Positions 1 to 62,853 of a stretch of 62,853 bases of DNA are shown here, piece by piece. Each line of letters starts with the position of its first letter. Position 1 is the first letter of the stretch. The DNA is from Anaerolineae bacterium (GTDB lineage: Bacteria > Chloroflexota > Anaerolineae > S140-20), in assembly GCA_027021705.1 (NCBI GenBank), contig JALUTT010000018.1:1-62853 (forward strand), in the 5' to 3' direction. The notes below the pieces were generated by a model. It saw nothing but the letters and a program-made list of their open reading frames with translations. It was not told where the DNA came from and made no database searches. Made by a program: the position numbers and the translations under genes.

Positions 1-1458
1 ATGGTCTGGACTTGGGTCGAGATCGGCGTGTTGAGGCTGCTGCGCCTCTCTCCGGTGCCCTTGAACCGGCTCCGGCGCTGGGCCATCATCCTGGGCCTCT
101 TCGTCGCCTCGCCGGTCGTGGGACGGATTATGGTCAGGGGGGGGAAGCTCCCCCAGCTCCTGCTGGGAGGGCTTGGTGGCCTCGTCGGGGGGCTCATCCT
201 CTACCGGTTGGGCCGGATGGAGTATGGCATCCTGGCCATCGCCGCCACCGCCGGCTTCGTCCGCTTCAAGCTGCCCACAGGCACCCAGAGCGAGATCGTC
301 GCCAGCTTGCTCGTCTCTCTCCTCATCCTGGGTGTCTGGGTGGCCAAGATGTTGCTCGTCGAAAAGCGGCTCACCATCAAGCCGGCCCCGACGAACCGCC
401 CTTTGCTGAGTTTTATGGCCGTCTGCGTTATCGCTTACGTTTGGAGCAATGCCTTCCGAGACCCCCTGGTGAAAAGCTGGGGAAGCTTCCCGATGGTCCA
501 GCTAGCCTCCCTGGCCGTGATGCTGGCCTTGCCCGGCGTCTACCTCCTGGTCTCCAACTACGTGGAGGAGATAGGCTGGCTGAAGGTCCTGGCCTGGATC
601 ATCCTGGTCATCGGGGCCGGGGCCATCGTCTCCTACAAGTGGGGGTTGCCCACCAAGCGCATCTTCGGCACCGGAGGCATCTTTCCCACCTGGTTCATCG
701 CTCTGGCCTATGCCTTCGTCCTCTTCGACGAGACGCTGAACTGGAAGGTTCGCCTGGGCCTGGTGGGCTTTATGGCCCTCTGGATCTACTGGGTCTTCTT
801 CAAAGGGCTGCTGTGGATGTCGGGCTGGGTGCCGGCCTTCACGGCGATGGGGGTCATCACCCTCCTGCGCTCCCGCAAGCTGACCGTCCTGGCCGGTATC
901 GCTGTCCTAGCTTACTTGGCGATCAACTACGAGTACTACTACGAGAAGGTCATCGTCGCTTCCGAGGAGGAGGGGGACTACCAACGGTTGGAACTCTGGA
1001 AGACCAACCTGGACCTGGTCTCTAAGCATCCGCTCCTGGGCACGGGGCCGGCAGGCTACGCAGTCTACTACATGACCTACCACCCGGAGAATGCCCGCTC
1101 CACCCACAACAACTACTTCGACATCATCGCCCAGACGGGGGTCATCGGGATCAGCCTCTACCTCTGGTTCTTCGCCTCGCTGGCCTGGGCCGGCTACAAG
1201 CTCTTCCGCGTGTTGAGGTACCAACGGGACTTCGAGGTCGCTTTCGCTGCCGGTACGTTGGGGGGAACCGTTGGGGCGATCCTCTCCGGGATGCTGGGGG
1301 ATTGGGTCATCCCCTTCGCCTACAACCAGACGATCCGAGGGTTCGACCATTCCGTCTACTCCTGGCTGCTGATGGGCGGGATGATGGCGTTGTATCGGAT
1401 GAAGGTGGGGAAAGACGGAGGGGAAGCGCATTGTCTAATCCAACCAAAAGGAGTATAA
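1..1458 (+). CDS. O-antigen ligase / Wzy_C family polytopic membrane protein (true start may lie upstream)
   Basis: Many TM helices; RLELW...HPLLGTGPAGY and THNNYFDIIAQTGVIG motifs typical of Wzy_C. Confidence 0.8.
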   Translation: MVWTWVEIGVLRLLRLSPVPLNRLRRWAIILGLFVASPVVGRIMVRGGKLPQLLLGGLGGLVGGLILYRLGRMEYGILAIAATAGFVRFKLPTGTQSEIVASLLVSLLILGVWVAKMLLVEKRLTIKPAPTNRPLLSFMAVCVIAYVWSNAFRDPLVKSWGSFPMVQLASLAVMLALPGVYLLVSNYVEEIGWLKVLAWIILVIGAGAIVSYKWGLPTKRIFGTGGIFPTWFIALAYAFVLFDETLNWKVRLGLVGFMALWIYWVFFKGLLWMSGWVPAFTAMGVITLLRSRKLTVLAGIAVLAYLAINYEYYYEKVIVASEEEGDYQRLELWKTNLDLVSKHPLLGTGPAGYAVYYMTYHPENARSTHNNYFDIIAQTGVIGISLYLWFFASLAWAGYKLFRVLRYQRDFEVAFAAGTLGGTVGAILSGMLGDWVIPFAYNQTIRGFDHSVYSWLLMGGMMALYRMKVGKDGGEAHCLIQPKGV

Positions 1459-1459
1459 T
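1431..1459 (+). promoter_or_regulatory. sigma70-type promoter for the MNT gene
   Basis: TTGTCT-17 bp-TATAAT; imperfect inverted repeat ttgtct(aat)ccaacca / tggttggagacaa (1485-1497). Confidence 0.6.
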
Positions 1460-1501
1460 CCATTTTGTCGGATAAAAATCCATCTGGTTGGAGACAATGC
1501 G

Positions 1502-2047
1502 ATGTTTGAAGGGATATTCGCGACCAGTCAGGCACGGGTATTGCGTTTCCTGGCCCGCCGTATCGGACAGTCGTTTTACGAGCGCGAAATTGTGGAAGCC
1601 ACAGGGGTCAGTCGAAGCGCGGTCAACCTGGCAACCCGATCCCTTTGCAAGGCCGGTTTGCTTCTACGAGAGCGACGTGGGCGGATGAATTTCTACGCGG
1701 CCGACGACCGACATCCCTTTGTGCGGCAGTTCAAGGTGCTGGACACCGTCGCCCGGCTGGAACCGTTGCTACGGAAGCTACGGCCTCTGGCCCGCCAGAT
1801 CATCCTTTTCGGCAGTTGTGCCGAGGGCACGGACACGATGGACAGCGATGTGGATCTGTTCATCCTAACGTCGAATCGCGGTCAGACAATGGCGGTCATC
1901 AGCCATCATCCAATGGATCGCCCCATTCAGCCCGTTGTTGTAGACAACCAAGAGATGGTTTTGCTCAAAGAGCAAGACGCAGCGTTCTATGCTCAGGTCC
2001 AGCGCGGGATCGTGCTGTGGGAGGCAGGGGATGAATTGGGCTCTTGA
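1502..2047 (+). CDS. HTH + minimal nucleotidyltransferase (MNT antitoxin)
   Basis: N-terminal wHTH (REIVEATGVSRSAV); LFGSCAEG..SDVDL Pol-beta motif. Confidence 0.8.
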   Translation: MFEGIFATSQARVLRFLARRIGQSFYEREIVEATGVSRSAVNLATRSLCKAGLLLRERRGRMNFYAADDRHPFVRQFKVLDTVARLEPLLRKLRPLARQIILFGSCAEGTDTMDSDVDLFILTSNRGQTMAVISHHPMDRPIQPVVVDNQEMVLLKEQDAAFYAQVQRGIVLWEAGDELGS

Positions 2048-2201
2048 ATTTGATGATTTAGACGATGCCCGTGCTCTGCGGGAGGATGCGGATTATCGGA
2101 CAGAGTTTTCAGAGGCGGGTGCACGACACAATCTGACGGCTGCTAAAAAGCTGGTTGAGCAGGCCGATATGCTGCTGGCCGGATGGGAAGAGGGAGGATA
2201 G
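2031..2201 (+). pseudogene. HEPN toxin remnant with an apparent internal deletion
   Basis: 56 aa ORF overlapping the MNT stop; MNWALEFDD joined directly to the HEPN C-terminus ARALREDADY. Confidence 0.6.
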
Positions 2202-2208
2202 CTGTATT

Positions 2209-3537
2209 ATGGGAAAACAGGTGTCACGGCGAAGGTTTTTGGCGCTGACGGCGGGAGGGGCGGCGGCGCTGGGAGGCGCGGCCCTCCTGGAACCTCTCCT
2301 CGGTTTCTGGAGTCGGGTGGGCAAGCGGCTGGGGCTCATCCCACCCCCACCGGCCCCCTCCGTGCCCGGCCGGTCGGCCATCTACCGGGTAGATGGAATG
2401 CCCCGTCCCACCTGGCGACCGGCCGATGACCCGGCTGCCGACTGGCAGGCAACCCACGCCGGCGTTGAGGCTCTGCTGGACCTGATGGGCGAGCAGGGGC
2501 TTCCTTTCTACCGCTCGGCAGCCCAGGGAACCGACAGGCGCAGCGGCCCCGATGGGCTGGTCGGCCCCGACGACGTCGTCCTCATCAAGGTCAATGCCCA
2601 ATGGAAGCGGCGGGGGATGACCAGCACCGACGTGGTGCGCGGGCTCATCCGCGCCGTCCTGGCCCACCCCGATGGCTTCCGGGGGGAGGTCGTCATCGTC
2701 GAGAACGGCCAGTGGAAGCGGCATCTCCTGGCCGAGGAAGGGGAGAACAACGACGACTTTGAGCCGGATCACCCCCAGTCCTTCGCCGACGTGGCGGCCC
2801 TCTTTGCCGCTCAGGGGTTCGCCGTTTCCATCTACCCCTGGTCGGACCACCGCAACCAGGTGCGGGAGTGGGACGAGGGAGACGAGGAGGCGGGCTACGT
2901 GATGGCCGGCCCTTACCCCCTCAACTACCCCAAGTTCACCACCGCCTACGGTACCCGGATCAGCCTGCGGCGGGGCATCTGGGACGGGGAGCGATACGAC
3001 AACGACCGGCTCACCTTCATCAACCTGCCGGTCCTCAAGCACCACGACTGGTTTGGGACGACGGCAGCGGTCAAGAACTTTCTGGGGGTGATGTCCAAAT
3101 ACGCCGGCGTCGAGCAGATCGGCGGCAAGCCGGAGTTCCACGACGCCCTGATCAAGCCCTTCAACGGCCTGCCGCCGGGGCTGCCGGGCAGCCTGATGGC
3201 CCTCCGCTTCCCCGACCTGAACATCGTGGACGCCACCTACGTGGGCGTCTGGGGGAACCGCACCGATCAGGCGACTTATGAGCGGAGCCCACGCCAGGGG
3301 ACGCTGCTGGCGGGGCGGGACCCGGTGGCGTTGGACTACTACGCCGCCCGCGAGGTCCTAGGTCCGCTGAAGCGGGAGGCCGGCCTTCCCCGCTATCAGC
3401 AGGAGAACGGCGACCCGGACAAGGACGGCCTCTTCCGACGCTACCTCATCGCCTCGCAGGAGCGGCTTCTGGAGGCCGGCTACACCGTCCGCTTCGGCCC
3501 CGATGCCTTTGACCTCTTTTCCACGAGGCTGAGCTGA
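2209..3537 (+). CDS. Tat-exported DUF362 domain protein
   Basis: SRRRFL twin-arginine signal; VLIKVN, INLPVLKHH, AVKN and DPVALD motifs. Confidence 0.75.
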   Translation: MGKQVSRRRFLALTAGGAAALGGAALLEPLLGFWSRVGKRLGLIPPPPAPSVPGRSAIYRVDGMPRPTWRPADDPAADWQATHAGVEALLDLMGEQGLPFYRSAAQGTDRRSGPDGLVGPDDVVLIKVNAQWKRRGMTSTDVVRGLIRAVLAHPDGFRGEVVIVENGQWKRHLLAEEGENNDDFEPDHPQSFADVAALFAAQGFAVSIYPWSDHRNQVREWDEGDEEAGYVMAGPYPLNYPKFTTAYGTRISLRRGIWDGERYDNDRLTFINLPVLKHHDWFGTTAAVKNFLGVMSKYAGVEQIGGKPEFHDALIKPFNGLPPGLPGSLMALRFPDLNIVDATYVGVWGNRTDQATYERSPRQGTLLAGRDPVALDYYAAREVLGPLKREAGLPRYQQENGDPDKDGLFRRYLIASQERLLEAGYTVRFGPDAFDLFSTRLS

Positions 3538-4451
3538 TGGCGGAATCCACGCTCCTCTCCATCCTCATCGTCAACTGGAACACCCGGGAGTTGCTGGCCC
3601 AGTGCCTGCATTCCATCTACGCCGCGGCAGGCGACTTGGCCCTGGAGGTGGTGGTGGTGGACAACGCTTCCTCCGACGGCAGCGTGGAGATGGTCCGGCA
3701 GACCTTCCCCCAGGTGCGCCTCATCGCCAACGATGCGAACCTGGGCTTTGCCCGGGCCAACAACCAGGCCATCGCCGTCAGCCGGGGGCGCTATCTCCTG
3801 CTGCTCAACAGCGACACCGAGGTCAGGCCGGGGGCCTTGCAGGCGCTGGTGGCCTTTATGGACGCGCATCCGGAGGCCGGTGCCGTAGGGGGACGGCTGC
3901 GCTTCCCCGACGGTCGGGTGCAGGGGAGCCACGGTCGGCTGCCCACCCTCTTCTCGGAGATCGTGAACACGCTGGGCTTCGTCGCTTGGCGCTCCACCTC
4001 GCCGGCCGACGCCGAGGCTGCGCCGGACGACCGCCGGGCCGTCGAGACGGAGTGGCTGCTGGGAGCCTGCCTGATGGTGCGCCGGGAAGTGGTCGAGCAG
4101 GTGGGAGGGCTGGACGAGCAGTTCTTCATCTATTCCGAGGAGATTGACTGGTGCCGGCGCATCCGAGAGGCGGGCTGGCGTATCTTCTACCTGCCCCAGG
4201 CCGAGGTGATCCACTACTGGCGGGGGAGCACCCGTCAGCGGCAGGCGGCGATGAAGGCGGAGCTCTACCGCAGCAAGCTCCAGTACTTCCGCAAGCACGA
4301 CGGTCCCTGGGCGGCGCTGGCCCTGCGCGGCGCGGTCCTGATCACCTCTTTGGGCAAATCGGCCCTCTACGGGCTCCTGGCCCTGGCCCAACACCATCGC
4401 CGTCTTCAGGCCCGGATGTGGTGGACCGTTGCCCGCCGGATGTTGCCGTAG
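3537..4451 (+). CDS. GT2 family glycosyltransferase (WbbL/rhamnosyltransferase-like)
   Basis: [43 protein letters not shown]. Confidence 0.9.
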
Positions 4452-4484
4452 TCCGCAGTCCACAGTCCGCAGTCCACAGTCGGC
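4450..4484. repeat. Heptamer tandem array (AGTCCRC) x5
   Basis: agtccgc agtccac agtccgc agtccac agtcggc right after the GT2 stop. Confidence 0.8.
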
Positions 4485-4535
4485 GGTCAGTCTACAAAGC
4501 GTGAAGTGTGAGCAAGAGTGGGAGGCGATTGAACG

Positions 4536-6185
4536 ATGACCCGACGACATCGTGTTCTCATCCTGGGGTTGGACGGTGCGACCTTTGACATCATCAAACC
4601 GCTGGTGGCCCAGGGGAAGCTGCCCCACCTGGCCCGCCTGATGCGGGAGGGGACCCACGGGGTGCTGGCGTCCACCTTCCCCCCTATCACCCCCACGGCC
4701 TGGACCTCGTTTATGACGGGGAAGAACCCGGGGCGGCACGGCATCTTCGACTTCGAGCAGGCGGCCTGGGGGAGCTACGACTTCAGGCCGGTGCCGGCCA
4801 ACCAGCACGGCCACAAGACGCTCTGGCGGATTGCCGGGGAGCAGGGCCGGACCGCCGTCGTCATTGACGTGCCCTTCACCTACCCGCCCGAGCCCATCCG
4901 AGGCTACATGATCACCGGCTACGGTACGCCGGTGGCCGGTGCTCCCTCCTTCACCCATCCGCCCGACCTGGAGCAGGAGCTGGCCGCCGCCTGTGGCGAG
5001 TGCCGACCCGCCATCCCCGAAAGCCTCCCCAATCTGACCCCCGACTTCTTCCGGGAGTGGGATCGGCTCCTGGACAACCGGGACTGCATCAACGACTACC
5101 TACTGCGGGAGGTGGACTGGGACCTCTACATGATCGTCTTCGGGGTGACGGACAACGTCCAGCACGTCCTCTGGAACTACCTGGAGCCGCTGCACCCCGA
5201 TTACCACAGCAAGGAGGGGGCCGACTTCCGGGCCCGCCTCTTCCACTACTACGAGCGGGTGGATGCCTCCATCGGGCGGATGCTGGCCCACGTGGACGAG
5301 GGGACCCACATCGTTGTGATGTCCGACCACGGCTTTGGCAGCGTCCGTCCCGGCCTCTTCCTGCCGGGCCTGCTGATGGAGTGGGGGATGCTGAAGTTCC
5401 GTCAGTCGGCCCTGGCCGGGGTGGGGGAGCGGGCGATGCGCTTCGTGCTGAACCTCTACCGCCGCAGCCCCCGCCTGCGGGCGATGCTCAACCGGATGCG
5501 CACGGAGAACAAGGAGCGGCTGCGCAGCGCGATGACCAAGGCCAACCTGCTTCCTTCGATGGATCAAGTGGACTGGTCTCAGACGAAGGTCTTCGCCACC
5601 CGCTTTGGCGTCAACCTCTTCGTCAACCGGGTGGGGCGTTTCCCCCACGGGATTGTGCGACCAGGGGCCGAGTACGGGGCCCTGCTTCAGGAGCTGGAGG
5701 AGCGGTTGCTGGGCCTGCGGGACGAGGCGCTGGGGACGCCGGTGGTCAAAGCGGTCCATCGGCGGGAGGCCCTCTACCGGGGGGAGCACACCGAGTTGGG
5801 GCCTGACCTGGTCGTCGAGTGGGCCAACCTCTACGATCCGGCCCGGGATGGCAGGAATGACGTGCGGGTGCCCGGTGTGGTGGGCAACCACGTGCCCGAG
5901 GGGGTCTACATCCTACACGGGCCGGGCGTGCGGCCTGGCGCGACCCTCGATGCCCAGATCACCGACATCGCGCCGACGGTGCTCTACCTGATGGGGCTGC
6001 CGGTGCCCTCGGATATGGACGGGCGGGTGCTGCTAGAGGCGTTGGAGCCGGCCTATACCCAGGACCATCCGGTGGTGGCGGGGGAGCCGGCCGTCGTCGC
6101 CGGCCCCGTCGAAGGCTACAGCTACAGCGCCGAGGAGCAAGCCCAGATCGAGGAGCAGCTTCGCGGGCTGGGGTACATTGATTAG
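4536..6185 (+). CDS. Alkaline phosphatase superfamily (type I phosphodiesterase/nucleotide pyrophosphatase) protein
   Basis: LGLDGA, STFPPITPTAWTSFMTGKNPGRHG, MSDHGFG, DIAPTVL, C-terminal LRGLGYI. Confidence 0.85.
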   Translation: MTRRHRVLILGLDGATFDIIKPLVAQGKLPHLARLMREGTHGVLASTFPPITPTAWTSFMTGKNPGRHGIFDFEQAAWGSYDFRPVPANQHGHKTLWRIAGEQGRTAVVIDVPFTYPPEPIRGYMITGYGTPVAGAPSFTHPPDLEQELAAACGECRPAIPESLPNLTPDFFREWDRLLDNRDCINDYLLREVDWDLYMIVFGVTDNVQHVLWNYLEPLHPDYHSKEGADFRARLFHYYERVDASIGRMLAHVDEGTHIVVMSDHGFGSVRPGLFLPGLLMEWGMLKFRQSALAGVGERAMRFVLNLYRRSPRLRAMLNRMRTENKERLRSAMTKANLLPSMDQVDWSQTKVFATRFGVNLFVNRVGRFPHGIVRPGAEYGALLQELEERLLGLRDEALGTPVVKAVHRREALYRGEHTELGPDLVVEWANLYDPARDGRNDVRVPGVVGNHVPEGVYILHGPGVRPGATLDAQITDIAPTVLYLMGLPVPSDMDGRVLLEALEPAYTQDHPVVAGEPAVVAGPVEGYSYSAEEQAQIEEQLRGLGYID

Positions 6186-6249
6186 AGCGTGACCAAAAGG
6201 GGTTGGTGTAAGGGCAGCCTGCAGGTCACCCTTATGCCTCCCAACAAGT

Positions 6250-6317
6250 TTTGTGAGAAATTCGTGGACAGCCTGCTACGGACCACTCTCTCGCTCACTT
6301 GTGGGTAATCACCGCAG
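6250..6317. repeat. 68 bp dispersed repeat, inverted copy of 60600-60667
   Basis: Reverse complement of 60600-60667 matches with 4 mismatches. Confidence 0.9.
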
Positions 6318-6452
6318 GGTTTGTGGATTGACGATTGGTGCATGAGGTTGTAAAATTTTCGAAGGGGGGTGACAGACGGTGCTTTCCCCGCAGTCCAGAT
6401 GCATTTGGGGTATCGGATTCGCCGGTCCGCAAGGACTACCATCAACCAGAGA

Positions 6453-7994
6453 ATGAAAGCCATCGCTATGAAACTGAAATCGCTGGCTTGTTACCGTGCC
6501 ATCAAGGCGAGCCTGCGTGCCCGCTTCGCCTTGGGCCTCGCTTTGCCCATCTTTCTGATGATGGCCCTGTTGTCTCTGGTGCACTCTCAACGCGAACGTC
6601 AGCTCTTTGAAGCGCAGCTTCGGCTCTCTTCTTCACAACTGGGTGATATGTTGATGGGGAGCCTGCGCCATGCGATGCTCACGGACGACCGTGCAATGAT
6701 CGGCGAGATCCTGGACAGCGTCGCGCAGATGGACACCATCCAGCGGATCCAGATCATTGACCTGAATGGGGAGGTAAGGGTGGACAGCGCGGGTCGGGAT
6801 GTGGGGAAGCGACATCGCGAAGGTGACCTGGGGTGTAAGGAGTGTCACCGATTCCCTCCCGAAGACCGTCCTCGCACGGCGAAGCTCATCGTCGCCTCGA
6901 ATGTGCTGCGGATTTCCACGCCCATCGCCAACGGGCCGGAGTGTGTCAGGTGTCATTCGGAGAAAAACGGACACCTCGGTGTGTTGCTAGTTGATGCCTC
7001 CCTCGTGGATTTTGAGAGGCATCTGTGGAACGATCTGAAGATCGAGGCGGTGATCACCCTGATGATGACGGTGGTGATCATCCTGGTGGTCTATGCGCTG
7101 GTCCATCGCCTCGTTATACGCCGGATGGTTGCCCTGAGCAGACCCCTGGCGAGGTTGGCTGCAGGGGACTTCTCCACCAGGCTCCCGGTCTCGTCGGGTC
7201 CTCCCGACGAATTGGACCGGTTGGCGGGCACCTTGAACAGGATGGCCGAGGAGTTGGAGCGCCACGTCCGTGAGCAGGAGGAGCACCATCAGTTGCGGGA
7301 ACAGGCGATCATTGAAGAGCGCGAACGGATTGCCCGCGAGCTGCACGACGGAATCGCCCAGCTCCTCGGGTATGTCAATACCAAAGCGATGGCAGTACGG
7401 TTGATGCTTAAGAACCAGAAGCTTGAGGCAGCCGACCAACAACTGTTTCAGCTCGAGGAGGCAGCCCGCCGGCTCTTTGTGGATGTGCGGGAGGCGATCC
7501 TGGGGTTGAGGATTGCGGGGCGTAATAAGGGCGCTAGCCTGGCCGCTACTTTGGAGGAGTTCACCATCCAGTTCAGCCGACTAAGTGGTCTGCCCGTTCA
7601 GCTCACGCTGGCCCCGGCGGTCGAAGACCTCTCGCTTAAGGCCGAGGTCGAACTGCACTTGATACGCATCGTCCAGGAAGCATTGGCCAACGTTCGCAAA
7701 CACGCGATGGCTACCAATGCTCAGGTGCGCTTGGAGGTTCACGATGGGACGCTAGAGCTCGAGGTTAGCGATAACGGTGTCGGCTTCGACCCCAACCATA
7801 TCCAGGCGGACCGCCGGCCCCATTTCGGGCTGTGCACGATGCGCGAGCGAGCCGAGGCGATCGGGGCCGAGTTTCAACTGGACTCTAGGCCGGGCGTAGG
7901 GACCCGCATTGTCGTGCGCCTGCCGCTTGAGAAATCGTCCCAACGATCAATGGTGAAGGAGGATGGACACAATGCGCGTGCTGGTAGCCGATGA
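6453..7994 (+). CDS. HAMP/HisKA_3 sensor histidine kinase with a diheme-c extracytoplasmic domain
   Basis: 2 TM helices; CKECH (6834-6848) and CVRCH (6942-6956) between them; HAMP; ERERIARELHD; QEALANVRKH; DNGVGF. Start uncertain (6453 or 6468). Confidence 0.9.
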   Translation: MKAIAMKLKSLACYRAIKASLRARFALGLALPIFLMMALLSLVHSQRERQLFEAQLRLSSSQLGDMLMGSLRHAMLTDDRAMIGEILDSVAQMDTIQRIQIIDLNGEVRVDSAGRDVGKRHREGDLGCKECHRFPPEDRPRTAKLIVASNVLRISTPIANGPECVRCHSEKNGHLGVLLVDASLVDFERHLWNDLKIEAVITLMMTVVIILVVYALVHRLVIRRMVALSRPLARLAAGDFSTRLPVSSGPPDELDRLAGTLNRMAEELERHVREQEEHHQLREQAIIEERERIARELHDGIAQLLGYVNTKAMAVRLMLKNQKLEAADQQLFQLEEAARRLFVDVREAILGLRIAGRNKGASLAATLEEFTIQFSRLSGLPVQLTLAPAVEDLSLKAEVELHLIRIVQEALANVRKHAMATNAQVRLEVHDGTLELEVSDNGVGFDPNHIQADRRPHFGLCTMRERAEAIGAEFQLDSRPGVGTRIVVRLPLEKSSQRSMVKEDGHNARAGSR

Positions 7995-8634
7995 TCACTC
8001 GCTGTTCCGTGACGGCATTATCAGCTTGTTGGAGGCGGCAGGGTTTGAGGTCGTCGGGCAGGTCGGCGACGGCCAAGCAGCCGTTGAGGCGGTGCTGCGC
8101 CTGCGCCCGGACCTGGTGTTGATGGACATCACAATGCCCCGAATGAGCGGCTTGGAGGCGTTGCGCATCATCAAGCAGATGTTGCCTGAGACCCAGGTCG
8201 TGATGTTGACCGTCTCCGATGACGATGCTGACCTCTTCGAGGCCATCAGATCGGGGGCCAGCGGCTACCTGCTGAAGAGCCTAAATGCTGAGGAGTTCCT
8301 GACGATGTTGAACGGCCTGCAGCGGGGTGAGGCGGCGATGACCCGGAAGACGACGGCCCGCTTGATCCGAGGGCTCACCGAGTCGTCTTCCCGGCCTCAG
8401 CATGATAGGTCGGTGCAGCGCCTGACCGAACGGGAGATAGAGCTTCTCCGGCTGGTGGCCGAGGGGATGTCGAACAAAGCCATCGCCCACGCCCTCTCGG
8501 TCAGCGAGAACACGGTCAAGTACCATATGAAGAACATCCTTCAGAAGCTGAACGCCCAGAACCGGACGGAAGCGGTTACCCACGCCATTCGCGCTGGATT
8601 GCTCGATCTGACCTCTACAGATGATGGCAAGTAG
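7972..8634 (+). CDS. NarL/LuxR family response regulator
   Basis: VADDH, LMDITMP, GYLLK, LTEREIELL..GMSNKAIA; AGGAGG RBS upstream. Confidence 0.95.
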   Translation: MRVLVADDHSLFRDGIISLLEAAGFEVVGQVGDGQAAVEAVLRLRPDLVLMDITMPRMSGLEALRIIKQMLPETQVVMLTVSDDDADLFEAIRSGASGYLLKSLNAEEFLTMLNGLQRGEAAMTRKTTARLIRGLTESSSRPQHDRSVQRLTEREIELLRLVAEGMSNKAIAHALSVSENTVKYHMKNILQKLNAQNRTEAVTHAIRAGLLDLTSTDDGK

Positions 8635-8830
8635 CCTGAGTTCTTCCAGGGGGCGTGGGACGGCTTGTCGGGCCGTCCCGCTTTGCTTCTGTACGGGGTG
8701 CGTCCGAGGCGTGTTGCTTCTCTTTTCTCCTTCTTGGCTCCCTGCGCTCGCGGCTGTGTAACCCGATTCACGGTGCCTGTTGGGTAAGGGTTGATCGGTC
8801 ATTGCGCCGCGATGGTGGCGGGAACCCTCC

Positions 8831-8871
8831 TACCCATTTGGGTAAATCTCCCCCCTCGCCCACCTAGGTGG
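8831..8871. promoter_or_regulatory. Candidate NarL-family operator palindromes
   Basis: TACCCA-TT-TGGGTA (8831-8844) and CCACCTAGGTGG (8860-8871). Confidence 0.45.
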
Positions 8872-8926
8872 TTTTCCCCATTGGAATTCCTACCCGCACT
8901 GATGCTCATCCTTGGACGAATGGGTG

Positions 8927-8955
8927 TTGTTGGACACCTCTTCCTCGCTTAGAAT
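8927..8955 (+). promoter_or_regulatory. Candidate promoter of the cytochrome operon
   Basis: TTGTTG-17 bp-TAGAAT followed by an AT-rich stretch. Confidence 0.4.
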
Positions 8956-9144
8956 TAAGGCGTAAATTTTGCGTAAAATTTCTCGAAGTAGCTGGCAGGA
9001 CGCCGGGACTGTGTGGGCTGGCAGATGTTGATTCCTGGCAAAACCCTGGGCCGCTTACCTGAATACTGGACAACTGCCCCCCGGCCAGATACCTTTGGGT
9101 GGGAATCAGCCATAGATAGTTGTCAGCCAGTCGAGGGGTGCAGA

Positions 9145-9516
9145 GTGCGGATATGCGTTGCCATTCTGTCAAGCCATTCGCTTTTTGCCGAAGGCGTTGT
9201 TAACCGGCTGCGCCAATACTTGCACGATGTGGAATTTGCGATTGTAGACCCCCGGCGGCCGGACGTGATGTCCCAAATCGCTGCTGTCTGCCCCACAGTT
9301 GTACTCCTGGATGTCACGGATCCTGCAACAACTCGGTTTTGCCCTTTGAGCAAGCTTCTACTAACCTTTCCAGAGCTTAAGGTGATACGCTTGGATCAGC
9401 AGCATGAGCAGATTCAGGTGCTGACCAGCGAACGCCGACCAGCCGTGAGGATCCGTGATCTGGTCGAGGTCATCGCTGCCAACGACTCGTCAGGTCCCAA
9501 GCAGGCCCACGTGTGA
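9145..9516 (+). CDS. Stand-alone degenerate receiver (REC-like) domain protein
   Basis: GTG start after GAGGGG; VAILSSHSLFAEGV resembles VLVADDHSLFRDGI of the neighbouring regulator; VVLLD. Confidence 0.55.
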   Translation: MRICVAILSSHSLFAEGVVNRLRQYLHDVEFAIVDPRRPDVMSQIAAVCPTVVLLDVTDPATTRFCPLSKLLLTFPELKVIRLDQQHEQIQVLTSERRPAVRIRDLVEVIAANDSSGPKQAHV

Positions 9517-9549
9517 TAGGGCCATCCCCTAACGCCTGAAGGTGGCGCG

Positions 9550-9577
9550 TTTCCCCACGCTTTATGCAGTGGGGAAA
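9550..9577. other. Intergenic hairpin
   Basis: TTTCCCCAC...GTGGGGAAA 9 bp stem. Confidence 0.45.
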
Positions 9578-9644
9578 TTACAAGCTTTGTTTGTGAATAA
9601 CGACACATACCAGCGGCGTTGCCGGCAAGGGTAGGGAGAGCTCC

Positions 9645-10946
9645 ATGAGGATTGCTTCCCATCGGGATGGGAAGAACTCGATCTCGAAGGGCTGCCGATG
9701 GTTGGGAGTATTGGTTGTCCTGGTGGGGGTTCTGGGGTTGTTCGGATGGGCGTGGCGCGTTGAGGCAAGTGCGCCGTTCAGCCCGGTTTCGGTGGAAGGG
9801 GGTGTAGCCTCGGGGTCGGATCCTGATACCAACTGCCTGATGTGTCACTCGGACCCCGATTTCAAAGGCACCTTTCGGAATGGGGAATTGATCTCTCTGT
9901 ACGTTGACAAAGGAGAATATGAGCAATCGGTTCACGGGCCGGCCGGCTTGGAGTGTCTGGCGTGTCACACGAGCATCAGCCGCTACCCCCACCACGAGGA
10001 GGAGCAGGTCACCTGTGTGGCGTGCCACGGAGAGGCGGTGAGCAAGGGAAACATCACGTATGCGACCTTGCGGGTGCAGCTCCCCTACGCCGACCGTCGG
10101 GAGATGACCCTGACCATCAATGAGGCCTGCCGTTCCTGCCACGAGCGAGAGTTTGAGGTGGCCGGCGACAGCGCCCACGTGAGGGTGCTGCGGGGGGGGA
10201 ATCGGGAGGCCCCTGTCTGTGTGGATTGTCACGGCAGCCACGACATCACGCCGCCCGAGGAGCCCCGGGCCAAGATCTCTCACACCTGTGGGAAGTGCCA
10301 TCGTGCGGTCTACTCGACCTACCGCACCAGCATCCACGGGTCGGCTCTGGACCAGGAGTCAAACCCGGATGTTCCTACCTGTGTGGACTGCCACGGGGTG
10401 CACAGTGTCCGGGGACCGCGTGATGCTGCTTTCCGCAACGATAGCATCGCCATCTGCGGCGAGTGTCACGCCAACAAGGCTCTGATGGACAAGTACGGGA
10501 TCTCCACCAGCGTTTTCCAGACCTATCTGGATGATTTCCACGGTCGTACGGTGGATCTCTTCCGCCGCCAGCACCTGGGTATTCCCAGCAACAAAGCGGT
10601 CTGCTTCGATTGCCACGGCATCCACAATATCCGCCGGGTGGATGATCCCTTGTCCACAGTCTATCCGACCAACCTTCAGCACACCTGTCAGCAGTGCCAT
10701 ACCGATGCCAACATCCGGTTCCCACGGGCGTGGCTTGGTCACTACATTCCCACGCTGGAGGAGACGCCGGCGTTGTACGTCGTCAACCTGGCCTATCGCA
10801 TCTTGATCCCTTTGGTGATCGGTGGCTTCCTCCTCTATATTGGTTTGGATGCTCGCCGGCGGTGGCTTGACAGGCGTCAGATGGTACGCCAGGCCCTCGC
10901 TGAAGTGGAACTCGATGAATATGACTTCACCAACGATTTCTCCTAA
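9645..10946 (+). CDS. Decaheme c-type cytochrome with C-terminal TM helix (CbcL cytochrome c domain-like)
   Basis: Signal peptide; 10 CxxCH (CLMCH, CLACH, CVACH, CRSCH, CVDCH, CGKCH, CVDCH, CGECH, CFDCH, CQQCH); C-terminal TM. Confidence 0.9.
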   Translation: MRIASHRDGKNSISKGCRWLGVLVVLVGVLGLFGWAWRVEASAPFSPVSVEGGVASGSDPDTNCLMCHSDPDFKGTFRNGELISLYVDKGEYEQSVHGPAGLECLACHTSISRYPHHEEEQVTCVACHGEAVSKGNITYATLRVQLPYADRREMTLTINEACRSCHEREFEVAGDSAHVRVLRGGNREAPVCVDCHGSHDITPPEEPRAKISHTCGKCHRAVYSTYRTSIHGSALDQESNPDVPTCVDCHGVHSVRGPRDAAFRNDSIAICGECHANKALMDKYGISTSVFQTYLDDFHGRTVDLFRRQHLGIPSNKAVCFDCHGIHNIRRVDDPLSTVYPTNLQHTCQQCHTDANIRFPRAWLGHYIPTLEETPALYVVNLAYRILIPLVIGGFLLYIGLDARRRWLDRRQMVRQALAEVELDEYDFTNDFS

Positions 10947-11832
10947 CGCAGGTCACGACTACGAGGAAGAGCTGGCCTCGATCGAGCAGATCAAGCGGAA
11001 GGCACGGGCTCGCAAGTTACGAGCCGCTCGATCCCTTGCGGCCCGGATGCAGATTATGCCGGATGGCTCGCGGGTCTTCATCCGCTTCAACCGGACGGAG
11101 CGCTTTGAGCATCAGGTTCTCATCGTGACATTCACCACCCTGGCCGTGACAGGGTTGCTTCAGCGCTACAGCCAGCACCTCGTTGTTGGCTGGATCATCA
11201 ACCTCCTGGGTGGGGTGGAGACGATGCGCACGCTTCATCACTTGGCGGCCTTCGTCTTCATCCTAGAAGCGGTGTACCACACCTGGCGGATTCTGGTGAT
11301 CTGGTTTGTCAAGCGAGAACGCGGTGCGATGTGGCCCTCGCTGCGCGATTTTCGGGACCTGGTGCATATGGTGAAGTTCAACCTGGGTCTGGTGGATCAC
11401 CGACCGGAGTTTGACCGCTTCACCGTCGAGGAGAAGCTGGAGTATTGGGCATTGCTGTGGGGGGCACCCCTGATGATCATCACCGGACTGATGATGTGGT
11501 TCCCGGTCACCGTGACCTCGGTGTTGCCCGGTGATGCAATCCCGGTGGCTCGGGCCTTGCACGGTTGGGAAGCGATTTTGGCTACCCTGTCCATCCTGAT
11601 CTGGCACATGTACCATACCGTCATCAAGGAGCGAAACAGGAGCATCTTCACGGGCATTATGACGGAAAGGGAGATGCAGCACGCGCATCCCTTGGAGTAC
11701 CGGCGCATCCTGGCAGCCTACGCCTATCTTCAGAAGGTCGCTGCAGAGGAGATGCCCACCGAGGAAGGTCCAACCCATCCCCAAAAGATCCTGGCAGGGA
11801 CCGGTTATGAAGCGACCCAGGGTGTTGGATGA
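10915..11832 (+). CDS. Cytochrome b subunit (FdnI/HydC family; CbcL b-domain-like)
   Basis: RFNRTERFEH, LHH, EKLEYW, ITGLMMW, LHGWEAILA, WHMY; four TM helices with His ligands. Confidence 0.88.
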   Translation: MNMTSPTISPNAGHDYEEELASIEQIKRKARARKLRAARSLAARMQIMPDGSRVFIRFNRTERFEHQVLIVTFTTLAVTGLLQRYSQHLVVGWIINLLGGVETMRTLHHLAAFVFILEAVYHTWRILVIWFVKRERGAMWPSLRDFRDLVHMVKFNLGLVDHRPEFDRFTVEEKLEYWALLWGAPLMIITGLMMWFPVTVTSVLPGDAIPVARALHGWEAILATLSILIWHMYHTVIKERNRSIFTGIMTEREMQHAHPLEYRRILAAYAYLQKVAAEEMPTEEGPTHPQKILAGTGYEATQGVG

Positions 11833-13402
11833 ACAGGCCATCGCTGTAGATGAACAGATCATTGTGGACGAGCAGGCCATCGAGGAGTATGGCGAGGCGG
11901 CTTCCGTCCTTGTCGAGCCCCGGCCATACCGGCGTAGGCTCCGATGGCCGAAGGTGGTCATTGACCTCAGCCGTCCCAAGCATCGGCTGAACCTGCTCAT
12001 AGCCCTTGGGGTTCTGCTCCTGGTGGGCCTTGTCTTCCTGTTCAGCGGATACCAAGTCTACACCTACACCGAAAGCGCCGAGTTCTGTGGCACGGTCTGC
12101 CATCCGATGAAGTCGGAGTTCGTCCGTTACGAGCGCTCCCCGCACGCCAATGTCGAGTGCGCCAAGTGCCACATCGGGCCGGGGGCTTCCTTCTTCGTCA
12201 GATCCAAGATTGACGGGCTGAAGCAGGTGGTGGCCGTCCTGGCAAACAGCTACAGCCGCCCTATCAAGAGCCCTGTCTACAACCTGCGTCCTGCCCGGGA
12301 GACGTGTGAGGAGTGCCATACACCCACCCTCTTCCGCGACAACATCATTAAGACGATCGTCCACTACGACAACGATGAGGCCAACACACCGGTCCAGTCC
12401 ACCCTCATCCTAAAGATGGGAGGATGGCGGGAGAGCACAGGGGTCAGCGAAGGCATCCACTGGCACATTACCAACCCGGTCTACTACATCGCTGCCGATG
12501 AACAGCGACAGGTAATCCTGTGGGTGGGCGTAGAGCAGGAAGATGGGACGCTGAAGGAGTTCTATGCCCGAGATATGCTCAATATGGCTTGGACCGAGTT
12601 TGTGGAGGAAGCGCGTGCCAGGGGAGAGATCCGCAAGATGGATTGTATAGACTGCCATAACCGCACCGCCCACTTCATCCCTCCGCCAGAGGTGGTTGTG
12701 GATGAGGCCATCAGCGTAGGGAAGATCTCCAGGAAACTGCCCTACATTCGGGCCAAAGCGGTTGAGGTGCTGTCGGTAGAGTACGCCAGCGAGGCCGAGG
12801 CCTATGCTGCCATAGAAGGGCTTCTAGACTTCTACCGGGTAGGGTACCCGGAAGTGTACACCAAGTATCGCGCTGAGCTGGATGCGGCCATCGAGGAGCT
12901 CAAGCGGATCTACAGCAGCACCAACTTCCCCGATATGCGGTTGAGTTGGCGGACCAACCCCAACAACGAACGCCACACGCCTTTCCTGGGATGCTTCCGC
13001 TGCCACGATGGCAAACACGTCAACGTGGACAAATCGGGGAATGAGGTGGAGGTTATCAGCGTTAAGTGCAATCTTTGCCACACCGTCCCCATTGTCGGGC
13101 GGGGCGACGATATGCTCGTAGAGGCCCCGGTCATCGTCGGGTCTGTACCGCCCTCCCATTCAGACTTCCGATGGACCATCGAACACCGTTCGGTGACCGA
13201 GGAGGAGAGGCAGGAGTGCTACCAGTGCCACGGACAGGGCTTCTGTAGCAACAGCGTGTGTCACAATCTCTCGCATCCTCCGGATATGCTCTTCACCCAT
13301 GCCGAGGAGTATCGCAAGACGGGGAATCAGGTCTGCTACACCTGTCACCAGGATATTCTGTGTAGCCGTTGCCATCCAGGCGGCATAGTGTCCAATCCTT
13401 AG
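11807..13402 (+). CDS. imcH: ImcH-like NapC/NirT family membrane multiheme cytochrome c
   Basis: TES..FCGTVCH, SPHA.VEC..CH.GPGA, NLRPARETCEECH, GIHWHI, MDCIDCHNR, GCFRCHDGKH match recalled Geobacter ImcH motifs; 8 CxxCH + CX3CH + CX4CH. Confidence 0.8.
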   Translation: MKRPRVLDEQAIAVDEQIIVDEQAIEEYGEAASVLVEPRPYRRRLRWPKVVIDLSRPKHRLNLLIALGVLLLVGLVFLFSGYQVYTYTESAEFCGTVCHPMKSEFVRYERSPHANVECAKCHIGPGASFFVRSKIDGLKQVVAVLANSYSRPIKSPVYNLRPARETCEECHTPTLFRDNIIKTIVHYDNDEANTPVQSTLILKMGGWRESTGVSEGIHWHITNPVYYIAADEQRQVILWVGVEQEDGTLKEFYARDMLNMAWTEFVEEARARGEIRKMDCIDCHNRTAHFIPPPEVVVDEAISVGKISRKLPYIRAKAVEVLSVEYASEAEAYAAIEGLLDFYRVGYPEVYTKYRAELDAAIEELKRIYSSTNFPDMRLSWRTNPNNERHTPFLGCFRCHDGKHVNVDKSGNEVEVISVKCNLCHTVPIVGRGDDMLVEAPVIVGSVPPSHSDFRWTIEHRSVTEEERQECYQCHGQGFCSNSVCHNLSHPPDMLFTHAEEYRKTGNQVCYTCHQDILCSRCHPGGIVSNP

Positions 13403-13425
13403 GGCTATAGGAGGCTTCCTGAAAT

Positions 13426-14388
13426 ATGCCTACGCTCAACGGGTCCACGCAGAAAGGCCGAAGCTTTAACACGCAAGAGATCCAGCGGGCCATCTGGATC
13501 GTGCTGACGGCTCTGATTGTCAGTGTCATACTCTTCGGCGGCTACTACTACTGGGATCGCTATGTTCGCCTGAAGGACAAGTCGCCGATGGAGATGGACA
13601 TCGAGCGGCTGGAGCAGGCGATCCGTGAAGATCCTCAGAATCCCGATGCCCGGGTCGCCCTGGCCGAGTATTACCTGCGCAGCGGGATGCCCCAGAAGGC
13701 CCTGGAGCAGGCGAATCAGGTGTTGAAGGTTTACCCGGAGCACGAGGGAGCGTTGCTCATCGCAGGGATTGCCTACGTTCGCCTCAACCAGCCCGAGGCT
13801 TCCCTGGCCCCCCTGGAGAAGTTCGTGGAACTGCGCAAGGATCGCCCGATGGCCGGTGTGGATACTGCCCTGGAGACGGCGTACTACTTCCTCGGCGAGA
13901 GCTACGTCAAGTTGAACCGGCCTGAGGATGCGATCCCTGTGCTGGAAGCAGCGCTGAAGATCACTCCGACGGATGCCGATGCGCTCTATCAGGCGGGTGT
14001 GGCTTATCAGGCTACCGGTGAGTTGGAGACGGCTCTGGAGCGCTATCATAGGGCTGTGCGCCTCGTCCCCGACTTCCTCGAGGCCTACCAAGGCATGGTC
14101 GAGAGCTATTCTGCCTTAAACCAGCCGGATTACGTGGTGTACGCTCAGGGGATGGAAGCTTTCTGTCGGAAGGATTATCAGACGGCTCAGGACTACCTGG
14201 AACAGGCCACCGAGGCGCTGCCAGACTTTGCCCCGGCCTTTCTGGGCCTGGGGTTGACCTATGAGCAGATGGGAGATTTAGAAGCCGCGCTGGCAGCCGT
14301 GGAGCGGGCCCTGGAGTTGCAGCCCAATGACTTCGCCATCCTGCAGGCGCGTGGTCGTATCCAAGCCGCACTGGACTCAAAGAAGTGA
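13426..14388 (+). CDS. Membrane-anchored TPR protein
   Basis: N-terminal TM helix followed by many TPR repeats (e.g. AYYFLGESY, ALYQAGVAY, AFLGLGLTY). Confidence 0.9.
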   Translation: MPTLNGSTQKGRSFNTQEIQRAIWIVLTALIVSVILFGGYYYWDRYVRLKDKSPMEMDIERLEQAIREDPQNPDARVALAEYYLRSGMPQKALEQANQVLKVYPEHEGALLIAGIAYVRLNQPEASLAPLEKFVELRKDRPMAGVDTALETAYYFLGESYVKLNRPEDAIPVLEAALKITPTDADALYQAGVAYQATGELETALERYHRAVRLVPDFLEAYQGMVESYSALNQPDYVVYAQGMEAFCRKDYQTAQDYLEQATEALPDFAPAFLGLGLTYEQMGDLEAALAAVERALELQPNDFAILQARGRIQAALDSKK

Positions 14389-14394
14389 GCGCAT

Positions 14395-15606
14395 ATGTCG
14401 AACATAGACGCCGGGAACCAGGTTTCTGAGCACGACCTCAGCCTTATCGAAGAAGAAGAGCGGGCGGAGAAACGACGCCGGTGGTTGCTCCTGCTGCTCT
14501 TGCTGCTGCTGACGTTGCTGGCTTGTGTGCTCTTGCTCTTCATCCGCTATCTGCGGCAGCCGGAGCCGTTGCCCGAGATGATCCCGCTGCCGGTGGACGT
14601 GAACTACCCGCCCCATTACTTGTTCTCGATCTACGGAGTGGACAAGCCGGTCGGTGTGGCCTACTCGCTGAGGAATGACCGCATCTATGTCGCGGAAACC
14701 GGCGGCAAACGTCTGGTGAAGATCTTCGACCGGGATGGCAACCCGCTGGGCTCCTTCGCGCCTCCACGCACGATGCCCGGCGAGCGGTCGCCGGTCTACC
14801 TGGCTGTTGACGGAGCCGGCCGTGTCTTCGTCACCGATCGCCTTCAGCACGCGATATTCGTATACGACGAGAACGGGACCTTTCTAGATACCATCCTGGG
14901 GCCGGACCTGACGCTGAGCGAATATGTGCTCAAGCACGTGAACAACCTGCGACCCGATGCCACCTTCGCCTACAACCAGTTCGAGCACGTGGTCTACTAC
15001 AAAAGCCCCGGAGAACCGGAGCGGACGTTGCCCACACCCGAGCCGGCGATGTGGGCTCCGCTGGGGATCCGATTCGATCGCACCGGTAGGCTGCTGTTCA
15101 CGGATGTGAGACAGGAACGCAATGCTGTGTACTTGATCTCGGCCGATGCCTTCTCGCCCTCCTCTTGGCGGAATTTCGATCCGCCTGTGATCTCCTTCGG
15201 TTCGACGGGGCAGGGAGATGGGCAGTTCCTCTTCCCCAACTCGGCGGTCGCCGATTCCCAGGGACGGATCTACGTCACCGATGGGAACAATGGCCGCATC
15301 TCTGTGTGGGATGAGAAGGGGCAGTTCCTGTTCCACTTCGGTGGAGGTTCTGGTGAAGGTGCGCTCAGCCTGCCTCGCGGTGCGGCCATAGACGAGCGGG
15401 ATCGGCTTTACGTGGTGGATGCTGTGGGGCAGAACGTGAAGGTCTACGATGTTTCGGGACCGGAGCCTGACTTCCTCTTCGCCTTCGGCGACTGGGGAAT
15501 GGGTGATGGGCAGTTCAACTATCCCAACGACATCGCTTTGGATCGCTACGGGCGATTGTACATCGCCGATCGAGAGAACAATCGTATCCAGGTTTGGTCT
15601 TACTAA
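14395..15606 (+). CDS. Membrane-anchored NHL-repeat beta-propeller protein
   Basis: Poly-Leu TM; GDGQFLFP..GRIYVTD, LPRGAAID..LYVVD, GDGQFNYPNDIA..LYIADRENNRIQ. Confidence 0.9.
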   Translation: MSNIDAGNQVSEHDLSLIEEEERAEKRRRWLLLLLLLLLTLLACVLLLFIRYLRQPEPLPEMIPLPVDVNYPPHYLFSIYGVDKPVGVAYSLRNDRIYVAETGGKRLVKIFDRDGNPLGSFAPPRTMPGERSPVYLAVDGAGRVFVTDRLQHAIFVYDENGTFLDTILGPDLTLSEYVLKHVNNLRPDATFAYNQFEHVVYYKSPGEPERTLPTPEPAMWAPLGIRFDRTGRLLFTDVRQERNAVYLISADAFSPSSWRNFDPPVISFGSTGQGDGQFLFPNSAVADSQGRIYVTDGNNGRISVWDEKGQFLFHFGGGSGEGALSLPRGAAIDERDRLYVVDAVGQNVKVYDVSGPEPDFLFAFGDWGMGDGQFNYPNDIALDRYGRLYIADRENNRIQVWSY

Positions 15607-15787
15607 GTCATATCGGTGTGCTAGCGCGAGCGGCTCCCCGATCATGGCCAACGATTGGATGGGGGTTCAACGGGCCACGAGCACACGCCGTAAAGAAAGG
15701 AGGTGGTAGGGGCAGAAGCACAGATTACGGACTTCATACCATCGGCCACACATTGTGAGAACAGTTTGGGAGATGGGAGGTAGAGAG

Positions 15788-16783
15788 ATGAGAAAACTGA
15801 TCCTAGCCACAGTCGTCGTCCTAGCCTTGGCTCTGACCATGGTTGGGTTGGCGTCTGCCAATGGCGGACCCCACGGCGGCTACACGGCGACCACCGATGC
15901 GTGCGCCGGCTGTCACCGGGCGCACACCGCCATCGGCCCCAGGCTGCTCGTCCGGTCCAGCACCTATGACCTGTGCATCTCCTGCCACGGGTCTGCGGGG
16001 GCGGGCGCCAACACCAACGTGGAGGACGGTTACTACCTGTCCAGCCGCGATGATCCGCCCGGTGGTGCGGATGGCAACGTGGGTGCGGCCAACACACCCG
16101 ACAACGCCCCGTTGCTGGGTGGCGGCTTCCAGTACTACCAGGGGATAACCGTCACCTCCTCGCACGATCCGACCGGGACGGTGCTCGCTGCCTGGGGTAA
16201 TGCGGTTGACCGAGGCACCACGGCCGACCTGTCGGAGGGCCTGAGCTGCGCCTCCTGCCACGATCCCCATGGCTCCCCCAACTACCGCATCATCAAGGCT
16301 ACGGTCAACGGTGTTGCGGTGTCGGTGGACCAGGTGGATGAGGGCGCGGCCAAGGACTACGATACCGAGCAGTGGGGCGCTGGCATGAGCAACATCTGCG
16401 CTGCCTGCCACGTGGCCTACCACGAGACAGGGGCCGACGTGGGCCACGACACCACCAACCAGGCCTACGGTGGCGGCTTCACCCACCGGGTGGATATGCC
16501 CTGGAACGGTGATGCGCTCACGGACCCGCTGATCGGTATGGGCACGAACAACCCCGAGACGGTTGGCTTCGGTGGCTACACCCTGCCGTTGGCCGAGAGC
16601 GGTACTGCCGACCGGGTGGTCTGCATGACCTGCCACCTGCCGCACGGCACATCGGCCCAGATGACCGGCTTCGCTGATCCGGCCTTCGACCCCAGCGGGC
16701 CGCAGGGTCCGATCCCGGCAGGCGATAGCTCGCTGCTGCGCCTGGATAACCGCGGTGTGTGTGAGGTCTGCCACCAGAAGTAG
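15788..16783 (+). CDS. OmcS-like hexaheme cytochrome c (putative nanowire subunit)
   Basis: Sec signal ending ASA; 6 CxxCH; PH..CAGCHRAH, GPRLL, GGGF, LSCASCHDPHG..YRI, GAGMS..CAACH, VCMTCH.PH, terminal CEVCHQK in OmcS order. Confidence 0.8.
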   Translation: MRKLILATVVVLALALTMVGLASANGGPHGGYTATTDACAGCHRAHTAIGPRLLVRSSTYDLCISCHGSAGAGANTNVEDGYYLSSRDDPPGGADGNVGAANTPDNAPLLGGGFQYYQGITVTSSHDPTGTVLAAWGNAVDRGTTADLSEGLSCASCHDPHGSPNYRIIKATVNGVAVSVDQVDEGAAKDYDTEQWGAGMSNICAACHVAYHETGADVGHDTTNQAYGGGFTHRVDMPWNGDALTDPLIGMGTNNPETVGFGGYTLPLAESGTADRVVCMTCHLPHGTSAQMTGFADPAFDPSGPQGPIPAGDSSLLRLDNRGVCEVCHQK

Positions 16784-16816
16784 GAGCACGGCATAGCCGC
16801 TCGACCTAACCTCTGC

Positions 16817-16851
16817 TTGTCCCCTCCCGCCTTCGGGCGGGAGGGGGACAA
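16817..16851 (+). terminator. Strong stem-loop after the first OmcS-like gene (terminator or 3' stabiliser)
   Basis: TTGTCCCCTCCCGCC-TTCG-GGCGGGAGGGGGACAA with cUUCGg tetraloop; no U-tract. Confidence 0.65.
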
Positions 16852-16869
16852 TCGGAGAAGGAGGTTAGT

Positions 16870-17928
16870 ATGAAACTCAGGATCGCCCTCGTCATCGGCT
16901 TGCTAGCGCTCCTTGCTCTGCCAACCGGCTTGGCCCTGGCTGACAATGGCCCCCACGGGGGGTATACGGCGACCACCGACGCCTGCGCCGGTTGTCACCG
17001 AGCGCACACCGCTCCTGCGGCCCGGCTGCTGTTGGATACCGTACCCAACCTCTGCTTCACCTGCCACGGCAGCACGGCCACCGGTGCAGATACCAACGTT
17101 GAGGATGGCATCTACGTGGATCGCGACTTCGAAGCCGAAGCGCCTGCCGAGGGCGACGTCAACCGGGGGTTGAAGGGTGGTGGCTTCGTCTATGCCTTGA
17201 TGGATACGGACTTCGACGGAGCAGCTACCAGCTCCCCTGTGACGTCTTCCCACCTGAACGATGGAAGCACCGGTACGGCCTGGGGTAACGGCAACATCGG
17301 CTCCGGACCTGGGGCGGCGAACTTCAGCCTGTCGTGCACTTCGTGCCACGACCCTCACGGTGGCGCCAGCACCACTGGCGGTGCAACCTACCGCCTGCTG
17401 CGGCCAATACCGATCAACTCAGGGGCAGCTATCGGCGTCAACGTCACCGATGAGACCGACAAGATCTACACGGTCGCTGACGCCAATAACAAGTACTTCG
17501 GAGAAGGCTACCCGTACACGCCTGGAGACACCTGGTCCTCGATGGACCAGCAGGAGCGGGAGATGTCCGACTGGTGTGCGCAGTGCCACACCCGCTATCT
17601 GGCCGATTCCGGCAGCGGGAGCACGAGCTCAGGCGATGACATCTTCATGTATCGCCACATGTCCGAGGGCACGCCCAGCGCCACCTGCAACGACTGCCAC
17701 ATTGACTACGGCTCTCCCCCCACCCTTCGGACTACCGTTGGCCCCGAGTGGCATCACAACGTAGAATGCATGACCTGCCACGTGGCCCACGGGACATCCG
17801 CAACGATGACGGGGTATGCCGCCTACGTCGAGTGGCCGGATGGGTCAACGACGCCCGATGGGGACGCTCGCAGCTCCCTGCTGCGCGGCGATGGCCGCGG
17901 GGTGTGCCAGCGCTGCCACGGCAAGTAG
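16870..17928 (+). CDS. OmcS-like heptaheme cytochrome c
   Basis: Signal peptide ending ALA; 7 CxxCH; MSDWCAQCH; paralog of 15788-16783; GGAGG RBS. Confidence 0.8.
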   Translation: MKLRIALVIGLLALLALPTGLALADNGPHGGYTATTDACAGCHRAHTAPAARLLLDTVPNLCFTCHGSTATGADTNVEDGIYVDRDFEAEAPAEGDVNRGLKGGGFVYALMDTDFDGAATSSPVTSSHLNDGSTGTAWGNGNIGSGPGAANFSLSCTSCHDPHGGASTTGGATYRLLRPIPINSGAAIGVNVTDETDKIYTVADANNKYFGEGYPYTPGDTWSSMDQQEREMSDWCAQCHTRYLADSGSGSTSSGDDIFMYRHMSEGTPSATCNDCHIDYGSPPTLRTTVGPEWHHNVECMTCHVAHGTSATMTGYAAYVEWPDGSTTPDGDARSSLLRGDGRGVCQRCHGK

Positions 17929-18096
17929 GCCGCTTGACGGTAGCCTTCCAGCGGGTATAGAACTGTCTACGGCGATGCTCGGGCCCGTTTCATCCATAGC
18001 TCTAGATGGTCTGAGAGATGATGAGGCGACGGAGCGGCACCAGATGCCCAGAGCGCTTCTGTAGATGGCGATGGGCGATGGGTCGCCCCACAGGCG

Positions 18097-18128
18097 TGGC
18101 GGGCCGGGCTGCCCATCCCGGCCCGCCA
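18097..18128. other. Intergenic GC-rich hairpin
   Basis: TGGCGGGCCGGG / CCCGGCCCGCCA 12 bp stem. Confidence 0.55.
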
Positions 18129-18159
18129 GAGGCCCGCCTTGGGTACAAGGAGTAGTCCC

Positions 18160-19203
18160 GTGAACCGGTCTCATCGCAGATCGTTGACGATCTCCTTCTT
18201 GGCCTTGCTCATCACTGCGCTCTTCCTGGGCTCTGGCGCGTCCGTTGCACGGGCCGACAACGGTCCTCATGGAGACTACACAGCGACGACCGATGCCTGC
18301 GCCGGTTGTCATCGGGCACACACGGCCGGCGCTCCTCGTCTGCTGCTCGACGACGTGCCCAATCTCTGTTACACCTGCCACGGCAGCGGCGGCAACGGCG
18401 CCGATACCAACGTCGTGGATGGCATCTATCTGGAGAGGGACCTGGACACCGAAGACCCCGCTGAGGGCATCGCTGGGCGGGGCTTGAAAGGTGGCGGTTT
18501 TGTCAACGCGCTGATGGATACGGATTGGGATGGCGCTGCCACCAGTGCACCGACCACGTCAAGCCACCTGGTAGACGGCAGCACCGGCACGGCGTGGGGC
18601 AATGGGGATATTGGCTCCGGCCCCGGGGCGACCATCCCCCTCTCGTGCACCTCTTGTCACGACCCGCACGGCAGGGCCAGTACCACCGGAGGGCCTACCT
18701 ACCGCCTGCTCCGCGCCATCCCCGTCAACTCGGGTGCGACCACGGGGGTAGATGTCGAAGATGAGGTGGATAAGGTCTACACCGTCTCCGACACCGCCCA
18801 GAAGTCCGGCAACCAGTATTTCGGCGAGGATTACGGAACCCAGGGGGACCAGCTCTCCGAGTGGTGTTCCCAGTGTCATACCCGCTACCTGGCCCCCGGT
18901 GGCAGTGGGAGCACCGACTCCGGCGATCCGATCTTCGCCTATCGCCACCTGACCCAAGGATCCCCCAGTTGTAGCCTCTGCCACGACGTCCACGGCGGCA
19001 CACTGCCGACCGGCGGGCCGATGTTCAGCCACGACGTGACTTGTGTGACCTGTCACGTTGCCCACGGCACCTCTGCCAGTATGGGAGGGTACGCCGAAAA
19101 CGTTGAATGGCCCGATGGTGCGACCGACCCCTCGGGGAACAACCGGAGTTCTCTTCTCCGGGTGGACAACCGGGGTACCTGCCAGTTGTGTCACGGGAAG
19201 TGA
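18160..19203 (+). CDS. OmcS-like heptaheme cytochrome c
   Basis: GTG start after AAGGAG; signal ending ARA; 7 CxxCH; LSEWCSQCH; close paralog of 16870-17928. Confidence 0.8.
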   Translation: MNRSHRRSLTISFLALLITALFLGSGASVARADNGPHGDYTATTDACAGCHRAHTAGAPRLLLDDVPNLCYTCHGSGGNGADTNVVDGIYLERDLDTEDPAEGIAGRGLKGGGFVNALMDTDWDGAATSAPTTSSHLVDGSTGTAWGNGDIGSGPGATIPLSCTSCHDPHGRASTTGGPTYRLLRAIPVNSGATTGVDVEDEVDKVYTVSDTAQKSGNQYFGEDYGTQGDQLSEWCSQCHTRYLAPGGSGSTDSGDPIFAYRHLTQGSPSCSLCHDVHGGTLPTGGPMFSHDVTCVTCHVAHGTSASMGGYAENVEWPDGATDPSGNNRSSLLRVDNRGTCQLCHGK

Positions 19204-19243
19204 TGGCTGACCGGATTCCCCACGACCTCCGGTAGGGGAGAGG

Positions 19244-22200
19244 TTGAAACGCAACGATGGGAACGGACGGACCAGCCTCAGGGAAAAGATGATGAAGCAT
19301 CCTCGCAACGGCACTCCATGGCAACCACGTACTCACAACAAGGAGCGGATCCGGCTTCTCAGAACGCTCCGCCGGAGCCACGCTCTCACCCGAATGGCCG
19401 TCCTCTCCCTGACCATCCTGGGACTGTACTTCTCCCTCCTCGTCGGTGGGGTGCCGACCATTGGGGCCGAGCAGGCCCCCACGGAGACCCCGACCCCTGA
19501 CATGGGTACGGTGACGGGGGTGCCCACCAGCGCTCCCTTGGACGAGGAAGACGGCACGACTACCGCCACGCCGACGGTGACCTCCACGCCGTTCATCACC
19601 CCGACGGCGACGCCGGCCTGGACCGCCACACCTCCGGTGACCCCCACGGAGGTCATCACGCCGACGGTGGTGTCTTCGACCCCTGTCCTCCCGACGGTCA
19701 CGCCCACCGAGCCCTTTACCCTGACGGTCCCCCCCTCAACGCCGGACACCCCAACCCCTGTGCCGACGGAGCCTATTACCCTGACGGCAACCCCTTGGCC
19801 GGTGGAATCGCCGTCGGCGACTCCAGTCTCCAGCCCCTCCGTTCCGGTGACCTCGACGGCGACGCCCACCGAGACGGCTGAGCCCACAGCATCGGTCACG
19901 CCAACGGTCCCGCCTGCTCCGTCGGCCACGCCGACGATCACCCCTACGCCTGCGGTCACCGTCACCGTGACCGTGACGCCCACGGAGACCACGGTGCCGG
20001 AGGTCTCGCCTACCGTCACGGTCACCCCGATCGTTACGCCAACGCCGGTGGCGTTCGAGGGTAGCTACGTGCCGGATGAGGTGCTCGTCCGCTTCCTGCC
20101 GTTGCCGCTCCCAGGGTTTTCGGCCACGACAGCGGCGGCCCTCGCCGAGACTCATAAGATCGAGGTGGAAGGCACTCTGAGCCGCCTGGGCGTGTGGGTG
20201 ATGAAGGTCCCACCGGGCCAAGTCGAGCAGGTTGTCTCGGACCTCCGGCAGGATCCGAGGGTCCTGTTCGCTGAACCTAACTACATCGCCCGAGCCTACC
20301 TCACCCCCGACGATCCCAGTTGGCCGCTGCAGTCCTACCTGTCGAACATCCAGGCCCCTCAGGCGTGGGATGTAACGACGGGATCGCCGGAGGTGGTTAT
20401 CGCGGTAGTGGACACCGGTGTGGACCTCACCCATCCCGACTTGGTGAACAAGATCTGGCACAACCTGGGGGAGATGGGGCTGGACGCCGAGGGCAACGAC
20501 CGGCGCACCAACGGCGTGGACGACGACGGCAACGGCTACGTGGACGACTGGGTGGGGTGGAACACCGTTGCCGGCACGGGTGATGTGCAGGATGACCACG
20601 GTCACGGCACCTATGTGGCCGGCGTGGCCGCTGCCGATACCAACAATGGGCAGGGGATCGCCGGGGTCTCCTGGGGGGCGCGGATTATGCCGGTAAAGGT
20701 GCTGGATAGCACCGGTTTCGGTACCTATGCTCAAGTGGCTGCGGGCATCATCTACGCCACCGACCAAGGGGCGCGGATCATCAATCTGAGCCTCGGGGGC
20801 ACGGAGCCCAGCGCCCTGCTCGAGGCTGCCATCGGGTATGCTGCCGCCCACGGCGTCACCGTGATCGCGGCCACCGGCGATTCGGGGACCTCGGGCGTGA
20901 GCTATCCGGCGGCCTATCCCAGCGTGATTGCCGTCGGGGCGACCGATGGTAACAATCAGATCGCCCCCTTCTCCACCTTCGGCGACGCGGTGGACCTGGT
21001 AGCCCCTGGGGTGGACGTCTACTCCACCTATCCGGGCGGTTACGCCCAGTTCTCGGGTACCTCGGTGGCTGCGGCCCACGTCTCGGGGGTGGCTGCCCTC
21101 TTGGCCAGCCTGCCGGCCTTCGATACCCCGGACAAGATCCGGGCGGCGCTGGAGGCGACGGCCCTCGACTTGGGGGAGCCGGGTTGGGATCCCTATTACG
21201 GGTTTGGTTTGGTGCAGGCCTACGATGCATTGACCCAGCCGCCCCCGGTTGGCCCGACGCCCACGCCCACCCCCACGGCGACGCCGGGGCCATCGCCAAC
21301 CCCGACGGCGACGCCGACGCGAGGGCCGACGCCCACCCCGTCGGGGGGTGGTGGTGTACGCGCTTTGGTCACCGAAGAGCTGTGGGCCACGGCACAGGAC
21401 TGTGATTATCCCATCACCGATCCGGCGAACAGCATTGACCTGGCCTTCAACGATCTGGTGGCCTCCTGCACGGGGGATTTTGGGAGGGACAGGACGAGTT
21501 GGACCTATACCGCCTTCCAAGATACGACGCTGGCTACCATCGTGATGGTAACGCTGGACGTGCGCTTCTACATGACGGGCTGGGTGGATGATCGCATTGA
21601 TCTGGAGATCTTCAACGGGGATCGCTGGTACCGGCTGGCCCGTTTCGAAGGTGGGGAGGAAACGCCGCCGGGGACGTTGACCACCCTTTCCTACGATGTC
21701 TCATCGTGGTTCACCACACCCGCCGAGGTCAATGCGGCTCAGTTGCGCTTCCGAGGGCGCAGGAGGAACGGCGGTACGGATACCATCACCATCTACCTGG
21801 ATGAGGCTCGCCTCAATGCCAGTGATGTGATTCCCACACCCACGCCGGCGCCGCCCCTACCGACGCCGACATCCCCGCCACCGGCGCCCACCGACGTGCC
21901 TATTGCCGGGGATCCTCACGTGGATTACAGCCCGACGACCGACAGTTGCGCGGCCTGCCACCGTTCCCACACCGCCTACGGCATGGTGCTGCGCCAGGCG
22001 TGGCCGGAAGAGGATCTCTGCTTCGGCTGCCATACCGATGGCGGCACGGGCACCAACGTCCAGCCGGCCTTCACCAGCTACACCAATACTTCCACCCGCA
22101 TCTTCAAGCACGACATCGCCGCCACCAATGGTGTCCATCGGATCGGGCAGACCACCGGTGCCGACTTCGGAGGAACCAGCCGGCACGTGGAGTGTGAGGA

Positions 22201-23065
22201 CTGCCACGAGCCCCACGAGGCCACCCGTGGTCCGTCCGATGCCCCGATGCTCCAGCGGGAGATGAACTACGCCTCGGGTGTGGATCCGGTCTGGACAGGG
22301 CCCGGTGCGCCGACCTCCTACGTCTGGCTGCAGCAGGCCGAGCGGGAGTATCAGGTCTGCTTCAAGTGCCACTCCAGCTTCACCACCCTCCCCACCTACG
22401 TACCTGACGGCTGGGATGGTAGCCAGTATGTGGCCGATGGCCTGCGCAAGCTGACCAGCACCGATCCCAACCAGGTGCTGGACAGCCGGGATATGGCCCA
22501 GGAGTTCAACCCTTACAACGCCAGCTTCCATCCGGTGGTGGCCCAAGGTCGGAACCAGTCCATCCCGGCGGGGAGTTTCGTCACCGGCTGGTCGCAGACC
22601 AGCATGGTCTACTGCACCGACTGCCACAGCAGTGCCGACCCCACTCAGGGGGATGGTCCTCACGGTTCTCCTCTGTTGCACCTCCTTACCGGCAATGGTG
22701 GGCAGACGAACTACGTCACAGCACCGGGGGGCTGGGTGACCATCACCAGCGATTGGGTCTGCTTCAAGTGCCACCGGTACGAAACCTACGTTTCAGGCAC
22801 CGACCCTTCCACCAACACCAACTTCCGCAGGGGCAACCGTAACCTGCACGAATTGCACTCCGACCGACGTAACGTGCCCGATGCCTCGTGCTATGCCTGC
22901 CACGACTCCCACGGCAGCGAGCAACTGCACCTGATCAACTTCGACGCGAGCTGGGGTGGGGGCATCACTTTCCTGAATGGCCGGAACAGCCAGACAGCCT
23001 GGACCGGCAACAGCTGCTACCTCGTCTGTCACGGCAGAGATCACTCCAACATCACGTATCCCTGA
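19244..23065 (+). CDS. S8 subtilase / octaheme cytochrome c fusion with Pro/Thr linkers
   Basis: Hydrophobic N-terminal segment; ~200 aa P/T tract; prodomain (YVPDEVLVRF..AEPNY); VVDTG, HGT, SGTS triad; C-terminal 7 CxxCH + CYLVCH. Start uncertain. Confidence 0.85.
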   Translation: MKRNDGNGRTSLREKMMKHPRNGTPWQPRTHNKERIRLLRTLRRSHALTRMAVLSLTILGLYFSLLVGGVPTIGAEQAPTETPTPDMGTVTGVPTSAPLDEEDGTTTATPTVTSTPFITPTATPAWTATPPVTPTEVITPTVVSSTPVLPTVTPTEPFTLTVPPSTPDTPTPVPTEPITLTATPWPVESPSATPVSSPSVPVTSTATPTETAEPTASVTPTVPPAPSATPTITPTPAVTVTVTVTPTETTVPEVSPTVTVTPIVTPTPVAFEGSYVPDEVLVRFLPLPLPGFSATTAAALAETHKIEVEGTLSRLGVWVMKVPPGQVEQVVSDLRQDPRVLFAEPNYIARAYLTPDDPSWPLQSYLSNIQAPQAWDVTTGSPEVVIAVVDTGVDLTHPDLVNKIWHNLGEMGLDAEGNDRRTNGVDDDGNGYVDDWVGWNTVAGTGDVQDDHGHGTYVAGVAAADTNNGQGIAGVSWGARIMPVKVLDSTGFGTYAQVAAGIIYATDQGARIINLSLGGTEPSALLEAAIGYAAAHGVTVIAATGDSGTSGVSYPAAYPSVIAVGATDGNNQIAPFSTFGDAVDLVAPGVDVYSTYPGGYAQFSGTSVAAAHVSGVAALLASLPAFDTPDKIRAALEATALDLGEPGWDPYYGFGLVQAYDALTQPPPVGPTPTPTPTATPGPSPTPTATPTRGPTPTPSGGGGVRALVTEELWATAQDCDYPITDPANSIDLAFNDLVASCTGDFGRDRTSWTYTAFQDTTLATIVMVTLDVRFYMTGWVDDRIDLEIFNGDRWYRLARFEGGEETPPGTLTTLSYDVSSWFTTPAEVNAAQLRFRGRRRNGGTDTITIYLDEARLNASDVIPTPTPAPPLPTPTSPPPAPTDVPIAGDPHVDYSPTTDSCAACHRSHTAYGMVLRQAWPEEDLCFGCHTDGGTGTNVQPAFTSYTNTSTRIFKHDIAATNGVHRIGQTTGADFGGTSRHVECEDCHEPHEATRGPSDAPMLQREMNYASGVDPVWTGPGAPTSYVWLQQAEREYQVCFKCHSSFTTLPTYVPDGWDGSQYVADGLRKLTSTDPNQVLDSRDMAQEFNPYNASFHPVVAQGRNQSIPAGSFVTGWSQTSMVYCTDCHSSADPTQGDGPHGSPLLHLLTGNGGQTNYVTAPGGWVTITSDWVCFKCHRYETYVSGTDPSTNTNFRRGNRNLHELHSDRRNVPDASCYACHDSHGSEQLHLINFDASWGGGITFLNGRNSQTAWTGNSCYLVCHGRDHSNITYP

Positions 23066-23223
23066 TGCGGGTTCGTTCCCAAGGCTTCCTGGAGGGATGC
23101 TTCTGCGTCCCCGGGGCTGGTCGCCGGACGCTTTCCCCAGAGGCCTCTCGGAGAGCGGTCGGCGGGCCGGGTAGGGCAAGACCTGCCCAGTGCACCCCCA
23201 GGGGGCGTTGAAGTGTCTACTGG

Positions 23224-26200
23224 ATGGTGGTTCCTATGGTGACTTCTGCGGTTTTCCTCACGCCTCGACGGCACATCCGGTCTCGGGGGAGGAGGCAGAT
23301 CAGACAGGGGCTGGGTCGGGGATTGCACCTTCTCGCTCGGGCCATCCTGTTGATGGCGCTGGTGACGACGATCATCCCGGTTCCAGGGATCTATGCGGCC
23401 ACCTTCGACGTGAATGACCCAAATGATGCCGGGGATACCTCTCCGGGCGACGGAATCTGTGACAGCGACGAGGCTTCCCCCGGCCCCCAGTGTACGTTGC
23501 GCGCCGCCATCGAAGAGGCCAACGCCCTGCCGGGTCCTGATACCATCAATCTGGCTGCGGCCGGCCCCTACTACCTGACCGAAGGCGTGCTCACGGTCAC
23601 CAGCGAGATCACCCTGAACGGCAACGGAGAGACCATCAGTGCAGGTGGGCTCTCCCGTATCTTTTTGGTGGAAGGGGATGGCGTGCTCTCGTTGGACGGC
23701 GTGACCCTTCGGGATGGTGTGGGGGATGAAGGTGGCGCGATCCACGTTCGACCGGGGGGAACGCTGTACATCTCGAACAGCGCCATCGTCAACAACGCGG
23801 CGGTCAACACGGAGTCCAGCTCTGGCGGCGGCATCAACAACTGGGGGGGCACGGTCACCATCGTCAACACCACCATCTCCGGCAACCGGGCCAACGCCGG
23901 CGGTGGTGGCATTGCGAACCTGACCGCTTACGAGGGGGGCAGCTTTGTTTACGGCACGATCACCCTGACCCACGTGACGATCACCGACAACATCGCCGAT
24001 TTCGACGGGTCCGATGGCAACAGTCACGATGGTGGGGGGATCTTCACCTTTGGGATGCTCAATGTCGGGAGTTCCATCATCGCCGGCAATGTGGACAATA
24101 GCCCCGCCTTAGGCACGGTCTACCCCGATTGTGTCAACTGGTATTACCTCACTACCCAGCAGTACAACCTGATCGGGGATAACACCGGCTGTGATGTACC
24201 GTACCCCGCCGACGACCCGACCAGCTACTTCCCGCCGGGCACCCCCAATGACAACCACGACTTCGTCGGTACCGGCGACGCGCCCCTAGACCCGCTGCTC
24301 GGCGATCTGACCGGCAACCCGGCCTATCACCCGCCCCTGGCCGGCAGCCTGGCCATAGACCAGATCCCCGCGGATGCCTGCTCGGTCACCAGAGATCAGA
24401 TCGGGACGCCTCGCCCCCAGGGGACGGCCTGCGACATCGGTGCTGTGGAGGTCGCCTCCCAGGTGGACCTGAGCATCACCAAGACGGTCACCCCCACCCT
24501 CCCCGTCGCGCCGGGCCAGAGGGTCACCTACACCCTCACCTTCAGCAACCAGGGCGAGGGCATCGCCCCTGAGGTCGTCATCACCGACATCGTTCCGGTG
24601 ACCCTGACCCACGTCAGCGTCATCAGCAGCGGCGTGACCGTGACGGATACCGGGGTGAGGCCGGGCTTTGTGTGGGGCGTGGAGGACCTCTCGCCGGGCG
24701 AGGGCGGGATCATCACCATCAGCGGTCGGATCAGCGAGAGCCTGATTGCCGCGACCATCTTCACCAACACCGCCGTCATCGCTACCAGCGCTCAGGATTC
24801 TGACGCCGACAACAACGAGGCCGCTGTGGGGGTGACGGTGATCCCCCACGAGTCCGAGTGGTCCGACTTTTGCCTTCTCCAGCGGATGGAGATCACGGGC
24901 ATCGGGATGGGAGATCGTTACGGTGCCATCAACCCCCAGACTATCTCCCTGTCCGATCCGGATGGGGTGAATTGGCTGTTGGTCCAGGTCGCCGGACGAC
25001 GAGCCTTTGGGGCACCGATCCCGGACCAGGTGGTCCTGACTCCCGATCGGCCCCCGTCGTTCACCCTCTACCAGCCTCACCGCAGCAGCCCACACGGCTA
25101 CACCTTTGAGGCGAACCTGCGCCCGACGAACCAGATCACGGCCTTCGTCAGCAACGTGGGGGAGGACTACAAGACGCCTCGGGGCCTGGTGCTGTACAGC
25201 AAGCGGGCTACTGTGGACCGCTGGACCTCCGTCGGCAGGACCGCCAACAAGTTCATCTACCGAGGATGGAAGGGCTCCCACACTGAGGTGCTGACCTTCC
25301 CGCCGTTGCAGAGCGCGACGGACCTCTTCGCCACCGCCGTGGTCATTGACAACGATGATGATGCCCGCCCGATTGTGGTCACGGCGGAGGCCGGAGGGGT
25401 GACCGACACCGTGAGCATCCTCGGTTCCTCGGACGGTCCGGGTCTGAACATCGTTCGCCTGGCCCTCCCCCAGGTACCCACCGGAACCCAGCAGATCAGC
25501 ATCACGGTCCAGTCGCCGACCAGCAACGGCGATTCGATGGTCCTGACGGGGGTAGACGTTAGCTTCTCGTGCGAGAGGCCAACCGGTGCGGTGGTGCGCG
25601 TCGAGCCCTCACCGGCGACGATCCCCCTGGGGGCGACCCGCTTGTTGACCGTGACGGTGGACCCCGGCTCGGCCCAGGTCAACGGTGTGCAGATCCACGG
25701 TCAGGTGGACCCCGCATACCTGCACCTGGTGGATGTCCGGCCCAGTGGGACCCTGACGGTGGAGCTGGACCCCGTGGCCTTTGACCCCACGACGGGGGAG
25801 TTCCGCTACGGGGCGAGCCTCCTCGACGGCGTCATCACCGAGCCCTTCCCGGTGCTGACCCTTGAGGTCCAGGCGGTAGCTCTCACCGATGGAACCTGGG
25901 TTAAGTTCCTCGACGAGCCCCCGCCGACCGACGTCAGCGGTCCCGACGGCAGCGTGATGAGCCAGGCCCAAGATGGGTTGGTCATCGTGACGCAGGCTCC
26001 TGTCCTCCGTGGATCGGTGGATATGCAGGGCCGTCCTCCCAAGCCTGCACCCCCCTGGGCGATCCCGTTGACGGTTTGGCTCTCACCGCCGGGGGATACG
26101 ACCCCGATCTACACCGCGACCGTCACCACCAACCAATATGGCGAATTCACCCTTGCCCTGGGCGATCTCCCCTCTGGTCCGTACGATGTCCGGTTGAAGG

Positions 26201-26985
26201 GCAACCATACCTTGCGCAACCTGGCTCCGGCGGTCCCTCTGGAGGTGGGGGATAACCGCTACTTCTTCGGCACGCTGTTGGAAGGGGATGTCGAGACGGT
26301 AGGCACCTTCAACTGGGTATGGTGGCCCGATGTCTGGGTGATGGCCGGCTCCTTTGGCCGATGTCGAGGGTCGCCGGGCTTCGTGGCCAACGCGGACCTG
26401 GACGAGAGTGGATGCGTGTGGTTACCCGACTTTGGCCTGCTGGCGGGCAACTTCGGCAAGGCCGGAGACATCGTCGTCACTCCCACGGTCACCTCCCAAG
26501 CGGTGTTGCGCCCGGCGGACGGTGGTGGACCGTGGTTGCTGTTCAATGCCGAAGAGGTGCAGGTTGCGGTCGGTGAGGTGGTGACCCTATCCCTCGATCT
26601 GGACCCCGAAGATCGGCCGACCAACGGTGTGATGGCCCAACTGCGCTTCGACCCCGATCTGGTCGAGGTGATGGACGTCACACTCACCGACCGCCTGCCC
26701 TTGGTCTTGATGGAACCGGTGGTGGACGACGAGCAGGGGACGGTGCGCTTTGCGGCGGGGGTTCTTGGTCGGACCCTCACCGAGCGGTTCACCGTTGCTC
26801 GCCTCACGGTAAAGGTGAAGGCAGCGACCACCGGGACGGCCATCGCGTTGGTGGATCTGCCCACCGCGACCGACGTCAGCGGTCCCGAGGGGCGCATTCA
26901 AGTGAAATGGAAAGGGGTGACGCTCAGGACGGAGGCCCAGGCATCGCCGGAGCATCTCCTCTACCTGCCCCTTGTGACCCGGTAG
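23224..26985 (+). CDS. CSLREA / choice-of-anchor Q / DUF11 / cohesin / dockerin-like surface protein
   Basis: CTLRAAIEEAN; GGGI beta-helix repeats; DQIGTPRPQGTACDIGAVE; DLSITK..VTYTLTFSN; two cohesin-like domains; ADLDESG.V...DF; C-terminal YLPLVTR. Confidence 0.8.
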   Translation: MVVPMVTSAVFLTPRRHIRSRGRRQIRQGLGRGLHLLARAILLMALVTTIIPVPGIYAATFDVNDPNDAGDTSPGDGICDSDEASPGPQCTLRAAIEEANALPGPDTINLAAAGPYYLTEGVLTVTSEITLNGNGETISAGGLSRIFLVEGDGVLSLDGVTLRDGVGDEGGAIHVRPGGTLYISNSAIVNNAAVNTESSSGGGINNWGGTVTIVNTTISGNRANAGGGGIANLTAYEGGSFVYGTITLTHVTITDNIADFDGSDGNSHDGGGIFTFGMLNVGSSIIAGNVDNSPALGTVYPDCVNWYYLTTQQYNLIGDNTGCDVPYPADDPTSYFPPGTPNDNHDFVGTGDAPLDPLLGDLTGNPAYHPPLAGSLAIDQIPADACSVTRDQIGTPRPQGTACDIGAVEVASQVDLSITKTVTPTLPVAPGQRVTYTLTFSNQGEGIAPEVVITDIVPVTLTHVSVISSGVTVTDTGVRPGFVWGVEDLSPGEGGIITISGRISESLIAATIFTNTAVIATSAQDSDADNNEAAVGVTVIPHESEWSDFCLLQRMEITGIGMGDRYGAINPQTISLSDPDGVNWLLVQVAGRRAFGAPIPDQVVLTPDRPPSFTLYQPHRSSPHGYTFEANLRPTNQITAFVSNVGEDYKTPRGLVLYSKRATVDRWTSVGRTANKFIYRGWKGSHTEVLTFPPLQSATDLFATAVVIDNDDDARPIVVTAEAGGVTDTVSILGSSDGPGLNIVRLALPQVPTGTQQISITVQSPTSNGDSMVLTGVDVSFSCERPTGAVVRVEPSPATIPLGATRLLTVTVDPGSAQVNGVQIHGQVDPAYLHLVDVRPSGTLTVELDPVAFDPTTGEFRYGASLLDGVITEPFPVLTLEVQAVALTDGTWVKFLDEPPPTDVSGPDGSVMSQAQDGLVIVTQAPVLRGSVDMQGRPPKPAPPWAIPLTVWLSPPGDTTPIYTATVTTNQYGEFTLALGDLPSGPYDVRLKGNHTLRNLAPAVPLEVGDNRYFFGTLLEGDVETVGTFNWVWWPDVWVMAGSFGRCRGSPGFVANADLDESGCVWLPDFGLLAGNFGKAGDIVVTPTVTSQAVLRPADGGGPWLLFNAEEVQVAVGEVVTLSLDLDPEDRPTNGVMAQLRFDPDLVEVMDVTLTDRLPLVLMEPVVDDEQGTVRFAAGVLGRTLTERFTVARLTVKVKAATTGTAIALVDLPTATDVSGPEGRIQVKWKGVTLRTEAQASPEHLLYLPLVTR

Positions 26986-27024
26986 CCTGCTCGAAGCCGA
27001 TCAGCCGTCTGCGCTCTTGCGAAG

Positions 27025-27055
27025 GGGGCGACCTCACGGTCGCCCCTGGCTTTTT
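27025..27055 (+). terminator. Hairpin / likely intrinsic terminator ending the cluster
   Basis: GGGGCGACC-TCAC-GGTCGCCCC followed by tggcTTTTT. Confidence 0.55.
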
Positions 27056-27066
27056 CTGCCCGGCTG

Positions 27067-27075
27067 TGATACAAT
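27067..27075 (+). promoter_or_regulatory. Extended -10 promoter
   Basis: TGA-TACAAT upstream of the glycoside hydrolase gene. Confidence 0.4.
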
Positions 27076-27110
27076 GGGAGGGCGAATCCACAAGTCAGCG
27101 AGCACGGCCT

Positions 27111-29300
27111 ATGCGAATCCCATTCGTCCTCCCACTGCTCTTCGCTTTCGCCTCTTTGCTCCTGCTCCTCTCGGTCGGCTTTTCCGCCGGGGCGGAGCCT
27201 CTGAGCCTGACCCCCCTTCCCCCGGTGACCGAGGCCGACGGTCGGCTGGGCGTCTGCTACGCCTTCTACGAGGAGCCGCCCGACAGCGGACAGCGCCCCT
27301 ACCTGGAGCGGATGATCGAGGCGGGCGCCCGCCACGACCGCTGGGATTTCAACTGGAACATCATCCAGCGGGATGGTCAGAGCCAGTGGAACTGGAGCGG
27401 CCACGAGAAGATCGTTCGGGCAGAGACCGGCCGGGGCGTCTCGGTGACGGGGATTCTCCTCTGGACGCCCCAGTGGGCCTCCACCTGCCCCGGCGGGACG
27501 GCGCTGCGGAAGGAGCCGCTGCGCGACATCCCTTGGCGCCCCGGCCTGGAGCGCTTCCCGGAGGATGGCCTCCTGCTGCTCGGTCCATCCGGCCTGGCCC
27601 ACCGAGGCGGTCCCCCGACCCCCCAGGGCTTTGACCCCTGGGATGCCTGTCCGCCCCGCAACCTGGACCAGCCCGTCTTCCTGGACAACGGGGACCCCAA
27701 TCCCGACAACCCGTGGGGCTACTTCGTCTACCACCTGGTCCGCCACTTCAGCGGGGTTGACGACCCGGCGCTGCGGGTGGATGCCTGGGAGGTCTGGAAC
27801 GAGCCGGAGTGGTCCTTCTTCTGGACCGGCTCGGCGGCCGACTACTACCGGTTGCTCAAAGTGGCCTACCAGGCGGCCAAGGCGGCCAATCCCAACGCGA
27901 TCATCCTCTTCGGCGGGCTCCACTACTGGGCCGACCCCGACTTCTACAAGCAGGTGCTCGACCTGGCCGCGGCCGATCCCGAGGCGGCGGCCTACAACGG
28001 CTTCTTCGATGTGATGTCGGTCCACTTCTACAGCCGGAGCGACAATACCTACGACCGGGTTTTGGAAATCCGCAACGAGGTAGCGGCTCGCGTGGGGGAT
28101 CATCCCATCTGGCTGACGGAGACGGGCGCTCCCATGTGGTTGAGCGGTGGGGATCCACCCGACTACTGGCTGACGGAGGATGAAGAGGCGGCCTACCTGA
28201 TTCAGTCCTACGCCAACGGGCTGGCGGCCGGCCTGGAGCGCTACTACTTCTTCCGTGCCCACGACGATGGGATGGCGGAGCCCTACGGCCTCCTGCGTAA
28301 CGACCAGACCCTCCGCCCCGCCTACCTGGCCTACCAGGTGGCCGCTCGCTACCTGCAGGGGGAGAACCAGGTCACCCGCGTCGCCACGACCCGGACGGTC
28401 CGGGTGACCCTCTGGGGCACCCCTCGGGGGAAGATCAGCGTCCTCTGGAACCGGACGCCGAACCCGGTCACTTACACGCTGCCGGCGGCGATGCCCCAGG
28501 CGACGTTGGTGGACCGCTGGGGCGTCACCCGGACGATCACGGCCACCCAGGGTGTCTACACCCTCTCCCTGCCGGTGGCCACGGCCAACCTGGCCAGCGA
28601 TCCCACCGATTACATCGTCGGGGGGGATCCGCTTCTCCTCATCGAGACGGACACGACGCCGCCCACCTCCACGATGCTGGCGCTGCCGACCTTGACCATC
28701 GGCCAGCGGGTCACCCTCACCTGGCAGATGGGGGACGTGGGGGCCGGCCCCTGGTACGTCGAGGTCCAGGTGGCCTCCGCGCCCGATGGCCCCTGGCAGA
28801 CGGCGGCCACCTGGCCGGCCACCGAGGGCGTCACCCAGACCGTCTACCTCGGTCGGCACGGGCAGACCGCCTACTTCCGGGCGCGGGCGCGGGATCGGGT
28901 GGGGAACTGGGAGGATTGGCCGGCCACCTACGAGGTCTCTACCACGGTGGACGCCGACACGGAGCTCCACTGGCGGGTGGAGGGCCTCTTCGCCGACGCG
29001 GACGGGGATGGGCTCCAGGGTTCGCTGGAGGTCCCGCTGACGGCCACGATGCGCTTCGTGGATGAGCAGGGGCGGGATGTTGTCTCTCCCACCGTGGGGA
29101 ATTCCTGGGCCTTCACCGTGACCCTCTTGCCGGGGACCTACACCTTCAGCGCTTTCGCCACCGACGACGCGGGACAGCGCTGGGCAGCCTATATCTCCCT
29201 GACGTTGGATGGCAGCGTAGATCCGCTGCAGGCGCCGGCCAACCCCCGCGTTGGGCTGGTTCCCTGGAACCAGGTGTACCTTCCGTTGGTGAGGAAGTGA
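27111..29300 (+). CDS. Secreted clan GH-A glycoside hydrolase (GH39/GH5-like) with Fn3-like domain
   Basis: Signal peptide; WEVWNEP (acid/base), IWLTETG (nucleophile); YFRARARDRVGN; C-terminal VYLPLVRK. Confidence 0.8.
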   Translation: MRIPFVLPLLFAFASLLLLLSVGFSAGAEPLSLTPLPPVTEADGRLGVCYAFYEEPPDSGQRPYLERMIEAGARHDRWDFNWNIIQRDGQSQWNWSGHEKIVRAETGRGVSVTGILLWTPQWASTCPGGTALRKEPLRDIPWRPGLERFPEDGLLLLGPSGLAHRGGPPTPQGFDPWDACPPRNLDQPVFLDNGDPNPDNPWGYFVYHLVRHFSGVDDPALRVDAWEVWNEPEWSFFWTGSAADYYRLLKVAYQAAKAANPNAIILFGGLHYWADPDFYKQVLDLAAADPEAAAYNGFFDVMSVHFYSRSDNTYDRVLEIRNEVAARVGDHPIWLTETGAPMWLSGGDPPDYWLTEDEEAAYLIQSYANGLAAGLERYYFFRAHDDGMAEPYGLLRNDQTLRPAYLAYQVAARYLQGENQVTRVATTRTVRVTLWGTPRGKISVLWNRTPNPVTYTLPAAMPQATLVDRWGVTRTITATQGVYTLSLPVATANLASDPTDYIVGGDPLLLIETDTTPPTSTMLALPTLTIGQRVTLTWQMGDVGAGPWYVEVQVASAPDGPWQTAATWPATEGVTQTVYLGRHGQTAYFRARARDRVGNWEDWPATYEVSTTVDADTELHWRVEGLFADADGDGLQGSLEVPLTATMRFVDEQGRDVVSPTVGNSWAFTVTLLPGTYTFSAFATDDAGQRWAAYISLTLDGSVDPLQAPANPRVGLVPWNQVYLPLVRK

Positions 29301-29442
29301 GGCGTTGTCCCCTCCCGCAGGTGACGCGGTGGGCGGTAACCGCAATGGCTATCGGAGGCTGCCTGTGACGCGCTTCAGACCGTAGAGGGGGCCTGCGGGA
29401 GGGGCTGTCATCGGAGATTGCCGGAGGAGGACGAGAGCGCTT

Positions 29443-30324
29443 ATGAGCGATTCGGAGATCGTGATCCGGGAACCCCGTACCTACGCCGAGTTTGATGCCA
29501 TCCGCCGGGTTCAGCGGGCCGCCTTCAAGATGGGCCCCGAAGGCGGCCTTTACGTTCCCTTCCTGGTCACCGCCGCCCGGAACGGCGGCATCGTCCTGGG
29601 GGCTTTCGATGGGGAGAGGCTGGTCGGCTACATCTTCAGCTACCTGGGTCGCGCCCCCGACGGGCGGATCAAGCTGGTCTCCCAGACGATGGGGGTTCTG
29701 CCCGAGTACCAAGGGCGGGGGATCGCCACCCGGCTGAAGCTGGCCCAGCGGGAGCGGGCGCTGGCCCAGGGGCTCTCCCTCATCACCTGGACCTTCGACC
29801 CGCTGCTGAGCCCCAACGCTCACCTGAACCTGCACAAGCTGGGCGGCATCGTGCGCGTCTACGAGCGGAACTACTACGGCGAGGAGTTCCCCGGCGTCTA
29901 CCGGGGGCTGCCGACGGATCGCTTCCTGGTGGAGTGGTGGATTCGCAGCGAGCACGTGGTGGAGCGGCTGCGGGCCCTGGAGGGAGGGGAGAAAAGGGAA
30001 GGGGAGGGGGCGCCTCCCTTCGGCCCGGAGCGCCCCCTGGTGACGCGCGTGGAGGGCGAAGGGACGGCCCGGCGGTTGGTGGGATACGATCTGGGGGTTG
30101 ACGCGCCCGAGGTGTGGGCCGAGATCCCTGCGGACTTCCTGGCCCTCAAGGCGGCGGACCGGGCGCTGGCCCTGGCCTGGAGGGAGGGAAGCCGGGAACT
30201 CTTCGAGCACTACTTGGCCCGAGGCTACGTGGCGGTGGACTTTCGGCGCTGGCGGGAGGGGGAGCGCCGGCGCGGCGCCTATCGGCTGTGGCGGCCGCCG
30301 GCCGGATGGCCCGGCGGGGCGTAG
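29443..30324 (+). CDS. GNAT superfamily acetyltransferase
   Basis: GVLPEYQGRGIA, WTFDPL, NAHLNLHKLG. Confidence 0.8.
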   Translation: MSDSEIVIREPRTYAEFDAIRRVQRAAFKMGPEGGLYVPFLVTAARNGGIVLGAFDGERLVGYIFSYLGRAPDGRIKLVSQTMGVLPEYQGRGIATRLKLAQRERALAQGLSLITWTFDPLLSPNAHLNLHKLGGIVRVYERNYYGEEFPGVYRGLPTDRFLVEWWIRSEHVVERLRALEGGEKREGEGAPPFGPERPLVTRVEGEGTARRLVGYDLGVDAPEVWAEIPADFLALKAADRALALAWREGSRELFEHYLARGYVAVDFRRWREGERRRGAYRLWRPPAGWPGGA

Positions 30325-30334
30325 CCGACCACGT

Positions 30335-30516
30335 CAAGGACCACCCGACCCCTCGACCAAACGACCAAGTGACCAAGGGGCAAGGGGCAGGGGGCAAGAG
30401 GCAAGGACCACCCGACCACTCGACCGCCTGACCAAACGACCAAGTGACCAAGGGGCAAGGGGCAAGGGGCAAGAGGCAAGGACTACTCGACCACTCGACC
30501 ACTCGACCAAGCGACT
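30335..30516. repeat. Compound 7/8-mer tandem array with a higher-order ~70 bp duplication
   Basis: GACCACTC/GACCAAAC octamers alternate with GGGGCAA heptamers; block repeated at 30335-30401 and 30402-30476. Confidence 0.85.
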
Positions 30517-30519
30517 ACT

Positions 30520-30921
30520 TCAGGCCAGCCGGCGCACGCTCTGGATGCCTGCGGTCGTGGCCCGGCGGGCTAGGGCCTCCGGTGTGGTGTCCGTCCGCAC
30601 CAGCGCCACCTCCAGCAGGAGGGGGAGGTTGACGCCAGCCACGATGGGGTAGGGCCGGGGGAGGGCGAGGCTACGGCGGAGGAGAAGCGCCTGGTTGGCC
30701 GGCGTGCCCCCCGCCATATCGGCCAGGAGGAGCACCCCCTCTCCCCGGTCGGCCTGTTGCAGAGCCTGCCGGAGGGCCGCCTGGAAGCTCTCCGGGCTCT
30801 GGTCGGAGGCCAGGTCCACGGCGATGAGGGCCTCCTGGGGGCCGGCGATGGCGGCCACGGCGTCCACCAGCGCTTGGGCCAGGCCCGCGTGTCCGACGAC
30901 GACGATCCCCACCATCCCCAT
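30520..30921 (-). CDS. PTS mannose/fructose-type EIIA component
   Basis: IVVVGH, LLADMAGGTPAN, AGVNLPLL. Confidence 0.85.
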   Translation of the reverse strand: MGMVGIVVVGHAGLAQALVDAVAAIAGPQEALIAVDLASDQSPESFQAALRQALQQADRGEGVLLLADMAGGTPANQALLLRRSLALPRPYPIVAGVNLPLLLEVALVRTDTTPEALARRATTAGIQSVRRLA

Positions 30922-30925
30922 CGTC

Positions 30926-31684
30926 CTACCGGAGCTCCCGCATCGCCGCTTCCACGGTCGCGCCGCCGTGCACCAGAGCCGCGATCGCCGCCGTCATCCG
31001 GGCCGGGCTGGGGTGCCCCCAGATGTTGCGCCCCATCGCTACCCCTCGGGCACCGGCCTCCAGCGCCTCGTGGATCATCTGGAGCAGGCCCCGCTCATCC
31101 TCGACCCGAGGCCCCCCCAGGATGAGGATGGGCACGTAGCAGTTTTCCACGACTTGGCGGAAGGTATCGGGATCGCCGGTGTAGAGGGTCTTGATGAAGT
31201 CGGCGCCGGCCTCGGCACCGATACGGGCGGCCTGGGCGATCCCCTCCGGCGTGTGCTGCTCCCGGGCCGCGAAGCCGCCGGGGATCATCTCGGCCATCAG
31301 GGGCAGCCCCCAGCGGTCGCAGAGGACCCCCAGCTCGTTGAGGTAGACGGTGGAGTGGGGGATCTCGGGATCGCCGGGGAAGCCCATCGCGCAGACGGCG
31401 TCGGCCCCCAGTCGCAGGGCCGCTTCGACGGACCAGCGGGCCGAGGGGAGCGTGTGGTCCACCCGCAGGATGAGGCCGGCCCGCCCCAGGGCGTCGGCAG
31501 CGTGTCGGGCCGTGCCGTAGGGGAGCAGGAGCGCGTCGGCCCCGCCGGAGACCACGGCCCGGATCACCTCCGAGGGGTGCTCCAGGCCGGCCGTCCGCAT
31601 TCCGAACACCATCGTGTGGTCCATAGCCACGACCACCGCCCGCCCGTCGGGGGCGAAGATGCGGTTCCAACGTCGTCGCTTCAT
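30926..31684 (-). CDS. Class I aldolase, DhnA/LsrF/FbaB family
   Basis: VAMDH, ALRLGADAV, GAEAGADFIKT, ILGG, MGRNIW. Confidence 0.85.
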   Translation of the reverse strand: MKRRRWNRIFAPDGRAVVVAMDHTMVFGMRTAGLEHPSEVIRAVVSGGADALLLPYGTARHAADALGRAGLILRVDHTLPSARWSVEAALRLGADAVCAMGFPGDPEIPHSTVYLNELGVLCDRWGLPLMAEMIPGGFAAREQHTPEGIAQAARIGAEAGADFIKTLYTGDPDTFRQVVENCYVPILILGGPRVEDERGLLQMIHEALEAGARGVAMGRNIWGHPSPARMTAAIAALVHGGATVEAAMRELR

Positions 31685-31693
31685 CTCACCCCC

Positions 31694-31853
31694 CGTTGCC
31701 TCGTTGCCTTGTTGCCTCATCACTTCGTTGCCCCGTTGCCTCGTTGCTTCATTGCCTCGTTGCTTCGTTGCCTCGCTGCCTCGTTGCCTTGTTGCCTTGT
31801 TGCTTCGTTACCCCGTTGCCCCATTCCCCCATCGCCTCATTGCCCCATCGCAT
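31694..31853. repeat. Octamer tandem array (CRTTGCCY) x20
   Basis: 20 in-register degenerate 8-mers between the aldolase start and the GNAT 3' end. Confidence 0.9.
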
Positions 31854-32382
31854 TCGCTTCCCACTCCTCCTTGAGGATGGCCATCAGGTGGATGTCGTGC
31901 CAGCTTCCCTCGCGGTAGAGGGCCTGGCGGCGCGTCCCCTCCCGTCGGAAGCCGGCCTTTTCGTAGGCCCGGATGGCGCGGGTGTTGAAGTCGTAGACCT
32001 CCAGCTCCACCCGGTGCAAGTTCAGTTCCTCAAAAGCGTAGCGCAGGAGGAGGCGGGTGGCCTCGGTGCCGTACCCCTTTCCCCAGAAGCGCTTGTTCCC
32101 GATGAAGATGCCGAAGGAGGCACAGCGGTTCTTCCAGTCAATGTTCCTGAGACCGCAGTTGCCCAGGAGGTGGCCCCCTTCAACCGTGAGGATGGCGAAA
32201 ACGATCTGGTCCTGAGCCTTGCGCACCCGGTCGAACCACTCCTCCTCGTCCTCGGAGGTCAGGAAGCGCATCTGGCCGGGGAAGAGGTACCGGCCGACCT
32301 CGGGGTCATTGACCCATGCCAGGTATTGGGGCAGGTACTCCCGCTTGAGAGGCCCCAGTTGGACCAACCTACCTACGTACAT
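31837..32382 (-). CDS. RimJ/RimL family GNAT N-acetyltransferase
   Basis: WGKGYGTEA, LNLHRVEL, NTRAIRAYEKAGFRREG. Confidence 0.9.
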   Translation of the reverse strand: MYVGRLVQLGPLKREYLPQYLAWVNDPEVGRYLFPGQMRFLTSEDEEEWFDRVRKAQDQIVFAILTVEGGHLLGNCGLRNIDWKNRCASFGIFIGNKRFWGKGYGTEATRLLLRYAFEELNLHRVELEVYDFNTRAIRAYEKAGFRREGTRRQALYREGSWHDIHLMAILKEEWEANAMGQ

Positions 32383-32702
32383 TCCCTGAGACTCCGCTGC
32401 TCTAGAATGATTTCGCTTAAGGGCTTCCCTTCGGCTCGATGTAGTGCTTCTTGGACCTCCTCCAGACGTACTGTTGGATCTGCCTTCGCAAGCAAGGTGG
32501 GGCCCAACTCTGTGAGTAGGCCCGCAGCGCGAAGGACCGCTCGTACCTGCTTCCGGCCTCCGTTGAGGACCTCATCCACTAGCGCGAGACGCTCTGCGAG
32601 CCATTCTTGAGCCACAGCCTGGGGAGACTTTCCCTGGCGGGTTGCTTCTTCACGCAGCCGATGGTACAGTTCGGGTGGGAGTTCCAAACTCAGTTTCGTC
32701 AT
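32373..32702 (-). CDS. Small antitoxin-like (RHH-like) protein
   Basis: [21 protein letters not shown]-terminus; [13 protein letters not shown]-terminus; lower GC than flanks. Confidence 0.55.
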
Positions 32703-34294
32703 CTCGCTATCTCCTCTGAAATACCGTATCCTCCTCCCCCTGGAGTGCGGATGCTGAGCACGTCCCCCGGCTGCAGGAGCACAGAGCCCTTGCCCGGCAA
32801 GCGGTGTTCCTCTCCAGCACGGATCAGGATGTTCTCCCCCGGCGCGCCGGGTTCCCCTCCCGCCAGGCCGTAGGGCGGCAGTCGCCGCCGCTCGGTGAGG
32901 AGGCTCACCTGGACCTCGGTCAGGACCCGGATGTCCCGCCGGATGCCGTCACCGCCCCGATAGCGGCCCCGTCCGCCGGAGCCCCGGCGCACCTCGTAGC
33001 GCTCTACCCGGAAGGGGTAGGTGTACTCCAACGCTTCCACGGGCGTGTTCAGCGTGTTGGTCATGTGGCTGTGCACGGCCGAGGCACCGTCCCGGTCGGG
33101 CCGGGCACCCATCCCGCCGCCGATGGTCTCGTAGTAGGCGAAGGGGTGGTTTCGCTCGGGGTCCCAGCCGCCGATGGTGATGTTGTTCATCGTCCCTTGG
33201 CTGGCCGCCGGCACCCGTTCGGGGAGGGCCTGGGCCAGGGCCCCCAAGAGCACGTCCACGATGCGCTGGGAGGTCTCCACGTTCCCCCCCGCCACCGGGG
33301 CCGGTCGCGTCGCGTTCACCACCGTCCCCTCCGGCGCGATGACCCGGATGGGGGCCAGGCAGCCGCTGTTGTTGGGCACGTCCAGGCCGATGAGGCAGCG
33401 GAAGACGTAGTAGACGGCCGAGAGGGTGATGGCGTAGACGGCGTTGATGCTTCCCCGCTGCTGGGGGGCCGAACCGGTGAAATCCACCGTCGCCGTGTCG
33501 CCCTCGATGGTGATGGAGACGCTGATGGGGATGGGTTCGTCGCCGATGCCGTCGTCGTCCAGGTAGTCGGTGAAGCGGTAGGTGCCGTCGGGCATCCGCT
33601 CCAGGAGCCGCCGGGTCATCCGTTCGGTGTAGGCCAGCAGGGCCTGCATGTAGTGGGTGACCTCCTCGACCCCGTAGCGGGCGATGATTTCCTGCAGGCG
33701 GATCACCCCGCGCTGGTTGGCAGCCAGTTGGGCTCGCAGGTCGCCGGCCCGCTCCTCCGGCGTGCGCACGTTGGCCAGGATCAGGTCCATCACCCCCTGG
33801 TTGAGCCGGCCCCCCTCGGCCAGCTTCAGGGGCGGGATGATGAGCCCTTCCTGGTAGATCTCCCGGGCCACGGGCATCGAGCCGGGGGTCATCCCCCCCA
33901 CGTCGGCGTGGTGGGCCCGGTTGGCGGCGAAGCCGAAGAGGCGCGGCTCTCCGGCCTCCTCGATGAAGATGGGCGTGATGAGGGTGATGTCGGGCAGGTG
34001 GGTGCCTCCCCGGAAGGGGTCGTTGAGGATCACCACGTCCCCCGGTGCGAAGGCGATCTCCTGGATGGCCTGGGCCACCGAGAGGGGCATCGAGCCCAGG
34101 TGGACGGGGATGTGGGCGGCCTGGGCGATCATCCTGCCCTGGGCGTCGAAGAGGGCGCAGGAAAAGTCCCGGCGTTCCTTGATGTTGGGGGAGTAGCTGG
34201 CCTTGCGCAGCACCACCCCCATCTCCTCGGCAACGGCGGCGAAGAGGTGCTTGAAGACTTCCAAGCGGATGGGGTCGTAGGGCGTTTGGGTCAT
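32699..34294 (-). CDS. Hydantoinase B / oxoprolinase family protein
   Basis: [53 protein letters not shown]. Confidence 0.93.
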
Positions 34295-34381
34295 CAGGAT
34301 CTCCTTTCACCATTCTGAGCGTGGCCTGTGACCGGCGCTGGCACTTCGGTCAGCACGAAGAAGCGTTGGGTTGACTGCTAT

Positions 34382-34412
34382 GACTTCCTAAGTCTGCTGG
34401 ACTTCGGAAGTC
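34382..34412. repeat. REP-like doublet palindrome
   Basis: GACTTCCTAAGTC-tgctg-GACTTCGGAAGTC; halves are inverted with 1 mismatch. Confidence 0.6.
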
Positions 34413-34450
34413 TCGACCCAGGAGTTATTCGCGCCAACGCACTTTGCGGT

Positions 34451-36052
34451 TCATTGCCTGTAGTATTCTCCCCCAAGCCCCCGTAGGTACTCGTTGATGG
34501 CTTTGGTCAGGAGGTCTCTTCTCGTCGCCAGGAAGTCCCGAAACCGGCCGATTCCCCAGAGCCTCGCATCCAGAGGCACAAGCTGGGCTTGAAGCCGTTC
34601 GGGTTCGATCCCTGGGAGATACTGGTCGGGCGGAGCGTTGAGGATAACTCGATTGGCTCTCTGGGAGAGGAACGCGATGTTCGATAGATCATCAATTTCG
34701 TGTGTCTCAAACTCGCTCTCCCGCTTCAAAACCGCTCGGGGGAAAATGTGGTGGAGCTCTATCTGGTGTTCTGGCCCGACGTTGGTGGAACTTAGCACAG
34801 TGCCTGTGAACCAGTCTCTGGCTTCATTCTGCCGGAAGATGGTGAAGACAAGAGGAAGAAAGGGATGACGCTGGTATTTCCCCTCGATCATTTCAGGAGT
34901 GATGTCGAACCCAGCGATCTCGCGCCTCAAGTTTGCAATCAGCCCCTCGGGAGAGCGCTGTTCTGCAATGGCTCGCAAGTCTTGATCAATTTTGGCCTCG
35001 GGACTCCCTGTGAATCTCCCGTGCACTGTCGCTTGGAAAAACCAGAAGAGCAACCCCTTTGTCTCCTCATCCGAAAGGGGCTCACTGCCGCCCTTGGCAA
35101 AGTAGACAACCAGCGGCACCAGTGCGTTGATGGATGGGATCCACCGAGATGATTCAATCCCTGCGTTGTTCTTTAGGAAGTTGATTGTGTGGTCAACGCC
35201 TTTTCTCGTGCTTCTCCAAATGGTCTGAAGTTCTCCCAATCCCTTTTCCCACAGTTTACCTAGGTGCCGAAATCGGCTTTGGTTTGTGCCCACGGCTACG
35301 AAACATCGCATTAAGAAACGGGCCTCCAAGTCGTAGTGGGCCTGGCTGTACTCTTCCAAGGCTGCCTCAAACTCCCTCACGATAGCGCCAGGCCAGCGGA
35401 AGGCAAGTTGGGCCATTGCCAACTCCGCTTCCCGTAACCGTGTGCCTCGGGAGTTGATTCTAATGAAAGATTCTGTGACCTCTTCATAATCGTCTGTGTG
35501 GATGATCATTACAGGATAGCGATATTCCTTAACCTTCTCTAAGCGAGTTAGACGATCCAGGTACTCATCCAGTTTGGACTCCTCCACCTTTACGGATTCA
35601 GCACGCAAGCGTTCGCGGAGATCCCGCCACACTTTCACCGCGCCCCTACTAAGCACCTCCCTGACGGAGACCCACAGGGGATTGGCTTTCAATTTCGCGC
35701 TGTAGATTTGGAATGTCTCATCCTCCACGTGGAAGTAGACATCTATGGTGCCGGAAAAGACTCGTTGTAGGGAGGTCAAGCGCTGCTGTCCATCTAGGAC
35801 AAGCAAACTGGGACGCTTGTCGTGGTCAACCTTCTGCCCGAAGGAACCTTGACGGAGTTCTGGGAGTTCTTCAGGCTTCCATAAAAGAATCAGCCCGGAG
35901 GGATATTCCCGATAGAGGGAATCCAGAAGGTCCCTGGCCTGTGGTCTGTTCCAGACGTAACCTCGTTGAATTTCAGGGAGCCCCAATTCCCCTTTATCGA
36001 GTTCCTCGAGTAGCACACTAATTGGCTTGTCAGTGCGCTCTAGTTTCGCCAT
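34451..36052 (-). CDS. DUF262 + C-terminal HNH (DUF1524-like) GmrSD family restriction endonuclease
   Basis: LPEIQRGYVW, LDGQQRLTS, FIRINSRG; ELHHIFP..LSNIAFLSQRAN; lower GC than flanks. Confidence 0.82.
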   Translation of the reverse strand: MAKLERTDKPISVLLEELDKGELGLPEIQRGYVWNRPQARDLLDSLYREYPSGLILLWKPEELPELRQGSFGQKVDHDKRPSLLVLDGQQRLTSLQRVFSGTIDVYFHVEDETFQIYSAKLKANPLWVSVREVLSRGAVKVWRDLRERLRAESVKVEESKLDEYLDRLTRLEKVKEYRYPVMIIHTDDYEEVTESFIRINSRGTRLREAELAMAQLAFRWPGAIVREFEAALEEYSQAHYDLEARFLMRCFVAVGTNQSRFRHLGKLWEKGLGELQTIWRSTRKGVDHTINFLKNNAGIESSRWIPSINALVPLVVYFAKGGSEPLSDEETKGLLFWFFQATVHGRFTGSPEAKIDQDLRAIAEQRSPEGLIANLRREIAGFDITPEMIEGKYQRHPFLPLVFTIFRQNEARDWFTGTVLSSTNVGPEHQIELHHIFPRAVLKRESEFETHEIDDLSNIAFLSQRANRVILNAPPDQYLPGIEPERLQAQLVPLDARLWGIGRFRDFLATRRDLLTKAINEYLRGLGGEYYRQ

Positions 36053-36743
36053 AGCGTTGTCCCTCCTCTGCTTGGAACCTCAACGGGCCTATCTTCTGTG
36101 CGACTACCACTTTGTGGTTGCGCCGGAACGGGGCGACCTCGATCTCCTGGAAGCCCAGGGCGGTCAGGTGCTCCCGGTACCAGTCCAGGCTCAGGGCAGC
36201 GCTCAGGGTGGCCCAGCCTTGGTAGAGGCTCAGGACCAGGGTCCCTTCGGGCTTCAGCACACGCCTCAGCTCCCGCAGCCGCCGGGCCGGCCGAGGAAGC
36301 GTTTCCAACAGGCCCAAGCAGAAGACCAGATCGAAGGTGTCGTCGTCGAAGGGGAGGGCTTCGCGAAGGTCGGCCACCCGGAATTGGACCCGCTCGTCCA
36401 GCCCCCTGCGGCGGGCTGTTGCCTGGGCGGTGGCGATCATCCGAGGGGACCAATCCACACCCCACACCTGCCCCTGGAAGCCGGGCATCGCCGCGATGGT
36501 CAGGGGCAGGTCGCCCACCGCTGTGCCCACGTCGAGGACCGCCTCGTCCCCGCGCAGATGGATCCGACATAACAGGTCACGCCAGCGCTCGGCCTCGCTG
36601 CGGGCGCTGAAGATGGCCGGCCCCAGGCGGTCGTAGACCTGGTAGATCAGCGCCTTGCCGAAGTAGCGGCCATCGGTCAGCAGCACGAAGAGGAGAAGCA
36701 AGACCGCGATGGCCAGAACGATGATCAGGGTCAGGGTGGTCAT
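36030..36743 (-). CDS. Class I SAM-dependent methyltransferase with N-terminal TM
   Basis: VLDVGTAVG, GVDWSPRMI, LPFDDDTFDLV, LRRVLKPEG. Confidence 0.85.
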   Translation of the reverse strand: MTTLTLIIVLAIAVLLLLFVLLTDGRYFGKALIYQVYDRLGPAIFSARSEAERWRDLLCRIHLRGDEAVLDVGTAVGDLPLTIAAMPGFQGQVWGVDWSPRMIATAQATARRRGLDERVQFRVADLREALPFDDDTFDLVFCLGLLETLPRPARRLRELRRVLKPEGTLVLSLYQGWATLSAALSLDWYREHLTALGFQEIEVAPFRRNHKVVVAQKIGPLRFQAEEGQRYGETRAH

Positions 36744-38011
36744 ATCGCACACACCCAGGGCGACATCGTTTGCACCTGCTCGAACAGGGCCAGCAACTGA
36801 TCGGCGATGATGGGCCAGGCGTACCCTTCGGCCCAACACTGGGCTCGGTACCCCATCCGCTGGCGGAGCAATGGATCCTCCATCAGCCGCAGGATGGCCG
36901 CCGCCAGCGCCTCAGGATCCCTGTCGGGAACGCGGAAGCCCGTCGCCCCATCCCGAACCAGGTAGGCCAGCCCGCCCACGTCGGAGGCGATGACCGGGGT
37001 GCCACAGGCCATTGCCTCCAAGGCCACCATCCCGAAGGACTCGTAGTGGGAGGGGACCACGACCACCTCGGCGGCCGAGTAGTAGTATTGCAGCGTGTCC
37101 TGATCCTTGGCTCCCAAGAAAGTGACCAGATCGCCGATGCCCAACTCCTCCCGCAGCCGCTGCAGGCGGGCCATCTCGGCGTTCTCCCGCTGCCCCTCCG
37201 GGCTGGGGTCGCCGCCGATGATGGAGACGCAGGTGTCGCGGAGCCAGTCGGGGTGACGCCGGACCAACAGCGCCATCGCCCGCATCAGGGTGTCAATCCC
37301 CTTCAGCGGCTCGATGCGGCCCACGAAGAGGACCATCCGATGCTCTACCGGGATGCCGATGGTCTGTTTGGCGAGGGTTGGCTCGATGGGGTGGAAGCGG
37401 TTGAGGTCCACGCCCGGCGGGATGACGGCGATCCGGTCGGGATCGGCCCCGTAGAACTCGATGAGCTGGTCTTTCTCAACCGGCGTGGCTGCCACCAGCC
37501 GGTCGGCGAACTGGACGATCTCCGTCTCCACGGCGATGCGCAGGGGGGGCTCCCGCTCCTCAGGCCGGCGAGCGATGCGGTTCTTCAGGTGGCCCAACGT
37601 GTGGAACATCTGAACGATGGGGATGCCCCACCGCTCCCGCAGCGCCCGGGCCACCCAGCCGGAGAGCCAGTAGTGGCTGTGCAGGAGGTCGTAGCGGACC
37701 CCTTCGGCCTCGGCGAAGGCGATGACGCCCTCGACGAAGGCGGGCAGGTGGTCGAAGAGGTGGTACTTGTCGTAAGGGGCCTCGGGACCGGCCACTAGGT
37801 GGACCACCCGCCCTAGCGGCCCCAAACGGTGGCTCACCTTGGCGACCTGGGGGTTCTGGGAACGGGTGAAGACATCCACCGCGATCCCTCGCCGGACCAG
37901 CTCCCGGCTCAGGTCGCGCACGTAGACGTTCATCCCCCCCGTCTCCTTACCGCCTAGCGTCGCCAGGGGGCAGGTGTGGACGCTCAGCATCGCGATGCGC
38001 TGGATGGTCAT
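36740..38011 (-). CDS. mshA: MshA-like GT4 glycosyltransferase
   Basis: SVHTCPLA..GGMNVYV, HSHYWLSG, FHTLG, VGRIEPLKG, ESFGMVALEA. Confidence 0.75.
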   Translation of the reverse strand: MTIQRIAMLSVHTCPLATLGGKETGGMNVYVRDLSRELVRRGIAVDVFTRSQNPQVAKVSHRLGPLGRVVHLVAGPEAPYDKYHLFDHLPAFVEGVIAFAEAEGVRYDLLHSHYWLSGWVARALRERWGIPIVQMFHTLGHLKNRIARRPEEREPPLRIAVETEIVQFADRLVAATPVEKDQLIEFYGADPDRIAVIPPGVDLNRFHPIEPTLAKQTIGIPVEHRMVLFVGRIEPLKGIDTLMRAMALLVRRHPDWLRDTCVSIIGGDPSPEGQRENAEMARLQRLREELGIGDLVTFLGAKDQDTLQYYYSAAEVVVVPSHYESFGMVALEAMACGTPVIASDVGGLAYLVRDGATGFRVPDRDPEALAAAILRLMEDPLLRQRMGYRAQCWAEGYAWPIIADQLLALFEQVQTMSPWVCAI

Positions 38012-39027
38012 CGTGGCTCCTGGGAGGGGCGGTGGATGAGGAGGCGATGGACGGTGGTGTCCACGCCGCCCAGATCGTACTTGTACCCCTCGTTTCCACG
38101 CAGGAAGTCCACCGTTCGATAGCCCCGCTCGATGGCGTCTCGGATCAGGTGGGCCATCAGGACGATGCCGGGGCTGAGCCGGCCATAGGCAGGGTCGAAA
38201 CCGGAGTTGTAGACCAGGACCTGGCCTCCGTAGAGGAAGTTGAAGTAGGTGGCCACCGGCCTCTCCAAATCGGTCAGGAAGGCCAATTGCAGCCAACCGG
38301 CCTGATGGGTAGCCTGGGCGATGGCGTGGAAGAAGGCCTGATGGCGTTGGTCCAGGATGAACTCCGCCTTGTCTGGATGGCTCTTGCGCATTAACTCGAT
38401 GAACCGGTCCACCTCGGCGCTCAGGTCGTGCTCCGGCCCGACCTGGTACCACTCCAGTTCGGCGGCCCGGCGCAGCTTGCGCCGCAGTTCGTGGCGCTGC
38501 TTGCGGGGCAGTGCGGCCAGATAGGCCTCCCAGGTCGTGGGCAGGGAGAGCACCGGACAGACCTCCTCCAGTTCGATTTCCACGGTCAGCCCCCGGCGGC
38601 GGGCCAGGTCGGGCAGGACGGAGAGGGAGACGGACTCCTGGGGAACGTTGCAGAGGCAGAGACAGTCCCAGGAGGGCACGTCGGGGTGGGTCAGCAGCGC
38701 TTCCAACAGGGCCTCGTAGACCGGGGCCTCGTGACCGGTAGCCACGATCCATTCCAGGTAGTCGGAAACATCCACGCAGCCCACGGTCTTGAAGATTCGA
38801 TGGCCTTCCTCGGCGGTCAAGAAGAGAGGAGCGATGCCTAGGAGTTGACCGTCGGGAGCGCGGGCGCTCACCAGGCAGAGCTCCCCTTCGTGGAGGTGCA
38901 TCCACCAGGTCTTCTGCCAGGCGTGGGTCAGGAAGATGTAGTTGGCCCGGCTGGTCCGCACCAGCGGGTCCCACTCGTCGGCCAGAGCGTCGAATCCCTC
39001 AGCCGTTCGGTAGACGGTGATCTGCAT
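38008..39027 (-). CDS. GNAT family (CelD/BcsL-like) acetyltransferase
   Basis: FLTHAWQKTW, GIAPL, SDYL, YNSGFDP..LSPG, DFLRGNEGYK. Confidence 0.85.
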   Translation of the reverse strand: MQITVYRTAEGFDALADEWDPLVRTSRANYIFLTHAWQKTWWMHLHEGELCLVSARAPDGQLLGIAPLFLTAEEGHRIFKTVGCVDVSDYLEWIVATGHEAPVYEALLEALLTHPDVPSWDCLCLCNVPQESVSLSVLPDLARRRGLTVEIELEEVCPVLSLPTTWEAYLAALPRKQRHELRRKLRRAAELEWYQVGPEHDLSAEVDRFIELMRKSHPDKAEFILDQRHQAFFHAIAQATHQAGWLQLAFLTDLERPVATYFNFLYGGQVLVYNSGFDPAYGRLSPGIVLMAHLIRDAIERGYRTVDFLRGNEGYKYDLGGVDTTVHRLLIHRPSQEPR

Positions 39028-39033
39028 AGTTGG

Positions 39034-39093
39034 GTCCTCAGTCCTCGGTCCTCAGTCCTTGGTCCTCAGTCCTTGGTCCTTGGTCCTTGGTCC
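39034..39093. repeat. Heptamer tandem array (GTCCTYR) x8
   Basis: gtcctca/gtcctcg/gtccttg units immediately upstream of the GNAT start codon. Confidence 0.9.
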
Positions 39094-39198
39094 GGTGGAT
39101 CGGCTTTCGGGCGGTGTGCTGGTCTCCGCCCTGCCCGGCGGGCTCACCGCCTCGCAGGATTGTACTTCAGGATTCGGGGAGAGGCAAGTGGCTCTTGC

Positions 39199-39227
39199 TT
39201 GTCGCTCCTCTCCGATGGTTGTATAAT
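39199..39227 (+). promoter_or_regulatory. sigma70-type promoter of the tsaE operon
   Basis: TTGTCG-17 bp-TATAAT. Confidence 0.65.
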
Positions 39228-39299
39228 CTGCCTGGGGGAGGGGCGACACCGGTCGCCTCCCGTTTCTGACACACTGTCCTAACCATGGAAGAAGGACCT

Positions 39300-39803
39300 A
39301 TGTCCCCCATCCTTGATCCCCATAGTCTGGAATGTTTCAGCCACAGTCAGGAACAGACCCAGCGTCTGGGTGCCCGGCTGGGTGAGTTGCTCCGTCCGGG
39401 CGATCTCGTCTGCCTGGAGGGGGATCTGGGAGCCGGCAAGACTCAGTTCGCCCAGGGTGTGGGGCGGGGATGGGGGGTGTTGGAGACGCTGACCAGCCCG
39501 ACCTTCACGCTGATCAACGAGTATCAGCGGCCTCAGGACGGGGCTTGGCTCTACCACATTGATCTCTACCGGATCGCTTCTGCTGAGGAAGCGGTCGGTT
39601 TCGGCCTAGAGGACTACCTGGATGGCGAGGCGCTGATCCTGATGGAGTGGCCGGAGCGGGTGTTGCCGTTGCTCCCGGCGGAGCGGCTGTGGATTCAGAT
39701 CGAGATGATCAGCGGGACCAAGCGGCTGTTGCGGATGCAGGCCATCGGTGAGCGCTATCAGGCGCTGTTGCGGGCCTTTCGTGAACGGGCCTTCGGCGTG
39801 TGA
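39300..39803 (+). CDS. tsaE: tRNA threonylcarbamoyladenosine biosynthesis ATPase
   Basis: GDLGAGKT, SPTFTLINEY, HIDLYR, MEWP. Confidence 0.95.
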   Translation: MSPILDPHSLECFSHSQEQTQRLGARLGELLRPGDLVCLEGDLGAGKTQFAQGVGRGWGVLETLTSPTFTLINEYQRPQDGAWLYHIDLYRIASAEEAVGFGLEDYLDGEALILMEWPERVLPLLPAERLWIQIEMISGTKRLLRMQAIGERYQALLRAFRERAFGV

Positions 39804-39819
39804 GAAGGGGGGGGAGAGC

Positions 39820-40488
39820 GTGGAAGGATTGCTGCTGGCGGTGGATACCTCCACCCGATTGGCCGGGATCGCCCTCTACGACGGGGTGGCCGTGCGGGGG
39901 GAACTGACCTGGGAGTCGGCCCGCCACCATACGGTGGAACTGGCCCCTCGGACGGTGATGCTGCTCAGGAGTCTGGGGGCGGCTGCCGGCGATCTGACGG
40001 GATTGGCAGTGGCGCTGGGGCCGGGCTCCTTCACCGGCCTGCGCATCGGCCTGGCCCTCGTCAAGGGGCTGGCCCTGGCCCGGGGCATCCCGGTGGTAGG
40101 CATCCCCACGCTGGAGATCACCGCCTACGCCCAGCCCCATCGCAGCATGCCCCTCTACGCCGTCTTGCAGGCGGGACGGGGCCGCATCGCGGTGGGGCGC
40201 TACCGCTGGCGACGGGGAGCGTGGCGGGCTACCGGAGACCCCTTTTTGAGCACCTGGGAGAAGCTGATCGAGCAGGTGGAGGAGAAAGCTTTCTTCTCCG
40301 GCGAGCTGGACGCGGCGGGGGTGGCGCTGCTGCGGGAGCGGTTGGGAGGCGGGGCGGTGATCGCACCGCCGGCCAGCCGCCTGCGTCGGGCCGGCTACCT
40401 GGCCGAGTTGGCCTGGCAGCGCCTGGAGCGGGGAGAGCAGGACGACCCCACAACGCTGGTGCCCATCTACCTGCACGAACCGGTGTAA
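39820..40488 (+). CDS. tsaB: t6A biosynthesis protein TsaB
   Basis: LAVDTST, GPGSFTGLRIG, LVPIYL. Confidence 0.95.
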   Translation: MEGLLLAVDTSTRLAGIALYDGVAVRGELTWESARHHTVELAPRTVMLLRSLGAAAGDLTGLAVALGPGSFTGLRIGLALVKGLALARGIPVVGIPTLEITAYAQPHRSMPLYAVLQAGRGRIAVGRYRWRRGAWRATGDPFLSTWEKLIEQVEEKAFFSGELDAAGVALLRERLGGGAVIAPPASRLRRAGYLAELAWQRLERGEQDDPTTLVPIYLHEPV

Positions 40489-40557
40489 AACTGTTCACCC
40501 TCCCGCAGGTGCTGAAAGCGCCCTCGACTGGTGACCTGCGGGAGGGTAGGCTGATAG

Positions 40558-41223
40558 ATGCGAACCGGTGTAGAGGACGCGGTGGCGAGAAGGACCGTTC
40601 TGACGGAGATGGGACCTTTCATCGTCCAGCCGATGGTCTGGCAGGACGTTTCCGAGGTGATGGCCATCGAGCGCCTCTCCTTCCCCCTCCCCTGGCCCAA
40701 GCACGCCTATCGCTACGAACTGGAGGAGAACGACCTCTCCCACTACATCGTCGTGCGGGAGCGGGCGAGAGAGACAGCCCAGGAGAGGCCGGCGCGCTGG
40801 TGGCACCGCTTCTGGTCGCCCCGGCGGGCCGCTCCGGTGCTGGGCTATGGGGGCTTCTGGATGATGGCCGGCGAGGCCCACGTCAGTACCTTGGCCGTCC
40901 ATCCTGACTGGCGGGGACGTGGGCTGGGGGAGCTCCTGCTGCTGACGATGCTGAAGCAGGCAATCGCTATGGAAGCGGCCATCGCCACGCTGGAGGTGCG
41001 GGCCTCCAACCGGGTGGCTCAGGCCCTCTACCGGAAGTACGGCTTCCGCATGGCCGGCGTCCGTCCTCGCTACTACCGGGATAACAAAGAGGATGCCCTC
41101 ATTATGACGGTGGAAGCGTTGAGGACGCCGGCCTATCGGGCGCGCCTGGAGGCGCTGGAAGCGGCCCTGCGGGAGCAGCTGGCCCGGGCCGTGCCCTCTC
41201 CCGAGGCGATGGTTTCGGGGTGA
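40558..41223 (+). CDS. rimI: Ribosomal protein alanine N-acetyltransferase
   Basis: IERLSFPLPW, AVHPDWRGRGLG, LEVRASN, YYRDNKEDALIM. Start uncertain. Confidence 0.9.
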   Translation: MRTGVEDAVARRTVLTEMGPFIVQPMVWQDVSEVMAIERLSFPLPWPKHAYRYELEENDLSHYIVVRERARETAQERPARWWHRFWSPRRAAPVLGYGGFWMMAGEAHVSTLAVHPDWRGRGLGELLLLTMLKQAIAMEAAIATLEVRASNRVAQALYRKYGFRMAGVRPRYYRDNKEDALIMTVEALRTPAYRARLEALEAALREQLARAVPSPEAMVSG

Positions 41224-41226
41224 TGC

Positions 41227-42057
41227 TCAGGGCGTTCCCCGTCCCCGGTGCCGCACCACCAGGGCGATGGCCGCAACCACGGCCATCGTCAGCGAGATGA
41301 CCATCGCCACCGGCAGGCCCAGGCTGGGCACCAGCCAGGCGTCGGGCCGGAAGAAGTACTCGATGACGCTCCGTCCCAGGGGATACCAGATGGCATAGAG
41401 CAGGATGATGTCGCCGTCCTTGAGCCGATCGGCGTAGCGACGGCCCACCCCCATCAGGAAGAGGAAGCCCAGAAAGTTCCACACCGACTCGTACAGGAAG
41501 GTGGGGTGGAAACGGGTCGTCTCCACGGGATAGCGGCTCAGGTCGGCGTAGCGGGGCAACCGGTGCAGCGCGTCAATCTTGATCCCCCAGGGCAGCGTTG
41601 TCGGCGGGCCGTAGAGTTCCTGGTTGAAGTAGTTGCCCCACCGTCCGATGGCCTGAGCCAGGATCAGGCCCGGCGCGGCGATGTCCATCCAGCGCCAGGG
41701 GTTCAGGCGGTGGCGGCGGGCGTAGAAGAGCAGGCCGATGACGCCCCCGAGGACCGCGCCGTAGATGCCCAGCCCCCCCTGCCAGATCTTGACGATCTCC
41801 ACAGGGTTCGAGAGGTAGTAGCGCAGCCCCAGACCTCCCTCCTGGGGGCTGGAGACGACGTGGTAGAGGCGGGCGCCGATGATGCCCAGGATGAGGACGA
41901 GGATCAGCCCGTTCCAGACGTGGTCGGGGTCCTCGCCCCGCCGGCGGGCTTCGATGGAGGCGATGTAGCCGCCGAGCAGCGCGCCCACGGCGATGAGCAG
42001 TCCGTACCAGCGGATGGTGAAGGGGCCTGCCTGGAGAAGGATGCCGGTGTCGTTCAT
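41227..42057 (-). CDS. lgt: Prolipoprotein diacylglyceryl transferase
   Basis: RWYG, GARLYHV, GGLGIYG, GRWGNYFNQELYG, HPTFLYES. Confidence 0.95.
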   Translation of the reverse strand: MNDTGILLQAGPFTIRWYGLLIAVGALLGGYIASIEARRRGEDPDHVWNGLILVLILGIIGARLYHVVSSPQEGGLGLRYYLSNPVEIVKIWQGGLGIYGAVLGGVIGLLFYARRHRLNPWRWMDIAAPGLILAQAIGRWGNYFNQELYGPPTTLPWGIKIDALHRLPRYADLSRYPVETTRFHPTFLYESVWNFLGFLFLMGVGRRYADRLKDGDIILLYAIWYPLGRSVIEYFFRPDAWLVPSLGLPVAMVISLTMAVVAAIALVVRHRGRGTP

Positions 42058-42443
42058 CGGCTTCCCTCCTTGGAAGCCTTCCTGCCGAAGAGGGCCTGAA
42101 GGGTGCGGGCGATCCAGAAGACCGCCCAGAGGCCGGCGAAGATGCCCGCCAGGGCGATCCGCCCTTCGTCCAGCACCGGCTCCACCCGCACCCGGTCCGG
42201 GGTGACCTCGATGACGGCGATAGGCCGGGCGACGATGCCCCCTCCGCCGCTGGCACCTTCCGCTTCTGTCCCCTCCTCCCCCGTATCCGCTCCGCTTTTC
42301 CCGAATCCCAGGCCGAAGCCATACTTGACCTTGGCGACGGGGATCACCGTCCGCTCTCCGACCTGGACCGGCTTGCCGAAGACGGCGCTGACGTGGGCTG
42401 TCTGTTGGACTTCCTCGATGGTGTCAAAGAGTCGTTCGATCAT
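42054..42443 (-). CDS. GerW/YtfJ family protein
   Basis: VFGKPVQVGERTVIPVAKVKYGFG, GGGGIVARPIAVIEV. Confidence 0.8.
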   Translation of the reverse strand: MIERLFDTIEEVQQTAHVSAVFGKPVQVGERTVIPVAKVKYGFGLGFGKSGADTGEEGTEAEGASGGGGIVARPIAVIEVTPDRVRVEPVLDEGRIALAGIFAGLWAVFWIARTLQALFGRKASKEGSR

Positions 42444-42793
42444 AGGACCTCCTGATGGGTTGTTGCAGGGTGGGCCCTTGTTGTGGCCCGGATGATGAGC
42501 CAGAGCAGGGCGGCGAAGAGCAGGGCTCCCAGCCCGATGCTGAGCAGGGCGGTTTGGGTCTCGTCCCGGATGGGGAGGCGTTCCTCGCCCTCCGGCCCTT
42601 CGACGAGGACGGCGATGGGGGAGAGCCAGGCGACGGCCCAGCCCCAGCCGCTGATGTAGTCACTTCCCACCGTCCCCCGGCGCTGGCCCAGGGTGACCAC
42701 CCGCACCACGGGGGTGAGTCGGACCGGTCCGGCCTCGATGGGCCTGCCGGTCACTGTCGTGATACGCACCTTGGGCGTTCGGAGATTTGGCAT
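42440..42793 (-). CDS. Hypothetical YtfJ-like membrane protein
   Basis: GRPIEAGPVRLTPV..PIAVLV; C-terminal TM; 4 bp overlap with the downstream gene. Confidence 0.55.
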   Translation of the reverse strand: MPNLRTPKVRITTVTGRPIEAGPVRLTPVVRVVTLGQRRGTVGSDYISGWGWAVAWLSPIAVLVEGPEGEERLPIRDETQTALLSIGLGALLFAALLWLIIRATTRAHPATTHQEVL

Positions 42794-42803
42794 CCTTGCA
42801 CCT

Positions 42804-42979
42804 CGTTGCCTCATTGTCTCATTGCCTCGTTGCCTCATTGCCTCATCGCCTCGCTACCTCGTTACCTCATTGCCCCATTGCCTTATTGCCTCATCGCCCC
42901 ATCACCTCATCGCCTCATCGCCCCATCACCTCATCGCCTCACCGCCCCATCACCTCATCGCCTCGCCGCCTCGCCGCCT
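42804..42979. repeat. Octamer tandem array (CRTYRCCY) x22
   Basis: 22 in-register 8-mers of the same family as 31694-31853; overlaps the 3' end of cca. Confidence 0.9.
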
Positions 42980-45596
42980 CACCCTCCTCCCCCATCTCCT
43001 CCAACAGCCGCTCCAGCAGGGCCTCTTCCTCTTCAGGAGAGGTGACCTCCCCATCCAGCCAGGCATCCCGCAGCCGCTCCAGCAGCCGTCCTAACTGCGG
43101 TCCTGGCCGGAGCCCCCGGGCCAGCAGGTCGTGGCCGGTGAGGGTGGGGCGCACGTGGCGCAGCTTGTGGTAGAAGTGGGCGATCTGAGCACGGGCCGTC
43201 TCGTTCTCGGTGGCTGCCCATCCCACCAGCAGCACCCGGGCCCGGTAGGCGTGGAGCAGCCGGTAGAGCCGGCTGGGGCGCAAGGGCTGCGAGAGCGTGT
43301 CCATCTGGTCCCGCAGGTGGTGGACCCAGCGCACGTCGGTGGCGGTGCGGGCCTGGACCTTCAGCCGCTTCAGGAGCGTCTCCCGGGCCTCCCGGTTCAG
43401 CCGGTAGGCCAACAGGCCGAAGTAGGGGAAGATGAGGGAAGGGAGCTCGTCTTCCGGGGCCATACGCCAGGCCCCGCTGGCGAGCCCTTCGCGTAGTCGT
43501 GAGAAGGCGGCGCGGAGCCAGTCATCCACCGTCAGGTCGGGGTGGAGCTGGGCCAGCACGCCCAGCGACTCCAGCCGGGCCAGCACCCGCTCCGGCTCCC
43601 TCTCCTGGAGGATCAGCTCCAGTTCGTGGCGCACCCGGTCGCCGCTGACCCGCCGGAGCAGGGGAGCGGCCTCCCGGATCAGTTCCTCGGTGCGGGCCTC
43701 GATGCGAAACCCCAGCCGCTGCTCCAGCCGGGCGGCCCGCAGCATGCGCGTCGGATCGTCCACAAAGCTCAAGCTGTGGAGGACGCGGATGATCCCCTCG
43801 CGCAGGTCCTTCTCCCCGCCGTAGAAGTCCAGCAGTTCGCCGAAGCGGTCGGGGTTGAGGCAGATGGCCAGGGTGTTGATGGTGAAGTCCCGGCGGTGCA
43901 GGTCCAGCTTGATGGAACCCCGCTCCACCTGAGGCAGGGCGGTGGGGTGTTCGTAGAACTCGGTGCGGGCGGTGACGAAGTCTATGGCCTTGGGGATGCC
44001 CGGCTTTCCCTCCCATCGGCTTCCCGGCAGCAACCACTTGGCGGTGCCGAAGCGACGGTGGCTGCGCACCCGTCCTCCGTACTTCCGCCGCAGTCGGTGG
44101 GCCAGCCGGATCGCCTCTCCCTCGACGACCAGGTCTATGTCGGTGTTGGGGATGCCCAAGAGCAGGTCGCGCACCAGCCCGCCGACGAAGTAGAGGTTGT
44201 AGCCCATCTCGTCGGCCATCTGGCTGATGTGGCGGACCAGATCCAGGAGGGCAGGCGGGAGGGAGCGGCTGAGCAGGTCGGCGATCTCCTGCCGTCGGCT
44301 GACCACCGAGGGCATCCCCCACAGGTTGATCAGGTCGGTGCGGGTCACGATCCCCACCAGCCGGCCCTCGGCGACAACGGGCACCTGGCCCCAGCCGTAG
44401 GTTGTCATCACCTGCTGGAGGCGTTCGATGGAGTCGTCGGGGGAGACGTAGACCTCGCCCTTCTCCATCACCCGCTCGATGGGGATGCCGCTCAGGCCGT
44501 GGCGCAGCGCCCGGTCCACCGCTTGACGGGTCAGCAGGCCCACGATGCGTCCATTGTCCACCACCGGATACCCTTCGTGGCCTAGCCGCTGCATCCGCTC
44601 CGCCGCCTCCTGGACGGTCATCTGGGGGGAGAAGGTCTGGACGCCGTAGGACATAATCTGGCCGACGGTGATGGCCGGGCGGACGAAGCGAGGGAGCAAG
44701 CGGCGGAGTTCCGACCGCACCTCGTCCAGAGTTCGCTCGCGGATCAGGGCAGCGGCAGCGCGGGGATGTCCTCCGCCTCCGAAGTGGGTAGCGATCTGGG
44801 CGACGTCAATGGAGTCGGTGGTGCTGCGGGCGACCATCTGCACCCGGCGGTCCAGGGCCACCAACACGAAGAGGGCGGCCGGCTCGAAGAGATCGCGCAG
44901 CTTGTGGGCCAGGGTGGAGATCTCCTCGGTCAGTTCCGGGGCCTCGGCCCAGGCGATCATCACCGTCTGGCCGTCGAGGTCCAGCGTCTCCGTCTGCTCG
45001 ATCAGTTGCTCGTAGAGGGCGCGTTGGTCAGGGGCCAGGGGATGGTGCAGGTACTCGTTGACTACGGCCAGATTGGCCCCCTGCTCCAGCAGCCAGGCCG
45101 CCACCCGCAGGTCCCGGGGGGTCGTGGATTCGTAGGTGAGCTGACCGGTATCCTCGTAGATGCCCAGCAGCAGGAGGGTGGCCTCCAGGGGGGAGAGGGT
45201 GAGCCCTTGCTCGGCGATCTGCTCCACCAGGAGGGTGGTCGTCGCGCCGGTAGGCTCACCCGTGTAGGTCCAGCCGGCGGGGAGCTCGCGGCTCAGTTCG
45301 TGGTGGTCAATGATGTTGACCTGGATCTGGGGATCCATCTTTTTGAGGGTGGTTAGGCTCTGGGTGTCCACGAGGATTGCACCCGTGATCCGCCCCCGAG
45401 GCAGGTCATCGGGTGCAACGAAGGGAAGCGCACCACCGTAGAGAGCCAGGAAGGCCCGCCCGTTCCGGTTGATGCGGCGAGGGAGCACAGGGATCGCCCT
45501 GGGGTAGAGCTTCGAGGCGGCCAGCAGGGATGCCAGGGCGTCGAAGTCAGCGTTTTCGTGGGTTAGAATTACGGTGAGCTCGTTTCGTGGACTCAC
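42939..45596 (-). CDS. cca: tRNA nucleotidyltransferase (DHH-DHHA1-CBS-PolyA_pol; CCA- or A-adding)
   Basis: THENADFD, IDHH, GGGGH, CBS pair, VGGLVRD..DID, RRDFTIN, DDPTRMLR. Confidence 0.9.
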   Translation of the reverse strand: MSPRNELTVILTHENADFDALASLLAASKLYPRAIPVLPRRINRNGRAFLALYGGALPFVAPDDLPRGRITGAILVDTQSLTTLKKMDPQIQVNIIDHHELSRELPAGWTYTGEPTGATTTLLVEQIAEQGLTLSPLEATLLLLGIYEDTGQLTYESTTPRDLRVAAWLLEQGANLAVVNEYLHHPLAPDQRALYEQLIEQTETLDLDGQTVMIAWAEAPELTEEISTLAHKLRDLFEPAALFVLVALDRRVQMVARSTTDSIDVAQIATHFGGGGHPRAAAALIRERTLDEVRSELRRLLPRFVRPAITVGQIMSYGVQTFSPQMTVQEAAERMQRLGHEGYPVVDNGRIVGLLTRQAVDRALRHGLSGIPIERVMEKGEVYVSPDDSIERLQQVMTTYGWGQVPVVAEGRLVGIVTRTDLINLWGMPSVVSRRQEIADLLSRSLPPALLDLVRHISQMADEMGYNLYFVGGLVRDLLLGIPNTDIDLVVEGEAIRLAHRLRRKYGGRVRSHRRFGTAKWLLPGSRWEGKPGIPKAIDFVTARTEFYEHPTALPQVERGSIKLDLHRRDFTINTLAICLNPDRFGELLDFYGGEKDLREGIIRVLHSLSFVDDPTRMLRAARLEQRLGFRIEARTEELIREAAPLLRRVSGDRVRHELELILQEREPERVLARLESLGVLAQLHPDLTVDDWLRAAFSRLREGLASGAWRMAPEDELPSLIFPYFGLLAYRLNREARETLLKRLKVQARTATDVRWVHHLRDQMDTLSQPLRPSRLYRLLHAYRARVLLVGWAATENETARAQIAHFYHKLRHVRPTLTGHDLLARGLRPGPQLGRLLERLRDAWLDGEVTSPEEEEALLERLLEEMGEEGEAARRRGDEVMGR

Positions 45597-45683
45597 GAAG
45601 GTTGTCCTCTATTCTAACCAATTTTACCAATTTTTAACTTTTCTTTGACGTGAGTTTAAGGTTTTCGGTGTAGGATGTAGCTC

Positions 45684-45923
45684 AGAGAGAGGCCCTGGAT
45701 TGCGGTAAGCCCTGGTCATCGCACCCCCCCCATCCGCCAGGTCTCGCCCGCGCCAGACCGGGTAAGTCGCTCTCACACTGTGGCAACGTCGCAGCTTCAT
45801 CGGCCTGACATCCCAGCCCGTTGTAGCCCACATCGCCGTACGTTCACCCGCGTCACAGCCGCAACGTCGCCCTTATGCATCATCGGCCCCGGTTTCGGTA
45901 ACACCGCGCCGGGGCCTCTCTCT
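45684..45923 (+). ncRNA. Structured ~240 nt ncRNA candidate (6S RNA-like)
   Basis: 5' AGAGAGAGGCCCTGG pairs with 3' CCGGGGCCTCTCTCT; further helices; mismatches are G-U only on the + strand; TAGGAT 7 nt upstream. Confidence 0.55.
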
Positions 45924-45945
45924 TTCCCGTGTCCCCGCCCGGCTC

Positions 45946-47064
45946 TCACGATGTGCGGCGGCGTACCGCCTCCAGGTGTTCCCGAATCCTGGGGATAGCG
46001 ACTTCCCCCTCGACGGTCATCAGAGCAGCGGCCTCCTCCAGCGCTTGCAGCGCTTCCTCGTAGCGTTCCAGCTTGTAGTAGACCCAACCCAGTGTATCCA
46101 AGGCCATCGCCCGGGTGTAGGTATCCTTGGCATTTCGGACGGCCCGCTGAGCCAACCGGACGGCCTCCTCCAGGTCGGTACCCAGGTACTCAGCACGGTA
46201 CCAGGCCCGGGCGCTCAGGACGATGGGATCTGAAGGGTCTTGCTCGGCGGCTCGTCTCAGGTCAATCATCCCCAAGTCGCTCTCTCCCATCTCGCCGTAG
46301 GTCAGCGCTCGTCCGACCAGGGCTGCCGTCAGCTCTGGCTGGATCTGGAGAGCTCTGCCGTAGTCGGCCAACGCCTCTTCGAAGCGGCCCAGGGCACGCA
46401 GAGCGTTGGCCCGATTCAGGTACCCGATGGGTTTTTCCGGCAGGAGGGTGACCACCTGCTCGAAGTCGGCCAGCGCTTCCTCCGACCGTCCCTGCCACAG
46501 GTAGAGAGTCCCACGTGTGTTGTACACATCGGCCATCGTGGCATCCAAGGCGAGGGTCTGCTCGAAGGCCCGCATCGCCTCTGACCATCGCCGCAGTTGG
46601 ACGAGGGCCACGCCGCGTCCATAGAGGGCCCGGACGTGGTTGGGGTCCCGCTCCAGGACGTAGTCGAAGTCTTCCAGGGCTGCTTCGGGGGCGTTGAGCT
46701 CAAGGTAAGAAAACCCTCGTTGGACCCGCAAGTCCAGGTCATCGGGGTTGCGGGCAATGTTTAGGTCGAAGCGGGTGCGGGGCAGCACGGGGGTGGGAGT
46801 GGGCCTCGGTGTGGGTGTGGGCACCGGGGTGGGTGGTGGTGTTGGGCTGGGAGCGAGGGTGGGAAGCGCGGCGACGGGGATGGGCTCCGGTCCCCGCGCC
46901 AGCCCGATGGCCACCCAGGCCAGGGCACATATCACCACCACCTCCACCAGAGCCATTGCTGCCAAAAAGAGACGTTGGCGCTGGGTCAGGCCTTTGAGAA
47001 GGAGTTGCAGGGCGGGAAGCACTTGTTGGACGATCTCGCCGGGGCTGGGGCGCTCCTCTACCAT
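45946..47064 (-). CDS. Membrane-anchored TPR protein with Pro/Thr linker
   Basis: TM helix, PTPPPTPVPTPTP, multiple TPRs, DTLGWVYY. Confidence 0.85.
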   Translation of the reverse strand: MVEERPSPGEIVQQVLPALQLLLKGLTQRQRLFLAAMALVEVVVICALAWVAIGLARGPEPIPVAALPTLAPSPTPPPTPVPTPTPRPTPTPVLPRTRFDLNIARNPDDLDLRVQRGFSYLELNAPEAALEDFDYVLERDPNHVRALYGRGVALVQLRRWSEAMRAFEQTLALDATMADVYNTRGTLYLWQGRSEEALADFEQVVTLLPEKPIGYLNRANALRALGRFEEALADYGRALQIQPELTAALVGRALTYGEMGESDLGMIDLRRAAEQDPSDPIVLSARAWYRAEYLGTDLEEAVRLAQRAVRNAKDTYTRAMALDTLGWVYYKLERYEEALQALEEAAALMTVEGEVAIPRIREHLEAVRRRTS

Positions 47065-47156
47065 ACCATTGCTCTCCTCACAAGGGAATTGTGGACAGCG
47101 GCCTGGACAAGTATAGCATTCGCGGCCCTCCCCGTCAAATCGGGGTATGAGGCTTC

Positions 47157-47305
47157 CAGGGCTTATCAACACTTAACCCTGGAGATCCCGAGGCCTGGAA
47201 AGTCGTCCTGGGAAGCAACCTGCTCCCCTTTTCGAGGGCATCCCAAGGTGAAGATCGTCTCACGGAGACCTCGGGAATCTAGCCTTTTTGACATGGTTGA
47301 CAGGC
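47157..47305. mobile_element. MITE-like element with imperfect terminal inverted repeats (second, partial copy at 51057-51141)
   Basis: cagggcttatcaacacttaaccctggagatccc...tgctcccctt is shared with 51057; agatcccgaggcct / agacctcgggaatct inverted arms. Confidence 0.55.
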
Positions 47306-47373
47306 TGGAGGAGACGGGGTATCATAGGGTGCAAGCGGTAGCAAGGAAGCCTGGCGCGCTCAGGAGGTGCCCC

Positions 47374-47802
47374 GTGGCCGAGATGGCGGTGAAGAAGGAT
47401 GATGCCGGCGGAGGTGTGACGTGAAGCCCAAGCAATCCTCCCCTGTGACCCCTGTGATGGAGGATGCCGAACCGAGAGCCGGACATCGCCGTGATGCTGG
47501 CGGAGCACGCCCACCGTCGCCACGAGCAGTACTGGGAAGTCCCCGACCTGGTGGTTGAGGTGGTCTCGCCGGAGAACCGTCGGCACGACCTGGAGACGAA
47601 ACGGCGGGAGTACGCCCAGGCCGGCATCCCCGAGTACTGGATCGTGGACCCGCAAGAGGAGCAGATCACCGTCCTGACGCTGGAGGGGGAGCGCTACACC
47701 GTCCACGGAACCTTCGGACGGGGGACGGTCGCCCGTTCGGCGCTGTTGTCCGGCTTCGAGGTTGCCGTGGACGATGTGTGGGACGCAGCCAACCCCTCCT
47801 GA
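47374..47802 (+). pseudogene. Truncated Uma2 family endonuclease
   Basis: Only the C-terminal half (EPDI, PDLVVEVVSP, K..EYAQAGIPEYWIVDP) at 47464-47802; an orphan RBS+GTG start at 47374 stops after 16 codons. Confidence 0.65.
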
Positions 47803-47887
47803 CGCCGGGCAGGGTCACAGGATTTGAACGCGGGTCTGGTCGAAGGGCCGAGGGTCGGCACCATCATCTCGCCGGGTAGAGGTTCAC

Positions 47888-49042
47888 GTGTCTGCTGGAG
47901 TCTACGTCCTTGACATCCGCACGGCCACCAGCCATTTCCCCGGCATCGGGCGCTACGGGGTCAACCTGGCCCACGCGATGATCCCTCTGCTGAACGAGGA
48001 TGAGCGGCTGGTCCTCCTGCGCGATCCCGCCCGGCCCTCTCCTTGGGACCTGTCGGCGCTGCGCGGTGACCGTGTCCAGATCGTAGACCTCCCCCTCTCC
48101 CCCTTCTCCCTCCGCCAGCAGTGGGCCGTCCCTCGCCTGCTGCGTCGCCTGAAGGCCGATCTCTACCACAGCCCTTACTACCTGATGCCCTACCGCCCCG
48201 GTCGCCCCGCTCTCCTCACCGTCCACGACCTCATCCCCCTCCTCTTCCCCCGCCATTCGACCCGTCAGGCCCGCCTCCTCTTCCGCTGGACGACGGCCCT
48301 GGCCCTGCGCACGGTCTGTCGGGCCATCGCCGTTTCCGAGGCCACGCGGCAGGACCTGCTGCGCCACTTCCGTCTCCCCGCCGAGCGAGTCACCGTGATC
48401 CCCGAGGCTGCCGACCCCGCCTTTCGCCCCCGCCCTCCCGCCGAAGTGGAAGCAGTCCGCTGTAAGCACGGCCTTCCAGAACGGTACCTGCTCTATTTGG
48501 GCTCCAACAAACCCCATAAGAACCTCACCCGCCTTGTGGAAGCCTGGGCACACGTCGCGCAACGCACAACACGCTTGACGTTTGACGTTTCACGCTTCAC
48601 GCTCATCATTGCCGGCGTCTGGGACCCCCGTTATCCCCAACCCAAACGTCGGGCCGAGGAGCTGGGGCTGGGAGACACCGTGCGCTTCCTCGGTCCTGTG
48701 GCCGAAGCAGACCTGCCGGCCCTCTACAGCGGGGCGATGGCCTTCGTCTTCCCCAGCCTCTACGAGGGCTTCGGCCTGCCCGTCCTGGAAGCGATGGCCT
48801 GCGGTGTGCCGGTGGCCTGTTCCGAGACCTCCAGCCTGCCGGAGGTGGGCGGCGATGCGGTCCTCACCTTCGACCCGACCGATGTCGAGGCGATGGGCGA
48901 GGCGTTGCGGCGCATTCTGGAAGATGCCTCGTTGCGGGAGCACCTGCGGCAGCGGGGTCTGGCCCGCGCCGCGACCTTCTCCTGGGAGCGGACGGCCGGG
49001 GAAACTCTGGCCCTCTACCGCACGGTCGGAGAGCCCGCCTGA
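47888..49042 (+). CDS. GT4 family glycosyltransferase (MtfB/WbaZ-like)
   Basis: GIGRY, TVHDLIP, GSNKPHKN, FPSLYEGFGLPVLEAMACG. Confidence 0.92.
   Translation: MSAGVYVLDIRTATSHFPGIGRYGVNLAHAMIPLLNEDERLVLLRDPARPSPWDLSALRGDRVQIVDLPLSPFSLRQQWAVPRLLRRLKADLYHSPYYLMPYRPGRPALLTVHDLIPLLFPRHSTRQARLLFRWTTALALRTVCRAIAVSEATRQDLLRHFRLPAERVTVIPEAADPAFRPRPPAEVEAVRCKHGLPERYLLYLGSNKPHKNLTRLVEAWAHVAQRTTRLTFDVSRFTLIIAGVWDPRYPQPKRRAEELGLGDTVRFLGPVAEADLPALYSGAMAFVFPSLYEGFGLPVLEAMACGVPVACSETSSLPEVGGDAVLTFDPTDVEAMGEALRRILEDASLREHLRQRGLARAATFSWERTAGETLALYRTVGEPA
48551..48603. repeat. Heptamer array lying in frame within the GT4 gene
   Basis: cacgtcg cgcaacg cacaaca cgcttga cgtttga cgtttca cgcttca encoding HVAQRTTRLTFDVSRFT. 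Confidence 0.7.
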
Positions 49043-49111
49043 CCGATTCCCCGGGCTCGATCTTGGCAGACCCGCGCTCCGGCAGGGGAACAGCCGGGCA
49101 GCCCCAAGACT

Positions 49112-49139
49112 TTGCCGATTCAAACTTACCGTGTATAAT
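49112..49139 (+). promoter_or_regulatory. Promoter of the MNT-HEPN fusion
   Basis: TTGCCG-16 bp-TATAAT. Confidence 0.55.
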
Positions 49140-49197
49140 GGGGAGTGGAGCAGGTGTATCGCCCCTTCTGAGTGACCCGGTTGGGAGAGACCATCCG

Positions 49198-49935
49198 ATG
49201 GCCGATCGGCGAGAGGAGGCCCGGCAGTTCTTCATCCGGCGGCTGCTTCAGAGCCCGGTGGGGAGGCAAGTTGCCCAGATCACCCTCTTCGGCAGCTCCG
49301 CTCGCGGAGAGGATGTCGCCGACAGCGACATTGACCTCTACATCGTTGCCTTGGAATCCCCCGAGCGGGTCGGCGAGGTTTGTGACGCCCTGGCTCTGGA
49401 AACCGCCCTGCGTTTCGATGAAGTGGTGGAGCCGGTTGTCGGTTGTGTGGACGAATTCCGTGAACAGTATCCCCCCTACTTCTTCCAAAGCGTGCTTCGC
49501 GATGGGCAGGAGGTCTACCGAATGGACGAGGAATCCTGGCGGCAGGGCGAAGCGGCCAACTTCCTGGCTCTGGCGACCGAGTACCTGGAGCAGAGTCGGG
49601 ACAATCTGCCCCTGGGCCACTATCGGCTTCTGGTAGATGGGGCCTACAACGCGGCTGAACTCTGCGTCAAGGGGCTTCTCCGACTGAAGGGAGAACCGAT
49701 CCCCAAGCGGCACGGTCGCATCGTTCAGCGCTTCTCCCGTCTTTACGTGTTGAGTGGGGAACTTCCTCGCGAGATGGGAAGGCGCCTGAATCGGGGGTTG
49801 CGCCTGCGCAATCGAGCCCGTTACGAGTACCACGCGGAGATCACCGAGCGCGATGCCCGGGAGATGTTGGAACTGGCCGAAAGTCTGGTACGGGTCTTGG
49901 AAGAGCGGCTGGCTGTATGGGGAGAAAGAGGATGA
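49198..49935 (+). CDS. MNT-HEPN fusion protein
   Basis: LFGSSARG..DSDIDL followed by HEPN AYNAAEL..H..RNRARY. Confidence 0.8.
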   Translation: MADRREEARQFFIRRLLQSPVGRQVAQITLFGSSARGEDVADSDIDLYIVALESPERVGEVCDALALETALRFDEVVEPVVGCVDEFREQYPPYFFQSVLRDGQEVYRMDEESWRQGEAANFLALATEYLEQSRDNLPLGHYRLLVDGAYNAAELCVKGLLRLKGEPIPKRHGRIVQRFSRLYVLSGELPREMGRRLNRGLRLRNRARYEYHAEITERDAREMLELAESLVRVLEERLAVWGERG

Positions 49936-51077
49936 AAATCCTCCATTTGTACAAAGACTATTTCCCCGTTCTTGGAGGCATCGAGAACCACATCCGGGTT
50001 CTGGCCGAGGCCCAGGCCGCCGCCGGCCACCAGGTCACCGTCCTGGTCTGCGATCCCGGTCCACGCACCCGGACGGAAACGCGCAACGGTGTGCGGGTCA
50101 TCAAGGCGGGCCGGCTGACCACCCTGGCCTCGATGCCCATCAGCCTGAGCCAGCCCCTTTGGGTGGCCCGCCTGCGCCCCGACATCGCCCACGTCCACTC
50201 TCCCTACCCCCTGGGCGAACTGGCCAATTGGCTCCTGGGCCGCGCCCGGCGCACCGTGATCACCTACCACTCCGACGTCGTGCGGCAGAAGCGGATCCTC
50301 CGCTTCTACGCCCCCTTCCTGCGGCGGGTCTTGGCGGCCGCCGACCGCATCATCGCCACCAGCCCCCACTATATCCGCACCTCCCCCTTTCTGAGCCGGG
50401 TGGCCGACCGGTGCACCGTCATCCCGCTGGGCGTGGACGTCGAGCGCTTCGCCCGGGTCTCCGAGGGGGCCGGCGCCGCGCTGCGGGCACGGATCGGGCT
50501 GGACGACCCCGCGCCTCCCCCCCTGCTCCTCTTCGTCGGCCGGCTCCGCTACTACAAGGGGCTGGACGACCTGCTCCGGGCTCTCCCTCGCGTTCCCGAT
50601 GCCCATCTGCTGGTCGTCGGCGACGGGCCGATGCGGGCCGAGTGGGAGACCTTGGCCCGGGAGCTGGGGCTGGCAGATCGGGTGCACTTCTTGGGCGATC
50701 TGCCCGACGCCGACCTGCCGGCCAGCTACGCCGTTGCCGACCTCTTCGTCCTGCCGGCCAACGCCCGCGCCGAAGCCTTCGGTACCGTCCTGCTGGAGGC
50801 GATGGCCGCCGGCCTCCCCCTCATCTGCACCGAGGTGGGCTCTGGAACCTCCTTCGTCAACCGCCACGGCGAGACAGGGCTGGTCGTCCCCCCTCGGGAT
50901 CCGGCGGCTCTGGCCGCTGCTATCAACGCCCTGCTGGCCGATCCCGCCCGCCGCCGGGCGATGGGCGAGGCGGCTCAGAGGCGGGTACGCGAGCAGTTCA
51001 CCGTCGAGCAGATGATCGCCCGGGTCGAGGCCCTCTACCATCAACTATTGAACCGGCAGGGCTTTTCAACGCTTTAA
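49932..51077 (+). CDS. GT4 family glycosyltransferase (WfcD-like)
   Basis: YFPVLGGIE, ITYHSD, VGRLRYYKG, EAFGTVLLEAMAAG. Confidence 0.92.
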   Translation: MKILHLYKDYFPVLGGIENHIRVLAEAQAAAGHQVTVLVCDPGPRTRTETRNGVRVIKAGRLTTLASMPISLSQPLWVARLRPDIAHVHSPYPLGELANWLLGRARRTVITYHSDVVRQKRILRFYAPFLRRVLAAADRIIATSPHYIRTSPFLSRVADRCTVIPLGVDVERFARVSEGAGAALRARIGLDDPAPPPLLLFVGRLRYYKGLDDLLRALPRVPDAHLLVVGDGPMRAEWETLARELGLADRVHFLGDLPDADLPASYAVADLFVLPANARAEAFGTVLLEAMAAGLPLICTEVGSGTSFVNRHGETGLVVPPRDPAALAAAINALLADPARRRAMGEAAQRRVREQFTVEQMIARVEALYHQLLNRQGFSTL

Positions 51078-51141
51078 CCCTGGAGATTCCCAGGGTCTAG
51101 AAAGCGGCCCTGAGAGGCCATATGCTCACCTTGGGGTTCCC
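51057..51141. repeat. Partial second copy of the 47157 MITE-like element
   Basis: cagggcttttcaacgctttaaccctggagattcccagggtctagaaag...tgctcacctt; supplies the GT4 stop codon. Confidence 0.65.
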
Positions 51142-51147
51142 CTCTTA

Positions 51148-51178
51148 GGGGGCTCCCACGCTCTGTGTGGGAGCCCCC
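51148..51178. repeat. REP-like palindrome
   Basis: GGGGGCTCCCAC-GCTCTGT-GTGGGAGCCCCC. Confidence 0.7.
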
Positions 51179-51258
51179 GCTTTCCGCACCCGGAGGGTGG
51201 AAACGAGGGAGGCCCGGAGGGTGACTACTCCTTGTGGGTAATCATCCCACCACCCCGC

Positions 51259-51287
51259 CTGACTATTGGGGAGGGATGTGCTATAAT
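51259..51287 (+). promoter_or_regulatory. Promoter of the MNT/HEPN pair
   Basis: CTGACT-17 bp-TATAAT with extended TG. Confidence 0.6.
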
Positions 51288-51305
51288 ATCCGGGAGGATA
51301 CCACG

Positions 51306-51665
51306 ATGGGGTTCGATACATCTCTGTGGGACAACGTGCTGGCCCGGCGGCGGGCGGCTCTGGAGCGGGAGCGTAGAGCATTGCTCGACCAGATCTTCCG
51401 TCTTCTGGACGAGCACGGAGCCCGGTACGGCATCCGTCGGGCCTACATCTTTGGTTCGGTCACCAAGCCGGGCAGTTTTACAGAGGCGTCGGATGTGGAC
51501 ATTGGGGTGGAAGGGATAGACCCTGAGCGGTTCTGCGAGGCCATCGGTCACTTCGCCTCCCTCTTGGGCCGGGAGGTGGACCTGATCGAACTCCAACGCT
51601 GTCCTTTCGCCCATCGGATACGGGAGCGAGGAATCCTATGGACCGGGCAACCTTCGTCCTCCTGA
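51306..51665 (+). CDS. MNT antitoxin (MntA-like nucleotidyltransferase)
   Basis: YIFGSV..SDVDIGV, REVDLI. Confidence 0.85.
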   Translation: MGFDTSLWDNVLARRRAALERERRALLDQIFRLLDEHGARYGIRRAYIFGSVTKPGSFTEASDVDIGVEGIDPERFCEAIGHFASLLGREVDLIELQRCPFAHRIRERGILWTGQPSSS

Positions 51666-52120
51666 AATCGGACCTTCAGGACCAGATGGCACTCATTGAA
51701 GCCGTCTACGAGACGTTGGAGAAGCGGGCTGCCCGGCTACAGCCCGACGATGAGGCAAGCCTGGAAAGCCTGGCCTACCAGTTGCACAATCTGTACAACG
51801 CTGTCGAGGACCTCTTAAAGCTGGTGGCTGCCTGCTTTGAGAACCAAATCACCGATGTAGCCCGCTGGCATGTCGCCTTGCTGCGGCGGATGCAGCACGA
51901 GATTCCTGGGGTGCGCCCTGCCCTTCTCTCGGAGGACAGCTATCGCCTGCTCAACACGTTAAGGGGGTTCCGCCACTTCTTCCGGCACGCTTATGCGGTT
52001 CCCCTCGACTATGACCAGCTTCGGGTGAACCTGGAGAGAGCGCGGCAGCTTCGCCCCGTACTTCGGCAGGACGTCCAGCGATTCCTGCGTCAGCTTGAGA
52101 AAACGATTCGGGAGGAGTGA
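51638..52120 (+). CDS. HEPN toxin (HepT-like RNase)
   Basis: LHNLYNAVE, WH..LL, RGFRHFFRHAY (RX4H/Y). Confidence 0.85.
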   Translation: MDRATFVLLKSDLQDQMALIEAVYETLEKRAARLQPDDEASLESLAYQLHNLYNAVEDLLKLVAACFENQITDVARWHVALLRRMQHEIPGVRPALLSEDSYRLLNTLRGFRHFFRHAYAVPLDYDQLRVNLERARQLRPVLRQDVQRFLRQLEKTIREE

Positions 52121-53085
52121 TGCAGGTTTTGGTAACAGGGGGAGCCGGCTTCATCGGCTCTCATCTGGTGGACCGACTTCTGGATGAAGGCCATCGGGTT
52201 ACCGTGCTAGATGACCTTTCCACGGGAACGGTGGACAACATCGGCCACCACTTGGGGAACGACCGCCTCCGCTTGGTCGTGGGCTCCATCCTTGACAGGG
52301 CCACGCTGGAGCCCCTGGTGCAACAGGCCGACCAGGTCTACCATCTGGCCGCCCTCGTCGGCGTGAAGCGGGTGGTGGATGACCCGCTGGCCGGGATCCT
52401 GACCAACGTGCAGGGGACGGAAAACGTTCTGGCCCTGGCCTACAAATACTGGGTGCCGGTGCTCATCGCCTCCAGCTCCGAAGTCTACGGCAAGTCGGTG
52501 GACCTCCCCTTCCGGGAGGATGGAGAGATCGTACTCGGACCGACCACGGTCCCCCGCTGGTCCTACGCCCACAGCAAGGCGCTAGACGAGCACCTGGCCC
52601 TGGCCTACGCCCGCAAGGGATTGCCCGTCGTCATCGTCCGCTACTTCAACGCCTATGGCCCCCGCACCGATCCCCGAGGCTACGGCAGCGTGGTCGCCCG
52701 GTTCATCGCCCAGGCGCTGCGGGGAGACCCCATCACGGTCTATGATGACGGGCAGCAGACCCGTTGCTTCACCTATGTGGCCGACACGGTTTGGGGGACG
52801 ATCCTGGCTGCTCAGACGCCTAAAGCCCAAGGCCGGGTCTTTAACATCGGTCGTGACCAGGAGACCTCTATCCTAGAGCTGGCCCGGCTCGTCCGCCGGA
52901 TGACCGGCTCGACTTCGGAGATCGTGCACATCCCCTATCGGGATGCCTACGGACCGAATTTCGAGGAAAGTCGCCGACGGGTGCCTGACACCCGCCGTGC
53001 CCGAGAGGTGCTGGGATTTCAAGCGGGCACCTCGTTGGAGGACGGGTTGAAGGCAACCATCGCCTGGTTCCAAGAGAGAGGGTAG
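52120..53085 (+). CDS. NAD-dependent nucleotide-sugar epimerase/dehydratase
   Basis: TGGAGFIGS, SSSEVYG, YAHSK, RYFNAYGP, QTRCFTYV. Confidence 0.92.
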   Translation: MQVLVTGGAGFIGSHLVDRLLDEGHRVTVLDDLSTGTVDNIGHHLGNDRLRLVVGSILDRATLEPLVQQADQVYHLAALVGVKRVVDDPLAGILTNVQGTENVLALAYKYWVPVLIASSSEVYGKSVDLPFREDGEIVLGPTTVPRWSYAHSKALDEHLALAYARKGLPVVIVRYFNAYGPRTDPRGYGSVVARFIAQALRGDPITVYDDGQQTRCFTYVADTVWGTILAAQTPKAQGRVFNIGRDQETSILELARLVRRMTGSTSEIVHIPYRDAYGPNFEESRRRVPDTRRAREVLGFQAGTSLEDGLKATIAWFQERG

Positions 53086-53086
53086 G

Positions 53087-56000
53087 ATGTCTACGAAGCT
53101 AAGCGTCTGGTGTGATAAGGTCATCGAGGCCGGCTGGCTGGCCGCGTTGGTCATTGCCCCCCTCTTCTTCAACGTCCACTCCAGCCGCGTCTTTGAGCCC
53201 GATAAACTAACCCTGGTTCGTTCCATCGCCGTAATCATGGCCGCAGCCTGGCTGGTGCGGTGGGCCGAGGAGCGCAGCAGTGGAAAATCGGGAGGCCGCC
53301 TCAATCTCCGCACGCCGCTGGTCCTGCCTACTTTGCTCCTGGTCATCGCCTACCTCATCAGCACCCTCTTCTCGGTCACGCCCCGGGTCAGCCTGTGGGG
53401 GTCCTACCAGCGGCTTCAGGGGACTTACACCACCTTTTCCTACATCGTCATCTTCTTGCTCCTCTTGGAGGGATTGCGCCGTCGAGAGCAGGTAGATCGC
53501 CTTATCAACACCGTCATCGTCACCAGCCTGCCCATCGCCTTCTACGGGCTGATCCAGCACTACGCCATTGATCCGCTTCCCTGGGGTGGAGATGTCACCA
53601 AGCGGGTGGCCGCCAATATGGGCAACGCCATCTTCATCGCTGCCTACTTGATTATGGCCTTCTTCCTCACCTTGGGGCGGGTGGTCCAGAGCTTCGTCGT
53701 CATCCTCACCGAGGAGGCCGAGTCGTCGCTAGAGGCGACGATGGAGATCCTTCGGGCTTCGGCCTACATCTTCATTATGCTCATCCAAGTGGTCACCATC
53801 TACTTCAGCCAGAGCCGAGGGCCTTGGCTGGGGTGGGCGGCCGGCCTCTTCGCCTTTGCCCTCTTCGGATTGCTGACCCTGCGTCGCCTGGCAGCGGACC
53901 AAGGTCCGCTCACCTTCCAGGACGTGGTCGAGGCGCTGCTGACGATGCTCGGCAGCACCATCCTGGGCGCCGGCCTGTTGATGGGGCTCTTCCTGATGGC
54001 CCAGGCCGTGGGGCGGATGACGATGAATACAACGATGCGCCTGATGGCTCTGACGATGGGCGGGATCTTTGGAGGAGCCCTGGTCATCTTGGCCCTGGCC
54101 GCCTTCCGACGGACCTGGAAGTGGCTCTGGCTGAGTTGGATCCTGCAGACGATGGCCGTCGCGGGCTTCCTGGTTGTCTTCAACCTGCCCTCGACCCCTC
54201 TGGAGCCGCTGCGGGAGGCCCCCTACGTGGGCCGGCTGGGAAAGATTTTGGAAACCGAGACGGGGACGGGCAAGGTCCGCGTCCTCATCTGGCAGGGAGC
54301 CCTCCGTCTCTTCCTCCCCCACGAGCCCATTGTCTACCCCGACGGCACGCCCGATCGCTGGAACCTCCTGCGCCCCCTCATCGGCTACGGTCCCGAGGCG
54401 ATGTACGTGGCCTACAACCGCTTCTACCCACCCGATCTGGCCCATTATGAGGCCCGCAATGCCTCTCCCGACCGTTCGCACAACGAGACCTTCGATGCCC
54501 TGATCATCACCGGGCTCCTGGGCTACCTGGCCGAGGAACTTCTGTTCCTGAGCGTCTTCTACTATGGCCTGAAGTGGTTGGGATGGATCCGCTCCCGACG
54601 ACAGCGGAACTTCTACCTGCTCTTCTTCATCGGCGGCGGTGTGATCGGGGTGGTCATCTCCGTGCTCTTGGGCAAGCCCTACTTTCTGGGTGTAGGAGCT
54701 CCCTTTGGGCAGATTGCCGGCCTGATCCTCTACCTGATCGGCCACGCCCTCTTCGTCCGCCAGACCGAGGAGGCCAGGGATATGGATCGGCTGATCCTAA
54801 TCCTGAGCCTGTTGGCCGCCGTTATGGCTCACTTCGTCGAAATCCACTTTGGCATCGCCATCGCGGCCACCCGAACTTACTTCTGGGCCTTCGCTGGCCT
54901 GATGGTCGTGGTGGGCCAGGGGATGCTTCAGGACCGGGTTGCCGAAGCTCCCGAAAAGGTGCCCGAGCCGGAGTCGGCGGCACCACCCAAGACACGCCGT
55001 AGTCGTCGCCGCCGCCGACCGTCGGCCGGTGGTCCAGCCCGCCCTCGCCGCGTCGGTCCCTCCGCCGCAGGCTGGTTGATGCCGGTGCTGGCCGTGTCCC
55101 TGGTTTTGGGTCTGATCCTGGCGACGTTGGCCTACGACTTCATCACTACCAATGCGATGACGCCTGATGTGCGCCAGCAGACGACGGCCACCGAAGTGCT
55201 CCGCTACGCCTTCACCGTCCTGCCCCCGGGCCAGGGGAGAAAGGTCCAGACCACCTCGCCGATGGTGCTGCTGATGTTCACCCTCACCTGGCTCTTGGGA
55301 GGGCTTCTCTTCGTGGCCGATATGGTGCGACAAGGGCGCTTTCAGAGCCGGGAGGGCGACCTTGTGCCGGCCGTCCTGATCCTACTGGGCAGTTCGCTGG
55401 CCCTGGGGCTGGGATTTGCCCTCTACGATGCCGGCCTCCAGGCCTCCATCGCCCGCACCATCCTTCCCCAGCAGGACCCCGCTATGGCCATTCGAATGCT
55501 GGTCCAAGTGGCAGGTCGTGTTGGTAGCCTGCTGACCGGCTTCTATCTCTTCGTGGGCCTCTACCTGGCGGCTATGGGAGCGGTGCTGGTGGCGGAGCGT
55601 CGGACCCCTCCCCTCGTCGCCCAACCGTGGGGCTTGGCCATCTTCATCCCGGCCCTGTTGGTCGCCCTCGTCGTCGTCGCCCAGACCAATCTGCGGGTCA
55701 TCCAGGCCGACATCTACTACAAGCAGGGGGAGCCCTGGAACCGAAGTGGGCAGTGGGATGCAGCGCTGGCCCATTTCAAACAGGCGATCCGCCTCGCGCC
55801 CAACGAGGACTTCTACTACCTCTGGACGGGTTCGGCCTTTCTGGAGAAGTCGAAACAGGCACCGACGGATTACCGCATCCTGCCGGACAGCCCAACCCTT
55901 TCGGCGGTTCTGGACCTCTCCATTGAAGATACAGGACGCTTGAGCCGGGTAGACCTGCTGGTCGCGGCCGAGACCGTCCTCAAGCGTGCTCGCGAGATCA

Positions 56001-57001
56001 ATCCCTTGAACACGGACCACTCGGCCAACCTGGCCCGTCTCTACAAGAACTGGGCCGATATGGCAAAGGGGGAGGAGCGGCAGAAGCTTGTCCAGAAATC
56101 CATTGCTGAGTATGAAACGGCGTTGACCCTCAGTCCCAACGCCGCTCATCTGTGGAATGAACTGGCTATTGACTACCTTTACCTGCTAGGAGAGCCGGAA
56201 AAAGCACGAGCGTTGATAGAACACTCTCTCTCCCTGGATGACCGTTTTGACCAAACTTATATGATCCTGGGGGACTTCTACCTGACCGAGGGCAAGACAG
56301 AAGATGCCCTGGCTGCCTACCAGAAGGCTCTGGAAGTCAACCCCCGTCTGACCAACGTCTACCTGAACGTGGCCCGTCTCTATCAGCAGCAGGGGGAGAT
56401 CACCAAGGCGATCCAGACCTACCAGGAGGCCCTGGCGCGCAAGCCCAAGTTCCCCGAGGCTCACTACAGCCTGGGGCAGCTTTACGAGAGCCAAGGAGAG
56501 CGCGAGCAGGCCATTCTGGCCTACCAGCAGGCGGTGGAGCAGGCCCCCAAGCGGGTGGAGTACCGAATCGCCCTGGCCAACTTGCTGGCTCAGGAGGGTC
56601 AGTTCTCCGAAGCTCTCCGGCACGTCCAGGCCGCGCTGGAGCAGGCTCCTGACGATCCGTTGCTCCGCCGCAGCGCCGCTATCCTTCAGGCCCAGATGGG
56701 GCAGTTGGAGCAGGCTATTGCCGAGGGAGAGCGGGCCTACCAGCTCGCCCCTACCGATCCCAGCATCCTGAACCTGCTGGCGGACCTCTACCGTCAGAAG
56801 CTGGCCCTGAATCCCCAGGCGGCCGATGCCTGGAGCACCCACTGGAAGCTGGCCCAGGTCTACCAGGGGCTGGGGCGCTACCAGGATGGGTTGAACGAGG
56901 CGACCACCGCCTACCAGATGGCCCCGCCGGAGCAGCGGCCGGCCCTGGAGCAGCTCATCCAGCAGCTTCAAGGCCAGGCGGAGGCCTCGGGTGGGGGATA
57001 G
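53087..57001 (+). CDS. Large O-antigen ligase/oligosaccharyltransferase-like membrane protein with C-terminal TPRs
   Basis: GSYQRLQG, MGNAIF, SQSRGPWLG, RVLIW, GYGPE, DRSHNETFD; many TM helices; TPR tail. Confidence 0.8.
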   Translation: MSTKLSVWCDKVIEAGWLAALVIAPLFFNVHSSRVFEPDKLTLVRSIAVIMAAAWLVRWAEERSSGKSGGRLNLRTPLVLPTLLLVIAYLISTLFSVTPRVSLWGSYQRLQGTYTTFSYIVIFLLLLEGLRRREQVDRLINTVIVTSLPIAFYGLIQHYAIDPLPWGGDVTKRVAANMGNAIFIAAYLIMAFFLTLGRVVQSFVVILTEEAESSLEATMEILRASAYIFIMLIQVVTIYFSQSRGPWLGWAAGLFAFALFGLLTLRRLAADQGPLTFQDVVEALLTMLGSTILGAGLLMGLFLMAQAVGRMTMNTTMRLMALTMGGIFGGALVILALAAFRRTWKWLWLSWILQTMAVAGFLVVFNLPSTPLEPLREAPYVGRLGKILETETGTGKVRVLIWQGALRLFLPHEPIVYPDGTPDRWNLLRPLIGYGPEAMYVAYNRFYPPDLAHYEARNASPDRSHNETFDALIITGLLGYLAEELLFLSVFYYGLKWLGWIRSRRQRNFYLLFFIGGGVIGVVISVLLGKPYFLGVGAPFGQIAGLILYLIGHALFVRQTEEARDMDRLILILSLLAAVMAHFVEIHFGIAIAATRTYFWAFAGLMVVVGQGMLQDRVAEAPEKVPEPESAAPPKTRRSRRRRRPSAGGPARPRRVGPSAAGWLMPVLAVSLVLGLILATLAYDFITTNAMTPDVRQQTTATEVLRYAFTVLPPGQGRKVQTTSPMVLLMFTLTWLLGGLLFVADMVRQGRFQSREGDLVPAVLILLGSSLALGLGFALYDAGLQASIARTILPQQDPAMAIRMLVQVAGRVGSLLTGFYLFVGLYLAAMGAVLVAERRTPPLVAQPWGLAIFIPALLVALVVVAQTNLRVIQADIYYKQGEPWNRSGQWDAALAHFKQAIRLAPNEDFYYLWTGSAFLEKSKQAPTDYRILPDSPTLSAVLDLSIEDTGRLSRVDLLVAAETVLKRAREINPLNTDHSANLARLYKNWADMAKGEERQKLVQKSIAEYETALTLSPNAAHLWNELAIDYLYLLGEPEKARALIEHSLSLDDRFDQTYMILGDFYLTEGKTEDALAAYQKALEVNPRLTNVYLNVARLYQQQGEITKAIQTYQEALARKPKFPEAHYSLGQLYESQGEREQAILAYQQAVEQAPKRVEYRIALANLLAQEGQFSEALRHVQAALEQAPDDPLLRRSAAILQAQMGQLEQAIAEGERAYQLAPTDPSILNLLADLYRQKLALNPQAADAWSTHWKLAQVYQGLGRYQDGLNEATTAYQMAPPEQRPALEQLIQQLQGQAEASGGG

Positions 57002-57025
57002 CTTACTGCATTGGAGGGGAAGCCG

Positions 57026-57544
57026 GTGCATCGCCCGGATTTGGACACCACGGCCCTAAACGAAACCTACAAGGAACTGGCTCTCGCCTACACAGAGGCC
57101 CTGAAGGACCACCTGGGAGATGACCTGGTTGCCGTTGTCCTCTTTGGATCGGTGGCACGCGGGGAGGCCGGCCCCCAGTCCGACATTGACCTGCTGGTCA
57201 TTGCCTCCAACTTGCCCGAGGGTCGGCTAGCCCGGCATCGCTGCCTGGAGAAGGCCGACGCCGCGCTGGACGCGCGGTTGCGGGACCTGCGCCGGCAAGG
57301 CATCCTGACCGACTTCTCCCCGCTGCTGAAAACCCCCGAAGAAGCCGCCCGCTTGACGCCCCTTTACTTCGACCTGGTGGAGGACGCCTTGATTCTCTAC
57401 GAGCGGGAGGGCTTCTTCTCCGCCGTCTTGGAGCGCCTTCGGGCCTCCTTCCAGCGCCTTGGAGCCCGTCGGATCCAACGGGGCAGGATACGTTACTGGG
57501 AACTCAAGCCCGATTACATCTACGGTGAGGTTTTCGAGATATGA
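57026..57544 (+). CDS. Nucleotidyltransferase (MNT antitoxin), orphan
   Basis: VVLFGSVARGE..SDIDLL; C-terminal RYWELKPD..GEVFEI. Confidence 0.85.
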   Translation: MHRPDLDTTALNETYKELALAYTEALKDHLGDDLVAVVLFGSVARGEAGPQSDIDLLVIASNLPEGRLARHRCLEKADAALDARLRDLRRQGILTDFSPLLKTPEEAARLTPLYFDLVEDALILYEREGFFSAVLERLRASFQRLGARRIQRGRIRYWELKPDYIYGEVFEI

Positions 57545-57568
57545 CCAACTGAGCAGGAGTGAGGACCG

Positions 57569-58579
57569 ATGACGACGACGATGTTGATCTTTGCTGGTGC
57601 GTTGATCCTGGCGATCGGTGGAACCCCGTTGGCCCGCTACTTGGCCCCCTACCTGGGAGTGATAGATCAGCCCTCTCAACGCAAGATGCACACCCGCCCG
57701 ATGCCCCGGCTGGGTGGGATGGCGATCTACCTGACGGTGATGGCTGCAGCGTTGGTCTTGCGAACGCGCTACAACATCCACCAGTTGGTCAGCATCCTGC
57801 TGGGAGCCAGTTGGGTCTCCTTCCTGGGTGTCTGGGACGACCGATGGGGGTTGCGACCGCTGCTCAAGCTGGTGGGGCAGATCGCCGGTGCCCTCTTCCT
57901 CGTCCTCAGCGGCGTTCAGGTCAACCTGCCCCTGACCCCGCCCTGGGCCGATGTCCTGGTCACCGTCCTCTGGCTGGTTGGGATCACCAATGCCTTCAAC
58001 CTGCTGGACAATATGGACGGTCTGTCGGGAGGGGTGGCGGCCATTGCCGCCGCCTTCTTCGTTCTGCTCACTGCCTTTAGCGGGCAGTACCTGGTCGGGG
58101 CGCTCTCGGCCGCCGTCCTGGGGGCCTGCTTGGGCTTTTTGATCTACAACTTCAACCCCGCCAGCATCTTCATGGGGGACAGCGGCAGCCTCTTCCTGGG
58201 CTTCCTGTTGGCGGCCATTGGCATCAAACTTCGCTTTCCCGACAACGTCACCTTCGTCACCTGGATGGTACCGGTGTTGGTCCTGGGGCTCCCCATCTTC
58301 GACACCACGCTGGTCATCGTCTCCCGGCTGCGCCGGGGGCTCAATCCGCTGACCACGCCGGGCAAGGACCACGTCTCCCACCGGTTGGTGATGGCGGGGC
58401 TCACCCAACGGGAGGCGGTGCTGACCCTCTACCTGATCAGCGGCGCTCTGGGCGTGCTGGCCATCTTCGTGACCCAGGCGAGCATCCTGGAGGGGTATGC
58501 CGTTGGAGGCACTGTCGCCCTTGCCGGGTTGATTGCGTTGTGGAAACTGGAGCAGGTCTACAACAGGGAGAGAGGTTAG
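57569..58579 (+). CDS. wecA: Undecaprenyl-phosphate alpha-GlcNAc-1-phosphate transferase (WecA/TagO)
   Basis: PRLGG, GVWDD, NAFNLLDNMDGL, NFNPASIFMGDSGS, DHVSHRL. Confidence 0.9.
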   Translation: MTTTMLIFAGALILAIGGTPLARYLAPYLGVIDQPSQRKMHTRPMPRLGGMAIYLTVMAAALVLRTRYNIHQLVSILLGASWVSFLGVWDDRWGLRPLLKLVGQIAGALFLVLSGVQVNLPLTPPWADVLVTVLWLVGITNAFNLLDNMDGLSGGVAAIAAAFFVLLTAFSGQYLVGALSAAVLGACLGFLIYNFNPASIFMGDSGSLFLGFLLAAIGIKLRFPDNVTFVTWMVPVLVLGLPIFDTTLVIVSRLRRGLNPLTTPGKDHVSHRLVMAGLTQREAVLTLYLISGALGVLAIFVTQASILEGYAVGGTVALAGLIALWKLEQVYNRERG

Positions 58580-59917
58580 ATGGCAGAAGGGACGGAGCGC
58601 ATTCGGGTTGCTGTGATCGGACTGGGCTACGTAGGGTTGCCTCTGGCGACAGCTCTGGCCGCCGTTGGTCACACCGTCGTAGGCGTTGACGTGAACGCCG
58701 AGCGGGTGCGTCAGATCAACCAGGGCCAGAACTACATCCCTGACGTATCGGACGAGGAACTGGCCGAGTTGGTGGCGGTTGGTCGGCTGCGGGCCACCAC
58801 CGACTACGATGCCCTGCGGGAGGTCGAGGCCATCTTCATCTGCGTCCCCACCCCCCTCGACGCAATGCGGGCCCCGGACCTCTCCTACATCGTCAAAGCC
58901 TCCGAGGGCATCGCCCGGAGGTTGCAACCCGGCCACTTGGTCATCCTCCAGAGCACCACCTATCCGGGCACCACCGAGGAGGTCGTCCTCCCCATCCTGG
59001 AGCGCTCGGGGCTCAAGGCCGGCGTGGACTTCAACCTGGCCTTCTCGCCGGAGCGGCTCGATCCCGGACAGACGGGGAGCAAGGGGTGGAATGTCGCCAA
59101 CACCCCCAAGGTCGTCGGTGGCCTCACCCCCCAGTGCACCGAGCGAGCAGCGGACCTTCTGGCCAGCCTGGGTGCACCGGTGCACCTGGTCTCCGCGCCC
59201 CGGGTGGCCGAGATGACCAAGATGCTGGAGAACATCTACCGCAGCGTCAACATCGCCTTGGTGAACGAACTGGCTCTGCTGGCCGAACGGATGCAGATTG
59301 ACTTTTGGGAGGTCATCGAAGCGGCCAGGACCAAGCCCTTCGGCTTCATGCCCTTCTATCCAGGGGCCGGCGTTGGAGGACACTGCATTCCTGTGGATCC
59401 TTACTACCTCTCCTGGAAGGCCCGGGAGTACGACTTCTACACCAAGTTTATCGAGCTGGCCGCCGAAGTGAACCAGGCCATGCCCTTTCACGTGGTCGAG
59501 TTGATCGGCCAGGGGCTGGGACGACGGGGGCGGGCCCTGCGCGATGCCCGGGTCTTGGTCGTGGGAGTGGCCTTCAAAGCTGACGTAGACGACGCCCGCA
59601 ACTCCCCTGCTCAACGGGTGATGGAACTGCTCCTGACCCGGGGGGCCCACGTGGCCTACCACGATCCCTACGTGCCCCAGTTCTCCATCGGGGGAAATGT
59701 CTTCTACCGTGAGAAGCGCACCTTTCAGAGCTTGCCTTTGACCGACCAGGTGATCCGACAGCAGGACTGCGTGGTCATCGTGACCGGTCACCACAGTGTG
59801 GACTACGGTCGGATCGTTCGCTGGGCTCCTCTGGTGGTGGACAGTTGCAATGCCACCGCCCGGGTCCGCAACGGGCGGGAGAAGATCATCCGTCTGGGCA
59901 CAGCCCTGCCCCGTTAA
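58580..59917 (+). CDS. UDP-N-acetyl-hexosamine dehydrogenase (WbpA/WecC family)
   Basis: GLGYVG, CVPTP, STTYPGTT, SPER, ENIYRSVN, GGHCIPVDP. Confidence 0.92.
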   Translation: MAEGTERIRVAVIGLGYVGLPLATALAAVGHTVVGVDVNAERVRQINQGQNYIPDVSDEELAELVAVGRLRATTDYDALREVEAIFICVPTPLDAMRAPDLSYIVKASEGIARRLQPGHLVILQSTTYPGTTEEVVLPILERSGLKAGVDFNLAFSPERLDPGQTGSKGWNVANTPKVVGGLTPQCTERAADLLASLGAPVHLVSAPRVAEMTKMLENIYRSVNIALVNELALLAERMQIDFWEVIEAARTKPFGFMPFYPGAGVGGHCIPVDPYYLSWKAREYDFYTKFIELAAEVNQAMPFHVVELIGQGLGRRGRALRDARVLVVGVAFKADVDDARNSPAQRVMELLLTRGAHVAYHDPYVPQFSIGGNVFYREKRTFQSLPLTDQVIRQQDCVVIVTGHHSVDYGRIVRWAPLVVDSCNATARVRNGREKIIRLGTALPR

Positions 59918-59994
59918 ACACCGCAACCGCTTCAACGGCGGAAGACGTGGAAGGGCCTGCGTGCTATGCCTGTGGGGAGGAGGGCAGGCCAGGG

Positions 59995-60558
59995 ATGAGT
60001 GGTTGGGAGGAGAGAGGGGTGCTTAGCCCTGCTGGGAGGCGAAGGCGGGCGTTGGGGCCGATCCTGTTGGCCCTTTTCATCTCTCTGTTGGTCTTCTGGC
60101 TCGTCGCCCGGCAGCGGACCCGGGTCCAAGAGGTCGCCACCTACGGCTACCTGGGGGCCTTCATTGTAGGGTTTCTGGGCAACGCCACGGTGATCCTGCC
60201 GGCACCCAGCCTAGGGGTCACCTTTGTCCTGGGCGGTGCGTTGAATCCCTTCCTCCTCGCCATTGTCGTCGGATTGGGGGAGGCGCTGGGGGAGCTCACC
60301 GGCTACCTGGCCGGCGTGGGGGGCAAGGTGATCGTAGAGGACCGGCAGCGGTACGCCCAGGCCCGCGACTTGGTCCACCGCTACGGCTGGCGCATCCTGC
60401 TGGTCCTGGCCGCCATCCCCAACCCCTTCTTCGACGTGGCGGGCATCGTCGCCGGCGCTACCCGCTACCCGATGTGGAAGTTTCTCCTGGCCTGCTGGGG
60501 GGGGAAGGCGATTAAAGCCTTCCTCTTCGCCGGCATCGGTCGTCAGCTCCTCCGGTGA
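59995..60558 (+). CDS. VTT/DedA (SNARE-associated) membrane protein
   Basis: NATVILPAP, GELTGYLAG, IPNPFFDVAG. Confidence 0.8.
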   Translation: MSGWEERGVLSPAGRRRRALGPILLALFISLLVFWLVARQRTRVQEVATYGYLGAFIVGFLGNATVILPAPSLGVTFVLGGALNPFLLAIVVGLGEALGELTGYLAGVGGKVIVEDRQRYAQARDLVHRYGWRILLVLAAIPNPFFDVAGIVAGATRYPMWKFLLACWGGKAIKAFLFAGIGRQLLR

Positions 60559-60599
60559 GCGGAGAGGTAGGGCAATTTGACAAACTGCCTCCCACAGTT

Positions 60600-60756
60600 C
60601 TGCGGTGATTACCCACAAGTGAGCGAGAGGGTGGTCCGTAACAGGCCGTCCACGAATTTCGCACAAATGCACGAATGAGGCGGTCCTTAATTCGTGTATT
60701 CGTGCCCCATTCGTGGACGGCTAGTCTCCCTATCTCCAAAGATATGGGTAATCACC
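60600..60756. mobile_element. MITE-like element with GGTGATTACCCA / TGGGTAATCACC ends and internal CACGAAT/ATTCGTG inverted repeats
   Basis: Terminal inverted repeats visible; left 68 bp duplicated at 6250-6317; end motif also at 51231-51244. Confidence 0.6.
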
Positions 60757-60769
60757 ACACAGTCCTTGG

Positions 60770-60798
60770 TTGACGGGGGCGGGGGGATGTGGTATACT
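60770..60798 (+). promoter_or_regulatory. valS promoter
   Basis: TTGACG-17 bp-TATACT with extended TG. Confidence 0.75.
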
Positions 60799-60857
60799 TC
60801 CCGCCAACATCGCGCCGACCCGGTGTTGCTGCGAATTTCCCAAGTCGCTCTGAGAGC

Positions 60858-61135
60858 AAAGACGAGGAACAGGAGGAGTAGGCGGGCCAGGTCCGGGCGA
60901 ACCGGTCGCCGACCGGGCAGAGAAAGGGGTCACCGGCTGCAAGCCCCTGCCGCACCACCCGCCGAAGGTCGCCTGGGAGTCGGCTGGTCGAAAGCTCAGT
61001 AGGCCAGCCCGGGAGCGCCCGTTATCGCGCCAGAGGGCGGCGGTCTCAGGCCCTGCCATCACCGCCTGCAACCGCCGAACCAGGGTGGTACCGCGGAAGG
61101 GAGCCCCTTTCGTCCTTGGACGGAAGGGGTTTTTG
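60858..61135 (+). promoter_or_regulatory. T-box riboswitch leader (Val)
   Basis: AGTA and AGAGA/GCTG stem I motifs; probable GTC specifier (60968-60970); T-box AACCAGGGTGGTACCGCG (61078-61095); terminator 61103-61135. Confidence 0.9.
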
Positions 61136-61180
61136 CGTGAGCGATTCAGAAACTCAAAGGTGCTGGTGGAGGAGGGTGTT

Positions 61181-62853
61181 ATGGCCGAGTCGGAAATGCC
61201 CAAGACCTACGACTTCAAGGGCACGGAGTGGCGGATTTACCAGTGGTGGGAGGAGCAGGGTTGGTTCAAGCCGGAGGTCCATCCCGACGCCGAACCCTTC
61301 GTCATCTCCATCCCCCCGCCCAACGTGACGGGGGAGCTCCACCTGGGCCACGCGATGTTCGTCGCCCTGGAGGACCTGATGATCCGCTACCACCGGATGC
61401 GGGGGTACGCGGCCCTCTGGGTGCCGGGCACCGACCACGCCGGCATCGCCACCCAGCTCCAGGTGGAAAAGGCCCTGGAGGCCGAGGGGCTCACTCGAGA
61501 GGACCTGGGGCGGGAAGCCTTCCTGAAGCGCGTCTGGGCGTGGAAGGAGAAGTACGGCGGGCACATCGTCCGGCAACTCCGCCGCCTGGGAGCCTCCTGC
61601 GACTGGGATCGGGAGCGCTTCACCCTGGACCCCGGCCTCTCCCGGGCGGTGCGCGAAGCCTTCGTCCGCCTCTACCGGATGGGCCTCATCTACCGAGGGG
61701 AATACCTGATCAACTGGTCCCCGGGGCTCCAGACGGCCGTCTCCGACCTGGAGGTGGAGTACAGCGAGGAGGAGGGCACCCTTTACTACTTCAAGTACCC
61801 GTTGGCCGGGAAGCCGGACCAGTACATCCCCGTCGCCACCACGCGCCCGGAGACGATCCTGGGCGACACCGCCGTCGCCGTCCATCCCGATGATGAGCGC
61901 TACCGCCACCTCATCGGCGAGACCTGTCTGGTGCCCATCCTCAACCGGCCCATCCCGGTCATCGCCGACCCGGCGGTGGATATGGAGTTCGGCACCGGCG
62001 CTCTCAAGATCACCCCGGGCCACGACCCCACCGACTTCGAGATCGGTCGGCGTCACGGGCTGCCCGTCGTCAACGTGATGAACCCCGACGCGACGATGAA
62101 CGAGAACGCCGGCCCTTACGCCGGCCTGGACCGCTTCGAGTGCCGCCGGCGGCTGTGGGAGGACATGGAGCGGGCCGGACTGACCATCAAGACCGAGCCC
62201 TACCGCATCACCATCCCCCGCTCCCAGCGGGGTGGCGAGATCATCGAGCCGATGGTGAGCACCCAGTGGTTCGTCCGTATGAAGCCCCTGGCCGAGCTGG
62301 GGCTGGAGGCGGTGCGCAGCGGTCGCATCCGCATCGTCCCGGAGCGGTTCACCAAGGTCTACTACAACTGGCTGGAGAACATCCGGGACTGGTGCATCAG
62401 CCGCCAGCTCTGGTGGGGCCACCGCATCCCCGTCTGGTACTGCGCCGACTGCGGCGGGCAAACGGTGACGATGGAAGACCCGGACCGCTGCGCCCACTGC
62501 GGCAGTCCCCGCATCGAGCAGGACCCGGACGTGCTGGACACTTGGTTCAGCTCCGCCCTCTGGCCCTTCTCCACCCTGGGCTGGCCCGACGACACGCCCG
62601 ATCTGCGCCGCTACTACCCCACCGACGTGATGGAGACGGGGTACGACATCCTCTTCTTCTGGGTGGCACGGATGATCATGACCGGCCTGCTCTTCACCAA
62701 CGACGTGCCCTTCCACACCGTCTACCTGCACGGCCTGGTGCGGGACGACCGGGGGCGTAAGATGTCCAAGACAACGGGCAACGTGGTGGACCCCCTCTGG
62801 CTCCTGGACGGGGCAGGGCCGGAGCAGCTGCCCGAGTACGTCCGTTCCCAGTA
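61181..62853 (+). CDS. valS: Valine--tRNA ligase (partial, runs off the window)
   Basis: PKTYD, PPPNVTGELHLGH, GTDHAGIATQ, DWCISRQLWWGH, DTWFSS, KMSK; GGAGG RBS. Confidence 0.97.
   Translation, partial: MAESEMPKTYDFKGTEWRIYQWWEEQGWFKPEVHPDAEPFVISIPPPNVTGELHLGHAMFVALEDLMIRYHRMRGYAALWVPGTDHAGIATQLQVEKALEAEGLTREDLGREAFLKRVWAWKEKYGGHIVRQLRRLGASCDWDRERFTLDPGLSRAVREAFVRLYRMGLIYRGEYLINWSPGLQTAVSDLEVEYSEEEGTLYYFKYPLAGKPDQYIPVATTRPETILGDTAVAVHPDDERYRHLIGETCLVPILNRPIPVIADPAVDMEFGTGALKITPGHDPTDFEIGRRHGLPVVNVMNPDATMNENAGPYAGLDRFECRRRLWEDMERAGLTIKTEPYRITIPRSQRGGEIIEPMVSTQWFVRMKPLAELGLEAVRSGRIRIVPERFTKVYYNWLENIRDWCISRQLWWGHRIPVWYCADCGGQTVTMEDPDRCAHCGSPRIEQDPDVLDTWFSSALWPFSTLGWPDDTPDLRRYYPTDVMETGYDILFFWVARMIMTGLLFTNDVPFHTVYLHGLVRDDRGRKMSKTTGNVVDPLWLLDGAGPEQLPEYVRSQ

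Follow-up and report, generated by a model that had tools for sequence, protein, structure and literature searches.

What does a protease do in the same polypeptide chain as a multihaem cytochrome? The question is raised by an open reading frame at the downstream end of a cytochrome gene cluster in a 62,853-nucleotide stretch of DNA from an uncultured Anaerolineae bacterium (contig JALUTT010000018.1; hereafter the window), whose product, P0001, carries both. A partial precedent exists in Geobacter sulfurreducens, where, as far as the available text of the source goes, the subtilisin-like OzpA cuts the 50-kDa precursor of the octaheme OmcZ to a 30-kDa nanowire subunit (PMC9473688) and, according to the accessible parts of three sources, also matures itself (PMC9473688, PMC13748539, bioRxiv 10.64898/2026.07.18.739370). 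We give about an even chance to a different arrangement, in which P0001 forms the tethered terminal piece of an electron-export cluster, conserved in Chloroflexota but so far undescribed, and its S8 domain is an optional accessory.

The reading frame (19244..23065, + strand, as are all features below) is uninterrupted and encodes 1273 aa counted from a TTG. The start codon is likely the ATG at nt 19289 (M16), and P0006 of the public protein set (1258 aa) is identical to P0001 from M16 onward. Domain searches returned the order that an earlier note on this DNA had read from the sequence: P/T stalk, prodomain, S8 protease, beta-rich domain and cytochrome. A basic N-terminal tail is followed by a single hydrophobic helix (residues 51-75, 19394..19468), either a signal-anchor or a signal peptide, with the hydrophobicity peak in the Kyte-Doolittle 19-mer starting at residue 52 (mean 2.09); a comparable stretch is found in 57 of the 63 S8 forms with at least 60 aa ahead of the prodomain. 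After this one membrane helix come a stalk of ~190 residues (76-268, 19469..20047; P 23%, T 31%), a fervidolysin-type prodomain (20054..20299; PF22148, residues 271-346, E 1.7e-10), the S8A catalytic domain (20300..21238; PF00082, residues 383-655, E 7.3e-58) and a first linker with P/T/G composition (residues 666-704, 21239..21355). The next domain, modelled by AF2 with pLDDT >90, is a jelly-roll beta-sandwich (residues ~709-861, 21368..21826) which has no sequence match in Pfam or the PDB. By Foldseek it is CBM4-like, the best PDB matches listed being CBM4 modules (3p6b, E 2.8e-5; 1gu3, E 4.4e-5; TM 0.45-0.51), a weak likeness (TM 0.45-0.53 on target, E ~1e-5); all 50 matches listed for the model of beta domain and cytochrome fall on the jelly roll. 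A conserved proline-rich linker (21827..21922; pattern ..PTPTxPxPAPTxxPxxx[DE]PH) leads into the C-terminal octaheme module (21923..23062).

The best solved relatives of the S8 domain are thermitase (1thm, E 8.5e-59) and Ak.1 protease (1dbi, E 9.1e-57), with which it shares the order of the triad, placed at D390/H454/S607 from motif positions and the thermitase alignment. The triad is retained in 60/60 S8-bearing rows of alignment A3, and judged from these residues the protease is catalytically intact. The mature N-terminus of these enzymes also aligns with P0001, T354 falling opposite residue 2 of mature thermitase, and autoprocessing is predicted near Y352/L353. Unlike them, P0001 carries ~32 extra residues, including DDDGNGYVDD, in the interval from Asp to His, has a long stalk ahead of the prodomain, and continues after the protease for ~600 residues that make up the jelly roll and the cytochrome. 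Since thermitase and Ak.1 are broad extracellular proteases, and 33 of the 120 closest S8 relatives lack PF09699 and bear other cargo (CAP, NIDO, SLT, FN3), P0001 might be an ordinary secreted feeding protease whose cytochrome passenger has no role in a dedicated conduit. We regard this as highly improbable: multihaem domains occur in the other 87 of those 120, the gene has a fixed place at the end of a cytochrome operon, and the invariant part of the family is the octaheme, not S8.

That octaheme begins after the proline-rich linker with GDPHVDYSPTTDSCAACHRSHTA at residue 889. It contains seven CXXCH motifs and CYLVCH (CX3CH) at residue 1258, all eight sites being invariant (15/15 rows in one alignment, 96/96 in another), in agreement with the count given earlier; the label octaheme is correct provided that CX3CH binds haem. 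The module matches PF09699 as well as PF22113, which describes MtrC/MtrF domains II/IV (39.2 bits, cut-off 30), and its own matches number 1683, 846 and 85 representatives at E <= 1e-3, 1e-10 and 1e-30, respectively. More than 100 residues follow the match in just 7 of the best 150, so throughout the family the octaheme is aligned at the C-terminal end, and what precedes it differs widely from one member to another. The smallest forms (L007, L009, L011, L023, L025) consist of a basic tail, a transmembrane helix, a P/T stalk and the octaheme. The linker pattern is conserved whichever module stands in front of it: of 115 sequences, 94 have T at position -8, 101 have P at position -5, and all have PH.

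The protease, on the other hand, comes and goes. P0001 has 275 relatives of 700-2228 aa, and among the best 120 the commonest architectures are prodomain-S8-beta-cytochrome (27), S8-beta-cytochrome (23), prodomain-S8-cytochrome (22) and beta-beta-cytochrome (22), followed by beta-cytochrome (9), cytochrome only (6), S8-cytochrome (5) and others (6). PF00082 is thus present in 83 and absent from 37, a set that includes some short-contig proteins and in which 35 of the 37 have an N-terminal hydrophobic stretch. On a tree of 119 octaheme domains S8 changes 11 times (10-11 over bootstraps, at least 8 forced by well-supported branches). One such change can be seen directly in P0044 (915 aa, no S8) and P0050 (1302 aa, S8), which share 81% identity in the first 497 residues and 84% in the last 430, and whose sole difference is the prodomain-S8 cassette. 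By these comparisons S8 is an optional cassette with about 11 gains or losses, and the idea that the one-chain protease is a needed maturation part is not supported. Another front domain occurs in P0399, collinear with P0027, a long S8-octaheme form: it is lytic-transglycosylase-like (SLT; PF01464, 27.3 bits, cut-off 21.3).

In Chloroflexota the company that the octaheme keeps is far more constant. Directly upstream of P0001 lie three secreted cytochromes, the hexaheme P0003 (15755..16783), the heptaheme P0004 (16870..17928), which is the predicted docking partner, and the heptaheme P0005 (18139..19203), 66% identical to P0004; the neighbours are therefore not all hexaheme. Before them are an NHL-repeat beta-propeller protein (14395..15606; conserved, 32/35 loci), a TPR protein that weakly matches TPRs of CcmH/CycH type (13426..14388; 30/35 loci by script filter), a NapC/NirT-type octaheme, probably a membrane quinol dehydrogenase (11807..13402; conserved in many loci), a cytochrome b561-type membrane protein (10822..11832) and a decaheme cytochrome (9645..10946). 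Synteny was sampled at 77 loci, 52 of them of Chloroflexota type and 35 of those with at least 3 kb upstream. In 33 of these 35 at least one gene of the P0003-5 family directly precedes the octaheme gene, and further upstream the Chloroflexota-type loci have NapC-type or decaheme plus cytochrome b genes. A small cytochrome gene accompanies S8 in 17/17 of the S8-bearing loci (n=18) that have upstream sequence. The fusion is thus conserved and nearly always beside small cytochromes, which disposes of two doubts raised in the earlier note, that it might be an assembly artefact or occur mostly without such neighbours.

The neighbours are linked to the octaheme by more than position. Its first 81 residues are 47, 52 and 46% identical to P0003, P0005 and P0004 (E 4e-13, 4.7e-11 and 2.5e-10), with no match to the window's decaheme (E 0.05) or NapC-type octaheme (E 0.5). 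In BLASTP of the whole cytochrome part against P0004 only the first ~87 residues align (37% identity, E 6e-10), as expected from the paralogous start diverging past haem 2 that had been noticed before. The alignments thus make the first di-haem segment homologous to the mature N-termini of P0003-5, and specifically to these. In P0003-5 the conserved motif stands immediately after the signal peptide, the mature proteins begin 4-5 residues ahead of the PH motif also found in the octaheme, and each chain stops with its last haem (..CHGK/CHQK stop).

This layout bears on the possibility that S8 is an OzpA-like maturase of the neighbours or of a precursor, triggering an OmcS-style wire that the octaheme caps or nucleates. 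The Geobacter pair (in the consulted portions of PMC9473688, PMC13748539 and bioRxiv 10.64898/2026.07.18.739370), the intact triad, the constant presence of small cytochromes beside S8 and the predicted docking of the common motif, which suits a cap, all speak for it. However, inspection of P0003-5 reveals no pro-region like the part cut from OmcZ by OzpA (OmcZ as described in the available text of PMC9473688), each chain running from signal peptide to last haem, so that OzpA-style subunit maturation is not supported. The term OmcS-like fares no better. No nanowire cytochrome is included in the PDB sequence matches of P0003 and P0004, and no PDB fold matches the P0004 model at E <= 0.001; OmcE comes closest (7tfs, E 2.9, TM 0.17/0.26), and the match to the undecahaem 6qvm is likewise non-significant (E 6.9). 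The P0001 octaheme has no sequence likeness to OmcZ either. Furthermore, 17 of the 19 S8-less loci among the 35 keep P0003-5-type genes, none of the 77 loci, S8-less ones included, has a separate S8 ORF within 10 kb, and the repeated, clean gain or loss of the cassette argues in the same direction. We consider such a maturase quite unlikely. Nor does P0001 look like a plain copy of OmcZ/OzpA or of OmcS, given the missing likeness to OmcS, OmcE and OmcZ, the missing pro-region and the optional S8.

How the octaheme and its neighbours might meet is suggested by a complex model, built without haems from unpaired alignments, in which the octaheme's N-terminal motif lies on the C-terminal face of P0004 with ipSAE 0.82 (0.83, 0.79, 0.82), while the best of 3 controls gave 0.00. 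The mark used was reached by 116/157 solved complexes and 2/215 mismatched pairs, counts that are only rough here because the alignments were the analysis's own. The runs share at least 91% of contacts, with partner pLDDT at least 81. Residues 17, 19, 23-32 and 34-45 of the octaheme piece face P0004 residues 242-263, 313-323 and 340-352, and the invariant His263 of P0004 is placed next to the first haem-binding motif of the octaheme. Ahead of G17 the octaheme piece turns away from the interface. Docking of the motif on P0004 is thus supported, though not shown, by the model, and with it the cap or anchor part of the earlier note.

The same contact can be read differently. The residues of the interface are no better conserved than the others (p 0.27 for the octaheme and 0.12 for P0004 by permutation), and since the N-terminal segments of the two chains are homologous, the modelled contact could be an intramolecular P0003-5 contact transferred across. 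P0001 would then form no stable complex, and its octaheme would be a free-swinging, stalked terminal reductase, displayed like MtrC/OmcA and touching P0003-5 transiently. The PF22113 match would suit this, as would the many unrelated scaffolds that carry the module, including PKD-rich giants of Bacteroidota without P0003-5-type neighbours. AF2, however, gives no confident placement of P0004's own N-terminal segment on the body of P0004, the monomer models being of low confidence in the N-terminal segments (P0004 20-40 and 47-53; beta-plus-cytochrome model 210-228). Against it also stand the high, reproducible score with zero controls and the strict adjacency of the small cytochromes in Chloroflexota, and we hold this reading to be unlikely without being far-fetched.

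An active protease joined to an octaheme that is predicted to dock on secreted neighbours makes P0001 look like a tethered last link. On this preferred reading P0001 would be exported on its one membrane helix and spaced from the membrane by the P/T stalk, and the first di-haem segment would dock onto the C-terminal face of a P0004-like cytochrome. Electrons would pass from membrane quinol oxidisers (the NapC/NirT-type octaheme; cytochrome b with the decaheme) to the hexa- and heptahemes, then to P0001 and outward. S8 is best read as an accessory module for self-processing or for work on the envelope, not as a required maturase of the neighbours, and its substrates would be P0001 itself or envelope proteins. 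Going by the maturation of other subtilases, self-processing at about Y352/L353 is its most likely role. Cleavage there would separate the distal piece, made up of S8, jelly roll and octaheme, from the membrane tether, and the CBM-like jelly roll would then keep this piece on the glycan of a wall or sheath. Should prodomain cleavage proceed as it does in other subtilases, it is precisely the S8-bearing forms that would lose their tether, so the anchor reading and the protease fit together uneasily. A second possible role is the trimming of envelope proteins; the lytic-transglycosylase-like front domain in sister proteins points to envelope remodelling as a theme of the accessory modules.

Self-cleavage could also fall elsewhere. 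S8 might cut immediately ahead of GDPH, in the linker of its own chain or in that of another copy, freeing an octaheme that assembles with itself or with the neighbours. In such a scheme the jelly roll would stand in for OmcZ's inhibitory beta domains and the freed N-terminus would resemble those of the secreted neighbours. The combination of cytochrome, beta-sandwich and subtilase fits, as do the conserved linker before the octaheme, the start of the mature neighbours just ahead of the same PH motif, and eight haems with one atypical motif, which in OmcZ is CX14CH (in the available part of bioRxiv 10.64898/2026.07.18.739370). We nevertheless find this very unlikely. The octaheme does not resemble OmcZ; protease-less members keep both linker and octaheme, so the module must function there while tethered; and with the residues before G17 outside the modelled interface, a free N-terminus is not needed. 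Subtilisins, moreover, cleave poorly inside proline-rich sequence.

Like OzpA/OmcZ, P0001 couples a subtilase genetically to an octaheme with one atypical haem motif, with a beta-sandwich alongside. In contrast to that pair, a single chain contains both parts, the protease lying N-terminal to the cytochrome; some family members do without the protease, and among the genes of the cluster none for a prolyl isomerase was seen. As with OmcS and OmcE, the neighbours are small secreted multihaem cytochromes in tandem paralogues, and the modelled position of the invariant His of P0004 beside the next protein's haem motif recalls the interfacial haem shared between OmcS or OmcE subunits (as given in the available text of the review PMC12954529). 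They differ from those nanowire cytochromes in having 6-7 haems over ~320 mature residues and a beta-sheet region, and in the missing sequence and fold matches. PF22113 brings P0001 close to MtrC/OmcA/MtrF, and like them it may be the conduit's last redox protein, outside the cell; it differs in having eight haems where they have ten, in lacking a porin partner of MtrAB type, and in being held by a membrane helix and P/T stalk, not by a lipid anchor at an outer membrane. Monoderm metal reducers such as Carboxydothermus ferrireducens and Thermincola have cell-wall multihaem conduits, and a seven-haem surface cytochrome, ARMA_0580, is reported from the cultured Chloroflexi isolate Ardenticatena maritima; the portions of the sources available mention no protease fusion for either (PMC7829351, PMC5808234). 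What the present cluster would have in common with these systems is the idea of cytochromes moving electrons across a thick envelope. Further upstream in the window, a histidine kinase with 2 CXXCH and a LuxR-type response regulator are encoded (6369..8634), and the same pair lies upstream in L030, L036 and L037.

The reading frame at 19244-23065 on the forward strand runs uninterrupted for 1273 residues counted from TTG and encodes the protein P0001, whose residues are numbered from that codon. Its start is likely M16 (nt 19289), and P0006, a protein of 1258 residues in the public protein set, is identical to P0001 from M16 on. A basic tail and a single hydrophobic helix (residues 51-75) lead into a stalk of 23% proline and 31% threonine (residues 76-268), followed by a fervidolysin-type prodomain (residues 271-346; PF22148) and an S8 subtilase domain (MEROPS S8A; residues 383-655; PF00082, E 7.3e-58, 196.6 bits against a cut-off of 21.8). 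Thermitase (1thm) matches this domain at E 8.5e-59, and the catalytic triad D390, H454 and S607 stands in the order Asp-His-Ser. The junction of the prodomain aligns with the N-terminus of mature thermitase, which puts the expected cut near Y352/L353. Compared with thermitase, an insert of ~32 residues (~405-438; window 20456-20557) lies between the catalytic Asp and His, and its DDDGNGYVDD stretch is presumably a look-alike of a calcium-binding loop. After the protease come a P/T/G linker of 39 residues, the beta domain, a second linker, which is conserved and rich in proline, and the cytochrome part. The last has seven CXXCH motifs, and its eighth haem site is a CX3CH motif (CYLVCH, residues 1258-1263; window 23015-23032, forward strand). 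The order of stalk, prodomain, S8 protease, beta domain and cytochrome is the one that the earlier note had described.

That this fusion might be an assembly artefact is ruled against by the domain-architecture search. Relatives of the cytochrome part numbered 275 among proteins of 700-2228 residues, the names given among them being 'S8 family serine peptidase' or 'CXXCH cytochrome', assigned to Chloroflexi/Anaerolineae MAGs, and PF00082 is present in 83 of the best 120. When the domains of P0001 itself were mapped onto these best 120, the architectures were pro-S8-beta-cyt (27), S8-beta-cyt (23), pro-S8-cyt (22), beta-beta-cyt (22), beta-cyt (9), a cytochrome with another front (6), S8-cyt (5) and others (6). 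All eight haem sites are invariant in the aligned rows (15/15 and 96/96). Against 1.84 billion representatives, the cytochrome part matched 1683, 846 and 85 proteins at E <= 1e-3, 1e-10 and 1e-30, respectively. The best 150 of these representatives range from 91 to 3976 residues and include an S8 domain in 12; in 85 of them the match and the C-terminus are no more than 20 residues apart, and more than 100 residues lie beyond it in only 7. The octaheme is therefore a module found at the C-terminus of proteins whose N-terminal parts are of many kinds. The proline-rich stretch before the module is kept whatever precedes it (T at -8 in 94/115, P at -5 in 101/115, PH in 115/115), and the simplest members (loci L007, L009, L011, L023 and L025) consist of a basic tail, one membrane helix, a P/T/A stalk and the octaheme.

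PF22113, which represents domains II/IV of MtrC/MtrF, matches P0001 with 39.2 bits against a cut-off of 30, in three stretches of which residues 899-1045 are the best, and this likeness fits a terminal, outward-facing role of the octaheme. The four-domain decahaem layout of MtrC/MtrF, with its beta-barrel domains I/III, is absent from P0001, which has eight haems. In the ESM Atlas the octaheme fell into generic Paired_CXXCH clusters only, and its search against PDB sequences yielded no useful match. The fold search with the model of the beta domain and octaheme placed no cytochrome in the 50 ranks listed, and jelly-roll matches fill the list, so that the fold comparison of the octaheme with OmcZ is weak. 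Loci of the Bacteroidota type (L041-L055 and L057-L064) encode giant proteins of 1200-2300 residues, rich in PKD_6 repeats, that end in a module matching octaheme residues ~50-396; since the match begins at residue ~50, the first haem motif is lacking there. NHL-repeat genes lie near these giants, and genes of the small-cytochrome type found upstream of P0001 do not.

The beta domain was modeled with AlphaFold2 as part of residues 690-1273 (96 aligned sequences, mean pLDDT 77.6, pTM 0.65) and forms a jelly roll with pLDDT >90. Its top PDB folds in Foldseek are CBM4 modules (3p6b, E 2.8e-5; 1gu3, E 4.4e-5) at TM 0.45-0.51 on the target, a range in which the jelly rolls of Eph, MAM and Cry domains score similarly. 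The domain has no match in Pfam or among PDB sequences, and its ESM Atlas clusters are unnamed and below 0.9. Other relatives carry further fronts. The long S8-octaheme forms (~1440-1660 residues, such as P0027) and the type of P0044, which has no S8 domain, share a front domain of ~430 residues that aligns collinearly with the start of P0399, which is an S8 protein lacking any cytochrome. In P0399 this region matches the Pfam SLT lytic-transglycosylase domain with 27.3 bits against a cut-off of 21.3. The front of P0044 itself stays below that threshold (14.2 bits, E 0.034) and finds nothing in a PDB sequence search, so the SLT reading derives from the P0399 match together with collinearity; the SLT-like front is probably a peptidoglycan-cutting domain. 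Across the family, the octaheme is combined with the protease, the SLT-like domain, one or two CBM-like jelly rolls, or FN3/PKD/Ig spacers, and this repertoire of accessory modules points to proteins working in or on the cell envelope.

P0001 stands in a cytochrome gene cluster that occupies ~9.0-27.0 kb of the forward strand. A small frame (9013-9516) comes first, followed by genes for a decaheme (9645-10946), a cytochrome b561-type membrane protein (10822-11832), a NapC/NirT-type octaheme, a TPR protein (13426-14388) with a weak CcmH/CycH-type TPR match (E 2.9e-11) and an NHL propeller, and then by P0003 (a hexaheme, 15755-16783), P0004 and P0005 (heptahemes, 16870-17928 and 18139-19203) and P0001 in that order, all on the forward strand. 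The decaheme gene and the cytochrome b gene have 125 nt in common when each is taken as its longest frame, so the true start of cytochrome b is probably further downstream. P0002, a surface protein of 1253 residues with CSLREA, choice-of-anchor Q and DUF11 signatures (23224-26985, forward strand), has a counterpart downstream in the closest locus (L001) only and is probably outside the core cluster. Upstream of the cluster (6369-8634, forward strand) lie genes for a histidine kinase, with HAMP, HisKA_3 and HATPase domains and two CXXCH motifs N-terminally, and a LuxR-type response regulator. The pair is also found upstream of the cluster in three relatives (L030, L036, L037) and, in L021, downstream of the octaheme gene on the opposite strand; its function may be haem-based redox sensing that controls the operon. 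Of the terminator-like hairpins, the two strongest (8655-8681 and 27024-27047) hint at the operon ends, and the promoter and terminator counts of the window were not above those of shuffles.

The locus scan, with one genome per species, covered 300 relatives and kept 77 loci, of which 52 are of the Chloroflexota type (L001-L040, L056, L065-L075), 23 come from Bacteroidota-like records and 2 from Desulforhopalus. Synteny was counted in the 35 Chloroflexota-type loci whose octaheme gene is preceded by 3 kb or more of sequence. At least one gene of the P0003-P0005 family lies directly upstream in 33 of the 35, the exceptions being L010 and the fragment L035; the octaheme gene has a fixed place at the operon end. 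An NHL gene is present in 32 and, by the filter used, a TPR gene in 30. A putative omcS-companion (osc) assembly cluster with a beta-propeller protein was given no weight here. The S8 domain sits inside the octaheme gene in 18 of the 52 Chloroflexota-type loci, and small cytochromes accompany it in all 17 for which upstream sequence exists, so that the fusion does not occur mostly apart from such neighbours. Two copies of the cluster with differing end-pieces, pro-S8-cyt (L012) and beta-cyt (L017), lie on the same 1.7-Mb contig, and L020 and L034 are likewise two copies in the same MAG.

The earlier note had called the small cytochromes OmcS-like. This part of its reading did not hold: phmmer searches of all PDB chains (E <= 1) gave two matches for P0004 and three for P0003, with no nanowire cytochrome and no OmcZ among them. 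The haem-free AlphaFold2 model of P0004 (109 sequences, pLDDT 81.9, pTM 0.81) matched no fold in the PDB at E <= 0.001, its closest hit being OmcE (7tfs) at E 2.9 and TM 0.17/0.26; a model without haems leaves room for a distant likeness of the haem arrangement to that of nanowire cytochromes. The family of P0004 is large: the search with this protein gave 1049 matches, all unnamed or called 'cytochrome c3 family', and the few given sources are Chloroflexi/Anaerolineae. Across the loci, frames of the P0003-P0005 family have six CXXCH motifs in 35 cases, seven in 8 and other numbers in 5. OmcZ was also considered as a homologue among the substrates or neighbours and was rejected, no OmcZ chain appearing among the PDB sequence matches of the octaheme part, P0004 or P0003.

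What the small cytochromes do share is a specific N-terminal segment with P0001. BLASTP aligns the cytochrome part with P0004 over its first ~87 residues only (37% identity, E 6e-10) and gives nothing coherent beyond, in agreement with the claim that the cytochrome starts as a paralogue of the small subunits and diverges after the second haem. In local BLAST, the first 81 residues are 47, 52 and 46% identical to P0003, P0005 and P0004 (E 4e-13, 4.7e-11 and 2.5e-10, respectively). The decaheme and the NapC-type octaheme of the window score poorly (E 0.05 and 0.5), so the likeness to P0003-P0005 exceeds that of any multihaem pair. In these three proteins the motif, (A)DNGPHGGY...CAGCHRAHTA, directly follows a typical signal peptide.

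Multimer modeling of the cytochrome with its neighbours, as proposed in the earlier note, was run for the octaheme piece of 401 residues (alignment A1) and residues 25-352 of P0004 (alignment A2). The pair scored 0.82 (runs 0.83, 0.79 and 0.82), and the best of three controls scored 0.00. Among solved complexes 116 of 157 attain the mark for this score, and among mismatched pairs 2 of 215; these counts are a rough guide here, where our own alignments were used. The runs share at least 91% of contacts, with a partner pLDDT of at least 81. The model supports docking of the octaheme module on the C-terminal face of the heptaheme P0004. On the side of the piece, the predicted interface comprises residues 17, 19, 23-32 and 34-45 (G-x-P...YSPTTDSCAA-HRSHTAYGMVLR), which is the shared motif; on the side of P0004 it comprises residues 242-263, 313-323 and 340-352 in the C-terminal part, with the invariant His263 placed beside piece residues 36-37, adjoining the first CXXCH. 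The 16 linker residues preceding the motif lie outside the modeled interface, so a tethered octaheme could dock without cleavage. In the AlphaFold2 monomers the N-terminal segments are the parts of low confidence (P0004 residues 20-40 and 47-53; residues 210-228 of the model containing the piece), as expected if such segments gain order only when bound to a partner. The complex model is haem-free and its alignments are unpaired, and, the docking segment being homologous in both chains, the predicted contact might be an intramolecular contact of the P0003-P0005 family transferred to the other chain. Conservation of the interface residues showed no significant excess over the remainder (p 0.27 and 0.12), a further point against the docking.

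The protease was thought in the earlier note to mature the neighbouring cytochromes in the manner of OzpA. OmcZ is made as a 50-kDa precursor that OzpA trims to 30 kDa, triggering assembly (PMC9473688; bioRxiv 10.64898/2026.07.18.739370). The S8 domain of P0001 is meant to be active, as judged from its sequence, since Asp, His and Ser are kept in all 60 S8-bearing rows of the protein alignment A3; the other 19 flagged rows are proteins without S8, misaligned in the triad columns. P0003-P0005 begin with the signal peptide and end at the last haem, and have no pro-region or other removable extension, and non-haem domains occur in P0001 alone. A separate S8 frame was found within 10 kb of the octaheme gene in none of the 77 loci, so loci without the fused module have no S8 nearby. 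The module is also optional. A maximum-likelihood tree was built from 119 octaheme domains, of which 82 come from proteins with S8, 35 from proteins that lack it but have an N-terminal hydrophobic stretch, and 2 were left out of the count. On it, the presence of S8 changes 11 times (bootstrap range 10-11), with at least 8 changes forced by well-supported branches; a quick octaheme tree gave 13. P0044 (915 residues, without S8) and P0050 (1302 residues, with S8) share 81% identity in the first 497 residues and 84% in the last 430, and differ only by a clean insertion or deletion of the pro-S8 cassette. The lack of an extension in P0003-P0005, the lack of a separate S8 frame and the repeated gain or loss of the domain together argue against a required OzpA-like role. 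In Pfam counts for the 120 closest relatives of the P0001 prodomain and S8 region, 87 carry multihaem domains and the other 33 carry CAP, NIDO, FN3 or SLT. These counts were preferred to a labelled tree of the S8 domains, which was noisy because its 'no octaheme' class took in proteins with multihaem domains of another sort.

As a whole, the reading of P0001 as the tethered end-piece of a Chloroflexota cytochrome chain has, in our judgment, an even chance of being correct. Electrons would leave the quinol pool via the NapC-type octaheme and/or the cytochrome b with the decaheme and then cross the secreted hexa- and heptahemes to the octaheme, which would be held on a long stalk, probably a glycosylated one. 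The TPR protein may assist in attaching haem, for instance as a dedicated helper for the invariant CX3CH site, and the NHL propeller may serve as a scaffold; in other electron-uptake clusters, cytochromes are found together with NHL and TPR genes (bioRxiv 10.1101/2022.05.06.490989). The subtilase would most likely mature itself at Y352/L353, a cut that would detach the S8-jelly roll-octaheme part from the stalk and its membrane anchor, after which the jelly roll would keep the severed piece on glycan; the subtilase may also trim envelope proteins. The specific role of S8 in self-release is a tentative element of this model and rather doubtful. A further proposal, which we consider unlikely, is that P0003-P0005 are the subunits of an independent Chloroflexota cytochrome polymer. 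They would join head-to-tail: the N-terminal di-haem segment of one subunit would insert into the C-terminal face of its neighbour, and an invariant histidine (H263 in P0004) would complete the interfacial haem. The S8-octaheme would be a membrane-tethered terminator with an insertion motif and no acceptor face, and its protease would free or lengthen the wire by cutting the tether or the surrounding envelope. In OmcS and OmcE, the histidine of the next subunit completes the interfacial haem (PMC12954529). These two are nearest in the predicted contact, which sets the invariant H263 beside the first CXXCH of the octaheme, but have no sequence or fold homology to P0003-P0005. For the tethered end-piece, the nearest system in logic is OmcZ/OzpA, which has in common with P0001 a subtilase, an octaheme with one odd motif and a beta domain; P0001 differs from it in having no OmcZ homology and no precursor among its neighbours.

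The mechanism of extracellular electron transfer has been worked out only for a small number of diderm model bacteria and for some archaea. Sediments, aquifers and digesters harbour abundant Chloroflexota (Anaerolineae), a group with many multihaem cytochromes; a survey of Chloroflexi genomes describes Anaerolinea as rich in them (bioRxiv 10.1101/2021.08.23.457424), and a surface seven-haem protein is reported for Ardenticatena (PMC5808234). The literature searched contained no worked-out electron conduit for Chloroflexota and no description of an S8-multihaem fusion or of this cluster. The locus shows a conserved and so far undescribed layout of a probable conduit, in which the protease is an optional part joined covalently to the cytochrome. 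The components that recur widely are a sensor kinase with haem motifs, membrane quinol oxidisers, helper proteins of the TPR and NHL types, one to three secreted hexa- or heptahemes and a tethered octaheme. It also offers a specific contact, predicted by modeling, between the hexa- or heptahemes and the end-piece. The plug-in protease, along with the lytic-transglycosylase-like domain of sister proteins, suggests a way in which the chain could pass through, or be released from, a thick envelope. If the small cytochromes did also join head-to-tail, they would form a new nanowire family with a built-in terminator.

Further along the window (34451-36839, reverse strand), a GmrSD-type restriction endonuclease N-domain protein is encoded beside a class I methyltransferase; the two are likely defence genes, unrelated to the cytochrome cluster.
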